Shown: positions 1 through 19,350 of the stretch, piece by piece
How the letters are laid out: the number at the start of each line of letters is the position of its first letter
Numbering within the stretch: the first letter of the stretch is position 1
Source: a virus
Lineage: Duplodnaviria > Heunggongvirae > Uroviricota > Caudoviricetes
Virus record (IMG/VR): IMGVR_UViG_2778261129_000006
Reading direction: 5' to 3' (one strand)
Length of the DNA stretch: 19,350 nt
Notes under the pieces: model-generated
Told to the model about the DNA's origin: nothing
What the model saw: only the letters and a program-made list of their open reading frames with translations
Databases searched by the model: none
Position numbers and translations under genes: made by a program

Positions 1-318
1 ATGAAAAAGATAGCTGCTATATCATTAATTAGTATTTTTATTATGTCTGGTTGTGCTGTGCATAATGATGAGACAAGTATCGGTAAATTTGGTCTTGCAT
101 ATAAAAGTAATATTCAGCGTAAACTCGATAACCAATACTACACCGAAGCCGAAGCTTCTTTAGCCAGGGGTAGAATATCTGGTGCAGAAAATATAGTAAA
201 AAATGATGCAACTCATTTCTGTGTTACTCAGGGCAAAAAAATGCAAATAGTTGAGCTGAAGACAGAAGGTGTAGGATTACATGGTGTCGCTCGTCTGACA
301 TTCAAATGTGGAGAGTGA
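1..318 (+). CDS. yegR: Small lipoprotein YegR (105 aa); host flanking gene
   Basis: ATG at 1, TGA at 316-318. N-terminal signal peptide with lipobox (IFIMSGC). Sequence recalled as E. coli YegR, a neighbour of yegQ/cyaR. Confidence 0.75.
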   Translation: MKKIAAISLISIFIMSGCAVHNDETSIGKFGLAYKSNIQRKLDNQYYTEAEASLARGRISGAENIVKNDATHFCVTQGKKMQIVELKTEGVGLHGVARLTFKCGE

Positions 319-429
319 GAATATTTTTTGGTAAGCGTCAAATATGCGCGTTCTGGCTGTGCGTAGCCGGAACCTGTGGGAGCACGATGCCGATAAGTGA
401 AAGGCATCGTGCTATGAAGGAGGATTCTA

Positions 430-444
430 TCGATGTGGTCAATG
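430..444. repeat. 15-bp sequence tcgatgtggtcaatg, identical copy at 17755-17769; contains an Int arm-type-like TGTGGTCA motif
   Basis: Exact 15-mer found at both prophage ends, on the low-coordinate side of each att core. Confidence 0.6.
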
Positions 445-477
445 GAAGACGGTTACCAGAGATAGGGCTTATGCATA

Positions 478-504
478 AAAAAATAAGCCCGTGTAAGGGA
501 TATT
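478..504. repeat. attL core: 26/27 match to the attR core (aaaaaataagcccgtgtaagggaTatt); degenerate copy of the CyaR 3' terminator
   Basis: Direct repeat of 17818-17844 with one mismatch at 501. Matches the recalled P2 att core AAAAAATAAGCCCGTGTAAGGGAGATT. Confidence 0.75.
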
Positions 505-583
505 TAGGGTGTCACCAGTAGGGGCTTTCAACGGTACAATGCGGGTTTGAGCGGCATAAATTACCACTGAAAGCCCTTAAACG

Positions 584-1597
584 TTACTCTACTGTGGACA
601 CTGTGTGGACACTCTCGGCCTCAGTACCACCTCTTAGCGGATTAAGAGAAATGGCGTCCTGAAGGTACTCTGGCGCAAAATGAGCGTAAACCATAGTTTG
701 CTCAATCCGCGTGTGACCTAGTATCCGTTGTAGCGTGATAATACTTCCTCCATTAATCATGAAATGAGTGGCAAAGCTGTGCCTTAGTGCATGTGTGGCT
801 TGCCCCGTTGGCAAATCCGGTTTTATTGCTTTCATTGTTCGTCTGAAGCGAGGGTAATCAGCATCAGGGAATAAAAAACCTCGTTTGTTATCCGCGATCA
901 TTTTGGCAACAGCCTCTGAGATCGGGACGGTGCGTGGTTTGTTTGTTTTCGTTTTAACAAACGTGACGCGGTTATGGATGATATTTTCTGCTTTCAAACG
1001 AGCTGCTTCTCCCCAACGTGCTCCTGTACTCAGGCAAAGAATCGCAATCTTTTTATTGTCGCCGTCAAGTGCTGCAAGCAGTAAGGCAATTTCTTCCTGT
1101 GTGAGATAGCCTGTTTCTGGTTTTTCCTCCTTAAGCCTCTTTGTCCCTCTGATAGGGTGCTCACCAAAGAATAACTCCGCTTCAATCAGGGCTGTAAACA
1201 TGCCGCTAATACATGTTAAATCACGATTGATACTCGAAGGTTTAATACCCTGACTTCTTCGGGTGGCGCAGTACTGGCTGATAAGGGATTTCGTGATTTG
1301 AAATGCGCATGGGTCATTCGTTATTTTTGTGAAGATTTCAATTTTTCCAAGATTAGATTTCCCATGCTCTTCGTGTTTACCCTTTAAATCCCACCAGATC
1401 TGTGTCAGTTCCGACAGACGTCGTTTGTCTGTTGGTTTTGATAGCCATTCTTTATTGTGGTGGTTGTACAACGTGTATTTTTCGAAAGCGACAGCTTCGC
1501 TTTTCTTATCAAACTTCCTACGGATGCGTTTTCCATTACGTCCAGTAGGGCGGATGTCCACTTCATATCGACCATCATCGAGTTTTTTGATTGCCAT
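584..1597 (-). CDS. int: Tyrosine recombinase / phage integrase, P2 Int-like (337 aa)
   Basis: ATG at 1597 with GGAGG SD 8 nt upstream. Catalytic R (ARWGE), H-x-x-R (HALRHSF) and Y (MVYAHF) motifs. Length and N-terminus (MAIKKLDDGRYEVDIRP) as recalled for P2 Int. 3' end abuts attL. Confidence 0.9.
   Translation of the reverse strand: MAIKKLDDGRYEVDIRPTGRNGKRIRRKFDKKSEAVAFEKYTLYNHHNKEWLSKPTDKRRLSELTQIWWDLKGKHEEHGKSNLGKIEIFTKITNDPCAFQITKSLISQYCATRRSQGIKPSSINRDLTCISGMFTALIEAELFFGEHPIRGTKRLKEEKPETGYLTQEEIALLLAALDGDNKKIAILCLSTGARWGEAARLKAENIIHNRVTFVKTKTNKPRTVPISEAVAKMIADNKRGFLFPDADYPRFRRTMKAIKPDLPTGQATHALRHSFATHFMINGGSIITLQRILGHTRIEQTMVYAHFAPEYLQDAISLNPLRGGTEAESVHTVSTVE
594..613. repeat. Tandem direct repeats TGTGGACAC x2 (594-602, 605-613); putative Int arm-type binding sites on the P' arm
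   Basis: Two identical 9-mers 11 bp apart inside the int 3' end next to attL. Similar TGTGG(A/T)C motifs occur in the arm next to attR. Confidence 0.45.
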
Positions 1598-1712
1598 CAG
1601 AAAACCCTCCGAGTGGTACTTTTTTTTGCTACTACTAATCGCTTTTTTCGTGGTGGCTGAAATTTAGCCACCAATAGTAGGCACTTGTGATGAATATATT
1701 CACGATAAATTG

Positions 1713-2012
1713 TTAACCAGTCTTTTGACCGGAGTGGGGCGACGTTGTTTCGTTTTGCCCAAAGTGTGCGAGAGCGGGCGCAATTTGCCCGGCTTCTGGA
1801 GCTACCTGATCAGTCATGAACCACAAAGTATATTTAGTAAATCTAGGATGTTGTAAGACCTTCATTATGGCTTCAACTCCAGCGTTTTTTGACCGGCTCT
1901 CATAGCTCGAAAGTGAGCTGTAGGCTACACCAGTTAATTCACTGAATTCTTTACGGTTTAACCTTTCAGATTCACGGATTAGCTTCAACTTCTCCGAAAC
2001 GTCTATTGACAT
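1713..2012 (-). CDS. C: Immunity repressor, P2 C-like (99 aa)
   Basis: ATG at 2012 with GGAG SD. The ORF-track start at 2084 is an upstream extension. C-terminal half (FTKYTLWFMT...APALAHFGQNETTSPHSGQKTG) as recalled for P2 C. Divergent from cox. Confidence 0.75.
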   Translation of the reverse strand: MSIDVSEKLKLIRESERLNRKEFSELTGVAYSSLSSYESRSKNAGVEAIMKVLQHPRFTKYTLWFMTDQVAPEAGQIAPALAHFGQNETTSPHSGQKTG

Positions 2013-2090
2013 AATTACTCCGATTGCGTAATTTCTTGCTGATAGTGTGAAATGTTGTGCTTCTGGAGTTATCCTTTTAGGCAATAATTA

Positions 2091-2108
2091 GCCATTAGGA
2101 GCCATTAG
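2091..2108. promoter_or_regulatory. Direct repeats GCCATTAG x2 (2091-2098, 2101-2108) in the C/cox divergent control region; candidate repressor operator
   Basis: Two 8-bp direct repeats 10 bp centre to centre, about 26 bp upstream of the cox ATG. P2-type repressors bind direct repeats at the early promoter. Confidence 0.3.
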
Positions 2109-2133
2109 AAGCACTAAGGGAGAATCGTAGCAG

Positions 2134-2409
2134 ATGAATAGACAGCTTGTAAGCGTGACTGATGCCGTGCCTTATCAGGAGTTTGCAAAACTCATTGGTA
2201 AAACTCCAAGAGCTGTAAGGGGCATGATTGAGAAAGGGAAATTACCAGTTATTGAGATTACTGACCCTCAGTCAGTATCGGGGCGTGCTGGTGAATATTG
2301 GGTATACCTTCCGGCATGGAATAACGGACTAAAACTGGCTTATGAAAGCCGTCCTAAAGAGATTCGTGACGGCTGGTTGATGTGGTTAGGTCTCGGTGAA
2401 CCACGTTAA
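2134..2409 (+). CDS. cox: Cox excisionase / early-promoter regulator, P2 Cox-like (91 aa)
   Basis: Sequence (PYQEFAKLIGK...GKLPVI...GRAGEYWVYLPAWNNGLKLAYESRPKEIRDGWLMWLGLGEPR) as recalled for P2 Cox. Same 91-aa length. Confidence 0.85.
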   Translation: MNRQLVSVTDAVPYQEFAKLIGKTPRAVRGMIEKGKLPVIEITDPQSVSGRAGEYWVYLPAWNNGLKLAYESRPKEIRDGWLMWLGLGEPR

Positions 2410-2419
2410 GGAGAACCGT

Positions 2420-2590
2420 ATGAATGAGCCTCGTTGTATTGCTCAGTTATTGCGTAACGAAAGCCCTAGGGCGATTGACTTCACCATCACCCACGGTAAG
2501 GGGCGTAAGGGAATCATTATCCGCACCAAAAAACAGAGTCCGTTAAAAAAGGCTCTGACCTTTCTGAAAAGCCGGAGGGTCTGGAAATGA
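2420..2590 (+). CDS. Small hypothetical protein (56 aa) in the P2 orf78 position
   Basis: ATG at 2420 with AAGGAGA SD. Stop overlaps the B start (ATGA at 2587-2590). An in-frame upstream ATG at 2396 would overlap cox. Confidence 0.45.
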   Translation: MNEPRCIAQLLRNESPRAIDFTITHGKGRKGIIIRTKKQSPLKKALTFLKSRRVWK

Positions 2591-3087
2591 CAGTGATGAC
2601 GCTCAATCTCGTTGAAAAACAGCCAGCAGCTATGCGCCGGATAATTGGTAAGCATCTGGCCGTCCCTCGCTGGCAGGAGACATGCGATTATTATAATCAG
2701 ATGATGGAACGCGAACGGCTAACGGTTTGCTTCCATGCGCAGTTAAAACAGCGTCACGCAACGATGCGTTTTGAAGAAATGAACGACGTCGAACGTGAAC
2801 GGCTGGTTTGTGCAATTGATGAATTGCGTGGGGCATTCTCAAAACGCCGTCAGGTTGGCGCAAGTGAGTATGCATATATTAGTTTTTTAACAGTCAGTCA
2901 GCGTCGTACTTTATTTATGCATGCCGGATTGACTGAAAAAGAATTCAACCAGCCATACTGGCGAATTAATGAAGAATCATGTTACTGGCGTGATGCTTTA
3001 TTCCGTGCATTACGTGAATTATTCAGCCTGTTTGAGTATGCACCGACAATTCTGACGTCGGTAAAACCAGAGCAATATCTGCATTAA
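2587..3087 (+). CDS. B: Replication protein B, P2 gpB-like (166 aa)
   Basis: 166 aa, same length as P2 B. Position between cox and A. Start is translationally coupled to the upstream ORF. Confidence 0.75.
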   Translation: MTVMTLNLVEKQPAAMRRIIGKHLAVPRWQETCDYYNQMMERERLTVCFHAQLKQRHATMRFEEMNDVERERLVCAIDELRGAFSKRRQVGASEYAYISFLTVSQRRTLFMHAGLTEKEFNQPYWRINEESCYWRDALFRALRELFSLFEYAPTILTSVKPEQYLH

Positions 3088-3150
3088 ATAATTAACCAGA
3101 GTTTTTAATGCACTTAATCGTGCGGGGCTTCTTTTTGCCTGGAGAAAGTC

Positions 3151-3375
3151 ATGCATACAGTTTCTGAAAACAAGTGCGGTAAATACGCATTACTGCTGCA
3201 ACAGGCCAGAGCCGAAGCACATGCCGACGCAGCGACACGCTTTTCTTCTCATCTTGACGCCATGATTCGCCATATCACAAAGGCGGAGTTATCCCGCGTG
3301 GAGATAGTCGAGCTGCTCAGTCAGGAGTCGGAAAAATTTCACAATATCGGATTGTCTCGCGGGGAGGTGCTTTGA
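3151..3375 (+). CDS. Small hypothetical early protein (74 aa), P2 orf80-like position
   Basis: ATG with GGAGAAAG SD. Stop overlaps the next start (TGATG). Confidence 0.6.
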
Positions 3376-3674
3376 TGTCCTGTTCTCATTCAGTTGTATT
3401 ACTGAATAACGCCTTAAAAATCGCCGTTATGAAAAATGGCGATTTGTCTCTTATTCAACTTTGCCTTGATAAAGAAAAACGCGACATAACTGAATCTGTT
3501 ATCGCGATTTATCAGAATGAATTAAACCTCCTGTCTGATGTGGTCAATTTACTTGTTAAACGCGCTGTATTCCACAAGCAAATTTCCTCAGTGGATGAAC
3601 TGACAAAATTAACGACAGAACTTGCCAATTATTGCGCTGATGTATCCAGGAAACTTAACGATAAAAGGAGCTGA
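3375..3674 (+). CDS. Small hypothetical early protein (99 aa), P2 orf81-like position
   Basis: ATG at 3375 overlapping the upstream TGA, GGGGAGG SD. The ORF-track TTG at 3372 is less likely. Confidence 0.6.
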   Translation: MSCSHSVVLLNNALKIAVMKNGDLSLIQLCLDKEKRDITESVIAIYQNELNLLSDVVNLLVKRAVFHKQISSVDELTKLTTELANYCADVSRKLNDKRS

Positions 3675-3676
3675 TA

Positions 3677-3901
3677 ATGCCGGACAACGTAGATTTTATT
3701 CAGGAACAACAGGCTGAATTACTGGAGCGCCAGATTAACGCGGCAAGGGTAAAACATTGCGGTGCTTCTGCGCTGGTTTGCGAAGAGTGTAACGCGCCAA
3801 TACCTGCTGCCCGTCGTGCGGCTTACCCGTCAGCCACGCGTTGTGTTTCCTGTCAGTCAGTCTTTGAAGCAAAAAACAAACATTACCGGAGAACGGCATG
3901 A
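3677..3901 (+). CDS. TraR/DksA-family C4 zinc-finger protein (74 aa), P2 orf82-like
   Basis: AAGGAG SD. Four cysteines arranged as CxxC...CxxC (CEECNAP...CVSCQS), typical of phage TraR-like zinc fingers. Confidence 0.7.
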   Translation: MPDNVDFIQEQQAELLERQINAARVKHCGASALVCEECNAPIPAARRAAYPSATRCVSCQSVFEAKNKHYRRTA

Positions 3902-4173
3902 GTATTCGTATTGAAATTGGCGAACGTTATGTCGTTACCAGTGACAGCTTTCAGTTTATTCTCCACGAGAAAAAGAGAGCGGAAAGCGGTAAAAACGCCG
4001 GTCAGGAATGGCTGGCGGTGGTTGGTTATTACCCGAAATTAAGCCAGCTCGTTTCCGGCCTGATGCATCACGATATTCTTACCGGAAGCGCAAAGTCTTT
4101 TGCTGATTTAAACGCGCAGGTTGAGCAACTCAGCAAGCGTTGTTCAGAGGCTTTTGGCTCATATGGCCGTTAA
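3898..4173 (+). CDS. Small hypothetical early protein (91 aa), P2 orf83-like position
   Basis: ATGA overlap with the upstream stop. Its stop at 4171-4173 overlaps the A start region. Confidence 0.6.
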   Translation: MSIRIEIGERYVVTSDSFQFILHEKKRAESGKNAGQEWLAVVGYYPKLSQLVSGLMHHDILTGSAKSFADLNAQVEQLSKRCSEAFGSYGR

Positions 4174-6445
4174 AGCCTCCGGGCGTTTTGTCCCTCCGTC
4201 AGCATTTGCCGCAGGCACCGGTAAGACGTTTACCGGTGCTTATGCATGGAACGCGCCACGCGAGGCCGTCGGGCGCGAAAGACCCCTTACACGTGACGAG
4301 ATGCGTCAGGTGCAAGGTGTTTTATCCACGATTAACCGCCTGCCTTACTTTTTGCGCTCGCTGTTTACTTCACACTATGACTACATCCGGCGCAATAAAA
4401 GCCCGGTGCACGGGTTTTATTTCCTCACATCCACTTTTCAGCGTCGTTTATGGCCGCGCATTGAGCGTGTGAATCAGCGCCATGAAATGAACACCGACGC
4501 GTCGTTGCTGTTTCTGGCAGAGCGTGACCACTATGCGCGCCTGCCGGGAATGAATGACAAGGAGCTGAAAAAGTTTGCCGCCCGTATCTCATCGCAGCTT
4601 TTCATGATGTATGAGGAACTCAGCGATGCCTGGGTGGATGCACATGGCGAAAAAGAATCGCTGTTTACGGATGAGGCGCAGGCTCACCTCTATGGTCATG
4701 TTGCTGGCGCTGCACGTGCTTTCAATATTTCCCCGCTTTACTGGAAAAAATACCGTAAAGGACAGATGACCACGAGGCAGGCATATTCTGCCATTGCCCG
4801 TCTGTTTAACGATGAGTGGTGGACTCATCAGCTCAAAGGCCAGCGTATGCGCTGGCATGAGGCGTTACTGATTGCTGTCGGGGAGGTCAATAAAGACCGT
4901 TCTCCTTATGCCAGTAAACATGCCATTCGTGATGTGCGTGCACGCCGCCAGGCAAATCTGGAATTTCTTAAATCGTGTGATCTCGAAAACAGGGAAACCG
5001 GCGAGCGCATCGACCTTATCAGTAAGGTGATGGGCAGTATTTCTAATCCTGAAATTCGCCGGATGGAGCTGATGAACACCATTGCCGGTATTGAGCGTTA
5101 CGCCGCAGCAGAGGGTGATGTGGGGATGTTTATCACGCTGACCGCGCCGTCAAAGTATCACCCGACACGTCAGGTTGGAAAAGGCGAAAGTAAAACCGTC
5201 CAGCTAAATCACGGCTGGAACGATGAGGCATTTAATCCAAAGGATGCGCAGCGTTATCTCTGCCGTATCTGGAGCCTGATGCGCACGGCATTCAAGGATA
5301 ATGATTTACAGGTCTACGGTTTGCGTGTCGTCGAGCCACATCACGACGGAACGCCGCACTGGCATATGATGCTTTTTTGTAATCCGCGCCAGCGTAACCA
5401 GATTATCGAAATCATGCGTCGCTATGCGCTCAAAGAGGATGGCGACGAAAGAGGAGCCGCGCGAAACCGTTTTCAGGCAAAACACCTTAATCGGGGCGGT
5501 GCTGCGGGGTATATCGCGAAATACATCTCAAAAAACATCGACGGCTATGCACTGGATGGTCAGCTCGATAACGATACCGGCAGACCTCTGAAAGATACTG
5601 CCGCGGCTGTTACTGCATGGGCGTCAACGTGGCGCATCCCGCAATTTAAAACGGTTGGTCTGCCGACAATGGGGGCTTACCGTGAACTACGCAAATTGCC
5701 TCGCGGCGTCAGCATTGCTGATGAGTTTGACGAACGCGTCGAGGCTGCACGCGCTGCCGCAGACAGTGGCGATTTTGCGTTGTATATCAGTGCGCAGGGT
5801 GGGGCAAATGTTCCGCGCGATTGCCAGACTGTCAGAGTCGCCCGTAGCCCGTCGGATGAAGTTAACGAGTACGAGGAAGAAGTCGAGAGAGTGGTCGGCA
5901 TTTACGCGCCGCATCTCGGCGCGCGTCATATTCATATCACCAGAACGACGGACTGGCGCATTGTGCCGAAAGTTCCGGTCGTGGAGCCTTTGACTTTAAA
6001 AAGCGGCATCGCCGCGCCTCGGAGTCCTGTCAATAACTGTGGAAAGCTCACCGGTGGTGATACTTCGTTATCGGCTCCCACACCGACTGAGCATGCTGCA
6101 GCGGTGTTAAATTTTATAGATGAAGGGATTCTAAGTTGGACCGAGCCAGGCATTATGAAGGTACTTAGAGACTTATTGAGTAATGAACTGAAATGCAGTA
6201 ATCGTTCACAGCAGAGCTTTACTCCTTTCAATGGTCGAAGCTACTTTCCTGCCCCATCCGCCCGGTTGACAAGGCAGGAGAGAAAGACTATCCCGAAAAT
6301 TAAGGTTCTTCTTGCACAAAGTGACATTCAGGCTAGTTATTGGGAGCTTGAAGCTCTCGCTCGCGGAGCTGTTTTGGATTTTGGGCATAAGCGTTTTAAA
6401 TTTGATACCGATATCGACTTTTTTGACAGACAGCGTGAGTGGTAG
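4163..6445 (+). CDS. A: Replication initiation endonuclease, P2 gpA-like rolling-circle initiator (760 aa)
   Basis: Start at ATG 4163 (MAVKASGRFVPP), not the ORF-track ATG at 4121. HUH-type motifs HWHMMLF and AAGYIAKYISK. Length close to P2 A. This is not a P4 alpha primase-helicase. Confidence 0.9.
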   Translation: MAVKASGRFVPPSAFAAGTGKTFTGAYAWNAPREAVGRERPLTRDEMRQVQGVLSTINRLPYFLRSLFTSHYDYIRRNKSPVHGFYFLTSTFQRRLWPRIERVNQRHEMNTDASLLFLAERDHYARLPGMNDKELKKFAARISSQLFMMYEELSDAWVDAHGEKESLFTDEAQAHLYGHVAGAARAFNISPLYWKKYRKGQMTTRQAYSAIARLFNDEWWTHQLKGQRMRWHEALLIAVGEVNKDRSPYASKHAIRDVRARRQANLEFLKSCDLENRETGERIDLISKVMGSISNPEIRRMELMNTIAGIERYAAAEGDVGMFITLTAPSKYHPTRQVGKGESKTVQLNHGWNDEAFNPKDAQRYLCRIWSLMRTAFKDNDLQVYGLRVVEPHHDGTPHWHMMLFCNPRQRNQIIEIMRRYALKEDGDERGAARNRFQAKHLNRGGAAGYIAKYISKNIDGYALDGQLDNDTGRPLKDTAAAVTAWASTWRIPQFKTVGLPTMGAYRELRKLPRGVSIADEFDERVEAARAAADSGDFALYISAQGGANVPRDCQTVRVARSPSDEVNEYEEEVERVVGIYAPHLGARHIHITRTTDWRIVPKVPVVEPLTLKSGIAAPRSPVNNCGKLTGGDTSLSAPTPTEHAAAVLNFIDEGILSWTEPGIMKVLRDLLSNELKCSNRSQQSFTPFNGRSYFPAPSARLTRQERKTIPKIKVLLAQSDIQASYWELEALARGAVLDFGHKRFKFDTDIDFFDRQREW

Positions 6446-6533
6446 TTGAAAAAACGGTTGAACGGGGTAACAATATGTTATTGTTGAGGAATTGTTTGTT
6501 ATGGTTTAATTTTTATACACGGCAGAAAAGCAT

Positions 6534-7757
6534 ATGAGCATGGTTGAATGGATAAGCCACGAGAAAAAAGATAGCCTGATACTATTTGTACATGGATTAA
6601 ATGGTGGTTTGGAAACATGGAACTTTAATAAAGAAATTTCATTTCCAAAACTATTAGCAGAAGATGAAGATATTAGCAACGTATTTGATATTGCATGTTT
6701 CAATTATTTTACTAAATTCACACAAACGTATGCTAAAACGTCAGGATTCTTGGCTCGTATTTTCTTTAAGAAAAATAAGTTAGAGAGAAATTTACCAACT
6801 GATGAAATAGCTGAGTTATTGTATACTGAGATTAGAGTAACACTAAGTGATTACTCTCGAATTATAATAATCGCCCATAGTATGGGGGGGTTAATATCAA
6901 AAAATCTAATTCTAAAAAAAGTTGAGCATGAGGAACAATCTAATATAATTGGATTCATTTCGTTAGCAGTCCCTCACTTTGGTGCTAAATTAGCGAATAT
7001 AACTTCAATGGTATCTTCAAATGCTCAGTTAGTAGATCTTGGATTGTTAAGTGAAGCGACTGATACATTGAATAGGCGCTGGATAAATTGTAGCAAAAAA
7101 CTTCCTATCACTAGATATGTTTATGGATCTCATGACACTATAGTCGATAAAAAAAGCGCATTACCGATGGATAGTGAACGACATAACTCAATTGCAGTTA
7201 ATGAAGGGCATAGCTCAATTTGCAAGCCCGAAAATAGCTCGTCTACAGTGTTTGTTGCGGTAAAGCAATTTATTCAGCAGATAAATTTAGAAGCACCCAA
7301 GAAGATTTGCGTTGAGCGTTTTTCTGATGATAAACAATATGATAATGAGTATTTCGTCTTAAAAATGATTGTCGCAGATATACATCAGGATATCGCTCTG
7401 CATGCAAAGGAATATTATTATAATGCTGAGCTTGCGAGAAATATTTTTACGAGTGATTACGATAGAAAACAACTTGGTCATTTGTATTCTAAAATAAGGG
7501 AGATTTACCAGGAAGAGTATGAGCAATACATTGCAAATTCAATTTCCCCAGATAAATTTATTGCTGCTGTTCATAGACGAATAACCCAGGAGGATAAGTC
7601 GTCGTTAGATTCTCTTATAAAAAGTTTGGAAACGATACATAAGAAAGGAATGTTGCATCAACTGGCTAACAAAAATGACAGGGATATTGTCTGGTCATCT
7701 GAAACCAGCGTAGAAACTTTGGAGCAATTACGGCGAGGTAATCATGAAGAAAAATAA
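6534..7757 (+). CDS. Alpha/beta-hydrolase-fold effector protein with a helical C-terminal domain (407 aa); Lamassu LmuA-like / ABC-3C effector candidate
   Basis: Oxyanion-hole motif LILFVHGLNGG. Nucleophile elbow IIIAHSMGGL (GxSxG). Downstream acid and His candidates (GSHDTIVD, NEGHSSI). AT-rich. First gene of the cargo operon. Confidence 0.75.
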   Translation: MSMVEWISHEKKDSLILFVHGLNGGLETWNFNKEISFPKLLAEDEDISNVFDIACFNYFTKFTQTYAKTSGFLARIFFKKNKLERNLPTDEIAELLYTEIRVTLSDYSRIIIIAHSMGGLISKNLILKKVEHEEQSNIIGFISLAVPHFGAKLANITSMVSSNAQLVDLGLLSEATDTLNRRWINCSKKLPITRYVYGSHDTIVDKKSALPMDSERHNSIAVNEGHSSICKPENSSSTVFVAVKQFIQQINLEAPKKICVERFSDDKQYDNEYFVLKMIVADIHQDIALHAKEYYYNAELARNIFTSDYDRKQLGHLYSKIREIYQEEYEQYIANSISPDKFIAAVHRRITQEDKSSLDSLIKSLETIHKKGMLHQLANKNDRDIVWSSETSVETLEQLRRGNHEEK

Positions 7758-7896
7758 CTTGCCGTATATACCTCTTGATGAAGAGTATAGTTTGAATTTT
7801 GCTATGCTTGCCATTGCTATATCTATATTATCTCATAGCAAAAAAGGAGTGTTGTCATTAGATATTAATAAAATACAAATTTTTATGTATCTGTGA
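7744..7896 (+). CDS. Small ORF (50 aa); possibly the N-terminal part of a frameshifted middle-component gene
   Basis: ATG at 7744 with GAGGT SD 5 nt upstream. Overlaps the hydrolase gene end by 14 nt. Its TGA (7894-7896) overlaps the GTG start of the next ORF. Confidence 0.35.
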   Translation: MKKNNLPYIPLDEEYSLNFAMLAIAISILSHSKKGVLSLDINKIQIFMYL

Positions 7897-8258
7897 TAAA
7901 AAATCCATCAAAAATTGATTGTGCTCTTACAGTTTCGGGGAAAAAGCCTGCTTGTGTCGAGTCCCAGTTAACTTATACAATAAAGAGTTTTTCATCAAAT
8001 GTAGATATCTTATTCGACAATTCCAAAGTGAAATATCTTATAAAAATTATGTCATTGCGGGGATTGCTCTCAGCTGAGAAAAAAAATAATGAGAGTGTTA
8101 AATTATTTTTATCTGAAAAAGGTAAGGAATTTGCTAGCTCATTGACTGATGGATATTTTAAAGAAATAAAACGACTAGCCGAAGCATTGTTACCGCTACA
8201 AGCATTGCCTACCTCTAAGTTAAACTCTGTTATAAACAAAGTCTTCAAGGAGAAATGA
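7893..8258 (+). CDS. Small middle-component protein (121 aa from GTG); LmuC-like candidate
   Basis: Frame opens at 7872; first start is GTG at 7893 with no clear SD. Stop overlaps the ATPase start (ATGA at 8255-8258). A small coupled gene between effector and ATPase. Confidence 0.5.
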   Translation: MIKNPSKIDCALTVSGKKPACVESQLTYTIKSFSSNVDILFDNSKVKYLIKIMSLRGLLSAEKKNNESVKLFLSEKGKEFASSLTDGYFKEIKRLAEALLPLQALPTSKLNSVINKVFKEK

Positions 8259-10225
8259 TGAAATCATATCTCAATATCAATAGTTTGATTCTTGTTGGCG
8301 TTCGTAAAAACTACGTCACTACTTTTTATAAAGGTCTCAATGTTATCTACGGAGACTCTGACACAGGTAAGTCAAGTATTCTGGAGTTTATTAATTATCT
8401 TTTAGGTGCTAGTTCTATAGATTTAGCAGATGAAATAAAAACATCAGTAAACTATGCTGCTCTTGAAGTAGTGATCAATGATACTGTATTCACAATCGTA
8501 AGAGATATCTATGATCATAAAAAATCAATAGAAGTTTATCGTTGTAAGTTTGATGATTTACATAAACACTTTCCGAAAAAATACGCTCCTAATTATAGCC
8601 CCTTATCAAATGTTGATGGCGTTTTTTCAGAGTTTTTACTTGATAGTCTTAATTTTCCAAAAATTGAAATTAAGGTGTCTCCTTCTAAAGCACATTCACA
8701 GATGCGCAGGTTAAGCTTTAGAAATATATATAAATTTGTTTATGTAAGTCAGGATGATATTGGTAGTAAATCATTCTTACGATTGGAGGATTGGTCCCGT
8801 TACGCATTTACGAAAGAAGTTTTTAAATACATGTTCAATGTGTTGGATGAAAGCATCGCCAGACTCCAAGGTGAAATATCTGCAAAAAGTAGTTTAGTAA
8901 CGGAACTAAATAAGAAGTATCAGATAATATCTGAATTTCTTCGCGATACAGACTATGAAACAATTGAATCAATTGATGATGAGATTAATAGGATAGATCT
9001 TATTTTAGAAGAACTTGTTGCAGGTTTGTCTGCTCTCGATAAAAATATGAAAGCGGATTCCATGCAGTATACAGAATTGAAAGATGCCCACAATTTTATT
9101 TCGCTTAAATACAAGGAGTGCATATTAAATATTAGCACGCTTGAGGATAAGATTGATAAATATTCGCGGTTAAAAAATGACTATGATAATGATATTGAAA
9201 AACTCAAAGCGATTAAAACAGCAAATTCTCGCATTGGTGTATTGGATAAGGAAGTATTTTCCTGTCCGATCTGTGATAGCCACATTAAAATAGATGATTC
9301 CGATTTTCCATTTGAAATTTCATCAGAAAAAGATCTTAATGAAGAGTTGAATTCACTTAGTCGACGTAGACGAAATATTAATGACATGATCTCAGAAATG
9401 TCATTTAAATTAAAAAAAGAATCTGGTTATAAAAAAGAATTAGATGAACAACTTGACGAGTTGAGAGAGTTAATTGACGAAGAAAGCCAGTCAATGATTA
9501 CACCATTCTTGACTCAGAGAGATTTTTATATTAAAGAGATATCAAAAAACGAGAAGGTTAGGGAGCAGTTAGTAAAAGATTTGAAGGTTAGAAACCAGCA
9601 AGAGGAACTGCTTGAAAAGCATCAGGTACTGATAAAAGATATTGAAACATTAACTGAACGCTTGGATGCGTTAAAGAAAAACGCACCTAGTATGGAAGGC
9701 ATTTTACAAGGTTTAGGTGATAGATTTAGTCAGTATTTGAAGGGTATTAATATCAAAAACAGAACGGGGATAAAAATCTCTGAAAGATATTACACCCCTG
9801 TTATAAGAGGAAAGGAATATTTTAAAATAACGTCCGGAGGTTTGAGAACTATTTCTTCTATTGGGTATCTTTTGTCTATTCTTGATTATGCAATAGACCA
9901 TAATGTTAACCATCCTTTACTTTTGATATTTGATACGGTTGGTAAATATTTAGGGAAACAGACCAAGGAAAAATACTCAAAAGAAACTCTTGCAGTCGAG
10001 GATGACCTTGAGGGGATGTCAGACCCGATGAAGTATCAAAATATTTATGAGCAACTATTGAATACAGTTCAAAAAGCAGAAAGAAAAAATGTTCCGTGCC
10101 AGATTATATTAGTTGATAATGATTTGCCTAATTCGTTTTCTACTGGTGAACTTTCGAATATTATCGCTCATTATAGCTCGGTTGGTGAGGATGGTTTGCC
10201 TTTAGGTTTAATTGATGACCTTTAA
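8255..10225 (+). CDS. SMC/Rad50-like ABC ATPase with coiled-coil insert (656 aa); Lamassu LmuB-like candidate
   Basis: Degenerate Walker A YGDSDTGKSS (8348-8377). Long heptad-rich coiled-coil region with a central CPIC motif (9263-9274). ABC signature-like TSGGLR (9829-9846). Walker B-like LLLIFD followed by T, not E. CAAGGAGA SD. Confidence 0.8.
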   Translation: MMKSYLNINSLILVGVRKNYVTTFYKGLNVIYGDSDTGKSSILEFINYLLGASSIDLADEIKTSVNYAALEVVINDTVFTIVRDIYDHKKSIEVYRCKFDDLHKHFPKKYAPNYSPLSNVDGVFSEFLLDSLNFPKIEIKVSPSKAHSQMRRLSFRNIYKFVYVSQDDIGSKSFLRLEDWSRYAFTKEVFKYMFNVLDESIARLQGEISAKSSLVTELNKKYQIISEFLRDTDYETIESIDDEINRIDLILEELVAGLSALDKNMKADSMQYTELKDAHNFISLKYKECILNISTLEDKIDKYSRLKNDYDNDIEKLKAIKTANSRIGVLDKEVFSCPICDSHIKIDDSDFPFEISSEKDLNEELNSLSRRRRNINDMISEMSFKLKKESGYKKELDEQLDELRELIDEESQSMITPFLTQRDFYIKEISKNEKVREQLVKDLKVRNQQEELLEKHQVLIKDIETLTERLDALKKNAPSMEGILQGLGDRFSQYLKGINIKNRTGIKISERYYTPVIRGKEYFKITSGGLRTISSIGYLLSILDYAIDHNVNHPLLLIFDTVGKYLGKQTKEKYSKETLAVEDDLEGMSDPMKYQNIYEQLLNTVQKAERKNVPCQIILVDNDLPNSFSTGELSNIIAHYSSVGEDGLPLGLIDDL

Positions 10226-10353
10226 TACTATACATGCATTTTTTTGAATTAGATTGCATGTGGATAATGAGTCTATTTAGTGAAGGGAAGGTTTTGTGTG
10301 ACGTGACTTTCGATAAAATTCAACCGCATTAAAACCGCCCCATGAAGCGGGCG

Positions 10354-10372
10354 GGCGAGGCGGGGAAAGCAC
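10354..10372. other. cos cohesive-end site, P2-type 19-mer GGCGAGGCGGGGAAAGCAC
   Basis: Exact match to the recalled P2 cohesive end. Lies in a GC/GT-rich non-coding region between the cargo and portal gene Q, as in P2. Confidence 0.6.
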
Positions 10373-10513
10373 TGCGCGCTGGCGGTGGTGCTGATTTTAT
10401 TTTTTAGCGTCTCAGCGCGTCGTGATGGCGTTTAGATTGTGCGCCGGGGCGTTGGTGTGTCTGCGGGGTGTTTTGTGCGGTGGTGAGCGTGTGAGGGCGT
10501 GATGACGGGGTGT

Positions 10514-10535
10514 AAAAAAGCCGCCCGCAGGCGGC
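10514..10535 (-). terminator. Rho-independent terminator downstream of Q (minus strand)
   Basis: Stem gccgcc/ggcggc with a 4-nt loop (10520-10535). The A6 run at 10514-10519 on the plus strand is a U-tract after the hairpin on the minus strand. Confidence 0.5.
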
Positions 10536-10540
10536 GATGT

Positions 10541-11515
10541 TCAGCCGTTGTCAGTGTCCAGTGAGTAGTTTTTAAAGCGGATGACCTCCTGACCGAGCCA
10601 GCCGTTTATCTCACGGATCCTGTCCTGTAACGGGATAAGCTCATTGCGGACAAAGACCTTTGCCACTTTCTCAATATCACCCAGCGACCCGACGTTCTCC
10701 GGCTTGCCGCCCATCAACTGAAAGGGGATGCGGTGCGCGTCCAGCAGGTCTGCGGCACTGGCTTTTTTGATATTAAAAAAATCGTCCTTCGTCGCCACTT
10801 CACTGAGCGGGATAATTTTAATGCCGTCGGCTTTTCCCTGTGGGGCATAGAGAAACAGGTTTTTAAAGTTGTTGCGGCCTTTCGACTTCACCATGTTTTC
10901 GCGAAGCATTTCGATATCGTTGCGATCCTGCACGGCATCAGTGACGTACATGATGTATCCGGCATGTGCGCCGTTTTCGTAATACTTGCGGCGGAACAGC
11001 GTGGCCGACTCATTCAGCCAGGCAGAGTTAAGGGCGCTGAGATATTCCGGCAGGCCGTACAGCTCCTGATTAATATCGGGCTCCAGCAGGTGAAACACGG
11101 AACCGGGCGCGAAGGCTGTCGGTTCGTTGAAGGACGGCACCCACCAGTAAACATCCTCCTCCACGCCACGGCGGGTATATTTTGCCGGTGAGGTTTCCAG
11201 TCTGATGACCTTACCGGTGGTGCTGTAACGCTTTTCCAGAAACGCATTACCGAACACCAGAAAATCCAGCACAAAGCGGCTGAAATCCTGCTGGGAAAGT
11301 CGCCGAAAATCGCCAGTGTGCATCAGTTCGGTCTGTCGGAAGAAACCCGGAAAGACGGTAAGAAAATTGATTATCCGGCGCGTCCTCTGCTCGGCTTTAC
11401 CGGTGAGGATGTGCAGATGATTGAAGAGATTATCCTGGCTCACCTTGAGCGTTAGTTTTATCCAGGCAGAGGCTGATGCGCAATTAAACATTGAGCGGCC
11501 ATGCTGGTCGCTCAA
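10541..11515 (-). CDS. Q: Capsid portal protein, P2 gpQ-like; probably N-terminally truncated
   Basis: C-terminal region recalled as P2 portal. The longest frame starts only at TTG 11515 (first ATG at 11491), with an in-frame stop just upstream. 324 aa against about 344 aa recalled for P2 Q. Confidence 0.7.
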   Translation of the reverse strand: MSDQHGRSMFNCASASAWIKLTLKVSQDNLFNHLHILTGKAEQRTRRIINFLTVFPGFFRQTELMHTGDFRRLSQQDFSRFVLDFLVFGNAFLEKRYSTTGKVIRLETSPAKYTRRGVEEDVYWWVPSFNEPTAFAPGSVFHLLEPDINQELYGLPEYLSALNSAWLNESATLFRRKYYENGAHAGYIMYVTDAVQDRNDIEMLRENMVKSKGRNNFKNLFLYAPQGKADGIKIIPLSEVATKDDFFNIKKASAADLLDAHRIPFQLMGGKPENVGSLGDIEKVAKVFVRNELIPLQDRIREINGWLGQEVIRFKNYSLDTDNG

Positions 11516-11526
11516 TGTTTAGAGGC

Positions 11527-12312
11527 TTATGAGTGATTTTTATTTGATGCTTTGTATTCTACAACCTTCTTATTGGCGTAAAGGAATTTTGTATATGACA
11601 GGAATATAACCAGACCTGAAATGAAATAGATGAGGGATATTATTAATAATGCTTTTTTTTGGCTGTTATTATCTTTAATTTCCTGACTTAACCATTCCGA
11701 GTCCTCCTCGTTTAGCTGTAAGAGCTTATTGCAGGCGATCTCAGGAAGTGTGTCTTTTATAAATATGTTTCGTAGCCTCTTGCAATCGGCAAGGCTATAA
11801 GTTTTATTGAATTCAACTGTTTTATTGTTGAAGGATAAAAGAACTTTGTCACTATAAACATAGTACATCATATTTTTATATGGTATGCCTATGGCATCTC
11901 TTACTATAGCGGATTGTTTGTTGTGTATATAACATGCGAAGAGAATATAAATAATGCTGGACAGAATTACAATTATTGTTTTAATTATGTGTGGTGGTTT
12001 TGTTATGTCACCCCAGAAGCGAGTAAGAAAAAAATACGATGTTTTTAGTTTTCCATCAATCAGCCCCTGCTGTATCATTCTCACATCTTCGATGCCTGAT
12101 ACATTGATTCCGTTAATTATTTTAAATAGTTGAATGTCGCGCCATTTTTTGTCGAGCATTTTTAACTTTCTGTCTGAATACTCAAAATTGAAATGATGTG
12201 CAATAAACCTCATAAGATTACTTTTACCAAAGGTAATAAATGTTAATGCTATTAATAAAAATAGATACAAAGAGATAAACCACCACGCATTAGTCACATT
12301 ATCACTGAACAT
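11527..12312 (-). CDS. Membrane protein with three predicted TM segments (261 aa); unknown function; AT-rich cargo
   Basis: ATG at 12312 with GAGGAG SD 6 nt upstream. Hydrophobic helices at the N-terminus (WWFISLYLFLLIALTFITF), middle (IIKTIIVILSSIIYILFACYI) and C-terminus (ALLIISLIYFISGLVIFLSY). Base composition unlike the flanking phage DNA. Confidence 0.7.
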   Translation of the reverse strand: MFSDNVTNAWWFISLYLFLLIALTFITFGKSNLMRFIAHHFNFEYSDRKLKMLDKKWRDIQLFKIINGINVSGIEDVRMIQQGLIDGKLKTSYFFLTRFWGDITKPPHIIKTIIVILSSIIYILFACYIHNKQSAIVRDAIGIPYKNMMYYVYSDKVLLSFNNKTVEFNKTYSLADCKRLRNIFIKDTLPEIACNKLLQLNEEDSEWLSQEIKDNNSQKKALLIISLIYFISGLVIFLSYTKFLYANKKVVEYKASNKNHS

Positions 12313-12395
12313 TACGCTCTCCTCGAATGTTGTATGGTCGTTCTACAAATGAATCCAGATAGCATAACTTTTATATATTGTGCAATCTCACACGC

Positions 12396-12830
12396 ATGAA
12401 CACTCTCGCAAATATTCAGGAACTCGCGCGCGCACTGCGCAACATGATTCGTACCGGCCTTGTCGTCGAAACCAACCTTAAAGCCGGTCGCTGCCGTGTG
12501 CAGACCGGTGGCATGTGCACTGACTGGCTTCAGTGGCTGACCCATCGTGCCGGACGTTCGCGCACATGGTGGGCACCTTCCGTGGGGGAACAGGTGCTGA
12601 TTCTGGCTGTGGGCGGTGAACTCGACACGGCGTTCGTTCTGCCGGGGATTTATTCCGGCGATAACCCCGCGCCGTCTGCGTCGGCGGATGCCCTGCATAT
12701 CCGTTTCCCTGACGGGGCGGTGATTGAGTATGAACCCGAAACCAGTGCACTCACGGTAAGAGGAGCTTCTCTGGTGGTGTCTACGTGCTGTTGTCAGCCA
12801 GGTGGATTTGTTAATGGAACGCTTTGTTGA
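12396..12830 (+). pseudogene. V: Baseplate spike gpV fragment: first ~115 codons V-like, then unrelated sequence
   Basis: MNTLANIQELARALRNMIRTG...EYEPETSALTV as recalled for the P2 V N-terminus. The ORF then reads RGASLVVSTCCCQPGGFVNGTLC and stops; P2 V is about 211 aa. Confidence 0.7.
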
Positions 12831-13012
12831 CTTAAATCGTCGTTTGATGAAGTTGGAGACTTCAGAATAAACAAGCCTTAATGAGTATCTGCTTAAAATA
12901 GTGTTATCTACAGATCAAACTTTAGTTGATACGAGTCACTGTCCTCCCCGTAACAACTGGAGTTAAAAGATGTGATGGCATATAAATATAACATCAAATA
13001 ATTATTTTTTTT

Positions 13013-13042
13013 GCCCCTCACCCTTAATTTAGGGTGAGGGGC
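13013..13042. repeat. Perfect 11-bp inverted repeat (gcccctcaccc / gggtgaggggc) with an 8-nt loop, 3' of the glycosyltransferase gene
   Basis: Stem at 13013-13023 and 13032-13042, preceded by a T8 run on the plus strand. The T/A tract is on the wrong side for a canonical terminator on either strand. Confidence 0.5.
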
Positions 13043-13081
13043 GTCAGATACAAAGTTAGGAGTATCTGTAGTTAAGTGTTT

Positions 13082-14196
13082 TTATATTTTTTCGCAAAAA
13101 GAAGAATAATCTCCACAGATTAAGCAACTGACAAGCTCTCTTTGTGCGGGATATATTTGGGACTCATTTACAAGCCCTGTATATGGTAAGAGTGATTTAT
13201 GTATCAAGTTAAAAACGTGAGACTTCTCATTAGTTGTTAAACTTTTTTTGGATAATATGGATGCCAAGTGCTCAACGCAAATAACCAGCCATGCATTAAA
13301 CATTTTTACTATTTCTGCTTCATTTTTATTGCTTGATAAGATATAAATCAAACCTGTTTGTAATACCAAGGCTCTTTGTTTAATGGAGAAAGATGTTTTA
13401 GATAGATGTGGTTCTTCATGGCGATTCAGAGAGTAGTAGCCCTTTCTTGCCAGTATAGATATCGTATTAGCTACAGTTAGGCTCTGGCAAGAAAAAAGCA
13501 TATCCTCATAGACTGAAATTGATGGGTTAAATAAGATGTTGTTATTGATTAGCAACTCTCTTTTAAAGAACTTGAAGATTTTTAATGATCTAAAAAGATG
13601 GTTTTTTATAATATCTGCTTTATTCGTGTCTGCCTTAAATGGGCGTACAGGAACCCCTCTCCCTGTAGAGGAAACCTGCTTGAAATATACAATGTCACTA
13701 TTGTTTTTATAAGCCATCTGAATACCATCGGACAGTAAGTCAGAGTGAATGGAATCATCAGAGTCTAAGAAAAACACATAGCGACCTTTTGCGGATTTTA
13801 TTCCCTCATTTCGCGGCGCTGATGCATTCCCTGAACCAACTGCTCTACGGATAATACGATAATTTATTTCTCTCGAAATGTTATATTCAATGGCGGCAAT
13901 GCTCCTGTCAGTGGAACAGTCATCAATGAAAATAACTTCAAAACAATTTTTATCTATAGTCTGATTGTTTAAAGATTTAATGCATTCGAGAATAAGGGTT
14001 TCTCGGTTGTGAACCGGAATAACAACTGAGACATCAAAGGGATAAATAGAATTAATTTCATTAATTACCGTTGTGATTTTTAGAAGAGAAGTATGCAGGG
14101 CTGTTGTTAAAACAGCAGAAGATGAAATGTTTTCTTTTTTAGTGTTGCCTTTTATAGTATAATAAGGGCAATTATTTCGTAGTACAAAATCCACAT

Positions 14197-14200
<4 letters not shown>
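13082..14200 (-). CDS. Family-2 (GT-A fold) glycosyltransferase (372 aa from GTG)
   Basis: VSVVIPVHNRE motif, FIDDCSTD and FLDSDD (DxD) motifs. AT-rich. The only start in frame is GTG at 14200, overlapping the stop of the upstream small ORF, with no obvious SD. Confidence 0.8.
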
Positions 14201-14391
<191 letters not shown>

Positions 14392-14454
14392 TATGCAACC
14401 TCTAACGTTAATAATGTTTATGAATATTCAGAATGCTATCTCATAACATGAAGC

Positions 14455-14484
14455 ATTATATCTGAACATTGTGACATGATTTAA
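14455..14484 (-). promoter_or_regulatory. Candidate sigma70 promoter for the leader/glycosyltransferase operon
   Basis: On the minus strand: TTAAAT (14479-14484), 18-nt spacer, TATAAT (14455-14460), about 60 nt upstream of the ATG at 14391. Confidence 0.4.
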
Positions 14485-14505
14485 TGAAGTCATCAGCACA
14501 TCATG

Positions 14506-14521
14506 CTGCAATGCATTGCAG
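14506..14521. promoter_or_regulatory. Perfect 16-bp palindrome CTGCAATGCATTGCAG upstream of the candidate promoter
   Basis: Exact palindrome about 22 bp upstream of the -35 element; candidate regulator binding site. Confidence 0.3.
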
Positions 14522-14794
14522 TATAACTAACACGAGGGATTGTTTGCATGGTGATAGTTTTGTTGGTGATAAAATCAGCATAATTAAATATGTTGGCGTA
14601 CATTTTGAACATTTTTAAGCAAAGCAAATTATAAGTATAAAAATAGTTAATGTGAAGTTGTACTCATGTAAAAAGCCCCGCATTCTCTCGAAGGCGGGGA
14701 AGATTTGAAAATTAATGGTACAAATTGACGATTTCATATTCTATTCTGTATTAGAATAAAAGTGAATATAATTATTTATTTTAGGTGATTTTTT

Positions 14795-14820
14795 AAAAAA
14801 AGCCCGTGGAAGCAACGGGC
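14795..14820 (-). terminator. Rho-independent terminator-like hairpin on the minus strand with no gene upstream of it
   Basis: Stem gcccg/cgggc (14802-14806, 14816-14820) with a 9-nt loop. The A7 run at 14795-14801 is a U-tract after the hairpin on the minus strand. Confidence 0.4.
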
Positions 14821-15433
14821 ATAAAACGCGGAATTGATTAAGATCTGTATAATTTAATTTTCTGATTCTATCATGCATATCATTCACAGTGAAGTTGGTA
14901 ATTTAGTAAAACTAGTGATAATGCCACTCGGTTTGATAACAAGAGAAACCACAGCGTGGTTTCGTCGAACAGTTTATGAAGGATATTCCCCCCAAATATA
15001 CACTCGCTTTGTGCTGTAGCAGCGCAGATGCTGGTTGCTATTCTTACCGGGAACTGGGCTTACAAGGCAATAGTAGTGTGACATTCTTCATCGCGCACGT
15101 GCATATCCTGGCTGAAAATCGATGGATAGAAAATATCCGCAAAGGGAAGCGGAGCAGCATACCGTGGTGGGGGCACATGTATGGGGTGTTGGAAGTCTGA
15201 TGGATTTCTTTGTACCAGACAGCTTGTATTTTCATCTTTTCTTTGTTTCTTTGCAGGTAATTATGAGTAGCAACAAATCCTGAATGGCTGGGTATACCGC
15301 AATAAATAGAGGCGGGCAAGTTGCCCACTTTTTCTTTATCTGTTGTTTCATCCACTGCCCAGCCAGGTCAAATAGCGTCTCATGCTTCGCACAACAGAAA
15401 ATAGTTGCACCCATTAACCACGGAGTTAAACGG

Positions 15434-16624
15434 ATGAGTGACTATCATCACGGCGTGCAGGTGCTGGAGATTAACGACGGCACCCGCGTCATTTCCACCG
15501 TATCCACGGCCATTGTCGGCATGGTCTGCACGGCCAGCGATGCGGATGCGGAAACCTTCCCCGTCAATAAACCGGTGCTGATTACCAATGTACAGAGCGC
15601 AATTGCAAAGGCCGGTAAAAAAGGCACGCTGGCGGCGTCGTTGCAGGCTATCGCCGACCAGTCAAAACCGGTCACTGTTGTCGTGCGTGTGGAAGACGGC
15701 ACCGGCGACGACGAGGAAACGAAACTCGCGCAGACCGTTTCCAATATCATCGGCACCACTGACGAAAACGGTCAGTACACCGGACTGAAAGCCCTGATGG
15801 GGGCTGAGTCGGTTACCGGCGTTAAACCGCGCATTCTTGGTGTGCCGGGGCTGGACACCAAAGAGGTTGCCGTCGCACTGGCATCGGTATGCCAGGAACT
15901 GAATGCATTCGGGTATATCAGCGCATGGGGCTGTAAAACCATTTCCGAGGCAAAAGCCTACCGTCAGAATTTCAGCCAGCGTGAGCTGATGGTCATCTGG
16001 CCGGATTTCCTCGCATGGGATACGGTTACCAGTACCACTGCCACCGCGTATGCCACCGCCCGTGCGCTGGGGCTGCGTGCCAAAATCGACCAGGAGCAGG
16101 GCTGGCATAAAACGCTGTCCAACGTCGGGGTAAATGGTGTTACCGGCATCAGCGCCTCTGTATTCTGGGATTTGCAGAAGTCCGGCACTGATGCTGACCT
16201 GCTTAACGAGTCAGGCATCACTACGCTGATTCGCCGCGACGGCTTCCGCTTCTGGGGTAACCGTACCTGCTCTGATGACCCGCTGTTCCTCTTTGAAAGC
16301 TACACCCGCACCGCGCAGGTACTGGCCGACACGATGGCCGAGGCGCACATGTGGGCTATTGATAAGCCAATTACCGCAACGCTGATTCGTGACATCATTG
16401 ATGGCATTAATGCCAAATTCCGCGAACTGAAAAACAACGGTTATATCGTGGATGGCACATGCTGGTTCAGTGAAGAAGCCAATGATGCGGAAACCCTCAA
16501 GGCCGGAAAACTGTATATCGACTACGACTATACCCCGGTGCCTCCTCTCGAAAACCTGACCCTGCGCCAGCGTATTACTTCCAGATACCTGGCAAGTCTG
16601 GTTACCTCGGTTAACAGCAATTAA
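15434..16624 (+). CDS. FI: Contractile tail sheath protein, P2 gpFI-like (396 aa)
   Basis: Start at ATG 15434 (MSDYHHGVQVLEI) with GGAG SD; the ORF-track start at 15284 is an upstream extension. Sequence recalled as P2 FI along its length. Confidence 0.9.
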   Translation: MSDYHHGVQVLEINDGTRVISTVSTAIVGMVCTASDADAETFPVNKPVLITNVQSAIAKAGKKGTLAASLQAIADQSKPVTVVVRVEDGTGDDEETKLAQTVSNIIGTTDENGQYTGLKALMGAESVTGVKPRILGVPGLDTKEVAVALASVCQELNAFGYISAWGCKTISEAKAYRQNFSQRELMVIWPDFLAWDTVTSTTATAYATARALGLRAKIDQEQGWHKTLSNVGVNGVTGISASVFWDLQKSGTDADLLNESGITTLIRRDGFRFWGNRTCSDDPLFLFESYTRTAQVLADTMAEAHMWAIDKPITATLIRDIIDGINAKFRELKNNGYIVDGTCWFSEEANDAETLKAGKLYIDYDYTPVPPLENLTLRQRITSRYLASLVTSVNSN

Positions 16625-16636
16625 GGAGCCTGACCG

Positions 16637-17416
16637 ATGGCAATGCCGCGCAAACTCAAGTTAATGAACGTCTTTCTGAACGGCTACAGCTATCAGGGCG
16701 TTGCAAAGTCCGTCACGCTGCCAAAACTGACCCGTAAGCTCGAAAACTATCGCGGTGCGGGGATGAACGGCAGCGCACCGGTAGACCTCGGCCTTGATGA
16801 CGATGCGCTGTCAATGGAGTGGTCGCTCGGTGGATTCCCGGATTCGGTTATCTGGGAGCTTTACGCCGCAACCGGTGTGGATGCCGTGCCGATTCGTTTT
16901 GCAGGCTCTTACCAGCGCGACGATACAGGCGTAACGGCAAAGTGGTTACACACCAAAGACCCGAAACCGCAAAAGCAGAAGGTAAAACTGAAACGCAAAA
17001 AGAAAGAGAAACACCTGCGCGCACTGGAGCACCCGAACGCGAAACCGGTCAGGCAGAAGAAAGCGCCTAAAGTACCGGAAGCGCGTGAAGGTGAATACAT
17101 GGCCGGTGAGGCTGACAACGTTTTTGCCCTGACCACGGTATATGCCACGAAAGCGCAGGCCATGCGCGCCGCTCAGGCGAAGTGGGATAAGCTGCAACGG
17201 GGCGTTGCGGAGTTCTCCATCAGTCTGGCTACCGGTCGTGCTGATATTTACACGGAAACACCGGTTAAAGTGTCAGGCTTTAAGCGCGTCATAGACGAGC
17301 AGGACTGGACAATCACTAAGGTGACACATTTTCTGAATAATAGCGGCTTCACGACGTCCCTGGAGCTTGAGGTCAGGCTTTCTGATGTGGAGTACGAAAC
17401 AGAAGATGATGAGTGA
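16637..17416 (+). CDS. Chimeric ORF: tail tube gpFII N-terminus (~97 aa) fused in frame to a Lys-rich segment and the gpD C-terminus (259 aa)
   Basis: N-terminus MAMPRKLKLMNVFLNGYSYQGV...SYQRDDTG recalled as P2 FII (172 aa in P2). C-terminus ...WTITKVTHFLNNSGFTTSLELEVRLSDVEYETEDDE resembles the late-control D protein (yegZ-like). E, T and U are absent. Confidence 0.65.
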   Translation: MAMPRKLKLMNVFLNGYSYQGVAKSVTLPKLTRKLENYRGAGMNGSAPVDLGLDDDALSMEWSLGGFPDSVIWELYAATGVDAVPIRFAGSYQRDDTGVTAKWLHTKDPKPQKQKVKLKRKKKEKHLRALEHPNAKPVRQKKAPKVPEAREGEYMAGEADNVFALTTVYATKAQAMRAAQAKWDKLQRGVAEFSISLATGRADIYTETPVKVSGFKRVIDEQDWTITKVTHFLNNSGFTTSLELEVRLSDVEYETEDDE

Positions 17417-17497
17417 TGTTTTTATTTTATCTGTTTGTTTTATAAGGATAATTTAACTAAAATGGCACCATCAACCAAACCGGAAGAGGTGCTCGCG

Positions 17498-17716
17498 ATG
17501 TTTCATTGTCCTTTATGCCAGCATGCCGCACATGCGCGTACAAGCCGCTATATCACTGACACGACAAAAGAGCGTTATCATCAGTGCCAGAACGTGAATT
17601 GCAGCGCCACGTTCATCACTTATGAGTCGGTACAGCGATACATCGTGAAGCCGGGAGAAGTCCACGCCGTAAGACCGCACCCGTTGCCGTCAGGGCAGCA
17701 AATTATGTGGATGTAA
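17498..17716 (+). CDS. ogr: Late gene transcription activator Ogr, zinc-finger protein (72 aa)
   Basis: Start at ATG 17498 (MFHCPLCQHAAHARTSRYI...) with GAAGAGG SD; ORF-track start 17435 is an extension. Cys4 motif CPLC...CQNVNC. Last prophage gene before attR, as in P2. Confidence 0.9.
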   Translation: MFHCPLCQHAAHARTSRYITDTTKERYHQCQNVNCSATFITYESVQRYIVKPGEVHAVRPHPLPSGQQIMWM

Positions 17717-17729
17717 TTACAAACAGGAA

Positions 17730-17753
17730 GCCCCTCAGTCGAGGGGCTTTTTT
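17730..17753 (+). terminator. Rho-independent terminator after ogr
   Basis: Stem gcccctc/gaggggc (17730-17736, 17741-17747) with a 4-nt loop, followed by T6 (17748-17753). Confidence 0.7.
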
Positions 17754-17754
17754 G

Positions 17755-17782
17755 TCGATGTGGTCAATGTGTGGACGTGACC
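17755..17782. repeat. Prophage-arm repeat region next to attR: 15-mer tcgatgtggtcaatg plus TGTGGACG; putative Int arm-type sites
   Basis: Contains TGTGGTCA and TGTGGACG 11 bp apart. The 15-mer is identical to 430-444. Confidence 0.45.
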
Positions 17783-17817
17783 AGAAATAAATCCTTTTAT
17801 TTCATTGTATTACGCGT

Positions 17818-17844
17818 AAAAAATAAGCCCGTGTAAGGGAGATT
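17818..17844. repeat. attR core AAAAAATAAGCCCGTGTAAGGGAGATT; coincides with the CyaR terminator
   Basis: 27-mer matching the recalled P2 att core. Direct repeat of 478-504. Confidence 0.8.
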
Positions 17845-17904
17845 ACACAGGCTAAGGAGGTGGTTCCTGGTACAGCTAGCATTTTATGGGTTATGTTTTT
17901 CAGC
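17818..17904 (-). ncRNA. cyaR: CyaR (RyeE) small regulatory RNA, about 87 nt, intact
   Basis: Minus-strand sequence GCUGAAAAACAUAACCCAUAAAAUGCUAGCUGUACCAGGAACCACCUCCUUAGCCUGUGUAAUCUCCCUUACACGGGCUUAUUUUUU recalled as CyaR. Terminator hairpin plus U-tract at the 3' end. Adjacent to yegQ as in E. coli. Confidence 0.85.
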
Positions 17905-17988
17905 GAAACGGATGATAACCTTAATAAATGCAGCTGTATGTGATCGGTTTCTAAGAATTTTCCATCCGGGAAAAATAATCGAAATTAA

Positions 17989-19350
17989 TCACTTACCGTG
18001 TGGGTTACGCGTGGTTTCCCCGGAGAAATTACGCATCAGCAGAGCGTAATTGAGCTCAAGATCCTGCGGGACCGGGAGCCACACAGTATAACCATCGCCT
18101 GGTGCGACCGGCATCGCTTCACCTTTGGCGTTTTCCATGTGCTCAAGGGTAAAGTTAATGTTGCCTTGCGGCGTCATCAGCTCAAGGCTGTCGCCAACGG
18201 AGAATTTATTTTTCACCGCTACCGCCGCGAGGTCCCCCTTGCGCTCACCGGTAAACTCACCAACAAACTGCTGGCGGTCAGAAACTGAATAACCGTATTC
18301 GTAGTTCTGATAATCGTCGTGAGTATGACGACGCAGGAAACCTTCGGTATAGCCACGATGCGCCAGACCTTCCAGAGTTTCCAGCAGGCTGGTATCGAAC
18401 GGTTTGCCCGCAGCGGCGTCATCGATAGCTTTACGGTAAACCTGTGCGGTGCGTGCGCAATAGTAGAAAGATTTAGTACGGCCTTCGATTTTCAGCGAAT
18501 GCACGCCCATTTTGGTCAGGCGTTCTACATGGGCGATGGCGCGCAGATCTTTCGAGTTCATGATGTAAGTGCCGTGCTCATCTTCAAACGCGGTCATATA
18601 CTCGCCCGGACGCTGGGCTTCTTCGATCATAAACACTTTGTCGGTTGGCGCGCCGATACCCAGCGTCGGCTCAACATTTTGCACCGGAATCGGCTCGTAC
18701 TTGTGTACGATGTTGCCAACGTCATCTTCTTTCCCTTCCTGGACGTTGTACTCCCAGCGGCAGGCGTTGGTGCAGGTACCCTGGTTCGGATCGCGCTTGT
18801 TGATATAGCCAGAGAGCAGGCAGCGACCGGAGTAGGCCATGCACAGTGCGCCGTGAACGAAGATCTCGATCTCCATATCCGGCACCTGATTGCGGATCTC
18901 TTCAATCTCTTCCAGCGACAGCTCGCGAGAGAGGATCACGCGGGTCAGGCCCATTTGCTGCCAGAATTTCACCGTCGCCCAGTTTACGGCGTTAGCCTGC
19001 ACCGAGAGGTGGATCGGCATTTCAGGGAAGTGCTCACGCACCAGCATAATCAGCCCTGGATCGGACATAATCAGCGCATCCGGCCCCATTTCCACCACCG
19101 GTTTCAGGTCACGGATAAAGGTTTTCAGCTTGGCGTTGTGCGGTGCAATGTTGACCACGACATAAAACTTTTTCCCCAGCGCGTGGGCTTCATTGATGCC
19201 GAGCTGAAGATTTTCGTGGTTGAATTCGTTGTTGCGCACACGCAGGGAGTAACGCGGCTGGCCCGCATAAACAGCATCTGCGCCATAAGCGAAAGCGTAA
19301 CGCATATTTTTCAGCGTTCCCGCCGGGGAAAGGAGTTCCGGTTTAAACAT
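17989..19350 (-). CDS. yegQ: Peptidase U32-family protein YegQ (453 aa); host flanking gene
   Basis: Full-length ORF from ATG at 19350 (window edge) to TGA at 17989-17991. Sequence recalled as E. coli YegQ, including the Cys-rich segment CTNACRWEY. Confidence 0.9.
   Translation of the reverse strand: MFKPELLSPAGTLKNMRYAFAYGADAVYAGQPRYSLRVRNNEFNHENLQLGINEAHALGKKFYVVVNIAPHNAKLKTFIRDLKPVVEMGPDALIMSDPGLIMLVREHFPEMPIHLSVQANAVNWATVKFWQQMGLTRVILSRELSLEEIEEIRNQVPDMEIEIFVHGALCMAYSGRCLLSGYINKRDPNQGTCTNACRWEYNVQEGKEDDVGNIVHKYEPIPVQNVEPTLGIGAPTDKVFMIEEAQRPGEYMTAFEDEHGTYIMNSKDLRAIAHVERLTKMGVHSLKIEGRTKSFYYCARTAQVYRKAIDDAAAGKPFDTSLLETLEGLAHRGYTEGFLRRHTHDDYQNYEYGYSVSDRQQFVGEFTGERKGDLAAVAVKNKFSVGDSLELMTPQGNINFTLEHMENAKGEAMPVAPGDGYTVWLPVPQDLELNYALLMRNFSGETTRNPHGK

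Follow-up and report, generated by a model that had tools for sequence, protein, structure and literature searches.

The window analysed here is a stretch of 19,350 nucleotides that belongs to a defective P2-like prophage, located between yegR and a U32-peptidase gene on an E. coli B-lineage chromosome. Between its replication gene and its cohesive end, the prophage carries an AT-rich cassette of three genes, which raises two questions: which system do these genes encode, and is this copy still able to work? We consider it likely that the cassette is a type II (lmuA-lmuC-lmuB) short Lamassu system of the lipase effector class, carried as prophage cargo and, owing to a frameshift in lmuC, most probably non-functional.

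Genomic slot and layout of the cassette

The cassette and its borders comprise the following features (window coordinates, strand):

4163-6445, + strand: P2-type replication endonuclease gene A (gpA), left edge of the cargo slot
6446-6474, + strand: candidate promoter, a weak sigma-70-like site (TTGAAA-17-AACAAT) in the 88-nt gap 5' of lmuA
6534-7757, + strand: lmuA, effector gene (407 aa)
7744-8258, + strand: lmuC, middle gene, total span of two fragments in the window copy
8255-10225, + strand: lmuB, ATPase gene (656 aa); the RefSeq start in B strains is the second ATG, at 8258
10354-10372, + strand: cohesive-end sequence GGCGAGGCGGGGAAAGCAC (P2 cos), right edge of the cargo slot
10541-11299, - strand: truncated P2 portal gene Q, a pseudogene (RefSeq; Pfam Phage_portal, 2.7e-13)

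At the left edge, gene A carries the RefSeq label 'replication endonuclease' at matching coordinates in REL606 and strain B, and Pfam Phage_GPA matches the same gene in a Logan contig. The right edge is an exact 19-nt match, with a chance expectation of 0.01 occurrences, to the P2 cos sequence of the P2/P4 literature. Portal gene Q, listed by RefSeq as 'phage portal protein, incomplete' in both REL606 and B, is truncated, and the prophage is therefore considered defective. The cargo lies between the end of gpA (6445) and cos or the Q remnant, which is the position of the P2-like defence hotspot, and in the O157 strain 644-PT8 an intact P2-like prophage holds the cassette at this very position. 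The tin/old cargo slot named in the initial annotation is hereby confirmed.

The three genes are co-directional and form one operon. The translational coupling that had been proposed is reflected in their overlapping starts and stops, as lmuA and lmuC share 14 nt, and the stop of lmuC and the start of lmuB overlap as ATGA. The AT-richness noted earlier likewise holds, with a GC content of 0.31-0.35 in the cassette (6501-10000) compared with 0.51-0.55 in gene A. The candidate promoter agrees with the sigma-70 consensus at 9 of 12 positions, in a region with fewer promoter-like sites than shuffled sequences, and is thus weak evidence.

Effector, ATPase and identity of the system

In LmuA, an alpha/beta-hydrolase with a helical C-terminal domain had been expected, and both parts were found:

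6873-6890, + strand: nucleophile elbow AHS116MGG
7134-7136, + strand: D201 of the catalytic triad
7209-7211, + strand: H226 of the catalytic triad
7326-7700, + strand: ABC-3C CTD8, C-terminal helical domain (aa 265-389; Pfam PF20284, E = 9.2e-36)

The N-terminal domain (aa 10-208) is lipase-like, with matches to Pfam DUF676 (2.8e-09), PGAP1 and Abhydrolase_1, and CTD8 scores 123.3 bits against a cut-off of 27.6; all Pfam matches of LmuA exceed their gathering scores. Almost the entire protein (aa 3-406) is covered by the PADLOC LmuA model PDLC03851 (E = 1.3e-108, 361.8 bits). None of the residues S116, D201, H226, H20 and G21 varies among 33 homologues, which reach down to 43% identity, and REL606 and strain B encode exactly the same protein as the window (WP_000063128.1). 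A sequence search against PDB chains gave only a marginal esterase match (E = 0.1). Going by the Pfam family names alone, the substrate is presumably a lipid.

The third protein, LmuB, shows all the parts of an SMC/Rad50-like ATPase:

8351-8374, + strand: Walker A GDSDTGKS (aa 33-40)
aa ~199-326 and 358-476, + strand: coiled coil
9263-9274, + strand: Zn-hook C337-P-I-C340
9830-9841, + strand: signature TSGG (aa 526-529)
9920-9937, + strand: Walker B LLIFDT (aa 556-561)

Walker A, signature, Walker B and C337/C340 are invariant in 36 homologues. This includes Lys39, and since GDSDTGKS conforms to the canonical GxxxxGK[ST], the description of the Walker A motif as degenerate has to be withdrawn. 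The ABC ATPase with a coiled-coil insert is well founded, as PADLOC LmuB (PDLC03862) matches aa 2-656 with E = 1.2e-233 and 775.1 bits, and the structure prediction proposed in the initial annotation gave an AF2 model (pLDDT 86) in which the ABC head is split, the coiled coil runs antiparallel and a CxxC lies at the apex. In Foldseek, the best PDB matches of this model are the Lamassu LmuB chains 9uxh_F (2.7e-21) and 9hqx_B (1.6e-19), followed by further LmuB chains (9hqu, 9nyg) and then by Rad50, SMC and JetC. With phmmer, LmuB had no match among PDB chains, and the link to solved Lamassu systems comes from the fold search only. Short Lamassu systems are characterized by an LmuB of ~600-650 aa with a Walker B of the form hhhhD[Q/S/T/E] (PMC12663957), and the 656 aa and LLIFD560-T561 of the window protein fit this description.

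The locus hence combines an SMC/Rad50-like LmuB, an LmuA effector with its C-terminal domain and an lmuC homologue between the two genes, which are the features of Lamassu, and it combines a CTD effector and a middle component beside an ABC ATPase, which are those of ABC-3C. RefSeq also names the genes as ABC-three component system proteins, and by its domain profiles the cassette is the CTD8 + MC4 combination in ABC-3C terms. Together, the PADLOC and Pfam profiles (including those of LmuC, given below) and the fold evidence uphold the proposed order of effector, small protein and SMC-like ATPase. With a Ser-Asp-His alpha/beta-hydrolase as LmuA and a CxxC Zn hook in LmuB, the system would fall under the 'Lipase' subtype of DefenseFinder, where a 'lipase' effector class is defined within short Lamassu. 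The preprint by Millman et al. (10.1101/2022.05.11.491447) lists hydrolases and lipases among the LmuA effectors. The earlier suggestion of an uncharacterized variant is unsupported, as PADLOC models cover the family, Pfam holds CTD8 and MC4, RefSeq labels the genes and lipase LmuA effectors have been published; the cassette is an already catalogued Lamassu.

Could the genes serve a purpose other than immunity, either as a prophage DNA-repair or maintenance module built from an SbcC/Rad50-like ATPase and an accessory esterase, or as a toxin module that stabilizes the prophage? Some databases call LmuB homologues 'exonuclease SbcC' or 'Rad50', a weak match to the SbcC-like family PHROG 77 exists (5e-09), and Lamassu has been proposed to descend from SbcCD. 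However, the Lamassu-specific models score hundreds of bits above those for SbcC, Rad50 and SMC, no Mre11/SbcD nuclease partner is present, and CTD8 and MC4 are specific to ABC-3C systems. As the locus also lies in a known P2 defence hotspot and an anti-phage phenotype has been demonstrated for related systems, we regard a non-immune role as highly improbable.

For the defence system, phenotype and mechanism may be transferred by family membership, with the individual steps taken from solved nuclease-type Lamassu systems (10.1101/2025.03.14.643221, 10.1101/2025.06.23.660979, PMC12663957), for which sequestration, DNA-end sensing and effector oligomerization are described. In an intact copy, two LmuB protomers joined by the CxxC Zn hook and one LmuC would hold a single, inert LmuA by its C-terminal domain. 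LmuB and LmuC would detect an invading phage or plasmid by its DNA ends or replication intermediates, and ATP hydrolysis would set LmuA free. Freed LmuA would then oligomerize via its C-terminal domain, which would activate the Ser116-Asp201-His226 hydrolase, and the active enzyme would presumably attack membrane lipids, so that the infected cell dies (abortive infection).

The frameshifted adaptor gene and its distribution

A small middle protein had been described for this locus, but the window copy of lmuC is split by a TG duplication into two open reading frames:

7744-7896, + strand: lmuC 5' fragment (50 aa), terminated by a TGA that the frameshift introduces
7892-7895, + strand: TGTG, a tandem duplication of TG, the frameshifting lesion
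7893-8258, + strand: lmuC 3' fragment (121 aa), ABC-3C middle component 4, whose GTG start overlaps the TGA (GTGA)

In a pairwise alignment with E. coli B CP115178, the window reads CTGTGATA where intact alleles read CTGATA. The 5' fragment matches positions 2-47 of the 168 in PADLOC LmuC PDLC03869 (E = 4.7e-13) and aligns with residues 1-50 of intact homologues of 170 aa. The 3' fragment takes over at position 48 of the same model and extends to 166 (E = 3.1e-34, 116 bits); it also matches positions 50-170 of 170 in PHROG 1894 and positions 22-132 of 133 in Pfam MC4 (PF20290; 6.1e-19, 69.1 bits against a cut-off of 28.1). A fold search with the LmuC model returned weak MarR-type winged-helix matches only (E >= 0.013) and did not retrieve the solved LmuC chains, and a sequence search of the repaired protein against PDB chains found no match; the assignment to LmuC therefore rests on the HMMs.

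All 38 aligned homologues are single open reading frames of 168-184 aa, nearly all of 168-171 aa. The split in the window falls at residue 50/51, within the nearly invariant segment QIFMYL|IKNPSK and within helix 41-52 of the AF2 model, and inspection of the sequence revealed no Shine-Dalgarno motif upstream of the GTG of the 121-aa frame. In the Lamassu systems tested so far, deletion of lmuC abolished defence, as did mutations in the LmuC interface. With lmuC broken in a conserved helix and its 3' fragment left to a GTG without a ribosome-binding site, the window copy is most probably inactive.

The lesion itself is no sequencing error, as it is present in two independent sequences, the window and REL606, and at least 1000 contigs carry the 121-aa product. 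Programmed frameshifting was rejected too, since a slippery heptamer is missing, reading in the other frame would destroy the conserved FMYL motif and the lesion occurs in one laboratory lineage only.

Among 5426 complete E. coli genomes, 96 carry the same cassette, mostly O157:H7, and none of the BL21 genomes matches it. The TG duplication is common to the window and REL606 and absent from 11 other B-type genomes and from the O157 genomes; it is probably a recent, laboratory-lineage pseudogenization shared with REL606. Three C>T changes specific to REL606 are missing from the window, which carries two private G>A changes, and its variant DUF5405 protein was found on draft contigs only. With no BL21 genome matching the cassette, the readings of the window as REL606, an LTEE clone or BL21 were all rejected. 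Between the B and O157 alleles, dN/dS amounts to 0.13 for lmuA, 0.21 for lmuC and 0.11 for lmuB, which indicates real genes under selection. The cassette was seen only in chromosomal prophages, with no match in a collection of sequenced phages by megablast (nucleotide) or tblastn (protein); the PHROG families 1846, 1894 and 1637 exist for it.

The system could nevertheless still work if both fragments were made, by reinitiation at the GTG over the TGA, and reassembled into an adaptor. No residue is lost, since only a chain break and one added Met separate the fragments from the intact protein, and the GTGA overlap would permit termination-reinitiation. Furthermore, the LmuA and LmuB proteins equal those of B strains with intact lmuC, and the sole change inside their genes is synonymous. 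The GTG without Shine-Dalgarno motif, the break within a nearly invariant segment and predicted core helix, and the single-frame homologues argue against a working split adaptor. In addition, restriction to one laboratory sub-lineage is what a recent loss, neutral or beneficial, would produce, and not what would be seen with an adapted split gene. We therefore rate it as unlikely, though clearly less so than a non-immune role. Were it true, the REL606-type sub-lineage would carry a working Lamassu whose adaptor is split in nature, or one with altered control of its lipase effector, and LmuC would tolerate a cut inside a conserved helix.

With inactivation by the frameshift as the preferred reading, the REL606 sub-lineage, whose lmuC is frameshifted, stands against ATCC 11303, other B strains and O157:H7, where the operon is intact. 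Intact copies are present in classical E. coli B strains, which routinely serve as permissive hosts for T phages; this suggests a weak, narrow or silenced activity even of the intact system. A 2026 preprint ('H-NS silences antiviral immunity...') names BL21, P2-like and Lamassu, and a search of it gave no mention of lmuC, a frameshift or REL606.

As such, the locus is a textbook case of a catalogued defence system in a known P2 hotspot and of little fundamental importance. Defence-system finders may, however, call REL606-type strains positive for Lamassu even though their system is probably dead, and the two alleles, only two bases apart, would form a natural control for this lipase-type Lamassu at native expression.

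Comparison with known systems

With P2 old/tin and other cargo of the A-cos hotspot, the cassette shares the slot and the role as anti-phage cargo of a prophage, whereas its proteins and its mechanism bear no relation to theirs. Rad50/SbcC and SMC ATPases have the split ABC head, antiparallel coiled coil and CxxC Zn hook in common with the window LmuB, but its coiled coil is much shorter and an Mre11/SbcD partner is missing; this likeness is at the level of the fold only (E = 1e-5 to 1e-11, compared with 1e-21 for LmuB). No difference in architecture exists to the ABC-3C class with CTD8 + MC4; type II Lamassu went by the name ABC-3C in earlier computational work.

Vibrio cholerae DdmABC (Vc-Cap4) and Salmonella enterica LmuACB (PDB 9hqu, 9hqx, 9nyg, 9uxh) have the same gene order, a helical C-terminal domain in LmuA and a small helical or winged-helix-like LmuC. 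Their LmuB fold is shared as well (Foldseek E = 1e-16 to 3e-21), at an identity of only 13-16%. In contrast, their effector is a DNA-cleaving Cap4 nuclease instead of a Ser-Asp-His hydrolase, and the Zn hook of the window LmuB is missing from Vc LmuB.

Lamassu Ec-Lipase is a short Lamassu of clade H with a Zn hook from E. coli, which was validated against lambda-vir (PMC12663957). Neither the Walker A Lys nor the His of the lipase is dispensable for its defence, and over-induction is toxic unless the His is mutated (PMC12663957). Both systems are short type II systems from E. coli with a lipase or alpha/beta-hydrolase LmuA, an LmuC and a CxxC Zn hook LmuB, and the two residues needed in Ec-Lipase are invariant among the homologues of the window system. 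The proteins are nevertheless different ones, as residue numbering sets LmuB K42 and LmuA H215 of Ec-Lipase apart from K39 and H226 in the window; for the same disagreement in numbering, Ec-Lipase was equated neither with the window system nor with the E. coli paralogues P0152 and P0026 (~53-55% identity). Finally, lmuC is intact in Ec-Lipase and frameshifted in the window.

Gene order, P2 cargo slot and identity of the cassette

The cassette comprises three ORFs reading in one direction, with a GC content of 31–35% vs 45–55% in its flanks, and it is arranged as follows:

4163–6445: P2-type replication endonuclease gene (gene A), left flank of the cassette
6534–7757, plus strand: lmuA (effector), 407-aa ORF
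7744–8258, plus strand: lmuC (middle gene), present as two ORFs
7744–7896, plus strand: 5′ ORF of lmuC, 50 aa
7893–8258, plus strand: 3′ ORF of lmuC, 121 aa, GTG start
8255–10225, plus strand: lmuB (SMC-like ATPase), 656-aa ORF

The overlap of lmuA with lmuC is 14 nt, and that of lmuC with lmuB is ATGA. The right flank holds a truncated portal gene and, at 10354–10372, an exact copy of the 19-nt cos sequence of P2 (chance expectation 0.01). The initial annotation had placed a three-gene cassette in the tin/old slot of a P2-like prophage, and this description of place and layout is correct, because the ORF coordinates, the overlaps, the GC content and the P2 flanks (gene A on the left, cos and the portal remnant on the right) all agree.

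LmuA was matched by PADLOC over aa 3–406 (1.3e-108), the Pfam domains DUF676, PGAP1 and Abhydrolase_1 each scored above their gathering thresholds, and the ABC-three-component (ABC-3C) domain CTD8 was found as well (Pfam, 9e-36). In an alignment of 33 homologues with identities down to 43%, H20-G21, S116 (within AHSMGG), D201 and H226 were unchanged; these residues are the predicted oxyanion motif (H20-G21) and catalytic triad (S116/D201/H226) of an alpha/beta-hydrolase. The family names DUF676, PGAP1 and LCAT suggest a membrane lipid as the target.

The PADLOC match of LmuB covers aa 2–656 (1.2e-233), and K39, T526-S-G-G529, D560-T561 and C337/C340 are invariant among 36 aligned homologues. 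Its Walker A motif, GDSDTGKS, had been called degenerate, but it fits the canonical GxxxxGK[ST], with the lysine kept in all 36 homologues. In an AlphaFold2 model (pLDDT 86), the ABC head is split and an antiparallel coiled coil (about 199–326 and 358–476) has the CxxC at its apex, which is of low confidence. Searching the PDB with this model by Foldseek returned solved Lamassu LmuB structures at the top (9uxh_F, 2.7e-21; 9hqx_B, 1.6e-19), followed by 9hqu, 9nyg and 9ux7, and then by Rad50, SMC and JetC. The Walker B motif LLIFDT and the size of 656 aa agree with the 'short' Lamassu class as defined in PMC12663957.

Because the PADLOC and Pfam matches, the invariant motifs, the LmuB fold matches and the length and Walker B motif coincide, the locus belongs to the short, type II Lamassu systems, its effector being lipase-like and its LmuB bearing a Zn hook; its ABC-3C class is CTD8/MC4. 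The initial identification as Lamassu thus holds on PADLOC, Pfam, motif and Foldseek evidence.

The lmuC frameshift and its distribution

In the initial annotation, it had gone unnoticed that the middle gene is broken into the 50-aa and 121-aa ORFs. Both fragments share one PADLOC LmuC match (model positions 2–47 and 48–166 of 168), and the 121-aa fragment contains the ABC-3C middle component 4 (Pfam, 6e-19). When aligned, the window reads CTGTGATA where E. coli B strain CP115178 reads CTGATA, so that the lesion is a tandem TG duplication at 7892–7895, by which an immediate TGA arises. It is common to the window and REL606, and absent from the O157:H7 alleles and from 11 further B-type genomes, ATCC 11303 among them.

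All 38 aligned LmuC homologues are single ORFs of 168–184 aa, nearly all of 168–171 aa. The break lies in an almost invariant stretch of this alignment (QIFMYL|IKNPSK), inside helix 41–52 of the AF2 model (pLDDT 82) of an intact homologue with 86% identity. A clear Shine-Dalgarno sequence precedes the normal starts of both lmuC and lmuB, whereas the 121-aa ORF has only a GTG that overlaps the stop, without one. Conceivably, the two fragments, which together span nearly the whole LmuC model, could still reassemble into a working protein. In tested Lamassu systems, defence was lost on lmuC deletion (Millman et al., 10.1101/2022.05.11.491447), and in published work LmuC touches LmuA, LmuB and DNA, with interface mutants being without activity. 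From the lesion and these deletions and mutants, it is most likely that the Lamassu copy of the window is inactive.

The cassette was found in 96 of 5426 complete E. coli genomes, in 12 at ≥99% identity (nearly all E. coli B strains) and in 84 at 95–99% (mostly O157:H7). In every case, it is located on the chromosome and adjoins the replication endonuclease; in the O157 strain 644-PT8, the P2-like prophage around it, likewise located at yegR, appears to be complete. The intact system would appear to be a real gene set under selection: the B and O157 alleles are 97.4% identical, with dN/dS values of 0.13 (lmuA), 0.21 (lmuC) and 0.11 (lmuB), similar to that of the adjoining gene A (0.07).

Sporadic independent disruptions occur in other strains. 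In strain 472, lmuA is divided into ORFs of 360 and 768 bp, in OkiPb01683 lmuC is annotated with 399 instead of 513 bp, and in ATCC 43889 and SS17 the cassette length is off by one base. The length differed from 3690 by a non-multiple of three in 4 of 60 sampled records. Some of these disrupted copies may be assembly errors.

Lineage and decay of the prophage

Collinearity of the window with REL606 and strain B extends over 12.7 kb. At three positions, 1450, 4457 (gene A codon 113, giving R113C in its replication endonuclease) and 7839, REL606 differs from both the window and strain B by a C>T change, while two G>A changes, at 3628 and 8629, are the window's own; all five are transitions. The window also has a 4.8-kb deletion (junction 12754–12764, 11-bp overlap; 15865 to 20665 in the REL606 locus), in which W, J, I and the greater part of H are missing, so that baseplate gene V runs into the 3′ end of the tail-fibre gene. 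This junction was not found in any complete RefSeq E. coli genome, and the variant DUF5405 protein has matches on draft contigs only. By sequence, the window is placed in the E. coli B lineage and shares the lmuC lesion with REL606; the strain is not REL606, as follows from the base changes, the deletion and the DUF5405 variant.

In a further ORF (16637–17416, plus strand), a tail-tube (FII) domain at the N-terminus is followed by a gpD fragment at the C-terminus, and therefore another internal deletion removed E, T, U and the larger part of D; an ogr homologue (17435–17716) and then a chromosomal U32 peptidase gene follow. The prophage is heavily decayed, whereas its Lamassu cargo is nearly intact. 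Two other AT-rich genes are present:

11527–12312, minus strand: 261-aa ORF, 33% GC, three hydrophobic segments
13082–14200, minus strand: AT-rich family-2 glycosyltransferase, with hits to PHROGs for GtrB-like O-antigen conversion

The first occupies the site of the lost P2 head and lysis genes. Its hydrophobic segments are probably membrane-spanning; it falls into no family of Pfam or PADLOC, PHROG 2407 (function unknown) is its sole match, and it could be another prophage moron. The glycosyltransferase, with the tail-fibre remnant on one side and sheath gene FI on the other, occupies the place of the second variable region of P2.

Proposed mechanism and known relatives

While domains, catalytic and ATPase motifs, LmuB fold, gene order, slot and frameshift are shown by the analysis, the steps of the mechanism are drawn from solved nuclease-type Lamassu (10.1101/2025.03.14.643221, 10.1101/2025.06.23.660979, PMC12663957). 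By analogy, a dimer of LmuB would, together with one LmuC, sequester a single LmuA via its CTD; the sensing of DNA ends or replication intermediates would follow, and LmuA, liberated by ATP hydrolysis, would oligomerise and become active.

The validated E. coli system Ec-Lipase depends on its Walker A lysine and on the histidine of its lipase, and over-induction is toxic except with the histidine mutated (PMC12663957). Since its residue numbering (K42 and H215) differs from that of the window (K39 and H226), it is a different protein, and no experiment on the exact family of the window turned up in the literature covered. A second abundant lipase-type family occurs in E. coli and Klebsiella (P0152 and P0026, with 736 and 476 member sequences), ~53–55% identical to that of the window; therefore, several lipase-type lineages circulate in enterobacteria.

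The suggestion of an uncharacterized variant is not borne out, as effector class, middle component, ATPase and P2 slot have each been described. Hydrolase effectors among Lamassu were listed by Millman and colleagues, who also noted that the prophage hotspots of Rousset et al. contain members of Lamassu (10.1101/2022.05.11.491447), and the P2 hotspot listing of the latter includes an SMC-domain system. The cassette proteins are already modelled or named in PADLOC, Pfam, PHROGs and RefSeq. The cassette was hence over-rated in the initial annotation: it belongs to the known lipase-type Lamassu systems and lies in a known P2 hotspot, with lmuC broken here, and the sole specific novelty in this known kind of system is the lineage-restricted lmuC frameshift.

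What the first reader, a model, noticed from the sequence alone, without database searches (positions are those of the whole stretch)
7744..7900. Middle-component gene is split across two overlapping frames; possible frameshift in a T5 run
Between effector and ATPase, the coding signal is split. A 50-aa ORF (7744-7896) has a strong SD and ATG. A 121-aa ORF (7893-8258) has only a GTG start and no SD. Both frames are open in 7872-7896, which contains a T5 run (7880-7884). Adding one T would join them into one protein of about 168 aa, a plausible size for a Lamassu middle component. This could be a pseudogenizing mutation, a sequencing error in a homopolymer, a programmed frameshift, or two genuinely separate coupled genes.
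Basis: seen in the sequence. Interest (0 to 1): 0.5.

Follow-up and report, generated by a model that had tools for sequence, protein, structure and literature searches.

The report
Lamassu lmuC split by TG duplication
The small middle gene (lmuC) of a Lamassu anti-phage cassette in a decayed P2-like prophage of laboratory E. coli B strains is broken by an ordinary 2-base "TG" duplication, not by slippage in the nearby T5 run, so this is most likely a recent loss-of-function mutation and not a recoding device.

Summary
The split is real. ORF 7744-7896 (50 aa) and ORF 7893-8258 (121 aa, GTG start, no SD) are the two halves of one Lamassu LmuC (Pfam MC4, ABC-3C middle component). They lie between LmuA (alpha/beta-hydrolase plus CTD8, 6534-7757) and LmuB (8255-10225).

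The proposed cause is wrong. Alignment with related cassettes shows a 2-bp tandem TG duplication at 7892-7895 (CTGTGATA versus CTGATA). The T5 run did not vary among the four sequences aligned.

- Of 96 complete E. coli genomes with the cassette, 95 match with a 2-base gap, and every listed one carries a single MC4 gene. Only REL606 shares TGTG.
- Homologues in other Enterobacterales, down to 43% identity, are single proteins of 168-184 aa.
- The break (L50|I51) lies inside a predicted helix, in the family's most conserved motif.
- It is not a sequencing error. The split allele was assembled on at least 1000 contigs, in two haplotypes.
- There is no slippery heptamer and no stimulatory RNA fold.

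Best reading: a derived frameshift in one laboratory B sublineage that most likely inactivates the system. A residue-complete two-piece LmuC made by GTGA stop/start coupling is not excluded but is unlikely. The finding is ordinary and of low interest, apart from its practical relevance for phage and plasmid work in B strains.

The parts
6534..7757 (+). lmuA, the Lamassu effector (407 aa). It has an N-terminal alpha/beta-hydrolase (DUF676/PGAP1-like serine esterase) and an ABC-3C C-terminal domain CTD8. It is intact.
   Evidence: PADLOC LmuA PDLC03851 E=1.3e-108. Pfam CTD8 PF20284 E=9e-36 at residues 265-389, and DUF676 and Abhydrolase_1 at residues 10-156. RefSeq annotates the same coordinates in strain B and REL606 as WP_000063128.1.
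7744..7896 (+). The 5' fragment of lmuC. It encodes residues 1-50 of the 170-aa ancestral LmuC (MC4) and ends at a TGA (7894-7896) created by the frameshift. Its own ATG has a GAGG SD, and it overlaps the lmuA 3' end by 14 nt.
   Evidence: PADLOC LmuC PDLC03869 profile positions 2-47, E=4.7e-13. Identical to residues 1-50 of the intact protein.
7880..7884 (+). It is not the lesion.
   Evidence: The run is identical in the intact alleles of E. coli C/B-type and O157. In the survey, the 95 other genomes differ from the window by a 2-base gap. The cassette has 46 A/T runs of at least 5.
7892..7895 (+). TGTG, a tandem duplication of an ancestral single TG (a +2 frameshift). It creates both the TGA stop of fragment 1 and the GTG that opens fragment 2, as a GTGA overlap.
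   Evidence: Alignment A1: window and REL606 read ATCTGTGATA, whereas E. coli C and O157 read ATCTGATA. 1 of 96 genomes matches at 100%, and 95 match with a 2-base gap.
7893..8258 (+). The 3' fragment of lmuC. A GTG (read as fMet if used) is followed by residues 51-170 of ancestral LmuC. It has no SD. Its stop overlaps the lmuB start (ATGATGA).
   Evidence: Pfam MC4 PF20290 profile positions 22-132 of 133, E=6e-19. PADLOC LmuC profile positions 48-166.
8255..10225 (+). lmuB, the SMC/Rad50-like ABC ATPase (655-656 aa; start at ATG 8255 or 8258). It is intact and has its own AAGGAG SD. The window-private SNP at 8629 is synonymous (S125).
   Evidence: PADLOC LmuB PDLC03862 E=1.2e-233. Weak SMC_N, AAA_23 and Rad50 matches. 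SD and SNP effect.
4121..6445 (+). P2 gpA-like replication endonuclease. It forms the left border of the P2 gpA-gpQ defence hotspot that holds the cassette.
   Evidence: RefSeq annotation 'replication endonuclease'. Pfam Phage_GPA on the equivalent gene. Hotspot definition in PMC9122126.
10541..11515 (-). Remnant of the phage portal gene (gpQ), truncated. It forms the right border of the hotspot and shows that the prophage is defective.
   Evidence: RefSeq marks it 'phage portal protein, incomplete, pseudogene' in B and REL606. Pfam Phage_portal.

Best explanation
The window is an E. coli B-lineage chromosome segment carrying a defective P2-like prophage. The prophage's gpA-gpQ defence hotspot holds a type II ('short') Lamassu / ABC-3C operon in the order lmuA (alpha/beta-hydrolase effector with CTD8), lmuC (MC4), lmuB.

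In this lineage a 2-bp tandem duplication, TG to TGTG at 7892-7895, shifted the lmuC frame after codon 50. Ribosomes that start at the good ATG/SD (7744) now stop at TGA 7894-7896. The remaining 120 codons sit in the -1 frame behind a GTG with no Shine-Dalgarno sequence.

LmuC is a single-domain winged-helix protein. In solved Lamassu complexes it sits at the centre of LmuA1:LmuB2:LmuC1. It contacts the LmuA C-terminal domain, the LmuB coiled coils and DNA, and it helps hold the effector inactive until DNA ends are sensed. Cutting it inside a core helix most likely abolishes or severely cripples assembly, and therefore defence.

Shown: the lesion, that it is the derived state, that it is real, and the family assignments. 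Inferred: loss of function.
For: 1. Lesion. Alignment A1 shows CTGTGATA in the window and REL606 against CTGATA in the intact alleles. Deleting one TG regenerates the exact 170-aa protein of strain B (WP_236922045).

2. Derived and rare. Of 96 complete E. coli genomes with the cassette, 1 (REL606) has TGTG. The other 95 match with a 2-base gap, and every one listed has a single 'MC4' CDS. These include other B strains (ATCC 11303, B, AS19) and 98%-identical O157:H7 prophages.

3. Family norm. 38 of 45 homologues are single proteins of 168-184 aa, down to 43% identity, in Enterobacter, Yersinia, Rouxiella, Xenorhabdus, Erwinia, Proteus and Pectobacterium. The PADLOC LmuC profile is 168 positions long, and the two fragments map to 2-47 and 48-166.

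5. It is a real mutation. The 121-aa and 50-aa products each occur on at least 1000 contigs (1226 index blocks for the 121-aa product). They occur in two haplotypes, a REL606 type and a window type.

6. No rescue signals. There is no SD before the GTG, no slippery heptamer, and an unremarkable downstream RNA fold (z = -0.74).

7. Further decay is tolerated. A secondary A8-to-A7 frameshift in the 3' fragment (P0061) occurs on 12 contigs.

8. LmuC is functionally required in studied type II systems. Point mutants in the LmuB-LmuC and LmuA-LmuC interfaces and in LmuC DNA-binding residues abolish defence (PMC12663957; bioRxiv 10.1101/2025.03.14.643221).
Against: - Loss of function is inferred, not measured.
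- The duplication produces a residue-complete split. Fragment 1 is residues 1-50, and fragment 2 is fMet plus residues 51-170. The stop and start overlap as GTGA, so termination-reinitiation could in principle make both pieces.
- lmuA and lmuB remain intact, and lmuB has its own strong SD. The rest of the system may therefore still be expressed.
- The MC4 type of LmuC and the hydrolase effector have not been studied structurally. The requirement for LmuC is extrapolated from Cap4-nuclease systems.
Confidence: 0.85

Rival explanations
1. The gene is split but functional. The TGTG allele yields two polypeptides (1-50 and fMet+51-170) by termination-reinitiation at the GTGA overlap. They reassemble non-covalently into a working LmuC, so the Lamassu system remains at least partly active.
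For: - No residue of the ancestral protein is lost, and the stop and start overlap (GTGA) as in many coupled genes.
- lmuA and lmuB are intact.
- The allele has persisted in two widely propagated lineages.
Against: - There is no SD before the GTG.
- The cut lies inside a predicted core helix and in the most conserved motif of a single-domain protein, not in a surface loop or linker.
- No other matching genome or homologue has this split.
- Secondary frameshifts in the 3' piece occur.
- Persistence in laboratory culture needs no selection for defence.
Confidence: 0.08
2. Programmed recoding. A -1 ribosomal frameshift or transcriptional slippage at the T5 run (7880-7884), or a +2 hop at CUG-UGA, joins the two frames into one protein.
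For: - Both frames are open over 7872-7896, and a T5 run lies in that interval.
- The duplicated UGUG would let a shift of the right size land on AUA (I51). This is inference only.
Against: - ORF1 contains no X_XXY_YYZ heptamer, and the downstream RNA fold is no better than shuffles (z = -0.74).
- T5 is too short for efficient transcriptional slippage (general knowledge).
- A shift at T5 would replace the invariant Y49 and near-invariant L50 with YVSV.
- The T5 run is present unchanged in the intact alleles aligned, which need no shift. The frameshift requirement exists in only one sublineage.
Confidence: 0.02
3. A sequencing or assembly artefact in the source genome.
For: Only one complete RefSeq genome (REL606, an early Sanger-era assembly) shares it.
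Against: - The exact 121-aa and 50-aa products were called on at least 1000 contigs in 1226 index blocks. These include many independent short-read (Logan) assemblies and several NCBI drafts.
- The allele occurs on two distinguishable haplotypes (7839 C/T, 8629 A/G).
- A dinucleotide insertion outside a homopolymer is not a typical platform error.
Confidence: 0.01
4. The locus ancestrally holds two separate small genes, and the fused form seen elsewhere is the derived state.
For: RefSeq annotates two CDSs in REL606, 'hypothetical protein' and 'MC4'.
Against: - All outgroups have one ORF. These are the O157 prophages at about 98% identity and homologues at 43-87% identity in other genera.
- The Pfam MC4 domain (residues 29-160) and the PADLOC LmuC profile both span the break.
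Confidence: 0.01

Closest known systems
Type II ('short') Lamassu / ABC-3C systems, e.g. Vibrio cholerae DdmABC (LmuA-Cap4, DdmB=LmuC, DdmC=LmuB) and Salmonella enterica LmuACB
   Same: - The same three-gene order: effector, middle component, SMC-like ATPase.
- LmuB of about 650 aa.
- An LmuA with an N-terminal effector plus an ABC-3C C-terminal domain.
- The presumed mechanism is therefore the same: LmuB2-LmuC sequesters monomeric LmuA until DNA ends are sensed.
   Different: - The effector here is an alpha/beta-hydrolase (serine esterase/lipase-like) with CTD8, not a Cap4 nuclease.
- LmuC is of the MC4 type, with no sequence-detectable similarity to any solved chain.
- In this window lmuC is frameshifted, so the complex probably cannot assemble.
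P2 gpA-gpQ defence hotspot (old/tin locus of phage P2)
   Same: The cassette sits between the gpA-like replication endonuclease and the portal gene. P2-type phages share only the flank, not the cargo.
   Different: - The cargo is Lamassu instead of old/tin.
- The prophage is defective: the portal is truncated, the capsid module is gone, and there is a further 4.8-kb tail-gene deletion in the window.
- A recent survey reports that defence pseudogenes are rare in P2 hotspots (PMC13586616). This is one of the uncommon cases, and it arose in a laboratory lineage.
Lineage-specific frameshift pseudogenes of laboratory E. coli strains (e.g. rph-1 in K-12 MG1655; from general knowledge)
   Same: A small indel is fixed in a domesticated lineage, is absent from sister strains, and splits or truncates a gene. 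Annotation pipelines then call the pieces as separate ORFs.
   Different: Here the lesion is a dinucleotide tandem duplication that happens to create an overlapping stop and start. The two pieces together keep every residue.

Membership tests
Lamassu (type II / short; LmuA-LmuC-LmuB) | SMC/Rad50-like ABC ATPase LmuB | tested here: met
   PADLOC LmuB PDLC03862 E=1.2e-233 over residues 2-656, plus nine further LmuB models. Weak SMC_N and Rad50 hits.
Lamassu (type II / short; LmuA-LmuC-LmuB) | LmuA with an N-terminal effector domain plus a Lamassu/ABC-3C C-terminal domain | tested here: met
   PADLOC LmuA E=1.3e-108. Pfam CTD8 E=9e-36 at residues 265-389. Alpha/beta-hydrolase families at residues 10-208.
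Lamassu (type II / short; LmuA-LmuC-LmuB) | Small middle component LmuC encoded between lmuA and lmuB as one intact ORF | tested here: not met
   Sequence homology is clear. The repaired protein hits LmuC PDLC03869 at E=2.6e-52 and Pfam MC4 at E=4.5e-27. In the window, however, the ORF is interrupted after codon 50 by a +2 frameshift. The cassette is a Lamassu by descent but is not an intact one.
Lamassu (type II / short; LmuA-LmuC-LmuB) | Protection against phage or plasmids that depends on all three genes | not testable with these tools
The requirement for LmuC in studied systems comes from PMC12663957 and bioRxiv 10.1101/2025.03.14.643221.
ABC-3C middle component 4 (Pfam PF20290) | Full-length match to the MC4 profile above the gathering score | tested here: met
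   Repaired protein: 95.4 bits (cut-off 28.1), profile positions 1-132 of 133. Fragment 2 alone: 69.1 bits, profile positions 22-132. Fragment 1 alone: no Pfam hit.
Programmed -1 ribosomal frameshift site | Slippery heptamer X_XXY_YYZ in the zero frame within the overlap | tested here: not met
   No such heptamer anywhere in ORF1. The zero-frame codons are CAA ATT TTT ATG.
Programmed -1 ribosomal frameshift site | Stimulatory downstream RNA structure | tested here: not met
   Region 7876-7975: MFE -16.5 kcal/mol against shuffles at -14.4 +/- 2.8, z = -0.74.
Programmed -1 ribosomal frameshift site | The two-frame arrangement is conserved among homologues | tested here: not met
   95 of 96 E. 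coli genomes match with a 2-base gap, and every one listed carries a single MC4 CDS. 38 of 45 homologues in the protein search are full-length single proteins of 168-184 aa.
Phase-variable contingency locus (simple-sequence repeat) | A long repeat tract with copy-number variation among strains | tested here: not met
   Only one or two TG copies are seen. One sublineage has two, and all others have one.
P2-like prophage gpA-gpQ defence hotspot cargo | Located between the gpA replication endonuclease and the gpQ portal of a P2-like element | tested here: met
   Annotated neighbours in B and REL606. P2 phages match only the flank. Definition in PMC9122126. Cassette GC is 33%, against 52% in gpA.

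The most novel reading that the evidence does not exclude
The TG duplication may have created, by accident, a viable two-piece LmuC. The pieces would be residues 1-50 and fMet+51-170, made by GTGA termination-reinitiation, and would reassemble in the LmuA-LmuB-LmuC complex. Alternatively, the leftover LmuA-LmuB pair may work in a type I-like, LmuC-independent way. In either case the Lamassu of REL606 and the related window lineage would still be active. It would then be a natural example of gene fission in a defence-system adaptor.
Probability: 0.07. Interest if true: 0.35.

Novelty: already known. Interest (0 to 1): 0.15.

Why it matters
The biology is ordinary: a frameshift pseudogene in a known defence system.

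The practical value is modest but real.
- E. coli B strains are classic phage hosts and expression or evolution workhorses. This analysis shows that sister B strains (ATCC 11303, 'B', AS19) carry an intact hydrolase-type Lamassu, while REL606 and the window's lineage carry a broken lmuC.
- That difference could affect phage or plasmid behaviour between 'B' strains.
- It also offers a natural near-isogenic pair, or a 2-bp repair, for testing an MC4/CTD8/hydrolase Lamassu. No member of that subtype has been characterised structurally.
- Automated annotation calls the two pieces as separate genes instead of flagging a frameshift.

Tried and rejected
- T5-run origin: rejected by alignment and by the sequence of the T6 'repair'.
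- Sequencing error: rejected by exact-protein look-ups and the haplotype comparison.
- Programmed frameshift: heptamer scan and RNA fold were both negative.
- NCBIfam gave no hit for LmuC.
- The phage collection contains no copy of the cassette, only P2 flanks.
- Naming the source strain failed. No complete genome in the collection matches the window in one piece. Literature searches for the assemblies identical to the window found only that MADI00000000 is 'E. coli ECG015'.
- A BL21-lineage origin is an inference. It rests on my memory of Studier et al. 2009, which describes nitrosoguanidine-induced GC-to-AT transitions in the REL606 line and UV-induced deletions in the BL21 line. Two observations fit it: the three REL606-private C-to-T SNPs and the window's private 4.8-kb deletion.
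- Literature searches found no paper discussing this lmuC lesion or Lamassu in REL606 or BL21.

Full report
**Observation**

- ORF 7744-7896 encodes 50 aa from an ATG preceded by GAGG.
- ORF 7893-8258 encodes 121 aa from a GTG whose 20 upstream bases (atacaaatttttatgtatct) hold no Shine-Dalgarno motif.
- The second frame is open from 7872, so both frames are open over 7872-7896.
- A T5 run lies at 7880-7884.

A T5 run is not remarkable here. The 3.7-kb cassette is 33% GC and contains 46 A or T runs of at least five.

**What the genes are**

PADLOC models identify the three components.
- The flanking 407-aa protein is LmuA (E=1.3e-108).
- The 656-aa protein is LmuB (E=1.2e-233).
- The two small ORFs are consecutive parts of one LmuC model, PDLC03869. 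Fragment 1 covers profile positions 2-47 and fragment 2 covers 48-166 of 168.

Pfam agrees. LmuA has an alpha/beta-hydrolase (DUF676, PGAP1, Abhydrolase_1) plus the ABC-3C C-terminal domain CTD8. The middle protein is 'ABC-3C Middle Component 4' (PF20290), and that domain spans the break: it covers residues 29-160 of the repaired protein.

The cassette (33% GC) lies between a P2 gpA-like replication endonuclease (52% GC) and a truncated portal gene. This is the P2 gpA-gpQ defence hotspot described in PMC9122126. P2-type phages in the phage collection share only the flank, not the cargo.

**The lesion**

The 801-nt region around the finding matches 96 complete E. coli genomes. Among the listed matches, only REL606 spans 801 nt and the rest span 799 nt.

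Alignment A1 shows the single length difference. The window and REL606 read ATCTGTGATA, where E. coli C/B-type and O157:H7 read ATCTGATA. This is a tandem duplication of TG at window 7892-7895. The T5 run is identical in all four sequences.

Removing one TG regenerates exactly the 170-aa protein annotated in strain B and C-type genomes (...IQIFMYLIKNPSK...). Adding a T to the T5 run gives a 171-aa protein reading ...IQIFYVSVIKNPSK....

A 100-nt query centred on the site gives one genome at 100% (REL606) and 95 with a 2-base gap. Every one listed is annotated with a single MC4 CDS.

The duplication creates both the TGA that ends fragment 1 and the GTG that opens fragment 2, as a GTGA overlap. 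Fragment 1 is residues 1-50, and fragment 2 would be fMet plus residues 51-170. No residue is lost.

**Direction and reality of the mutation**

Direction. The outgroups all have a single ORF, so TGTG is the derived state.
- O157:H7 prophages are about 98% identical.
- 38 of 45 homologues are single proteins of 168-184 aa, at 43-87% identity, in Enterobacter, Scandinavium, Yersinia, Rouxiella, Xenorhabdus, Erwinia, Proteus and Pectobacterium.

Reality. It is not an assembly error.
- The exact 121-aa and 50-aa products were each called on at least 1000 contigs. The 121-aa product is indexed in 1226 blocks, mostly independent short-read assemblies.
- The allele occurs on two haplotypes. The REL606 type has 7839T and 8629G (L006, L009). 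The window type has 7839C and 8629A, and L007 and L008 are identical to the window over 6.3 kb.

Origin of the window. The window matches E. coli B strains at about 100% identity but lacks 4.8 kb of tail genes that they retain. The three REL606-private differences are all C-to-T. The duplication therefore predates the split of these two laboratory sublineages. It is absent from other B stocks (ATCC 11303, 'B', AS19). I infer, but could not verify, that the window comes from the BL21 branch of the B pedigree.

**Consequence for the protein**

The break falls between L50 and I51, inside the most conserved block of the family. F47, Y49 and P54 are invariant, and L50, K52 and N53 are at least 90% conserved.

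An AlphaFold2 model of the repaired protein (40-sequence alignment; pLDDT 81.9, pTM 0.80) is one compact helical, winged-helix domain. The break lies within helix 41-52.

In those solved systems LmuC is a single-domain subunit at the centre of LmuA1:LmuB2:LmuC1. It contacts the LmuA C-terminal domain, the LmuB coiled coils and DNA. Interface and DNA-binding mutants abolish defence (PMC12663957; bioRxiv 10.1101/2025.03.14.643221).

By inference, a LmuC cut inside a core helix, with its larger piece lacking a ribosome-binding site, is non-functional or severely impaired.

lmuA is intact. lmuB is intact, has its own AAGGAG SD, and its one window-private SNP is synonymous.

Some assemblies carry a second frameshift (A8 to A7 at 8079-8086) in the 3' fragment on the TGTG background (P0061, 12 contigs). 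This fits relaxed selection.

**Rivals**

- Programmed frameshifting or slippage at T5. ORF1 has no X_XXY_YYZ heptamer, and the downstream RNA fold is unexceptional (z = -0.74). The product would lose invariant residues. The intact alleles aligned carry the same T5 run without needing a shift.
- Sequencing error and 'two ancestral genes'. Both are contradicted above.
- A residue-complete two-piece LmuC made by GTGA reinitiation. This is the only rival that the data leave open. I rate it at about 8%, because the cut is in a helix and motif, not a loop, and there is no SD.

**Comparison and novelty**

This is a member by descent of type II/short Lamassu (ABC-3C) with MC4, CTD8 and a hydrolase effector, carried in the P2 hotspot. 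As it stands, it fails the 'intact LmuC' criterion.

A 2026 survey reports that defence pseudogenes are rare in P2 hotspots (PMC13586616). This example arose in a domesticated lineage and a defective prophage. Nothing here is a new kind of element, and the finding is an ordinary frameshift.

Its value is practical. It marks a difference in defence content between commonly used B strains, it gives a ready 2-bp repair experiment for an unstudied Lamassu subtype, and it exposes an annotation artefact, because RefSeq calls two CDSs in REL606.

Noticed in passing
window 12754-12764 (junction): Relative to E. coli B (CP115178) and REL606, the window lacks about 4.8 kb (L004 12963-17761). The missing stretch covers baseplate V, gpW, baseplate J, tail protein I and most of the tail-fibre gene. 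The flanking BLAST alignments overlap by 11 bases at the junction. No complete genome in the collection matches the window in one piece.
   Followed up: partly
window 1450, 3628, 4457, 7839, 8629: The three REL606-private differences (1450, 4457, 7839) are all C-to-T. Two differences are private to the window (3628 A, 8629 A). The 8629 change is synonymous in lmuB (S125), and the 7839 change is synonymous in lmuC (S32). The pattern fits a mutagenised REL606 line and a separate B sublineage for the window. A BL21 branch is possible, but that is inferred from memory of Studier et al. 2009 and is not verified.
   Followed up: partly
window 8079-8086 (A8 run) and 7880-7884 (T5 run): Other lmuC alleles exist in public assemblies. 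An A8-to-A7 frameshift gives ...AEKKIMRVLNYFYLKKVRNLLAH*, both on the TGTG background (P0061, 83 aa, 12 contigs) and on intact backgrounds (P0072 and P0073, 132 aa). One T5-to-T4 allele occurs on the intact background (P0064, 49 aa, 1 contig). Homopolymer indels therefore occur in this gene elsewhere, but they are not the window's lesion.
   Followed up: partly
L010 1641-2865 (Logan SRR6172796): One contig carrying the split lmuC also has lmuA broken into 130-aa and 249-aa ORFs. This is further decay of the cassette in some derivative.
   Followed up: no
L008 (GCA_002872175.1, MADI01000011.1): A draft genome published as 'multidrug-resistant E. coli ECG015' (PMC12291844) is identical to the window over the 6.3-kb cassette region, including the TG duplication and both window-private SNPs. 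That strain is therefore very close to this laboratory B sublineage, at least at this locus.
   Followed up: partly
window 10541-12312: The prophage is heavily decayed. The portal and virion-morphogenesis genes are truncated pseudogenes, and the capsid, terminase and lysis block is missing. In its place is an AT-rich 261-aa ORF on the minus strand (11527-12312) with apparent transmembrane segments. It has no PADLOC hit and only a sub-threshold Pfam DUF6535 match.
   Followed up: partly
window 8255-8260: The lmuB start is ambiguous (ATGATG). RefSeq uses the second ATG (655 aa) in B and REL606 and the first (656 aa) in O157 strains. The first ATG forms an ATGA overlap with the lmuC stop.
   Followed up: no

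Follow-up and report, generated by a model that had tools for sequence, protein, structure and literature searches.

The locus and its prophage setting

The window, a 19,350-nucleotide stretch of viral DNA, carries the genes lmuA, lmuC and lmuB in that order, between the P2 replication endonuclease gene gpA and a remnant of the portal gene gpQ (Table 1). The lmuC start overlaps the lmuA stop, and the lmuC stop overlaps the lmuB start. GC content falls to ~32% over positions 6500-10000, compared with ~50% in the flanks, and the gpA-gpQ interval is a known P2 defence hotspot (Rousset et al. 2022). The prophage remnant matches E. coli B REL606, and we regard lmuA-lmuC-lmuB as very probably low-GC cargo that a defective P2-like prophage of E. 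coli B carries in this hotspot, a reading that we grade jointly with the identity of lmuB. An integrase together with a long replication protein had also suggested a P4 satellite. We rejected this candidate because the 774-aa protein is P2 gpA (Phage_GPA 7e-124), and the cox, gpA, portal and tail genes annotated by RefSeq also contradict it.

Table 1. Coordinates of the operon, its flanking P2 genes and the motifs and predicted arms of LmuB
Feature	Position	Strand	Remarks
P2 gpA replication endonuclease	4121..6445	+	Left hotspot border; Pfam Phage_GPA 7e-124, RefSeq
lmuA	6534..7757	+	N-terminal alpha/beta-hydrolase (serine esterase/lipase-like), C-terminal CTD8 docking domain
lmuC (ABC-3C middle component 4, MC4)	7744..8258	+	Two pieces, 50 aa (7744-7896) and 121 aa (7893-8258, GTG start), whose stop and start overlap at GTGA
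lmuB (very probable)	8255..10225	+	Rad50/SMC-like ABC ATPase, short coiled coil; 656 aa counted from 8255
Walker A / P-loop GDSDTGKSS	8351..8377	+	aa 33-41, K39
Candidate Q-loop glutamine Q166	8750..8752	+	Assigned by position only
Ascending coiled-coil arm	8849..9232	+	aa 199-326; helix breaks 231-236 and 265-269 (AlphaFold2)
CPIC hook motif (C337, C340)	9263..9274	+	aa 337-340, connector loop 327-357, coiled-coil apex
Descending coiled-coil arm	9326..9682	+	aa 358-476 (AlphaFold2)
ABC signature-like TSGGLR (S527, G529)	9830..9847	+	aa 526-531
Walker B LLLIFD (D560), then T561	9917..9937	+	aa 555-560, then T at the catalytic-Glu position of ABC ATPases
Strand QIILVD, then N622	10100..10120	+	aa 616-621 (AlphaFold2), then the probable place of the H-loop His of Rad50/SbcC (SbcC TIGVISH)
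P2 gpQ portal gene remnant	10541..11515	-	Right hotspot border; Pfam Phage_portal 3e-13; RefSeq: pseudogene without N-terminus

Both partner genes are recognised by curated profiles. The PADLOC LmuA profile PDLC03851 matches lmuA at E=1.3e-108, and Pfam reports CTD8 (9e-36) and DUF676 (3e-9) as well as PGAP1, Abhydrolase_1 and LCAT; the nucleophile elbow AHSMGG holds S116, with His226 as the candidate histidine. The lmuC gene matches Pfam MC4 (6e-19) and PADLOC LmuC (3e-34), with coverage limited to profile positions 48-166 of 168. A second E. coli B-type genome has the gene intact, and aligning the two copies reveals a 2-bp TG duplication at 7892-7893 that splits lmuC, which RefSeq annotates as two CDSs in REL606 and as one 170-aa CDS elsewhere. 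Of 96 complete E. coli genomes that have the gene, only REL606 carries this duplication. Given the frameshift, the Lamassu copy in the window may be without function.

Identity of lmuB

The product of lmuB is named only 'AAA family ATPase' in RefSeq, and database records of many of its homologues read 'exonuclease SbcC' or 'Rad50'. The PADLOC LmuB profile PDLC03862 matches it over its full length (E=1.2e-233; protein residues 2-656, profile positions 3-641 of 643), and 12 of the 13 further PADLOC matches are other LmuB profiles. As a single sequence, the protein gave no phmmer match in the PDB at E<=0.01. The family profile found LmuB 9hqu_A at E=1e-11 and the Rad50 P-loop region (residues 18-83) at E=1e-4. 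The predicted structure is matched best in Foldseek by the LmuB chains 9uxh_F (4e-22), 9hqx_B, 9hqu_A and 9nyg_B, with Rad50 next. Because homologues begin MKSY and RefSeq places the start at 8258, the true start is probably one codon later (ATG 8258, 655 aa); residue numbers given here count from ATG 8255, and with the later start all would shift by -1.

A curated-profile match, an LmuB-like fold, an operon with LmuA and LmuC, a deviant Walker B and an apical CxxC thus occur together in one protein. We conclude that the open reading frame very probably encodes LmuB, the sensor ATPase in a Lamassu / ABC-3C system of the short, three-gene kind (type II), and we describe it as a miniature Rad50: an antiparallel coiled coil, tipped by a single CPxC, interrupts its ABC head. 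To this whole explanation, the prophage setting included, we assign a probability of about 0.88.

Conserved motifs of LmuB

An earlier note, made from the sequence alone, had reported Walker A, CPIC, TSGGLR and LLLIFD followed by T in a span (8348-9943) that falls within the 656-aa frame, and recounting from ATG 8255 places every one of these motifs where it had put them. Conservation was assessed in 114 close homologues and in 111 representatives of 50%-identity clusters. Among the representatives G33, G38 and K39 are invariant, and the P-loop stretch aligns with the P-loops of Rad50, RecF and SbcC. The candidate Q-loop residue Q166 is invariant in one homologue alignment (A2) and is glutamine in 74/111 representatives.

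Residues C337, P338, C340, D560 and T561 are each present in 114/114 close homologues. Both cysteines of the putative hook also persist in all 111 representatives (P338 in 110), so the lack of conservation that the earlier note had named as refuting its reading is seen in neither set; the remaining three cysteines of the protein display no conservation. With five cysteines in 656 residues, one CxxC would arise by chance with P = 0.03, which is only mildly unlikely and not decisive by itself, and it is the conservation that leads us to take the motif as real. The family profile aligns CPIC with CPMC of Salmonella LmuB (9hqu_A). A second CxxC lies 13-24 residues downstream in 66/111 representatives, so in those relatives a single protomer could bind zinc by itself. 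The clade of the query protein has only one CPxC, and nothing else is conserved within it across residues 341-363; each LmuB protomer would therefore offer only two zinc ligands.

S527 and G529 of the signature-like motif occur in 104 and 106 of the 111 representatives, respectively. When this region is compared with SbcC, the C-terminal profile aligns the signature motif only (TSGGLR with TLSGGE), at a non-significant E=0.17; against the PDB, the C-terminal profile (aa 505-645) gave no match even at E<=10, and when hhalign compares the family profile with E. coli SbcC, the alignment covers the P-loop region only (56 columns, probability 15%). The spacing is similar, with 33 residues from S527 to D560 and 31 from the SGG of SbcC to the Asp of its LDE. 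D560 is present in 111/111 representatives, and the following residue is T in 54, S in 47, G in 6, N in 2 and A in 1, with one gap, and never E or Q. Together with T561 in all close homologues, this upholds the claim of a Walker B without the catalytic glutamate. The family profile aligns T561 with the Q of D-Q in 9hqu_A. Position 622 is N in 98/111 representatives and H in 4/111, and a manual positional alignment to SbcC suggests that this Asn probably replaces the H-loop His.

Predicted structure of LmuB

The AlphaFold2 model of LmuB (mean pLDDT 86.3) comprises head segments 1-190 and 500-656 joined through helices 199-326 and 358-476, which form arms of ~125 residues each. The insert had been called heptad-rich, and its a/d hydrophobic score agrees, with z = 4.1 for the ascending and z = 2.5 for the descending arm against z 0.3-1.0 for the head lobes. 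CPIC lies within a small beta-hairpin (335-344) of connector 327-357. The earlier note had asked whether structure prediction would put CPIC at the coiled-coil apex. The monomer model does so, placing it between the two antiparallel helices, although confidence at the apex is moderate (pLDDT 61-65) and the apical place is read from topology and not from measured distances.

What is already known of LmuB

Both the zinc hook and a Walker B lacking glutamate, the T variant included, are already published hallmarks of LmuB, so the earlier reading is right but not new. A CPxCG hook has been described in many LmuB proteins and a Walker B E-to-Q change as general in the family. LmuB dimers have been reported to be held together by a Zn-hook at the end far from the heads, and the zinc atom is not resolved in the published maps. 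The Walker B consensus of short Lamassu, hhhhD[Q/S/T/E], lists T among its variants (Haudiquet et al., PNAS 2025, PMC12663957). Defence by the Salmonella system requires the LmuB zinc hook, the binding of ATP and the engagement of the heads; LmuA and LmuC adjoin the hook, and ATP turnover is ~1 per minute and needs DNA, in keeping with the deviant Walker B (bioRxiv 10.1101/2025.03.14.643221). The hook is not obligatory in the LmuB family, as the Vibrio protein functions without any (PMC12663957).

Proposed mechanism and alternative readings

We propose a mechanism taken from the solved homologues and extended to this LmuB by analogy. The apex would join two protomers through one zinc ion held by two cysteines from each, and the folded-back arms would keep LmuC and the LmuA CTD8 domain close to the hook, sequestering the effector. 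ATP binding would then allow the LmuB heads to engage with each other on the DNA ends or replication intermediates that an invading phage or plasmid gives rise to. Head engagement would free LmuA to oligomerise and become active, and active LmuA would damage the cell, presumably by ester or lipid hydrolysis, so that infection is aborted. With Thr in place of the Walker B Glu and a probable Asn in place of the H-loop His, ATP hydrolysis should be slow; slow hydrolysis would in turn give a long-lived ATP-engaged state and make the switch nearly one-way. The alignment of CPIC and D-T with CPMC and D-Q of the characterised Salmonella LmuB supports the earlier reading of a Rad50-like hook, slow or regulated hydrolysis and a sensor-type SMC-like protein, with zinc binding and hydrolysis rate carried over from homologues.

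The likeness to Rad50 raises the question of whether the protein is instead an SbcC/Rad50 paralogue acting in DNA repair alongside a nuclease. The SbcC/Rad50 names on many homologue records would fit such a role, as would Rad50 being the next-best fold after LmuB, the match to its P-loop region at E=1e-4 and a published proposal that Lamassu descends from SbcCD (PMC12663957). Yet neither the window nor the RefSeq locus annotation holds an SbcD/Mre11 gene, and a genuine sbcCD operon lies elsewhere in the genome. The arms of ~125 residues sit in a 656-aa protein, compared with 1048 aa for SbcC in total, the Walker B Glu is absent, the hhalign similarity to SbcC is confined to the P-loop region, and the neighbours are LmuA and LmuC in a prophage defence hotspot. 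We therefore consider a repair paralogue highly improbable. For the motif itself, the CPxC could be a structural zinc or disulphide knuckle within one protomer, with dimerisation achieved through the coiled coils, LmuC and the heads. The second CxxC of 66/111 representatives would make a four-Cys site per chain possible, Vibrio LmuB dimerises hookless, and LmuB protomers share extensive coiled-coil contacts. The query clade, however, has one CPxC and no other conserved ligand in the apex loop; the LmuB dimers solved from Salmonella and Bacillus, whose proteins likewise have one motif apiece, show the two motifs in close juxtaposition; and mutation of the hook in Salmonella LmuB abolishes defence. 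An intramolecular knuckle is thus improbable here, and we favour a hook shared between two LmuB protomers.

The remaining alternative concerns the ATPase cycle: LmuB of the D-T clade might not hydrolyse ATP at all and might instead serve as a switch driven purely by nucleotide binding, or as a pseudo-ATPase scaffold. None of the 111 representatives has E or Q after the Walker B Asp, 98 of them carry Asn at what is probably the H-loop site, and the Salmonella study makes the case that engagement of the heads might by itself be enough to unlock the effector (bioRxiv 10.1101/2025.03.14.643221). Against this, slow to moderate ATP hydrolysis is known from LmuB proteins whose Walker B deviates in other ways, and ATP-gamma-S is no substitute for ATP in the Vibrio system. 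The strong conservation of Walker A, signature and Q-loop points to a working ATPase but would equally be expected for nucleotide binding, and so does not discriminate. We consider complete loss of hydrolysis doubtful. Equally doubtful is the more specific proposal that LmuB proteins of the D-[T/S] clade, marked by one CPxC and by Asn at the likely H-loop site, dispense with hydrolysis and serve as a one-shot, ATP-binding-only latch with an intermolecular zinc hook. Were this the case, they would differ mechanistically from D-Q LmuB proteins with measured slow turnover. The ATPase rate of a D-T or D-S LmuB bears on whether Lamassu activation needs hydrolysis or only ATP binding and head engagement.

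Significance

The gain for the field is small, as existing defence-system profiles recognise the whole locus. The annotation is nevertheless of practical value: the RefSeq label is vague, and many LmuB homologues are misnamed 'exonuclease SbcC' or 'Rad50'. The P2 remnant of REL606, ancestor strain of the long-term evolution experiment, harbours a lipase-type Lamassu with a strain-specific lmuC frameshift, and this frameshift could bear on comparisons of phage sensitivity among B strains. A literature search pairing Lamassu with REL606 gave no paper, and a broader one including BL21 and 'Escherichia coli B' found no mention of Lamassu among the best 15 matches listed.

Comparison with known systems

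LmuB shares with Rad50/SbcC an ABC head, an antiparallel coiled coil, an apical CPxC (CPLCGS in SbcC, CPICDS here) and DNA-end sensing. Rad50/SbcC differs in its much longer coiled coils, its canonical D-E Walker B (LDE) and its H-loop His (ISH). It also has an obligate Mre11/SbcD nuclease partner, absent here, and acts in repair, not in abortive infection. Another protein with a Rad50-like coiled coil and a CxxC hook is RloC. This defence-associated anticodon nuclease is described as zinc-responsive and as having an ABC ATPase domain in common with PrrC (PMC2610378). It differs from LmuB as a single-chain tRNase without LmuA or LmuC partners.

DdmC, the LmuB of the DdmABC system of Vibrio cholerae (9ny5/9nyg/9uxh), belongs to the same family and includes the top Foldseek match, 9uxh_F. 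Its system likewise consists of three genes and its Walker B deviates as well, but it has lost the zinc hook and its effector is a Cap4 nuclease. The E. coli Lamassu Ec-Lipase, of short Lamassu clade H, combines a lipase-type LmuA with a zinc-hook LmuB, as here; it defends cells against lambda-vir, and both the Walker A Lys and the lipase His are required for this (PMC12663957). The two are not identical proteins, since the mutated residue numbers differ (K42/H215 there, K39, or K38, and H226 here), a comparison made by residue numbers.

Salmonella enterica LmuB (9hqu/9hqx) is likewise ~650 aa long; its ABC head is split, its coiled coil is short and folded, its Walker B lacks Glu, and it too is encoded in an lmuA-lmuC-lmuB operon. 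The two proteins share ~15% identity in the Foldseek alignment, with D-Q there and D-T here, and the effector is a Cap4-type nuclease in Salmonella, whereas here it is an alpha/beta-hydrolase with CTD8, accompanied by an MC4-type LmuC. The single apical CPxC of Salmonella LmuB nonetheless aligns column for column with CPIC, and its folding point FP1 (aa 266-276) is matched here by the predicted helix break at 265-269.

An ATPase of the Lamassu family

The ATPase encoded by the 656-residue ORF functions like a small Rad50 yet belongs to LmuB, the sensor ATPase of the anti-phage defence system Lamassu. In PADLOC the LmuB profile PDLC03862 matches along the full length of the protein (E=1.2e-233), 12 more LmuB profiles also match, and Pfam returns only weak SMC_N and AAA_23 matches. 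Lamassu LmuB chains head the Foldseek search of the PDB (9uxh_F, 4e-22; 9hqx_B; 9hqu_A; 9nyg_B; 9ux7_A), with the Bacillus YydD/YydB integrative model 9a6c_A ranking amid them and Rad50, SMC, JetC and MukB following. A phmmer search of the PDB with the single sequence gave no match; the LmuB family profile recovered Salmonella LmuB (9hqu_A, E=1e-11), in an alignment that sets CPIC on the Salmonella CPMC and D-T on its D-Q. The P-loop region is the sole part that aligns with Rad50 or SbcC. Membership of the Rad50/SbcC family was rejected, as there is no SbcD/Mre11 partner, no D-E and the arms are short.

The earlier note had described a Rad50-like CPxC motif within a coiled coil and a Walker B motif without its catalytic glutamate. 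That observation is confirmed and the interpretation built on it is supported: each of the four motifs lies where it had been placed, and the heptad-rich insert is real, with hydrophobic a/d periodicity above that of shuffled sequence in both coiled-coil arms (z=4.1 in the first long helix, z=2.5 in the second) and not above it in the head lobes (z 0.3–1.0). Because homologues start with MKSY and the RefSeq gene starts at the second ATG, 8258, the real protein probably has 655 residues, and the numbering used here, from the ATG at 8255, would then be off by one.

Features of the Lamassu locus and prophage remnant (nucleotide positions are those of the window; residues are those of LmuB unless stated)
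Feature	Position	Strand	Residues	Remarks
P2 gpA	4121-6445			operon flank; Phage_GPA 7e-124
lmuA	6534-7757			N-terminal alpha/beta-hydrolase, C-terminal CTD8; PADLOC LmuA 1e-108
lmuC, 50-aa ORF	7744-7896
lmuC, 121-aa ORF	7893-8258			GTG start 7893
lmuB	8255-10225	+	656 aa	encloses the span first flagged, 8348-9943
Walker A GDSDTGKSS	8351-8377	+	33-41
N-terminal head lobe			1-190	AlphaFold2
First long helix			199-326	AlphaFold2; 128-residue arm; breaks 231-236, 265-269
Non-helical connector			327-357	AlphaFold2
CPIC	9263-9274	+	337-340
Second long helix			358-476	AlphaFold2; 119-residue arm
C-terminal head lobe			500-656	AlphaFold2
TSGGLR	9830-9847	+	526-531
LLLIFD, then T561	9917-9937	+	555-560 (LLLIFD)
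Strand QIILVD	10100-10120		616-621 (QIILVD), 622 (Asn)
Truncated portal gene	10541-11515	-		operon flank
261-aa ORF	11527-12312	-		about 35% GC; between portal remnant and gpV; RefSeq hypothetical
Family-2 glycosyltransferase gene	13082-14200	-		Glycos_transf_2, 1.6e-28; low GC
259-aa ORF	16637-17416	+		Phage_tube (its residues 4-100), Phage_GPD (144-236)

Operon and prophage context

Two genes upstream of lmuB complete a three-gene Lamassu: lmuA, whose N-terminal domain matches DUF676, PGAP1, Abhydrolase_1 and LCAT and whose CTD8 is a domain of ABC-3C systems, and a small gene after it that encodes LmuC, the middle component MC4. Start and stop codons overlap at both junctions. The operon forms a GC trough (about 32%, against about 50% in the flanks) and occupies the gpA-gpQ hotspot, a site described as carrying anti-phage cargo in P2-like prophages (PMC9122126). 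The window matches the defective P2-like prophage beside yegR/yegS in E. coli B REL606, with 100% identity over 6400-10400, and a set of 5426 complete E. coli genomes includes about 96 with the operon, many O157:H7 strains among them.

A TG duplication at 7892-7893 (TCTGTGAT in the window, TCTGAT in other genomes) splits the 170-aa LmuC by frameshift, and REL606 alone carries this insertion among the 96 complete E. coli genomes with the gene. Since LmuC is reported to be required wherever tested (2023 review), the window's Lamassu copy may be inactive. Together the GTG start and the new stop make an overlapping GTGA, at which translation could perhaps, speculatively, restart.

Relative to the REL606 reference, the window has about 6 substitutions across 1-12764 and is without a segment of about 4.8 kb, located between gpV and the point where the tail-fibre gene ends, which holds the gpV 3' end, genes W, J and I and almost the whole tail-fibre gene. 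The deletion junction, marked by an overlap of 11 bases at about 12754-12764, occurs in no complete E. coli genome of the collection; the window is therefore not simply the REL606 reference sequence. The 259-aa ORF fuses the tail tube FII N-terminus to the gpD C-terminus, which, judged from its domain matches, indicates a further internal deletion in the defective prophage. The 261-aa ORF, with no Pfam match above threshold and no PADLOC match, has several long hydrophobic stretches that by eye look membrane-spanning, and could be a second cargo gene. The glycosyltransferase gene, set between tail genes, may be moron or serotype-conversion cargo.

Conservation and predicted position of the hook

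Given five cysteines in 656 residues, the chance of a CxxC pair is about 0.03, so a lone LmuB sequence is weak evidence; conservation across aligned homologues decides whether the motif is real. C337, P338, C340, D560 and T561 are each present in all 114 full-length homologues, the most distant of which has 44% identity. When 1.84 billion cluster representatives were searched with a profile, 3230 relatives came up at E<=0.001, and 110 full-length representatives from the best 150 of these, with the query, form a set of 111. Cysteine conservation had been set beforehand as a check, and both hook cysteines are invariant here too (111/111), as is Asp560, with Pro338 in 110/111; the remaining three cysteines are not conserved. 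The residue after the Walker B aspartate is T in 54, S in 47, G in 6, N in 2, A in 1 and a gap in 1, and never E or Q in this set.

None of the 111 is without a CxxC. One copy occurs in 45, the query's clade, and two in 66, where the second lies 13–24 residues past the conserved CPxC (relatives P0167-P0268) and would allow a four-cysteine zinc site inside a single chain. The query's clade has lost the second copy or never had it. At the level of motif counts, this tabulation agrees with the LmuB tree that Haudiquet et al. mapped for zero, one or two CxxC copies (PMC12663957).

An AlphaFold2 model built from a 54-sequence alignment (mean pLDDT 86.3, pTM 0.68) places CPIC within the connector, at the turn of a small hairpin (strands 335-336 and 343-344). 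That this turn is the apex, where the two antiparallel arms of the coiled coil meet, is borne out by the monomer topology, not by a measured distance. Apex pLDDT is only moderate (61–65), a level to be expected when a monomer is modelled with neither zinc nor a partner.

Proposed mechanism and comparison with known systems

We infer the mechanism from solved and tested homologues. In Salmonella LmuACB, the zinc-hook motifs from a pair of LmuB protomers lie close beside each other, and the coiled coils fold back such that LmuC and the LmuA C-terminal domain adjoin the hook and the effector is sequestered; defence needs the hook, the Walker A lysine and the head-engagement serine, and the ATPase turns over about once per minute and needs DNA (bioRxiv 10.1101/2025.03.14.643221). 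Salmonella LmuB has a reported 'folding point 1' at residues 266-276, and the helix break seen here at 265-269 coincides with it. Bacillus LmuB also dimerises, through a distal CQYC hook (2025 structural paper), and Vibrio and E. coli Lamassu sense DNA ends or replication origins, upon which LmuA is released and oligomerises (including PMC12663957).

By homology, two CPIC motifs would form a Zn(Cys)4 site that dimerises LmuB; the query's clade has a single CxxC and no further conserved ligand in residues 341-363. ATP-driven head engagement would then clamp DNA ends, and release of the hydrolase effector would abort infection. Threonine at the catalytic-base position should slow hydrolysis and prolong the engaged state; homologues with a deviant Walker B lend support to the slow or regulated hydrolysis proposed at the outset. 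After strand QIILVD comes Asn622, a position with N in 98/111 sequences and H in 4, at the place where SbcC/Rad50 carry the H-loop histidine (SbcC VISH). This position suggests that a second catalytic-site residue, besides the Walker B glutamate, is also replaced, although profile searches and hhalign to SbcC gave no significant alignment backing the equivalence.

Every element of the initial interpretation is already known for LmuB. Many homologues have a CPxCG-type zinc hook, with the Walker B glutamate generally replaced (2023 review), and structural papers of 2025 confirmed both (including bioRxiv 10.1101/2025.03.14.643221). For short Lamassu, Haudiquet et al. state the Walker B as hhhhD[Q/S/T/E]; they also validated a lipase-type Lamassu from E. 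coli that has a zinc hook (PMC12663957).

Follow-up and report, generated by a model that had tools for sequence, protein, structure and literature searches.

Is a P2-like prophage that has lost most of its structural genes kept by its host for the genes it still carries, or is it simply falling apart? The question is raised by the window analyzed here, a 19,350-nucleotide stretch of DNA taken as a whole (IMGVR_UViG_2778261129_000006). A sequence-only reading had described three deletions in the structural module and a single ORF joining the start of FII to the end of D, and had seen in this pattern a hint of the domestication of the element as a cargo carrier. We compared the window with P2 (NC_001895) and with REL606 by blastn and tblastn, using E<1e-3 as the limit for calling a gene absent; the alignment to P2 proposed by that reading was part of this comparison and allowed us to map the exact deletion junctions. 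The element is very probably P2*B, a defective P2-like prophage known from the E. coli B lineage, in a copy bearing one extra deletion, and shaped by three illegitimate deletions at short imperfect repeats.

Identity and integration site of the element

Homologues of int, C, cox, B, A, Q, V, FI, FII, D and ogr were found in the P2 gene order, both by tblastn with all P2 proteins and by blastn colinearity (Table 1). The prophage lies between yegR on one side and cyaR/yegQ on the other, at the cyaR/yegQ attachment site of P2, where it is flanked by a duplicated core; the site overlaps cyaR. An element at this very site is named in Table 2 of PMC3032704 ("cyaR RNA ... K-12 ogr-D', B P2*B"). The prophage is already catalogued and is known as a broken P2-type element of E. 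coli B.

The early region had been read as intact, and int, C, cox, B and A are indeed all full length by tblastn against P2. The sequence of the P2 ori nick site is also conserved at about 6010-6045 (string match), and cos and ogr are retained, as had been claimed. The 'Hy dis' immunity region reportedly came from P2*B (Cohen 1959).

Table 1. Features of the prophage and of its integration site, in window coordinates.
Feature	Position	Strand	Evidence and remarks
attL core	478..504	+	27 nt; first 23 nt equal the P2 attP core; blastn to P2 24356-24382
int	584..1597	-	337 aa, 99.7% identical to P2 Int; tblastn, REL606 annotation
Immunity repressor C, heteroimmune allele	1713..2012	-	65% identity to P2 C; same protein, WP_000020919.1, in the intact TOE3 prophage
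cox	2134..2409	+	91 aa, 84% identity to P2 Cox
Early operon orf78, B, orf80-83, A	2420..6445	+	A of 760 aa; tblastn
Lamassu / ABC-3C defence cargo	6534..10225	+	old/tin position; Pfam CTD8, MC4; PADLOC LmuA/LmuC/LmuB
lmuA	6534-7757	+	full-length match
lmuC, split	7744-7896 and 7893-8258	+	+2 (TG) insertion at 7892-7893
lmuB	8255-10225	+	full-length match
cos cohesive-end sequence	10354..10372	+	GGCGAGGCGGGGAAAGCAC; located where the cosR and cosL alignments to P2 overlap
Q' portal fragment	10541..11299	-	residues 93-344; lacks start codon and pP promoter; PGAP pseudogene in REL606
Q/S deletion junction	11293..11299	.	8,260 bp missing compared with P2 and TOE3; microhomology GGGAA(A)G, 6/7
S' fragment	11300..11455	+	last ~53 codons; PGAP pseudogene
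orf30 homologue	11527..12312	-	native non-essential P2 gene; 261 aa; tblastn 84% over 261 aa
V' ORF	12396..12830	+	V codons 1-123, then 22 out-of-frame codons from the fibre gene 3' end; Pfam Phage_base_V
V/fibre deletion junction	12754..12764	.	4.8 kb missing compared with REL606; imperfect repeat CGG(T/A)AAG(C/A)GGA, 9/11
3' remnant of B-type tail-fibre gene	12765..12870	+	~35 codons; aligns to REL606 locus 20575-20680
Family-2 glycosyltransferase cargo	13082..14391	-	Z/fun position; Pfam Glycos_transf_2
(CTGG)8 tract in glycosyltransferase	14203-14234	.	TRF: 8.8 copies, to 14237
FI tail sheath, intact	15434..16624	+	396 aa; pF leader from 15310 matches viable P2-like phages
Chimeric ORF FII(1-98)::D(225-387)	16637..17416	+	259 aa; native FII ribosome-binding site; FII part ends at ~98-100
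FII/D deletion junction	16925..16937	.	4,307 bp lost; imperfect repeat ACCGG(C/T)G(A/T)AACGG, 11/13
ogr late activator	17498..17716	+	own promoter region; 72 aa, 100% identical to P2 Ogr
attR core	17818..17844	+	equals the P2 attP core; overlaps the CyaR terminator
CyaR sRNA, host gene at integration site	17821..17906	-	Rfam RF00112, 100.7 bits

Deletions and late-gene remnants

The three deletions announced from the sequence were all recovered, as Q'-S', V'-fibre and FII'-'D junctions, and their limits have to be corrected on two points: S is not wholly lost, and the second deletion extends from V into the fibre gene and not into G, a P2-type G gene being absent from the parental B element. 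The first deletion spans Q codon 92 to S codon 97. It leaves 73% of Q, in agreement with the statement that most of this gene was kept, and over the 251 residues covered by the tblastn alignment (93-343) identity to P2 Q is 100%. The remnant of V is slightly longer than the ~115 codons first counted, since 121-123 codons are kept; the P2 pV activator site is conserved upstream of it (12313-12395). The third deletion extends from FII codon ~98 to D codon 225. FI, previously described as apparently intact, is present at full length.

Neither tblastn nor blastn gave a match in the window, at E<1e-3, to P, O, N, M, L, X, Y, K, lysABC, R, W, J, I, G, E, T or U, and at this limit none of the missing genes turned up elsewhere in it in diverged form. 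The capsid, packaging, tail and lysis modules are all incomplete, and we agree with the sequence-only reading that the element is unable to form particles. The set of genes for an R-type tailocin is incomplete in the window as well: the sheath alone is intact, tube, hub and baseplate are truncated or missing, and lysis genes are absent.

The FII::D chimeric reading frame

The in-frame fusion of the FII N-terminus to the D C-terminus as one ORF is real, and no single natural protein aligns with it from end to end. It is already deposited, as ACT39646.1 in REL606. Its two parts match P2 FII 1-100 and D 225-387 at 99%. The lysine-rich linker that had been proposed between them does not exist as such, the stretch in question being native gpD, 99.4% identical to residues 225-387 of P2 D. 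In Pfam terms the product consists of Phage_tube 1-95/165 followed by Phage_GPD 214-304/305, both domains being truncated.

One may wonder whether this protein does something, for instance as a dominant-negative tube/hub fragment that would poison tail assembly of superinfecting P2-like phages when their Ogr activates pF. The fusion is in frame, has the native RBS and lies behind an Ogr-type promoter region common with viable phages, and further in-frame FII-D fusions are found in the protein collection (P0005, P0061, P0063, P0103). Such matches are biased, however, because a protein search detects in-frame fusions only; when DNA was searched outside the B lineage, a FII-D junction similar to that of B was found out of frame in MB06022. 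What these cases have in common is moreover the D' end and not a FII-D product, since D' is joined to at least 12 different partner genes at the same points. Together with the truncation of both domains, these observations make a function of the chimera highly improbable. With a prior of one in three for an in-frame outcome, the frame of FII::D is consistent with chance. The fused gene is a deletion scar, an accident and not a new device; judging from its sequence, a product that combines ~60% of the tube protein with the C-terminal ~40% of the hub protein, its partners being absent, is most likely a non-functional by-product.

FII-D fusions do recur, with about six different junctions seen. 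This recurrence may conceivably have a selective or mechanistic reason.

Accessory genes

Three cargo insertions had been counted. Two of them are accessory genes, at the old/tin and Z/fun positions of P2, whereas the third, at 11527-12312, is P2's own orf30. P2 moron positions are defence hotspots, and the old/tin position is here occupied by a Lamassu operon. In the window this system does not comprise intact LmuA, LmuB and LmuC together, as LmuC is split: the second ORF covers only positions 48-166 of the 168 of the LmuC model. The frameshift is present in the window and in REL606; the indel is absent and lmuC intact in B CP115178, ATCC 11303 and TOE3.

The glycosyltransferase at the other position is split in the window into 14197-14391 and 13082-14200, and is therefore OFF. 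Among B-lineage loci the (CTGG)n tract is found with n = 5, 7, 8, 21 and 35, and in ATCC 11303, where n = 21, the gene is annotated as a single 453-aa CDS. The span of the repeat differs even between B and its drug-selected derivatives. The glycosyltransferase is a phase-variable gene: the number of repeats inside its ORF varies among close relatives and toggles the frame. To our knowledge, tetranucleotide-repeat switches have rarely been reported in E. coli. A contribution of the element to host phenotype would plausibly come only from the accessory genes found at the three classical P2 moron sites, and two of these genes are off in this strain. Phage phenotypes of E. coli B have been ascribed to its cryptic prophages in the BASEL paper (PMC8594841).

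Distribution in E. coli

The Q/S and FII/D junctions were found in 11 of the 5,426 RefSeq complete E. coli genomes, all of the B lineage by name or near-identity. The V/fibre junction was found in none of the 5,426, these 11 included, and this absence raises the question of an assembly or editing artefact of the window. The chance of an artefact is negligible: the draft GCA_002979635.1 contains the same DNA, 99.9% identical through the junction, three independent Logan contigs (at least three sequencing runs) code for the exact 144-aa V' product, and the junction sits in a 9/11 imperfect repeat. An artefact being ruled out by these independent assemblies, the V/fibre deletion is a rare and recent event of one sub-lineage.

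In BL21(DE3), the site is empty where other B strains carry the element, and consists of exactly the left flank, one 27-bp core and the right flank. This strain has probably lost the whole element by precise att excision; such a clean single-core site indicates that the early region works at least for excision.

Fate of the stripped prophage

Could the host be keeping this stripped prophage for its accessory genes, selection having shaped the losses, as the sequence-only reading supposed? Three accessory loci are kept beside an intact early region, at positions known for defence genes, in a host whose cryptic prophages have been held responsible for phage phenotypes (PMC8594841). Carrying cargo does not depend on decay, however, since the same cargo is also found in the intact TOE3 prophage and, for the glycosyltransferase, by about 18 non-B genomes. 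The Q/S and FII/D junctions are confined to the B lineage and the decayed structure is not conserved across diverged host lineages; one strain of the lineage, BL21(DE3), lacks the whole element and shows a clean single-core site, and the sub-lineage of the window has lost 4.8 kb more. The cargo itself is impaired, with lmuC frameshifted in the window and in REL606 and the glycosyltransferase out of frame in the window. FI and orf30, finally, are undiverged: their proteins are identical to proteins on contigs up to 5.2 Mb, larger than any B genome, so that their intactness probably reflects youth and not selection. The retained fragments are 98-100% identical to P2 proteins or identical to proteins of larger E. 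coli genomes; the time elapsed is too short for selection to be read. Domestication is thus unsupported, and we consider it improbable.

Another hypothesis is that the 17.4-kb element behaves like a satellite, able to excise and replicate and packaged by a P2-like helper that co-infects the cell. It has what this would take in cis and in trans, namely int, cox, A/B and ori, cos and ogr, with most structural genes absent, and excision is indicated by the empty site of BL21(DE3). On the other hand, no helper-manipulating genes of the sid/psu/delta/epsilon type were found in the window, where all ORFs are P2 genes or morons; the size is ill-suited to a P2 head unless the element is dimeric, and the element is seen at one chromosomal site in one lineage only. 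P2-type repressors are moreover not SOS-inducible, and a heteroimmune helper would not derepress it. A satellite life is, to our mind, very improbable.

We therefore return to a decaying P2*B. TOE3 still has an intact relative whose repressor, cox and Lamassu cargo are the same, and the B copy would have been disabled by three illegitimate deletions at short imperfect repeats: Q/S (8.3 kb), FII/D (4.3 kb) and, recently and in this sub-lineage only, V/fibre (4.8 kb). The FII/D event happens to preserve the frame, so FII' and 'D are read as one ORF. From what is known of P2 biology, the C repressor would keep the element silent; for V', FI and FII'::'D, behind Ogr-dependent late promoters, expression would require a supply of Ogr or of an activator from a helper or satellite.

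The junctions of this E. coli B prophage are now given at the base level, and its 'chimeric gene' is seen to be a deletion scar. The element is dispensable and probably still excisable. The repeat switch of the glycosyltransferase, which changes even between sibling stocks, could affect surface or phage-sensitivity phenotypes of B.

Comparison with known P2-like elements

The closest system is P2*B of REL606 (NC_012967 2,098,775-2,122,930), which has the same site, genes and Q/S and FII/D junctions, with 99.9% identity on either side of the extra deletion. The window differs from it by the absence of 4.8 kb, which comprise the C-terminus of V, then W, J, I and the greater part of the fibre gene, by 8 CTGG units instead of 7, and by the absence of five REL606-specific G:C>A:T changes. 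With phage P2, the window has in common the order int-C-cox-B-A-(moron)-cos-Q...S-orf30-V...(moron)-FI-FII...D-ogr-att, with 92-98% DNA identity in the common blocks and conserved cos, ori and att core; in contrast, ~17 kb of late genes are gone, C/cox are heteroimmune, Lamassu replaces old/tin and the glycosyltransferase replaces fun(Z). The intact sibling, a prophage of E. coli TOE3 (CP069086), occupies this site too. Its C and Cox proteins are identical to those of the window, the Lamassu operon is common to both, and identity reaches 98.6% across the first 11.3 kb; it has every virion and lysis gene, lacks orf30, and carries a different cargo at Z/fun.

More distant remnants raise a further point. 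Many independent P2 remnants have broken at the same places, namely V codon 121 (P2 nucleotide 10670) and D codons ~135, ~225 and ~233 (23188, 23463 and 23485). Exactly at D codon 233, no fewer than 13 different partner genes are joined, and the window carries two of these recurrent break points, that of V being the V side of its V/fibre junction. The remnants of MB06022, GCA_012219145.1, GCA_027274895.1 and GCA_014911025.1 reuse this set of break points (FII 49/98, V 121 and D 135/225/233), whereas their partner genes, chromosomal sites and sequence lineages differ from those of the window, to which they are 93% identical in FI. As the V- and D-side break points coincide with those of unrelated remnants, simple random microhomology may not account for the deletions in B; D has exact CGGTA microhomology sites elsewhere, which are not the ones used. 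It is conceivable, and we put it forward tentatively as something short of an even chance, that P2-like prophages decay non-randomly, a sequence-directed process breaking the genome repeatedly at the same nucleotides. One candidate is the P2 integrase, which would act at quasi-sites resembling the core; another is stalling of the fork, with template switching, where gene D has its polypurine (Lys-rich) tract. If driven by integrase or by structure, this reuse would be a concrete mechanism of prophage dismantling.

A last parallel can be drawn with the ogr-D' remnant of K-12 (cryptic prophage PR-X: ogrK and yegZ), which occupies the same attachment site and keeps the 3' end of D and ogr beside cyaR. 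Only 629 bp remain, and the left junction lies inside the att core itself (after CCCGTGTA), joined to D at ~codon 318. This remnant looks like the end state of the decay seen in the window.

Identity and integration site of the element

Megablast against 5,426 complete Escherichia coli genomes showed that the window spans yegR to yegQ/trhP. The best-matching genomes were those of E. coli B strains, whose alignments reached 99.9-100% identity but fell into 2-3 pieces over about 24.2 kb. The annotation of REL606 at the matching stretch is that of a P2-type prophage whose genes for the portal, S, the tail tube and D are labelled as fragmentary by PGAP. At the right end, Rfam located CyaR, which overlaps the attachment core. 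The P2 att core coincides with the CyaR terminator stem-loop (17826-17853, minus strand), and the 3' end of the sRNA is rebuilt upon integration. A tRNA scan of the window found none. Table 2 of a comparison of 'safe' strains lists the site as 'cyaR RNA: K-12 ogr-D', B P2*B' (PMC3032704), so the window prophage is a previously known element, already catalogued as P2*B at cyaR.

By tblastn, C is only 65% identical and Cox 84% identical to their P2 counterparts, while the flanking genes reach 98-100%. We take the element to be the defective prophage that gave P2 Hy dis its immunity region, and such low identity between near-identical flanks would agree with this assumption. Two Cox residues could be compared with statements made on Hy dis (PMC3936717): E33 agrees and T25 does not, the window having T24-P25. 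At the nucleotide level, the window carries A at 3628 and 8629, where REL606 and strain B both have G. REL606 alone has C>T changes at five positions (1450, 4457, 7839, 16186 and 18997), in agreement with the mutagenesis history of that strain.

Gene content and deletion junctions

A gene map was built by blastn and tblastn against P2 (NC_001895), and these searches detected in the window no late genes beyond those mapped. The list of lost and retained genes drawn up in the sequence-only reading was essentially right, apart from five corrections. The supposed lysine-rich linker is a native part of gpD, with 99.4% identity to P2 D 225-387; the stretch taken for a cargo insertion at 11527-12312 is P2's own orf30; and S is not completely lost, since its last third remains. 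A loss in the W-through-G region was also confirmed, but some fibre-gene codons persist there and the parental B element had no P2-type G gene to lose.

Features of the window, in window coordinates
Feature	Position	Strand	State
yegR	1-318		flanking gene
int, C, cox, orf78, B, orf80-83, A	584-6445		all full length
ori nick-site sequence	~6010-6045		conserved
Lamassu / ABC-3C system	6534-10225		cargo
lmuC	7744-8258		split by TG at 7892-7893
cos	10354-10372		conserved
Q residues 93-344	10541-11299	-	retained
S, final ~53 codons	11300-11455		retained
orf30	11527-12312	-	complete, 84% identity
V codons 1-123	12396-12764		retained
fibre gene, ~35 codons	12765-12870		remaining
glycosyltransferase, family 2	13082-14391	-	cargo
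(CTGG)8	14203-14234		in 5' part of glycosyltransferase gene
FI	15434-16624		complete
FII 1-~100	from 16637		retained
D 225-387	to 17416		retained
ogr	17498-17716		100% identity
CyaR	17821-17906		overlaps right attachment core
yegQ/trhP	17989-19350		flanking gene

The Q/S junction removed 8,260 bp at the repeat GGGAA(A)G and joins genes of opposite strands. The V/fibre junction, with 4.8 kb lost at CGG[T/A]AAG[C/A]GGA (9/11), is out of frame and adds 22 novel codons. Across the FII/D junction, where 4,307 bp were lost at ACCGG[C/T]G[A/T]AACGG (11/13), the frame is kept as had been proposed, giving an ORF of 259 aa. One in-frame outcome among these three junctions is the chance expectation. The chimera covers positions 1-95 of 165 of Phage_tube and 214-304 of 305 of Phage_GPD, and two truncated Pfam domains argue against an intact fold. 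The fusion ORF is best read as a deletion scar.

Some signals that could serve expression of the late remnants are still present. The pV activator site is nearly identical to that of P2; the pF leader differs from its P2 counterpart yet, from position 15311 of the window on, agrees with viable P2-like phages; and the FII Shine-Dalgarno sequence is retained upstream of the chimera. In P2, promoters of the pV and pF type depend on Ogr or on an activator from a satellite, so the late remnants would be expressed only conditionally. A scan for sigma-70 promoters gave no excess over shuffled expectation, and such a scan is uninformative for Ogr-dependent promoters.

Age of the deletions and state of the cargo

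Of the 5,426 genomes, 11 have the Q/S junction and exactly these 11 have the FII/D junction as well, namely B, six drug-selected B derivatives, REL606, ATCC 11303, AS19 and a near-identical 4.61-Mb 'strain C' record, which we counted as B-lineage by assumption. The V/fibre junction was found in none of the 5,426 complete genomes. The junction is nonetheless real, not an artefact: three Logan contigs encode precisely its V' product, and across it the draft GCA_002979635.1 is 99.9% identical to the window. At least 1,000 contigs encode FI and orf30 proteins identical to those of the window, and at 5.2 Mb the longest of these contigs exceeds any B genome. Moreover, strain TOE3 carries at the same site an intact sibling prophage with identical C and Cox proteins and shared defence cargo. 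Altogether, the junction distribution, the identical FI and orf30 elsewhere and the TOE3 sibling indicate that the deletions are recent and lineage-specific. The intactness of FI is uninformative on selection.

The Lamassu system comprises LmuA (an alpha/beta-hydrolase domain with CTD8), LmuC (MC4) and LmuB. The TG insertion that splits lmuC is shared by the window, REL606, and a Logan contig (L004) and a draft copy (L011) that both have the window's V/fibre deletion; it is absent from B (CP115178), ATCC 11303 and the intact TOE3 prophage. Judged from these sequences, Lamassu defence is probably dead in part of the B lineage.

The number of CTGG units in the glycosyltransferase gene is 8 in the window (8.8 by TRF, extending to 14237), 7 in REL606, 35 in B CP115178, 21 in ATCC 11303 and 5 in one draft. 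The gene can be a single CDS only if this number is a multiple of 3, and at 21 units it is annotated as one CDS of 453 aa. The cassette is present in 30 of the 5,426 genomes. Its span varies among these, even when strain B is compared with drug-selected derivatives of B, and the annotation alternates between one CDS and two. The repeat behaves like a repeat-number phase switch, which is OFF in the window. With lmuC split and the glycosyltransferase OFF, the supposed cargo is itself in part inactive, a point against selection for a 'cargo carrier'. Domestication in that role, as suggested earlier, is unsupported, given junctions restricted to one lineage, recent deletions and such cargo.

Recurrent break points and related remnants

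Searched against a protein collection, the chimera matched about 30 distinct ORFs that each fuse D' to some other gene of P2, the partners including V, J, I, H, G, FI, FII, E, T, U, L, A, orf91 and the pF leader. This sample is conditioned on D' retention and, for protein matches, on being in frame. D codon 233 (…TGG[C/T]TA|CACAC…), where a polypurine, Lys-rich tract begins, is the exact joining point for at least 13 different partners; about eight joins, those of the window and MB06022 among them, fall at codons 222-225 and about six at codons 133-138. Nucleotide junctions at nine loci confirmed the clustering on the D side. V nt 10670 (codon 121) is the left site in the window and in two other P2-like remnants (L016 and L017) and the right end in a third (L010), and FI codon 127 and FII codon 49 are each paired with two different D sites. 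Break points are shared by independent remnants at differing chromosomal sites (window 12764 and 16925-16937; L010, L014 and L016-L023). Among the D fragments of complete genomes, those of K-12-type and B-type remnants predominate, which makes each hotspot class rare on its own. V proteins annotated as 'partial', of 122-174 aa, were considered as further chimeras but are mostly contig-end truncations.

Several explanations of these hotspots were considered. Choice of the best microhomology is insufficient alone, since exact CGGTA repeats elsewhere in D are unused, and ligation at RCCGGY restriction sites accounts only for the D-225 class. Chi-like motifs match at 5-6 of 8 positions, which is not significant; the junctions do not conform to a splice-like GTAAG; and the end points lie away from ori, which speaks against A-protein pseudo-sites of rolling-circle replication. 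Recombination by integrase at quasi-sites and template switching in the polypurine tract are the leading candidates. Of all the observations, only the recurrent break points and the repeat-switched glycosyltransferase deserve further attention.

Related loci differ in what is left at the site. BL21(DE3) lacks the entire prophage (NC_012971, 2,065,949-2,066,280; yegQ-yegR spacing 330 bp), and all other named B strains have it. Its site consists exactly of the window's left flank, one 27-bp core (cores at 478-504 and 17818-17844 in the window) and the right flank. A single core is the signature of precise site-specific excision, and Int/Cox excision in the BL21 pedigree would be the parsimonious reading. 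MB06022, a Galapagos seawater isolate, holds at the window's site a decayed P2 prophage (L014, 9862-10292) with a cox'-'G fusion from a deletion through A, cos and most late genes. Its FII(49)-D(224) junction is out of frame. Finally, the 'PR-X' remnant of K-12 (MG1655 2,167,183-2,167,811) retains only ogrK and 219 nt of D. The left junction of this remnant falls within the att core, after CCCGTGTA (…AAGCCCGTGTA|GCAGAG…; compare window 495 and 17204), and connects the core with D near codon 318, an arrangement suggestive of a deletion promoted by integrase in K-12.

What the first reader, a model, noticed from the sequence alone, without database searches (positions are those of the whole stretch)
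11527..12377. Orphan membrane-protein gene inserted between portal Q and the V fragment
A 261-aa protein with three hydrophobic helices and a strong SD sits alone in AT-rich DNA where P2 has genes P through S. It truncates the Q 5' end on one side and leaves about 83 bp before the V start on the other. Single membrane proteins carried by prophages often act in superinfection exclusion or abortive infection; no recognizable domain could be assigned by eye.
Basis: partly seen in the sequence, partly recalled or inferred. Interest (0 to 1): 0.55.

Follow-up and report, generated by a model that had tools for sequence, protein, structure and literature searches.

The report
Phage P2 orf30, native position
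The "orphan" membrane-protein gene is the long-known but still uncharacterised orf30 of phage P2, sitting in its normal place in a decayed P2-like prophage of an E. coli B-type strain, so the gene is ordinary although its function remains unknown.

Summary
The ORF is real: 11527-12312 on the minus strand, 261 aa, GAGGAG Shine-Dalgarno, 3 hydrophobic helices, GC about 0.32.

It is not a novel insertion. It is the ortholog of phage P2 orf30: 84% aa identity to AAD03281.1 ("nonessential"), 100% to E. coli B REL606 WP_000490543.1, and a phrog_2407 match at E=1.8e-143. It lies in orf30's native slot between tail gene S and baseplate gene V.

It did not truncate Q. A separate deletion of P2 946-9205 (joint at 11294-11299) fused a Q 3' fragment to a 162-bp S 3' fragment. 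That fragment and the O-operon terminator lie between Q' and the ORF.

The family is small: 44 clusters at 50% identity among 1.84 billion proteins. It is distantly linked to Pfam DUF6216 and has no sequence or fold match to anything characterised.

Divergent members (21-34% identity) occupy the same S-V slot in other P2-like prophages. WPhi and 186 have the slot empty. In Pantoea a decayed prophage retains only this gene.

Inferred topology is N-out/C-in, with a cytoplasmic helical domain and a periplasmic domain carrying two Cys in 27 of 27 members.

The best functional guess, which is inference only, is a lysogen-expressed inner-membrane exclusion protein. Interest is low to moderate.

The parts
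11527..12312 (-). orf30 CDS: 261 aa, 30.7 kDa, pI 9.4, predicted 3-TM inner-membrane protein
   Evidence: ORF list. 84.3% aa identity to P2 Orf30, 99.6% to Peduovirus P24A7b. phrog_2407 at E=1.8e-143. Equals WP_000490543.1 in REL606. Hydropathy. AlphaFold model pLDDT 86.
12319..12324 (-). Shine-Dalgarno GAGGAG, 6 nt upstream of the ATG
   Evidence: Read directly from the sequence.
11486..11520 (.). Perfect 12-bp inverted repeat (AAACATTGAGCG / CGCTCAATGTTT), the hairpin between the S stop and the orf30 stop. It corresponds to the P2 'putative rho-independent terminator for O operon' and probably ends both convergent transcripts.
   Evidence: RNAfold gives -30.7 kcal/mol on the plus strand and -24.6 on the minus strand. 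P2 annotates the terminator at 9397-9433. The coordinate map comes from the BLAST.
12313..12395 (.). 83-nt orf30-V intergenic region. It holds the late promoter pV and its Ogr/activator-binding site (P2 10239-10266, about window 12327-12354) on the plus strand, and the orf30 5' leader on the minus strand. No consensus sigma-70 promoter for orf30 was found.
   Evidence: P2 annotation mapped by the +2088 offset. The promoter scan finds no minus-strand site upstream of 12312. Alignment of upstream regions.
11458..12395 (.). The whole 'orf30 cassette': the block present in P2 and this window, replaced by a 64-66 bp unrelated spacer in phage WPhi. The slot is likewise empty in phage 186.
   Evidence: Homology to WPhi stops at 11457 and resumes exactly at the V ATG, 12396. 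WPhi and 186 annotations.
11294..11455 (+). gpS (tail completion) C-terminal fragment, 53 codons plus stop, 97.5% nt identity to P2
   Evidence: BLAST to P2 9206-9367. phrog_26 tail completion hit. REL606 pseudogene annotation.
10541..11299 (-). gpQ (portal) C-terminal fragment, a pseudogene lacking its 5' end
   Evidence: BLAST to P2 187-945. Pfam Phage_portal. REL606 annotation 'missing N-terminus'.
11294..11299 (.). Deletion joint with 6-bp overlap that fuses P2 position 945 to 9206. It removes Q5', P, O, N, M, L, X, Y, K, lysA/B/C, R and S5'.
   Evidence: BLAST of window against P2. The joint is present in only 11 complete genomes, all with E. coli B-type names.
12396..12764 (+). gpV (baseplate spike) N-terminal fragment. 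It is cut at a second deletion joint (12754-12764, 11-bp overlap) that removes V3', W, J, I and most of H relative to REL606.
   Evidence: BLAST against P2 and REL606. Pfam Phage_base_V. No complete RefSeq E. coli genome carries this second joint in one piece.

Best explanation
**Identity (shown).** The ORF is the ortholog of bacteriophage P2 orf30, a non-essential, AT-rich, horizontally acquired gene (a 'moron'). It occupies its native slot between tail-completion gene S and baseplate gene V and is transcribed opposite to the flanking late operons. Here it lies inside a deletion-riddled P2-like prophage of an E. coli B-type strain, between yegR and yegQ.

**Product (inferred from sequence and family statistics).** The protein is a 3-TM inner-membrane protein.
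- The N-terminus faces the periplasm.
- An approximately 80-aa helical cytoplasmic domain carries the family motif D-x-Q-L-F-[KR]-x-x-N-G-I-N-V.
- An approximately 80-aa periplasmic beta-sheet/helix domain is probably locked by one disulfide.
- A short basic tail lies in the cytoplasm.
- No catalytic-looking invariant residues are present.

**Function (inference only, about 0.35).** It is expressed from the prophage rather than with the virion genes. It benefits the lysogen by acting at the inner membrane against other phages. The most likely mechanism is blocking genome entry or ejection-protein function, that is, superinfection exclusion by protein-protein interaction. This would be analogous in logic, not in ancestry, to P22 SieA, T4 Imm and HK97 gp15.
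For: **Identity**
- 84.3% aa identity to AF063097 Orf30 over the full length; 21 phage records match, all Peduovirus or P2-like.
- phrog_2407 at E=1.8e-143.
- Colinear BLAST: window 11294-12764 equals P2 9206-10676 at 93.3%.
- The P2 record annotates orf30 as 'nonessential', between the O-operon terminator and the pV activator site.
- Identical to WP_000490543.1 of REL606.
- The literature calls Orf30 'unknown' and names its locus as one of three variable P2 regions acquired horizontally (PMC3091744; PMC6823313).

**It is a real, selected gene**
- Intact in 461 of 5426 complete E. coli genomes.
- dN/dS against P2 is 0.42 overall, 0.25 for the cytoplasmic loop and 0.14 for the periplasmic loop. 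TM1 is hypervariable at 1.19.

**Dispensable moron**
- The slot is empty in WPhi and 186.
- Slot-gene GC is 0.34 against 0.48-0.60 in the flanks, in every locus examined.

**Family behaviour**
- Members only 21-34% identical sit in the same slot and orientation in other P2-like prophages. Their V, R and J proteins are 73-84% identical to P2.
- In Pantoea a member is the last gene after cI and int at a prophage end, overlapping the int stop codon.
- In Pantoea ARC270, 94-nt att repeats enclose only an int remnant plus this gene.
- Stand-alone chromosomal copies exist in Enterobacter.

**Topology**
- Across 27 members the N-terminus has essentially no K/R (mean 0.0; one residue in one member).
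- Loop 1 has net charge +5.1 and the C-tail +1.9.
- Loop 2 has exactly 2 Cys in 27 of 27 members.
- AlphaFold model: pLDDT 86, pTM 0.75.

**Context**
- In this prophage one of the other two P2 accessory slots carries a Lamassu defence system; the other carries a GT2 glycosyltransferase, whose weaker PHROG matches include GtrB-like O-antigen-conversion families (best match phrog_22088 has no known function).
- In P2 itself both of those slots carry exclusion genes: old/tin and fun(Z).
Against: - There is no experimental or homology evidence for any function.
- No hit in PADLOC for the query or for 27 family members.
- No significant Pfam, NCBIfam or PDB sequence hit.
- hhalign probability is at most 1.4% against P22 SieA/SieB, HK97 gp15, lambda SieB/RexB and P2 Tin/Fun/LysA/Y.
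- No consensus sigma-70 promoter was found upstream, so expression in the lysogen is assumed, not shown.
- From my own knowledge, not checked here: classical P2 genetics mapped exclusion phenotypes to old, tin and fun, and none to orf30.
- The gene's survival in the E. coli B remnant could be chance. The Q'-S' joint is confined to 11 B-type genomes.
Confidence: 0.45

Rival explanations
1. Abortive-infection or membrane-effector reading. Orf30 is a membrane sensor or effector that, on infection by another phage, perturbs the inner membrane (depolarisation or leak) and kills or arrests the cell. It would work like lambda RexB or the TM effectors of other defence systems.
For: It is a single TM protein carried by a prophage in an accessory slot. 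It has domains on both faces of the membrane, which could couple periplasmic sensing to a cytoplasmic or membrane response. The neighbouring accessory slot holds Lamassu, an abortive system.
Against: There is no pore-like or multi-TM bundle, only 3 TMs, and TM1 is hypervariable (dN/dS 1.19), which is unexpected for a channel lining. There is no partner gene in any context. hhalign probability to RexB is 0.1%. PADLOC gives nothing.
Confidence: 0.15
2. Lysogenic conversion unrelated to phage defence. The protein modifies host envelope physiology, for example stress tolerance, interaction with a host inner-membrane complex, or colonisation or virulence fitness.
For: The gene is retained as the only surviving gene of a decayed prophage in Pantoea. 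It occurs as a stand-alone chromosomal gene in Enterobacter, next to envelope-related genes: OMP beta-barrel, an ECF sigma factor and a DsbD/DsbA cluster. One member lies in a non-phage context. These point to a host-beneficial role that does not need a phage.
Against: The same retention pattern is expected for a defence gene. No conserved neighbour or partner suggests a pathway. There is no enzymatic motif: the invariant residues are G67, G86, C193 and I211 only.
Confidence: 0.2
3. Accessory function in the P2 life cycle itself, for example lysis timing, protection of the lysing cell from re-adsorption, or help in tail or baseplate assembly at the membrane. It would be non-essential in the laboratory.
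For: One protein family keeps the same slot between S and V across P2-like phages that are otherwise 73-84% identical in neighbouring proteins. The cassette carries the pV promoter region.
Against: It is transcribed opposite to both late operons. On its own strand it has no recognisable promoter, and the annotated Ogr/activator-binding site belongs to the divergent pV. WPhi and 186 are viable phages with an empty slot. Family members persist where no phage morphogenesis genes remain. P2 annotates it as nonessential. hhalign probability against P2 LysA and holin Y is at most 1.4%.
Confidence: 0.1
4. One reading: a foreign gene inserted into the prophage, displacing P through S and truncating Q.
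For: The AT-rich ORF does lie between a truncated Q and V in this window.
Against: P2 carries the same gene at the same place. An S fragment and the O-operon terminator separate the ORF from Q'. The deletion joint is 228 bp away from the ORF stop, at 11294-11299.
Confidence: 0.01
5. A non-functional, decaying ORF.
For: It lies in a heavily deleted prophage, and no promoter was recognised.
Against: The full-length frame is conserved in 461 genomes and 21 phage records. dN/dS is 0.14-0.25 in the soluble domains. The SD is strong. The chance of 261 open codons at this composition is about 1e-9.
Confidence: 0.02

Closest known systems
Bacteriophage P2 Orf30 (AAD03281.1; AF063097 9439-10224, minus strand; 'nonessential')
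   Same: Same length (261 aa), 84% aa and 91% nt identity, same position between S and V, same orientation, same terminator and pV context, same low GC. It is an ortholog.
   Different: It is a different allele. The N-terminus and TM1 are only 43% identical. Here it sits in a defective prophage, not a viable phage.
Pfam DUF6216 (PF19723), uncharacterised gammaproteobacterial membrane proteins
   Same: 9 of 27 family members hit DUF6216, best E=8.7e-7. P0037, a precomputed PF19723 member, is found by the orf30-only profile at E=1.7e-12. Length and 3-TM architecture are the same.
   Different: The window protein itself does not match the Pfam model at E<=0.1. The family has no known function, so this adds no mechanism.
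P22 SieA, HK97 gp15 and T4 Imm (prophage or phage inner-membrane superinfection-exclusion proteins)
   Same: They work-alike only. They are small inner-membrane proteins. P22 sieA is transcribed from its own promoter, opposite to the adjacent late structural genes, which is the arrangement of orf30. HK97 gene 15 is annotated as a moron within the tail gene region, on the same strand as its neighbours.
   Different: There is no detectable homology: hhalign probability is at most 1% for SieA and gp15. No family member gave a significant match to any Pfam family other than DUF6216. Pfam's exclusion-protein models were not checked individually and T4 Imm was not fetched. Orf30 is larger and has structured domains on both membrane faces. 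No exclusion phenotype is known.
P2 accessory 'hotspot' cargo (old/tin slot; Z/fun slot)
   Same: AT-rich, non-essential, independently transcribed, variable between P2-like phages. In P2 both other slots encode exclusion functions. In this window one holds Lamassu and the other a GT2 glycosyltransferase. Older literature lists the orf30 locus as the third such region (PMC3091744).
   Different: Recent hotspot surveys describe only the old/tin and Z/fun hotspots, plus one near cI (bioRxiv 10.1101/2024.10.15.618418; PMC9122126). The S-V slot is mostly filled by one protein family or is empty, rather than by a diverse repertoire.

Membership tests
P2 orf30 orthologous group | Full-length sequence similarity to P2 Orf30 (AAD03281.1) | tested here: met
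   tblastn: 84.3% identity over residues 1-261, E=4e-123. dN/dS 0.42.
P2 orf30 orthologous group | Located between tail-completion gene S and baseplate gene V, on the opposite strand, bounded by the O-operon terminator and pV | tested here: met
   Colinear BLAST: window 11294-12764 equals P2 9206-10676. P2 feature table. REL606 annotation.
P2 orf30 orthologous group | Low G+C relative to the phage backbone | tested here: met
   GC is 0.32-0.34 against 0.54-0.60 for S and V.
PHROG phrog_2407 (unknown function) | Significant full-length match to the profile | tested here: met
   E=1.8e-143 over 1-261 of 261. All 27 family members match.
Pfam DUF6216 (PF19723) | Score above the Pfam gathering threshold for the model | tested here: not met
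   The window protein has no DUF6216 hit at E<=0.1. Only transitive homology exists, through 9 of 27 relatives and P0037.
Known anti-phage defence systems (PADLOC-DB v2) | Match to any defence-protein model | tested here: not met
   0 families for the query. Only isolated hits at E>=0.007 for 3 of 27 relatives.
Inner-membrane superinfection-exclusion or Rex proteins (P22 SieA/SieB, HK97 gp15, lambda SieB/RexB) | Detectable sequence or profile homology | tested here: not met
   hhalign of the 27-sequence profile against each gives probability <=1.0%. No such Pfam family appears among the hits of 27 members.
Inner-membrane superinfection-exclusion or Rex proteins | Exclusion phenotype on expression (block of DNA entry or abortive infection) | not testable with these tools
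   Needs phage challenge of an orf30-expressing strain.
P2 lysis proteins (holin Y, antiholin LysA) | Homology, or membership of the late O operon | tested here: not met
   hhalign probability is 0.2% for Y and 1.4% for LysA. The gene is on the strand opposite to the O operon.
Prophage 'moron' (independently transcribed accessory gene) | Absent from otherwise colinear relatives; own translation signals and terminator; atypical composition | tested here: met
   Empty slot in WPhi and 186, with homology breaking exactly at the S stop and the V start. SD. Hairpin terminator. GC. Its own promoter was not identified.

The most novel reading that the evidence does not exclude
Orf30 and its relatives (phrog_2407, distantly DUF6216) could be a previously unrecognised class of single-gene, prophage-encoded inner-membrane anti-phage proteins. 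They would use a disulfide-stabilised periplasmic domain and a conserved cytoplasmic helical domain to block genome delivery by competing phages. That would make the S-V slot a third functional defence locus of P2-like phages, and one that host chromosomes domesticate.
Probability: 0.3. Interest if true: 0.55.

Novelty: already known. Interest (0 to 1): 0.3.

Why it matters
As an object this is already catalogued. The P2 reference record annotates orf30, the gene is present in about 8.5% of complete E. coli genomes, and it is always called hypothetical.

It matters only as a reminder that one of the few P2 genes still lacking any function sits in laboratory workhorse strains of the E. coli B lineage. 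The analysis also gives a sharper, testable description:
- a 3-TM inner-membrane protein with one domain on each face;
- a conserved periplasmic Cys pair;
- presence/absence polymorphism at a precisely bounded cassette;
- independent retention after prophage decay.

If it proved to be an exclusion gene, the three AT-rich P2 accessory loci would all be anti-phage functions. E. coli B would then be known to carry one more resident defence that could bias phage host-range work.

Tried and rejected
- **Sequence-based annotation.** Pfam gave only a sub-threshold DUF6535 hit on TM1. NCBIfam, PADLOC and a PDB sequence profile gave nothing.
- **Direct profile comparison** to P22 SieA/SieB, HK97 gp15, lambda SieB/RexB, P2 Tin/Fun/LysA/Y and P22 GtrA was all negative.
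- **Promoter search.** No sigma-70-like site lies upstream on the minus strand at the tool's threshold. By eye only a weak TTCATG-17-TATATA overlaps the V start. I do not claim it.
- **Literature.** No paper in the library assigns a function to P2 orf30, and the accession WP_000490543 is not mentioned anywhere. The Christie & Calendar P2 review could not be retrieved.
  - A 2026 preprint, 'H-NS silences antiviral immunity through 3D chromatin compaction' (10.64898/2026.09.05.749240), contains the words DUF6216 (1), P2-like (4), transmembrane (1), Lamassu (3) and BL21 (29).
  - It may therefore discuss this very locus, but its text could not be opened. I take nothing from it beyond the word counts.
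- **Scan of genome contigs.** The 27-sequence alignment failed for lack of a conserved stretch. A 6-sequence alignment returned only three Enterobacter loci.
- **'Long retention in an old remnant' as evidence of selection in E. coli.** Rejected, because the Q'-S' joint occurs in only 11 B-type genomes.
Full report
**1. The observation**

The window contains an ATG-initiated ORF of 261 codons at 11527-12312 on the minus strand. A GAGGAG Shine-Dalgarno lies at 12319-12324, 6 nt before the start codon (sequence).

The ORF lies in a trough of G+C, 0.32-0.34, between flanks of about 0.55.

A Kyte-Doolittle scan gives three hydrophobic segments at about residues 5-31, 106-132 and 218-246. The protein is 30.7 kDa with pI 9.4.

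At this base composition about 7.5% of random codons are stops. An open frame of 261 codons therefore has a chance of about 1e-9 (my arithmetic).

**2. What it is**

A megablast of 11400-12500 finds 100% identical DNA in E. coli B strains such as REL606 and ATCC 11303. In REL606 the ORF is WP_000490543.1, 'hypothetical protein'. It sits inside a P2-like prophage remnant between yegR and yegQ.

A tblastn against phage genomes finds 21 records, all P2 or close relatives. Identity is 99.6% to Peduovirus P24A7b and 84.3% over the full length to Orf30 of the reference P2 genome (AF063097, 9439-10224, minus strand). The protein matches phrog_2407 (unknown function) end to end at E=1.8e-143.

The P2 record annotates orf30 as 'nonessential'. 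It places the gene between the putative O-operon terminator (9397-9433) and the activator-binding site of the late promoter pV (10239-10266).

BLAST of the window against P2 shows that window 11294-12764 is colinear with P2 9206-10676 at 93.3% identity. That block comprises the last 162 bp of S, the terminator, orf30, pV and the first 369 bp of V. The gene is therefore in its native position.

**3.

The truncation of Q has nothing to do with this ORF. Window 10354-11299 equals P2 1-945, which is cosL plus the 3' part of Q. This abuts P2 9206 with a 6-bp overlap at 11294-11299. A single deletion thus removed P2 946-9205: Q5', P, O, N, M, L, X, Y, K, lysA/B/C, R and S5'.

Two features lie between that joint and the ORF:
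- a gpS C-terminal fragment at 11294-11455 on the plus strand (phrog_26 tail completion; annotated as a pseudogene in REL606);
- a perfect 12-bp-arm hairpin at 11486-11520.

The 83-nt gap to the V start codon at 12396 is correct.

A second deletion has its joint at 12754-12764 with an 11-bp overlap. It removes V3'-W-J-I-H5' relative to REL606. No complete RefSeq E. coli genome has this second joint in one piece. The Q'-S' joint is found in only 11 genomes, all with B-type names.

**4. The slot**

In phages WPhi and 186 the S-V interval is only 66-69 bp and holds no gene. Homology between the window and WPhi stops at 11457, 2 nt after the S stop, and resumes exactly at the V ATG. The orf30 cassette is therefore 11458-12395, and it brings its own version of the pV region.

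The literature treats the orf30 locus as one of three regions of P2-like genomes where horizontally acquired genes are found. It lists Orf30's function as unknown (PMC3091744). Phage R18C has a different 741-bp ORF there (PMC6823313). A Burkholderia phage has a DNA methylase there (PMC13366799).

Recent hotspot surveys mention only the old/tin and Z/fun hotspots, and one near cI.

Among complete E. coli genomes, 464 of 5426 carry orf30 at 87-100% nt identity, always annotated hypothetical. About 1555-1640 genomes have P2-type S or V flanks.

**5. The family**

A word-indexed search found only five 90%-identity clusters. An exhaustive HMMER search of 1.84 billion representatives, using the orf30 profile, found 44 clusters at E<=1e-3. 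Nearly all full-length members are 250-270 aa.

Findings on a 27-sequence alignment:
- All 27 match phrog_2407.
- 9 of 27 match Pfam DUF6216, best E=8.7e-7. The window protein itself does not.
- Invariant residues are only G67, G86, C193 and I211. Near-invariant residues are G28, Q60, D75 and K253.
- The cytoplasmic motif is D-x-Q-L-F-[KR]-x-x-N-G-I-N-V. Nothing looks catalytic.

**6. Genomic contexts of relatives**

- Members 32%, 30% and 21-25% identical to the window protein (P0006, P0008, P0026) lie in exactly the same S-V slot, on the opposite strand, in complete P2-like prophages.
  - In those loci gpV, gpR and gpJ are 73-84% identical to P2, with gpW lower at 59-76%. The slot protein is only 26-34% identical, and its GC is 0.34 against 0.48-0.60.
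  - gpS is also divergent there, at 47-49%. Part of the divergence may therefore reflect exchange of old allelic modules rather than fast evolution alone.
- In Pantoea sp. S-LA4 a member is the last gene after cI, a YebY-like gene and int, at the end of a 186-like prophage. It overlaps the int stop codon. From general knowledge of 186-type phages, this is the lysogenic operon position.
- In Pantoea sp. ARC270, 94-nt direct repeats (97% identical; the rplS 3' end, that is, the att site) enclose only an int fragment and this gene.
- In Enterobacter there are stand-alone chromosomal copies with no P2 gene within 5 kb.
- One member sits in an unrelated biosynthetic neighbourhood.

**7. Protein architecture**

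With the 27-sequence alignment AlphaFold gives pLDDT 86 and pTM 0.75. Numbering follows the model, which starts at residue 2 of the ORF.

| Element | Residues |
|---|---|
| TM1 | 2-27 |
| Helical domain | 29-93 |
| TM2 | 108-132 |
| Four-stranded sheet | 140-172 |
| Two short helices | 173-178, 188-197 |
| Long helix containing TM3 | 201-259 |

Statistics across the 27 members:
- The N-terminal stub has essentially no Lys/Arg (mean 0.0; one residue in one member).
- Loop 1 has net charge +5.1.
- Loop 2 has net charge -0.7.
- The C-tail has net charge +1.9.
- Loop 2 has exactly two cysteines in 27 of 27 members, while loop 1 usually has none.

By the positive-inside rule, and because paired cysteines are typical of periplasmic domains, I infer this topology: N-out, loop 1 cytoplasmic, loop 2 periplasmic with one disulfide, C-in. 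I could not measure the Cys-Cys distance because model coordinates are not exposed.

Against P2, dN/dS is 0.42 overall. Per domain it is 0.25 for loop 1, 0.14 for loop 2 and 1.19 for the N-terminus plus TM1, where aa identity is 43%. The two soluble domains are therefore the constrained, functional parts. TM1 behaves as a mere anchor.

**8. Attempts to assign function**

All attempts were negative.
- PADLOC, NCBIfam and a PDB sequence profile gave nothing.
- Foldseek against PDB gave best E=0.07 with TM about 0.15. Foldseek against BFVD gave best E=0.16.
- hhalign against P22 SieA/SieB, HK97 gp15, lambda SieB/RexB, P2 Tin, Fun(Z), LysA and holin Y, and P22 GtrA gave probability <=1.4% in every case.
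- No consensus sigma-70 promoter lies upstream on the orf30 strand. The 83-nt leader overlaps the pV activator site. Expression timing is therefore unknown.

**9. Most likely mechanism (inference)**

The gene is dispensable for P2-type phages. It is oriented against both late operons, is compositionally foreign, and persists where the rest of the prophage has decayed or is absent. At least once it sits at the end of a cI-int operon. These features fit a lysogen-expressed accessory gene that benefits the host.

In P2 the other two AT-rich accessory loci both encode exclusion functions, old/tin and fun(Z). In this window one of them holds a Lamassu system and the other a glycosyltransferase.

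The protein is non-enzymatic and has structured domains on both faces of the inner membrane. Its most economical role is to interfere with another phage's genome delivery or ejection proteins, that is, superinfection exclusion.

My probability estimates:

| Reading | Probability |
|---|---|
| Superinfection exclusion | about 0.35 |
| Non-defence lysogenic conversion | about 0.2 |
| Abortive-infection effector | about 0.15 |
| Accessory role in P2's own cycle | about 0.1 |
| Junk ORF | about 0.02 |
| Something not considered | remainder |

P22 sieA offers the closest analogy in gene organisation: own promoter, opposite strand, at the end of the late structural genes. There is no homology between the two.

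**10. Novelty and verdict**

The feature is already known: it is P2 orf30 in its native place.

What remains open is the function of Orf30. None of the papers I could search assigns one.

A 2026 preprint on H-NS silencing in BL21 contains the words DUF6216, P2-like, transmembrane and Lamassu. It may bear on this gene, but I could not read it.

Interest is 0.3. The object is ordinary, but it is a tidy, testable candidate for a third P2 exclusion locus.

Noticed in passing
window 6534-10225 (+): A complete three-gene Lamassu / ABC-3C system lies here. LmuA (6534-7757) has an alpha/beta-hydrolase domain plus CTD8. LmuC / middle component 4 is at 7893-8258. LmuB, an SMC-like ATPase, is at 8255-10225 and hits PADLOC at E=1e-233. 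The system occupies the P2 old/tin slot between gene A and cos/Q, replacing P2 29998-33546.
   Followed up: partly
window 13082-14200 (-): An AT-rich family-2 glycosyltransferase (Pfam Glycos_transf_2, E=1.6e-28) sits in the P2 Z/fun slot, between the tail-fibre remnant and FI. Its best PHROG match is phrog_22088 (unknown function), and it also hits GtrB-like O-antigen-conversion PHROGs. It is a probable lysogenic-conversion gene. A small upstream ORF (14197-14391) ends in an ASQP ASQP ASQ repeat.
   Followed up: partly
window 12754-12764: A second deletion joint with 11-bp overlap removes about 4.8 kb (V3', W, J, I, most of H) relative to REL606. None of 5426 complete RefSeq E. coli genomes has this joint in one piece. 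The window also differs from REL606 at about 13 positions in 19 kb. It therefore comes from a B-related strain, or a derivative, that is not in that collection.
   Followed up: partly
window 1843-2155: Homology to P2 breaks across the N-terminal part of the repressor gene C, the Pe/Pc operator region and the start of cox. The flanks are 96-98% identical. This prophage therefore has a heterologous immunity region. From memory, not checked, this matches the E. coli B cryptic prophage that donated the immunity of the classical hybrid 'P2 Hy dis'.
   Followed up: no
window 16925-16937: A third internal deletion joint with 13-bp overlap fuses P2 19155 (within FII) to 23463 (within D). It removes FII3', E, E', T, U and D5'. 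ogr and attR follow. The prophage has thus lost parts of all its morphogenesis operons while keeping int, C, cox, B, A, ogr and all three accessory loci.
   Followed up: partly
L007 7365-8952 (Pantoea sp. ARC270) and L003 5759-8979 (Pantoea sp. S-LA4): The same chromosomal site downstream of rplS holds a full 186-like prophage in one Pantoea strain. In another it holds only an integrase fragment plus the orf30-family gene, between 94-nt att repeats. This is a clear example of a prophage reduced to a single retained cargo gene.
   Followed up: yes
PMC6823313 (text): That paper describes P2 ORF30 as 'short, 261-bp-long'. The P2 record shows it is 786 bp and 261 aa. The statement that R18C has a longer replacement ORF (741 bp) therefore rests on a unit slip.
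   Followed up: no
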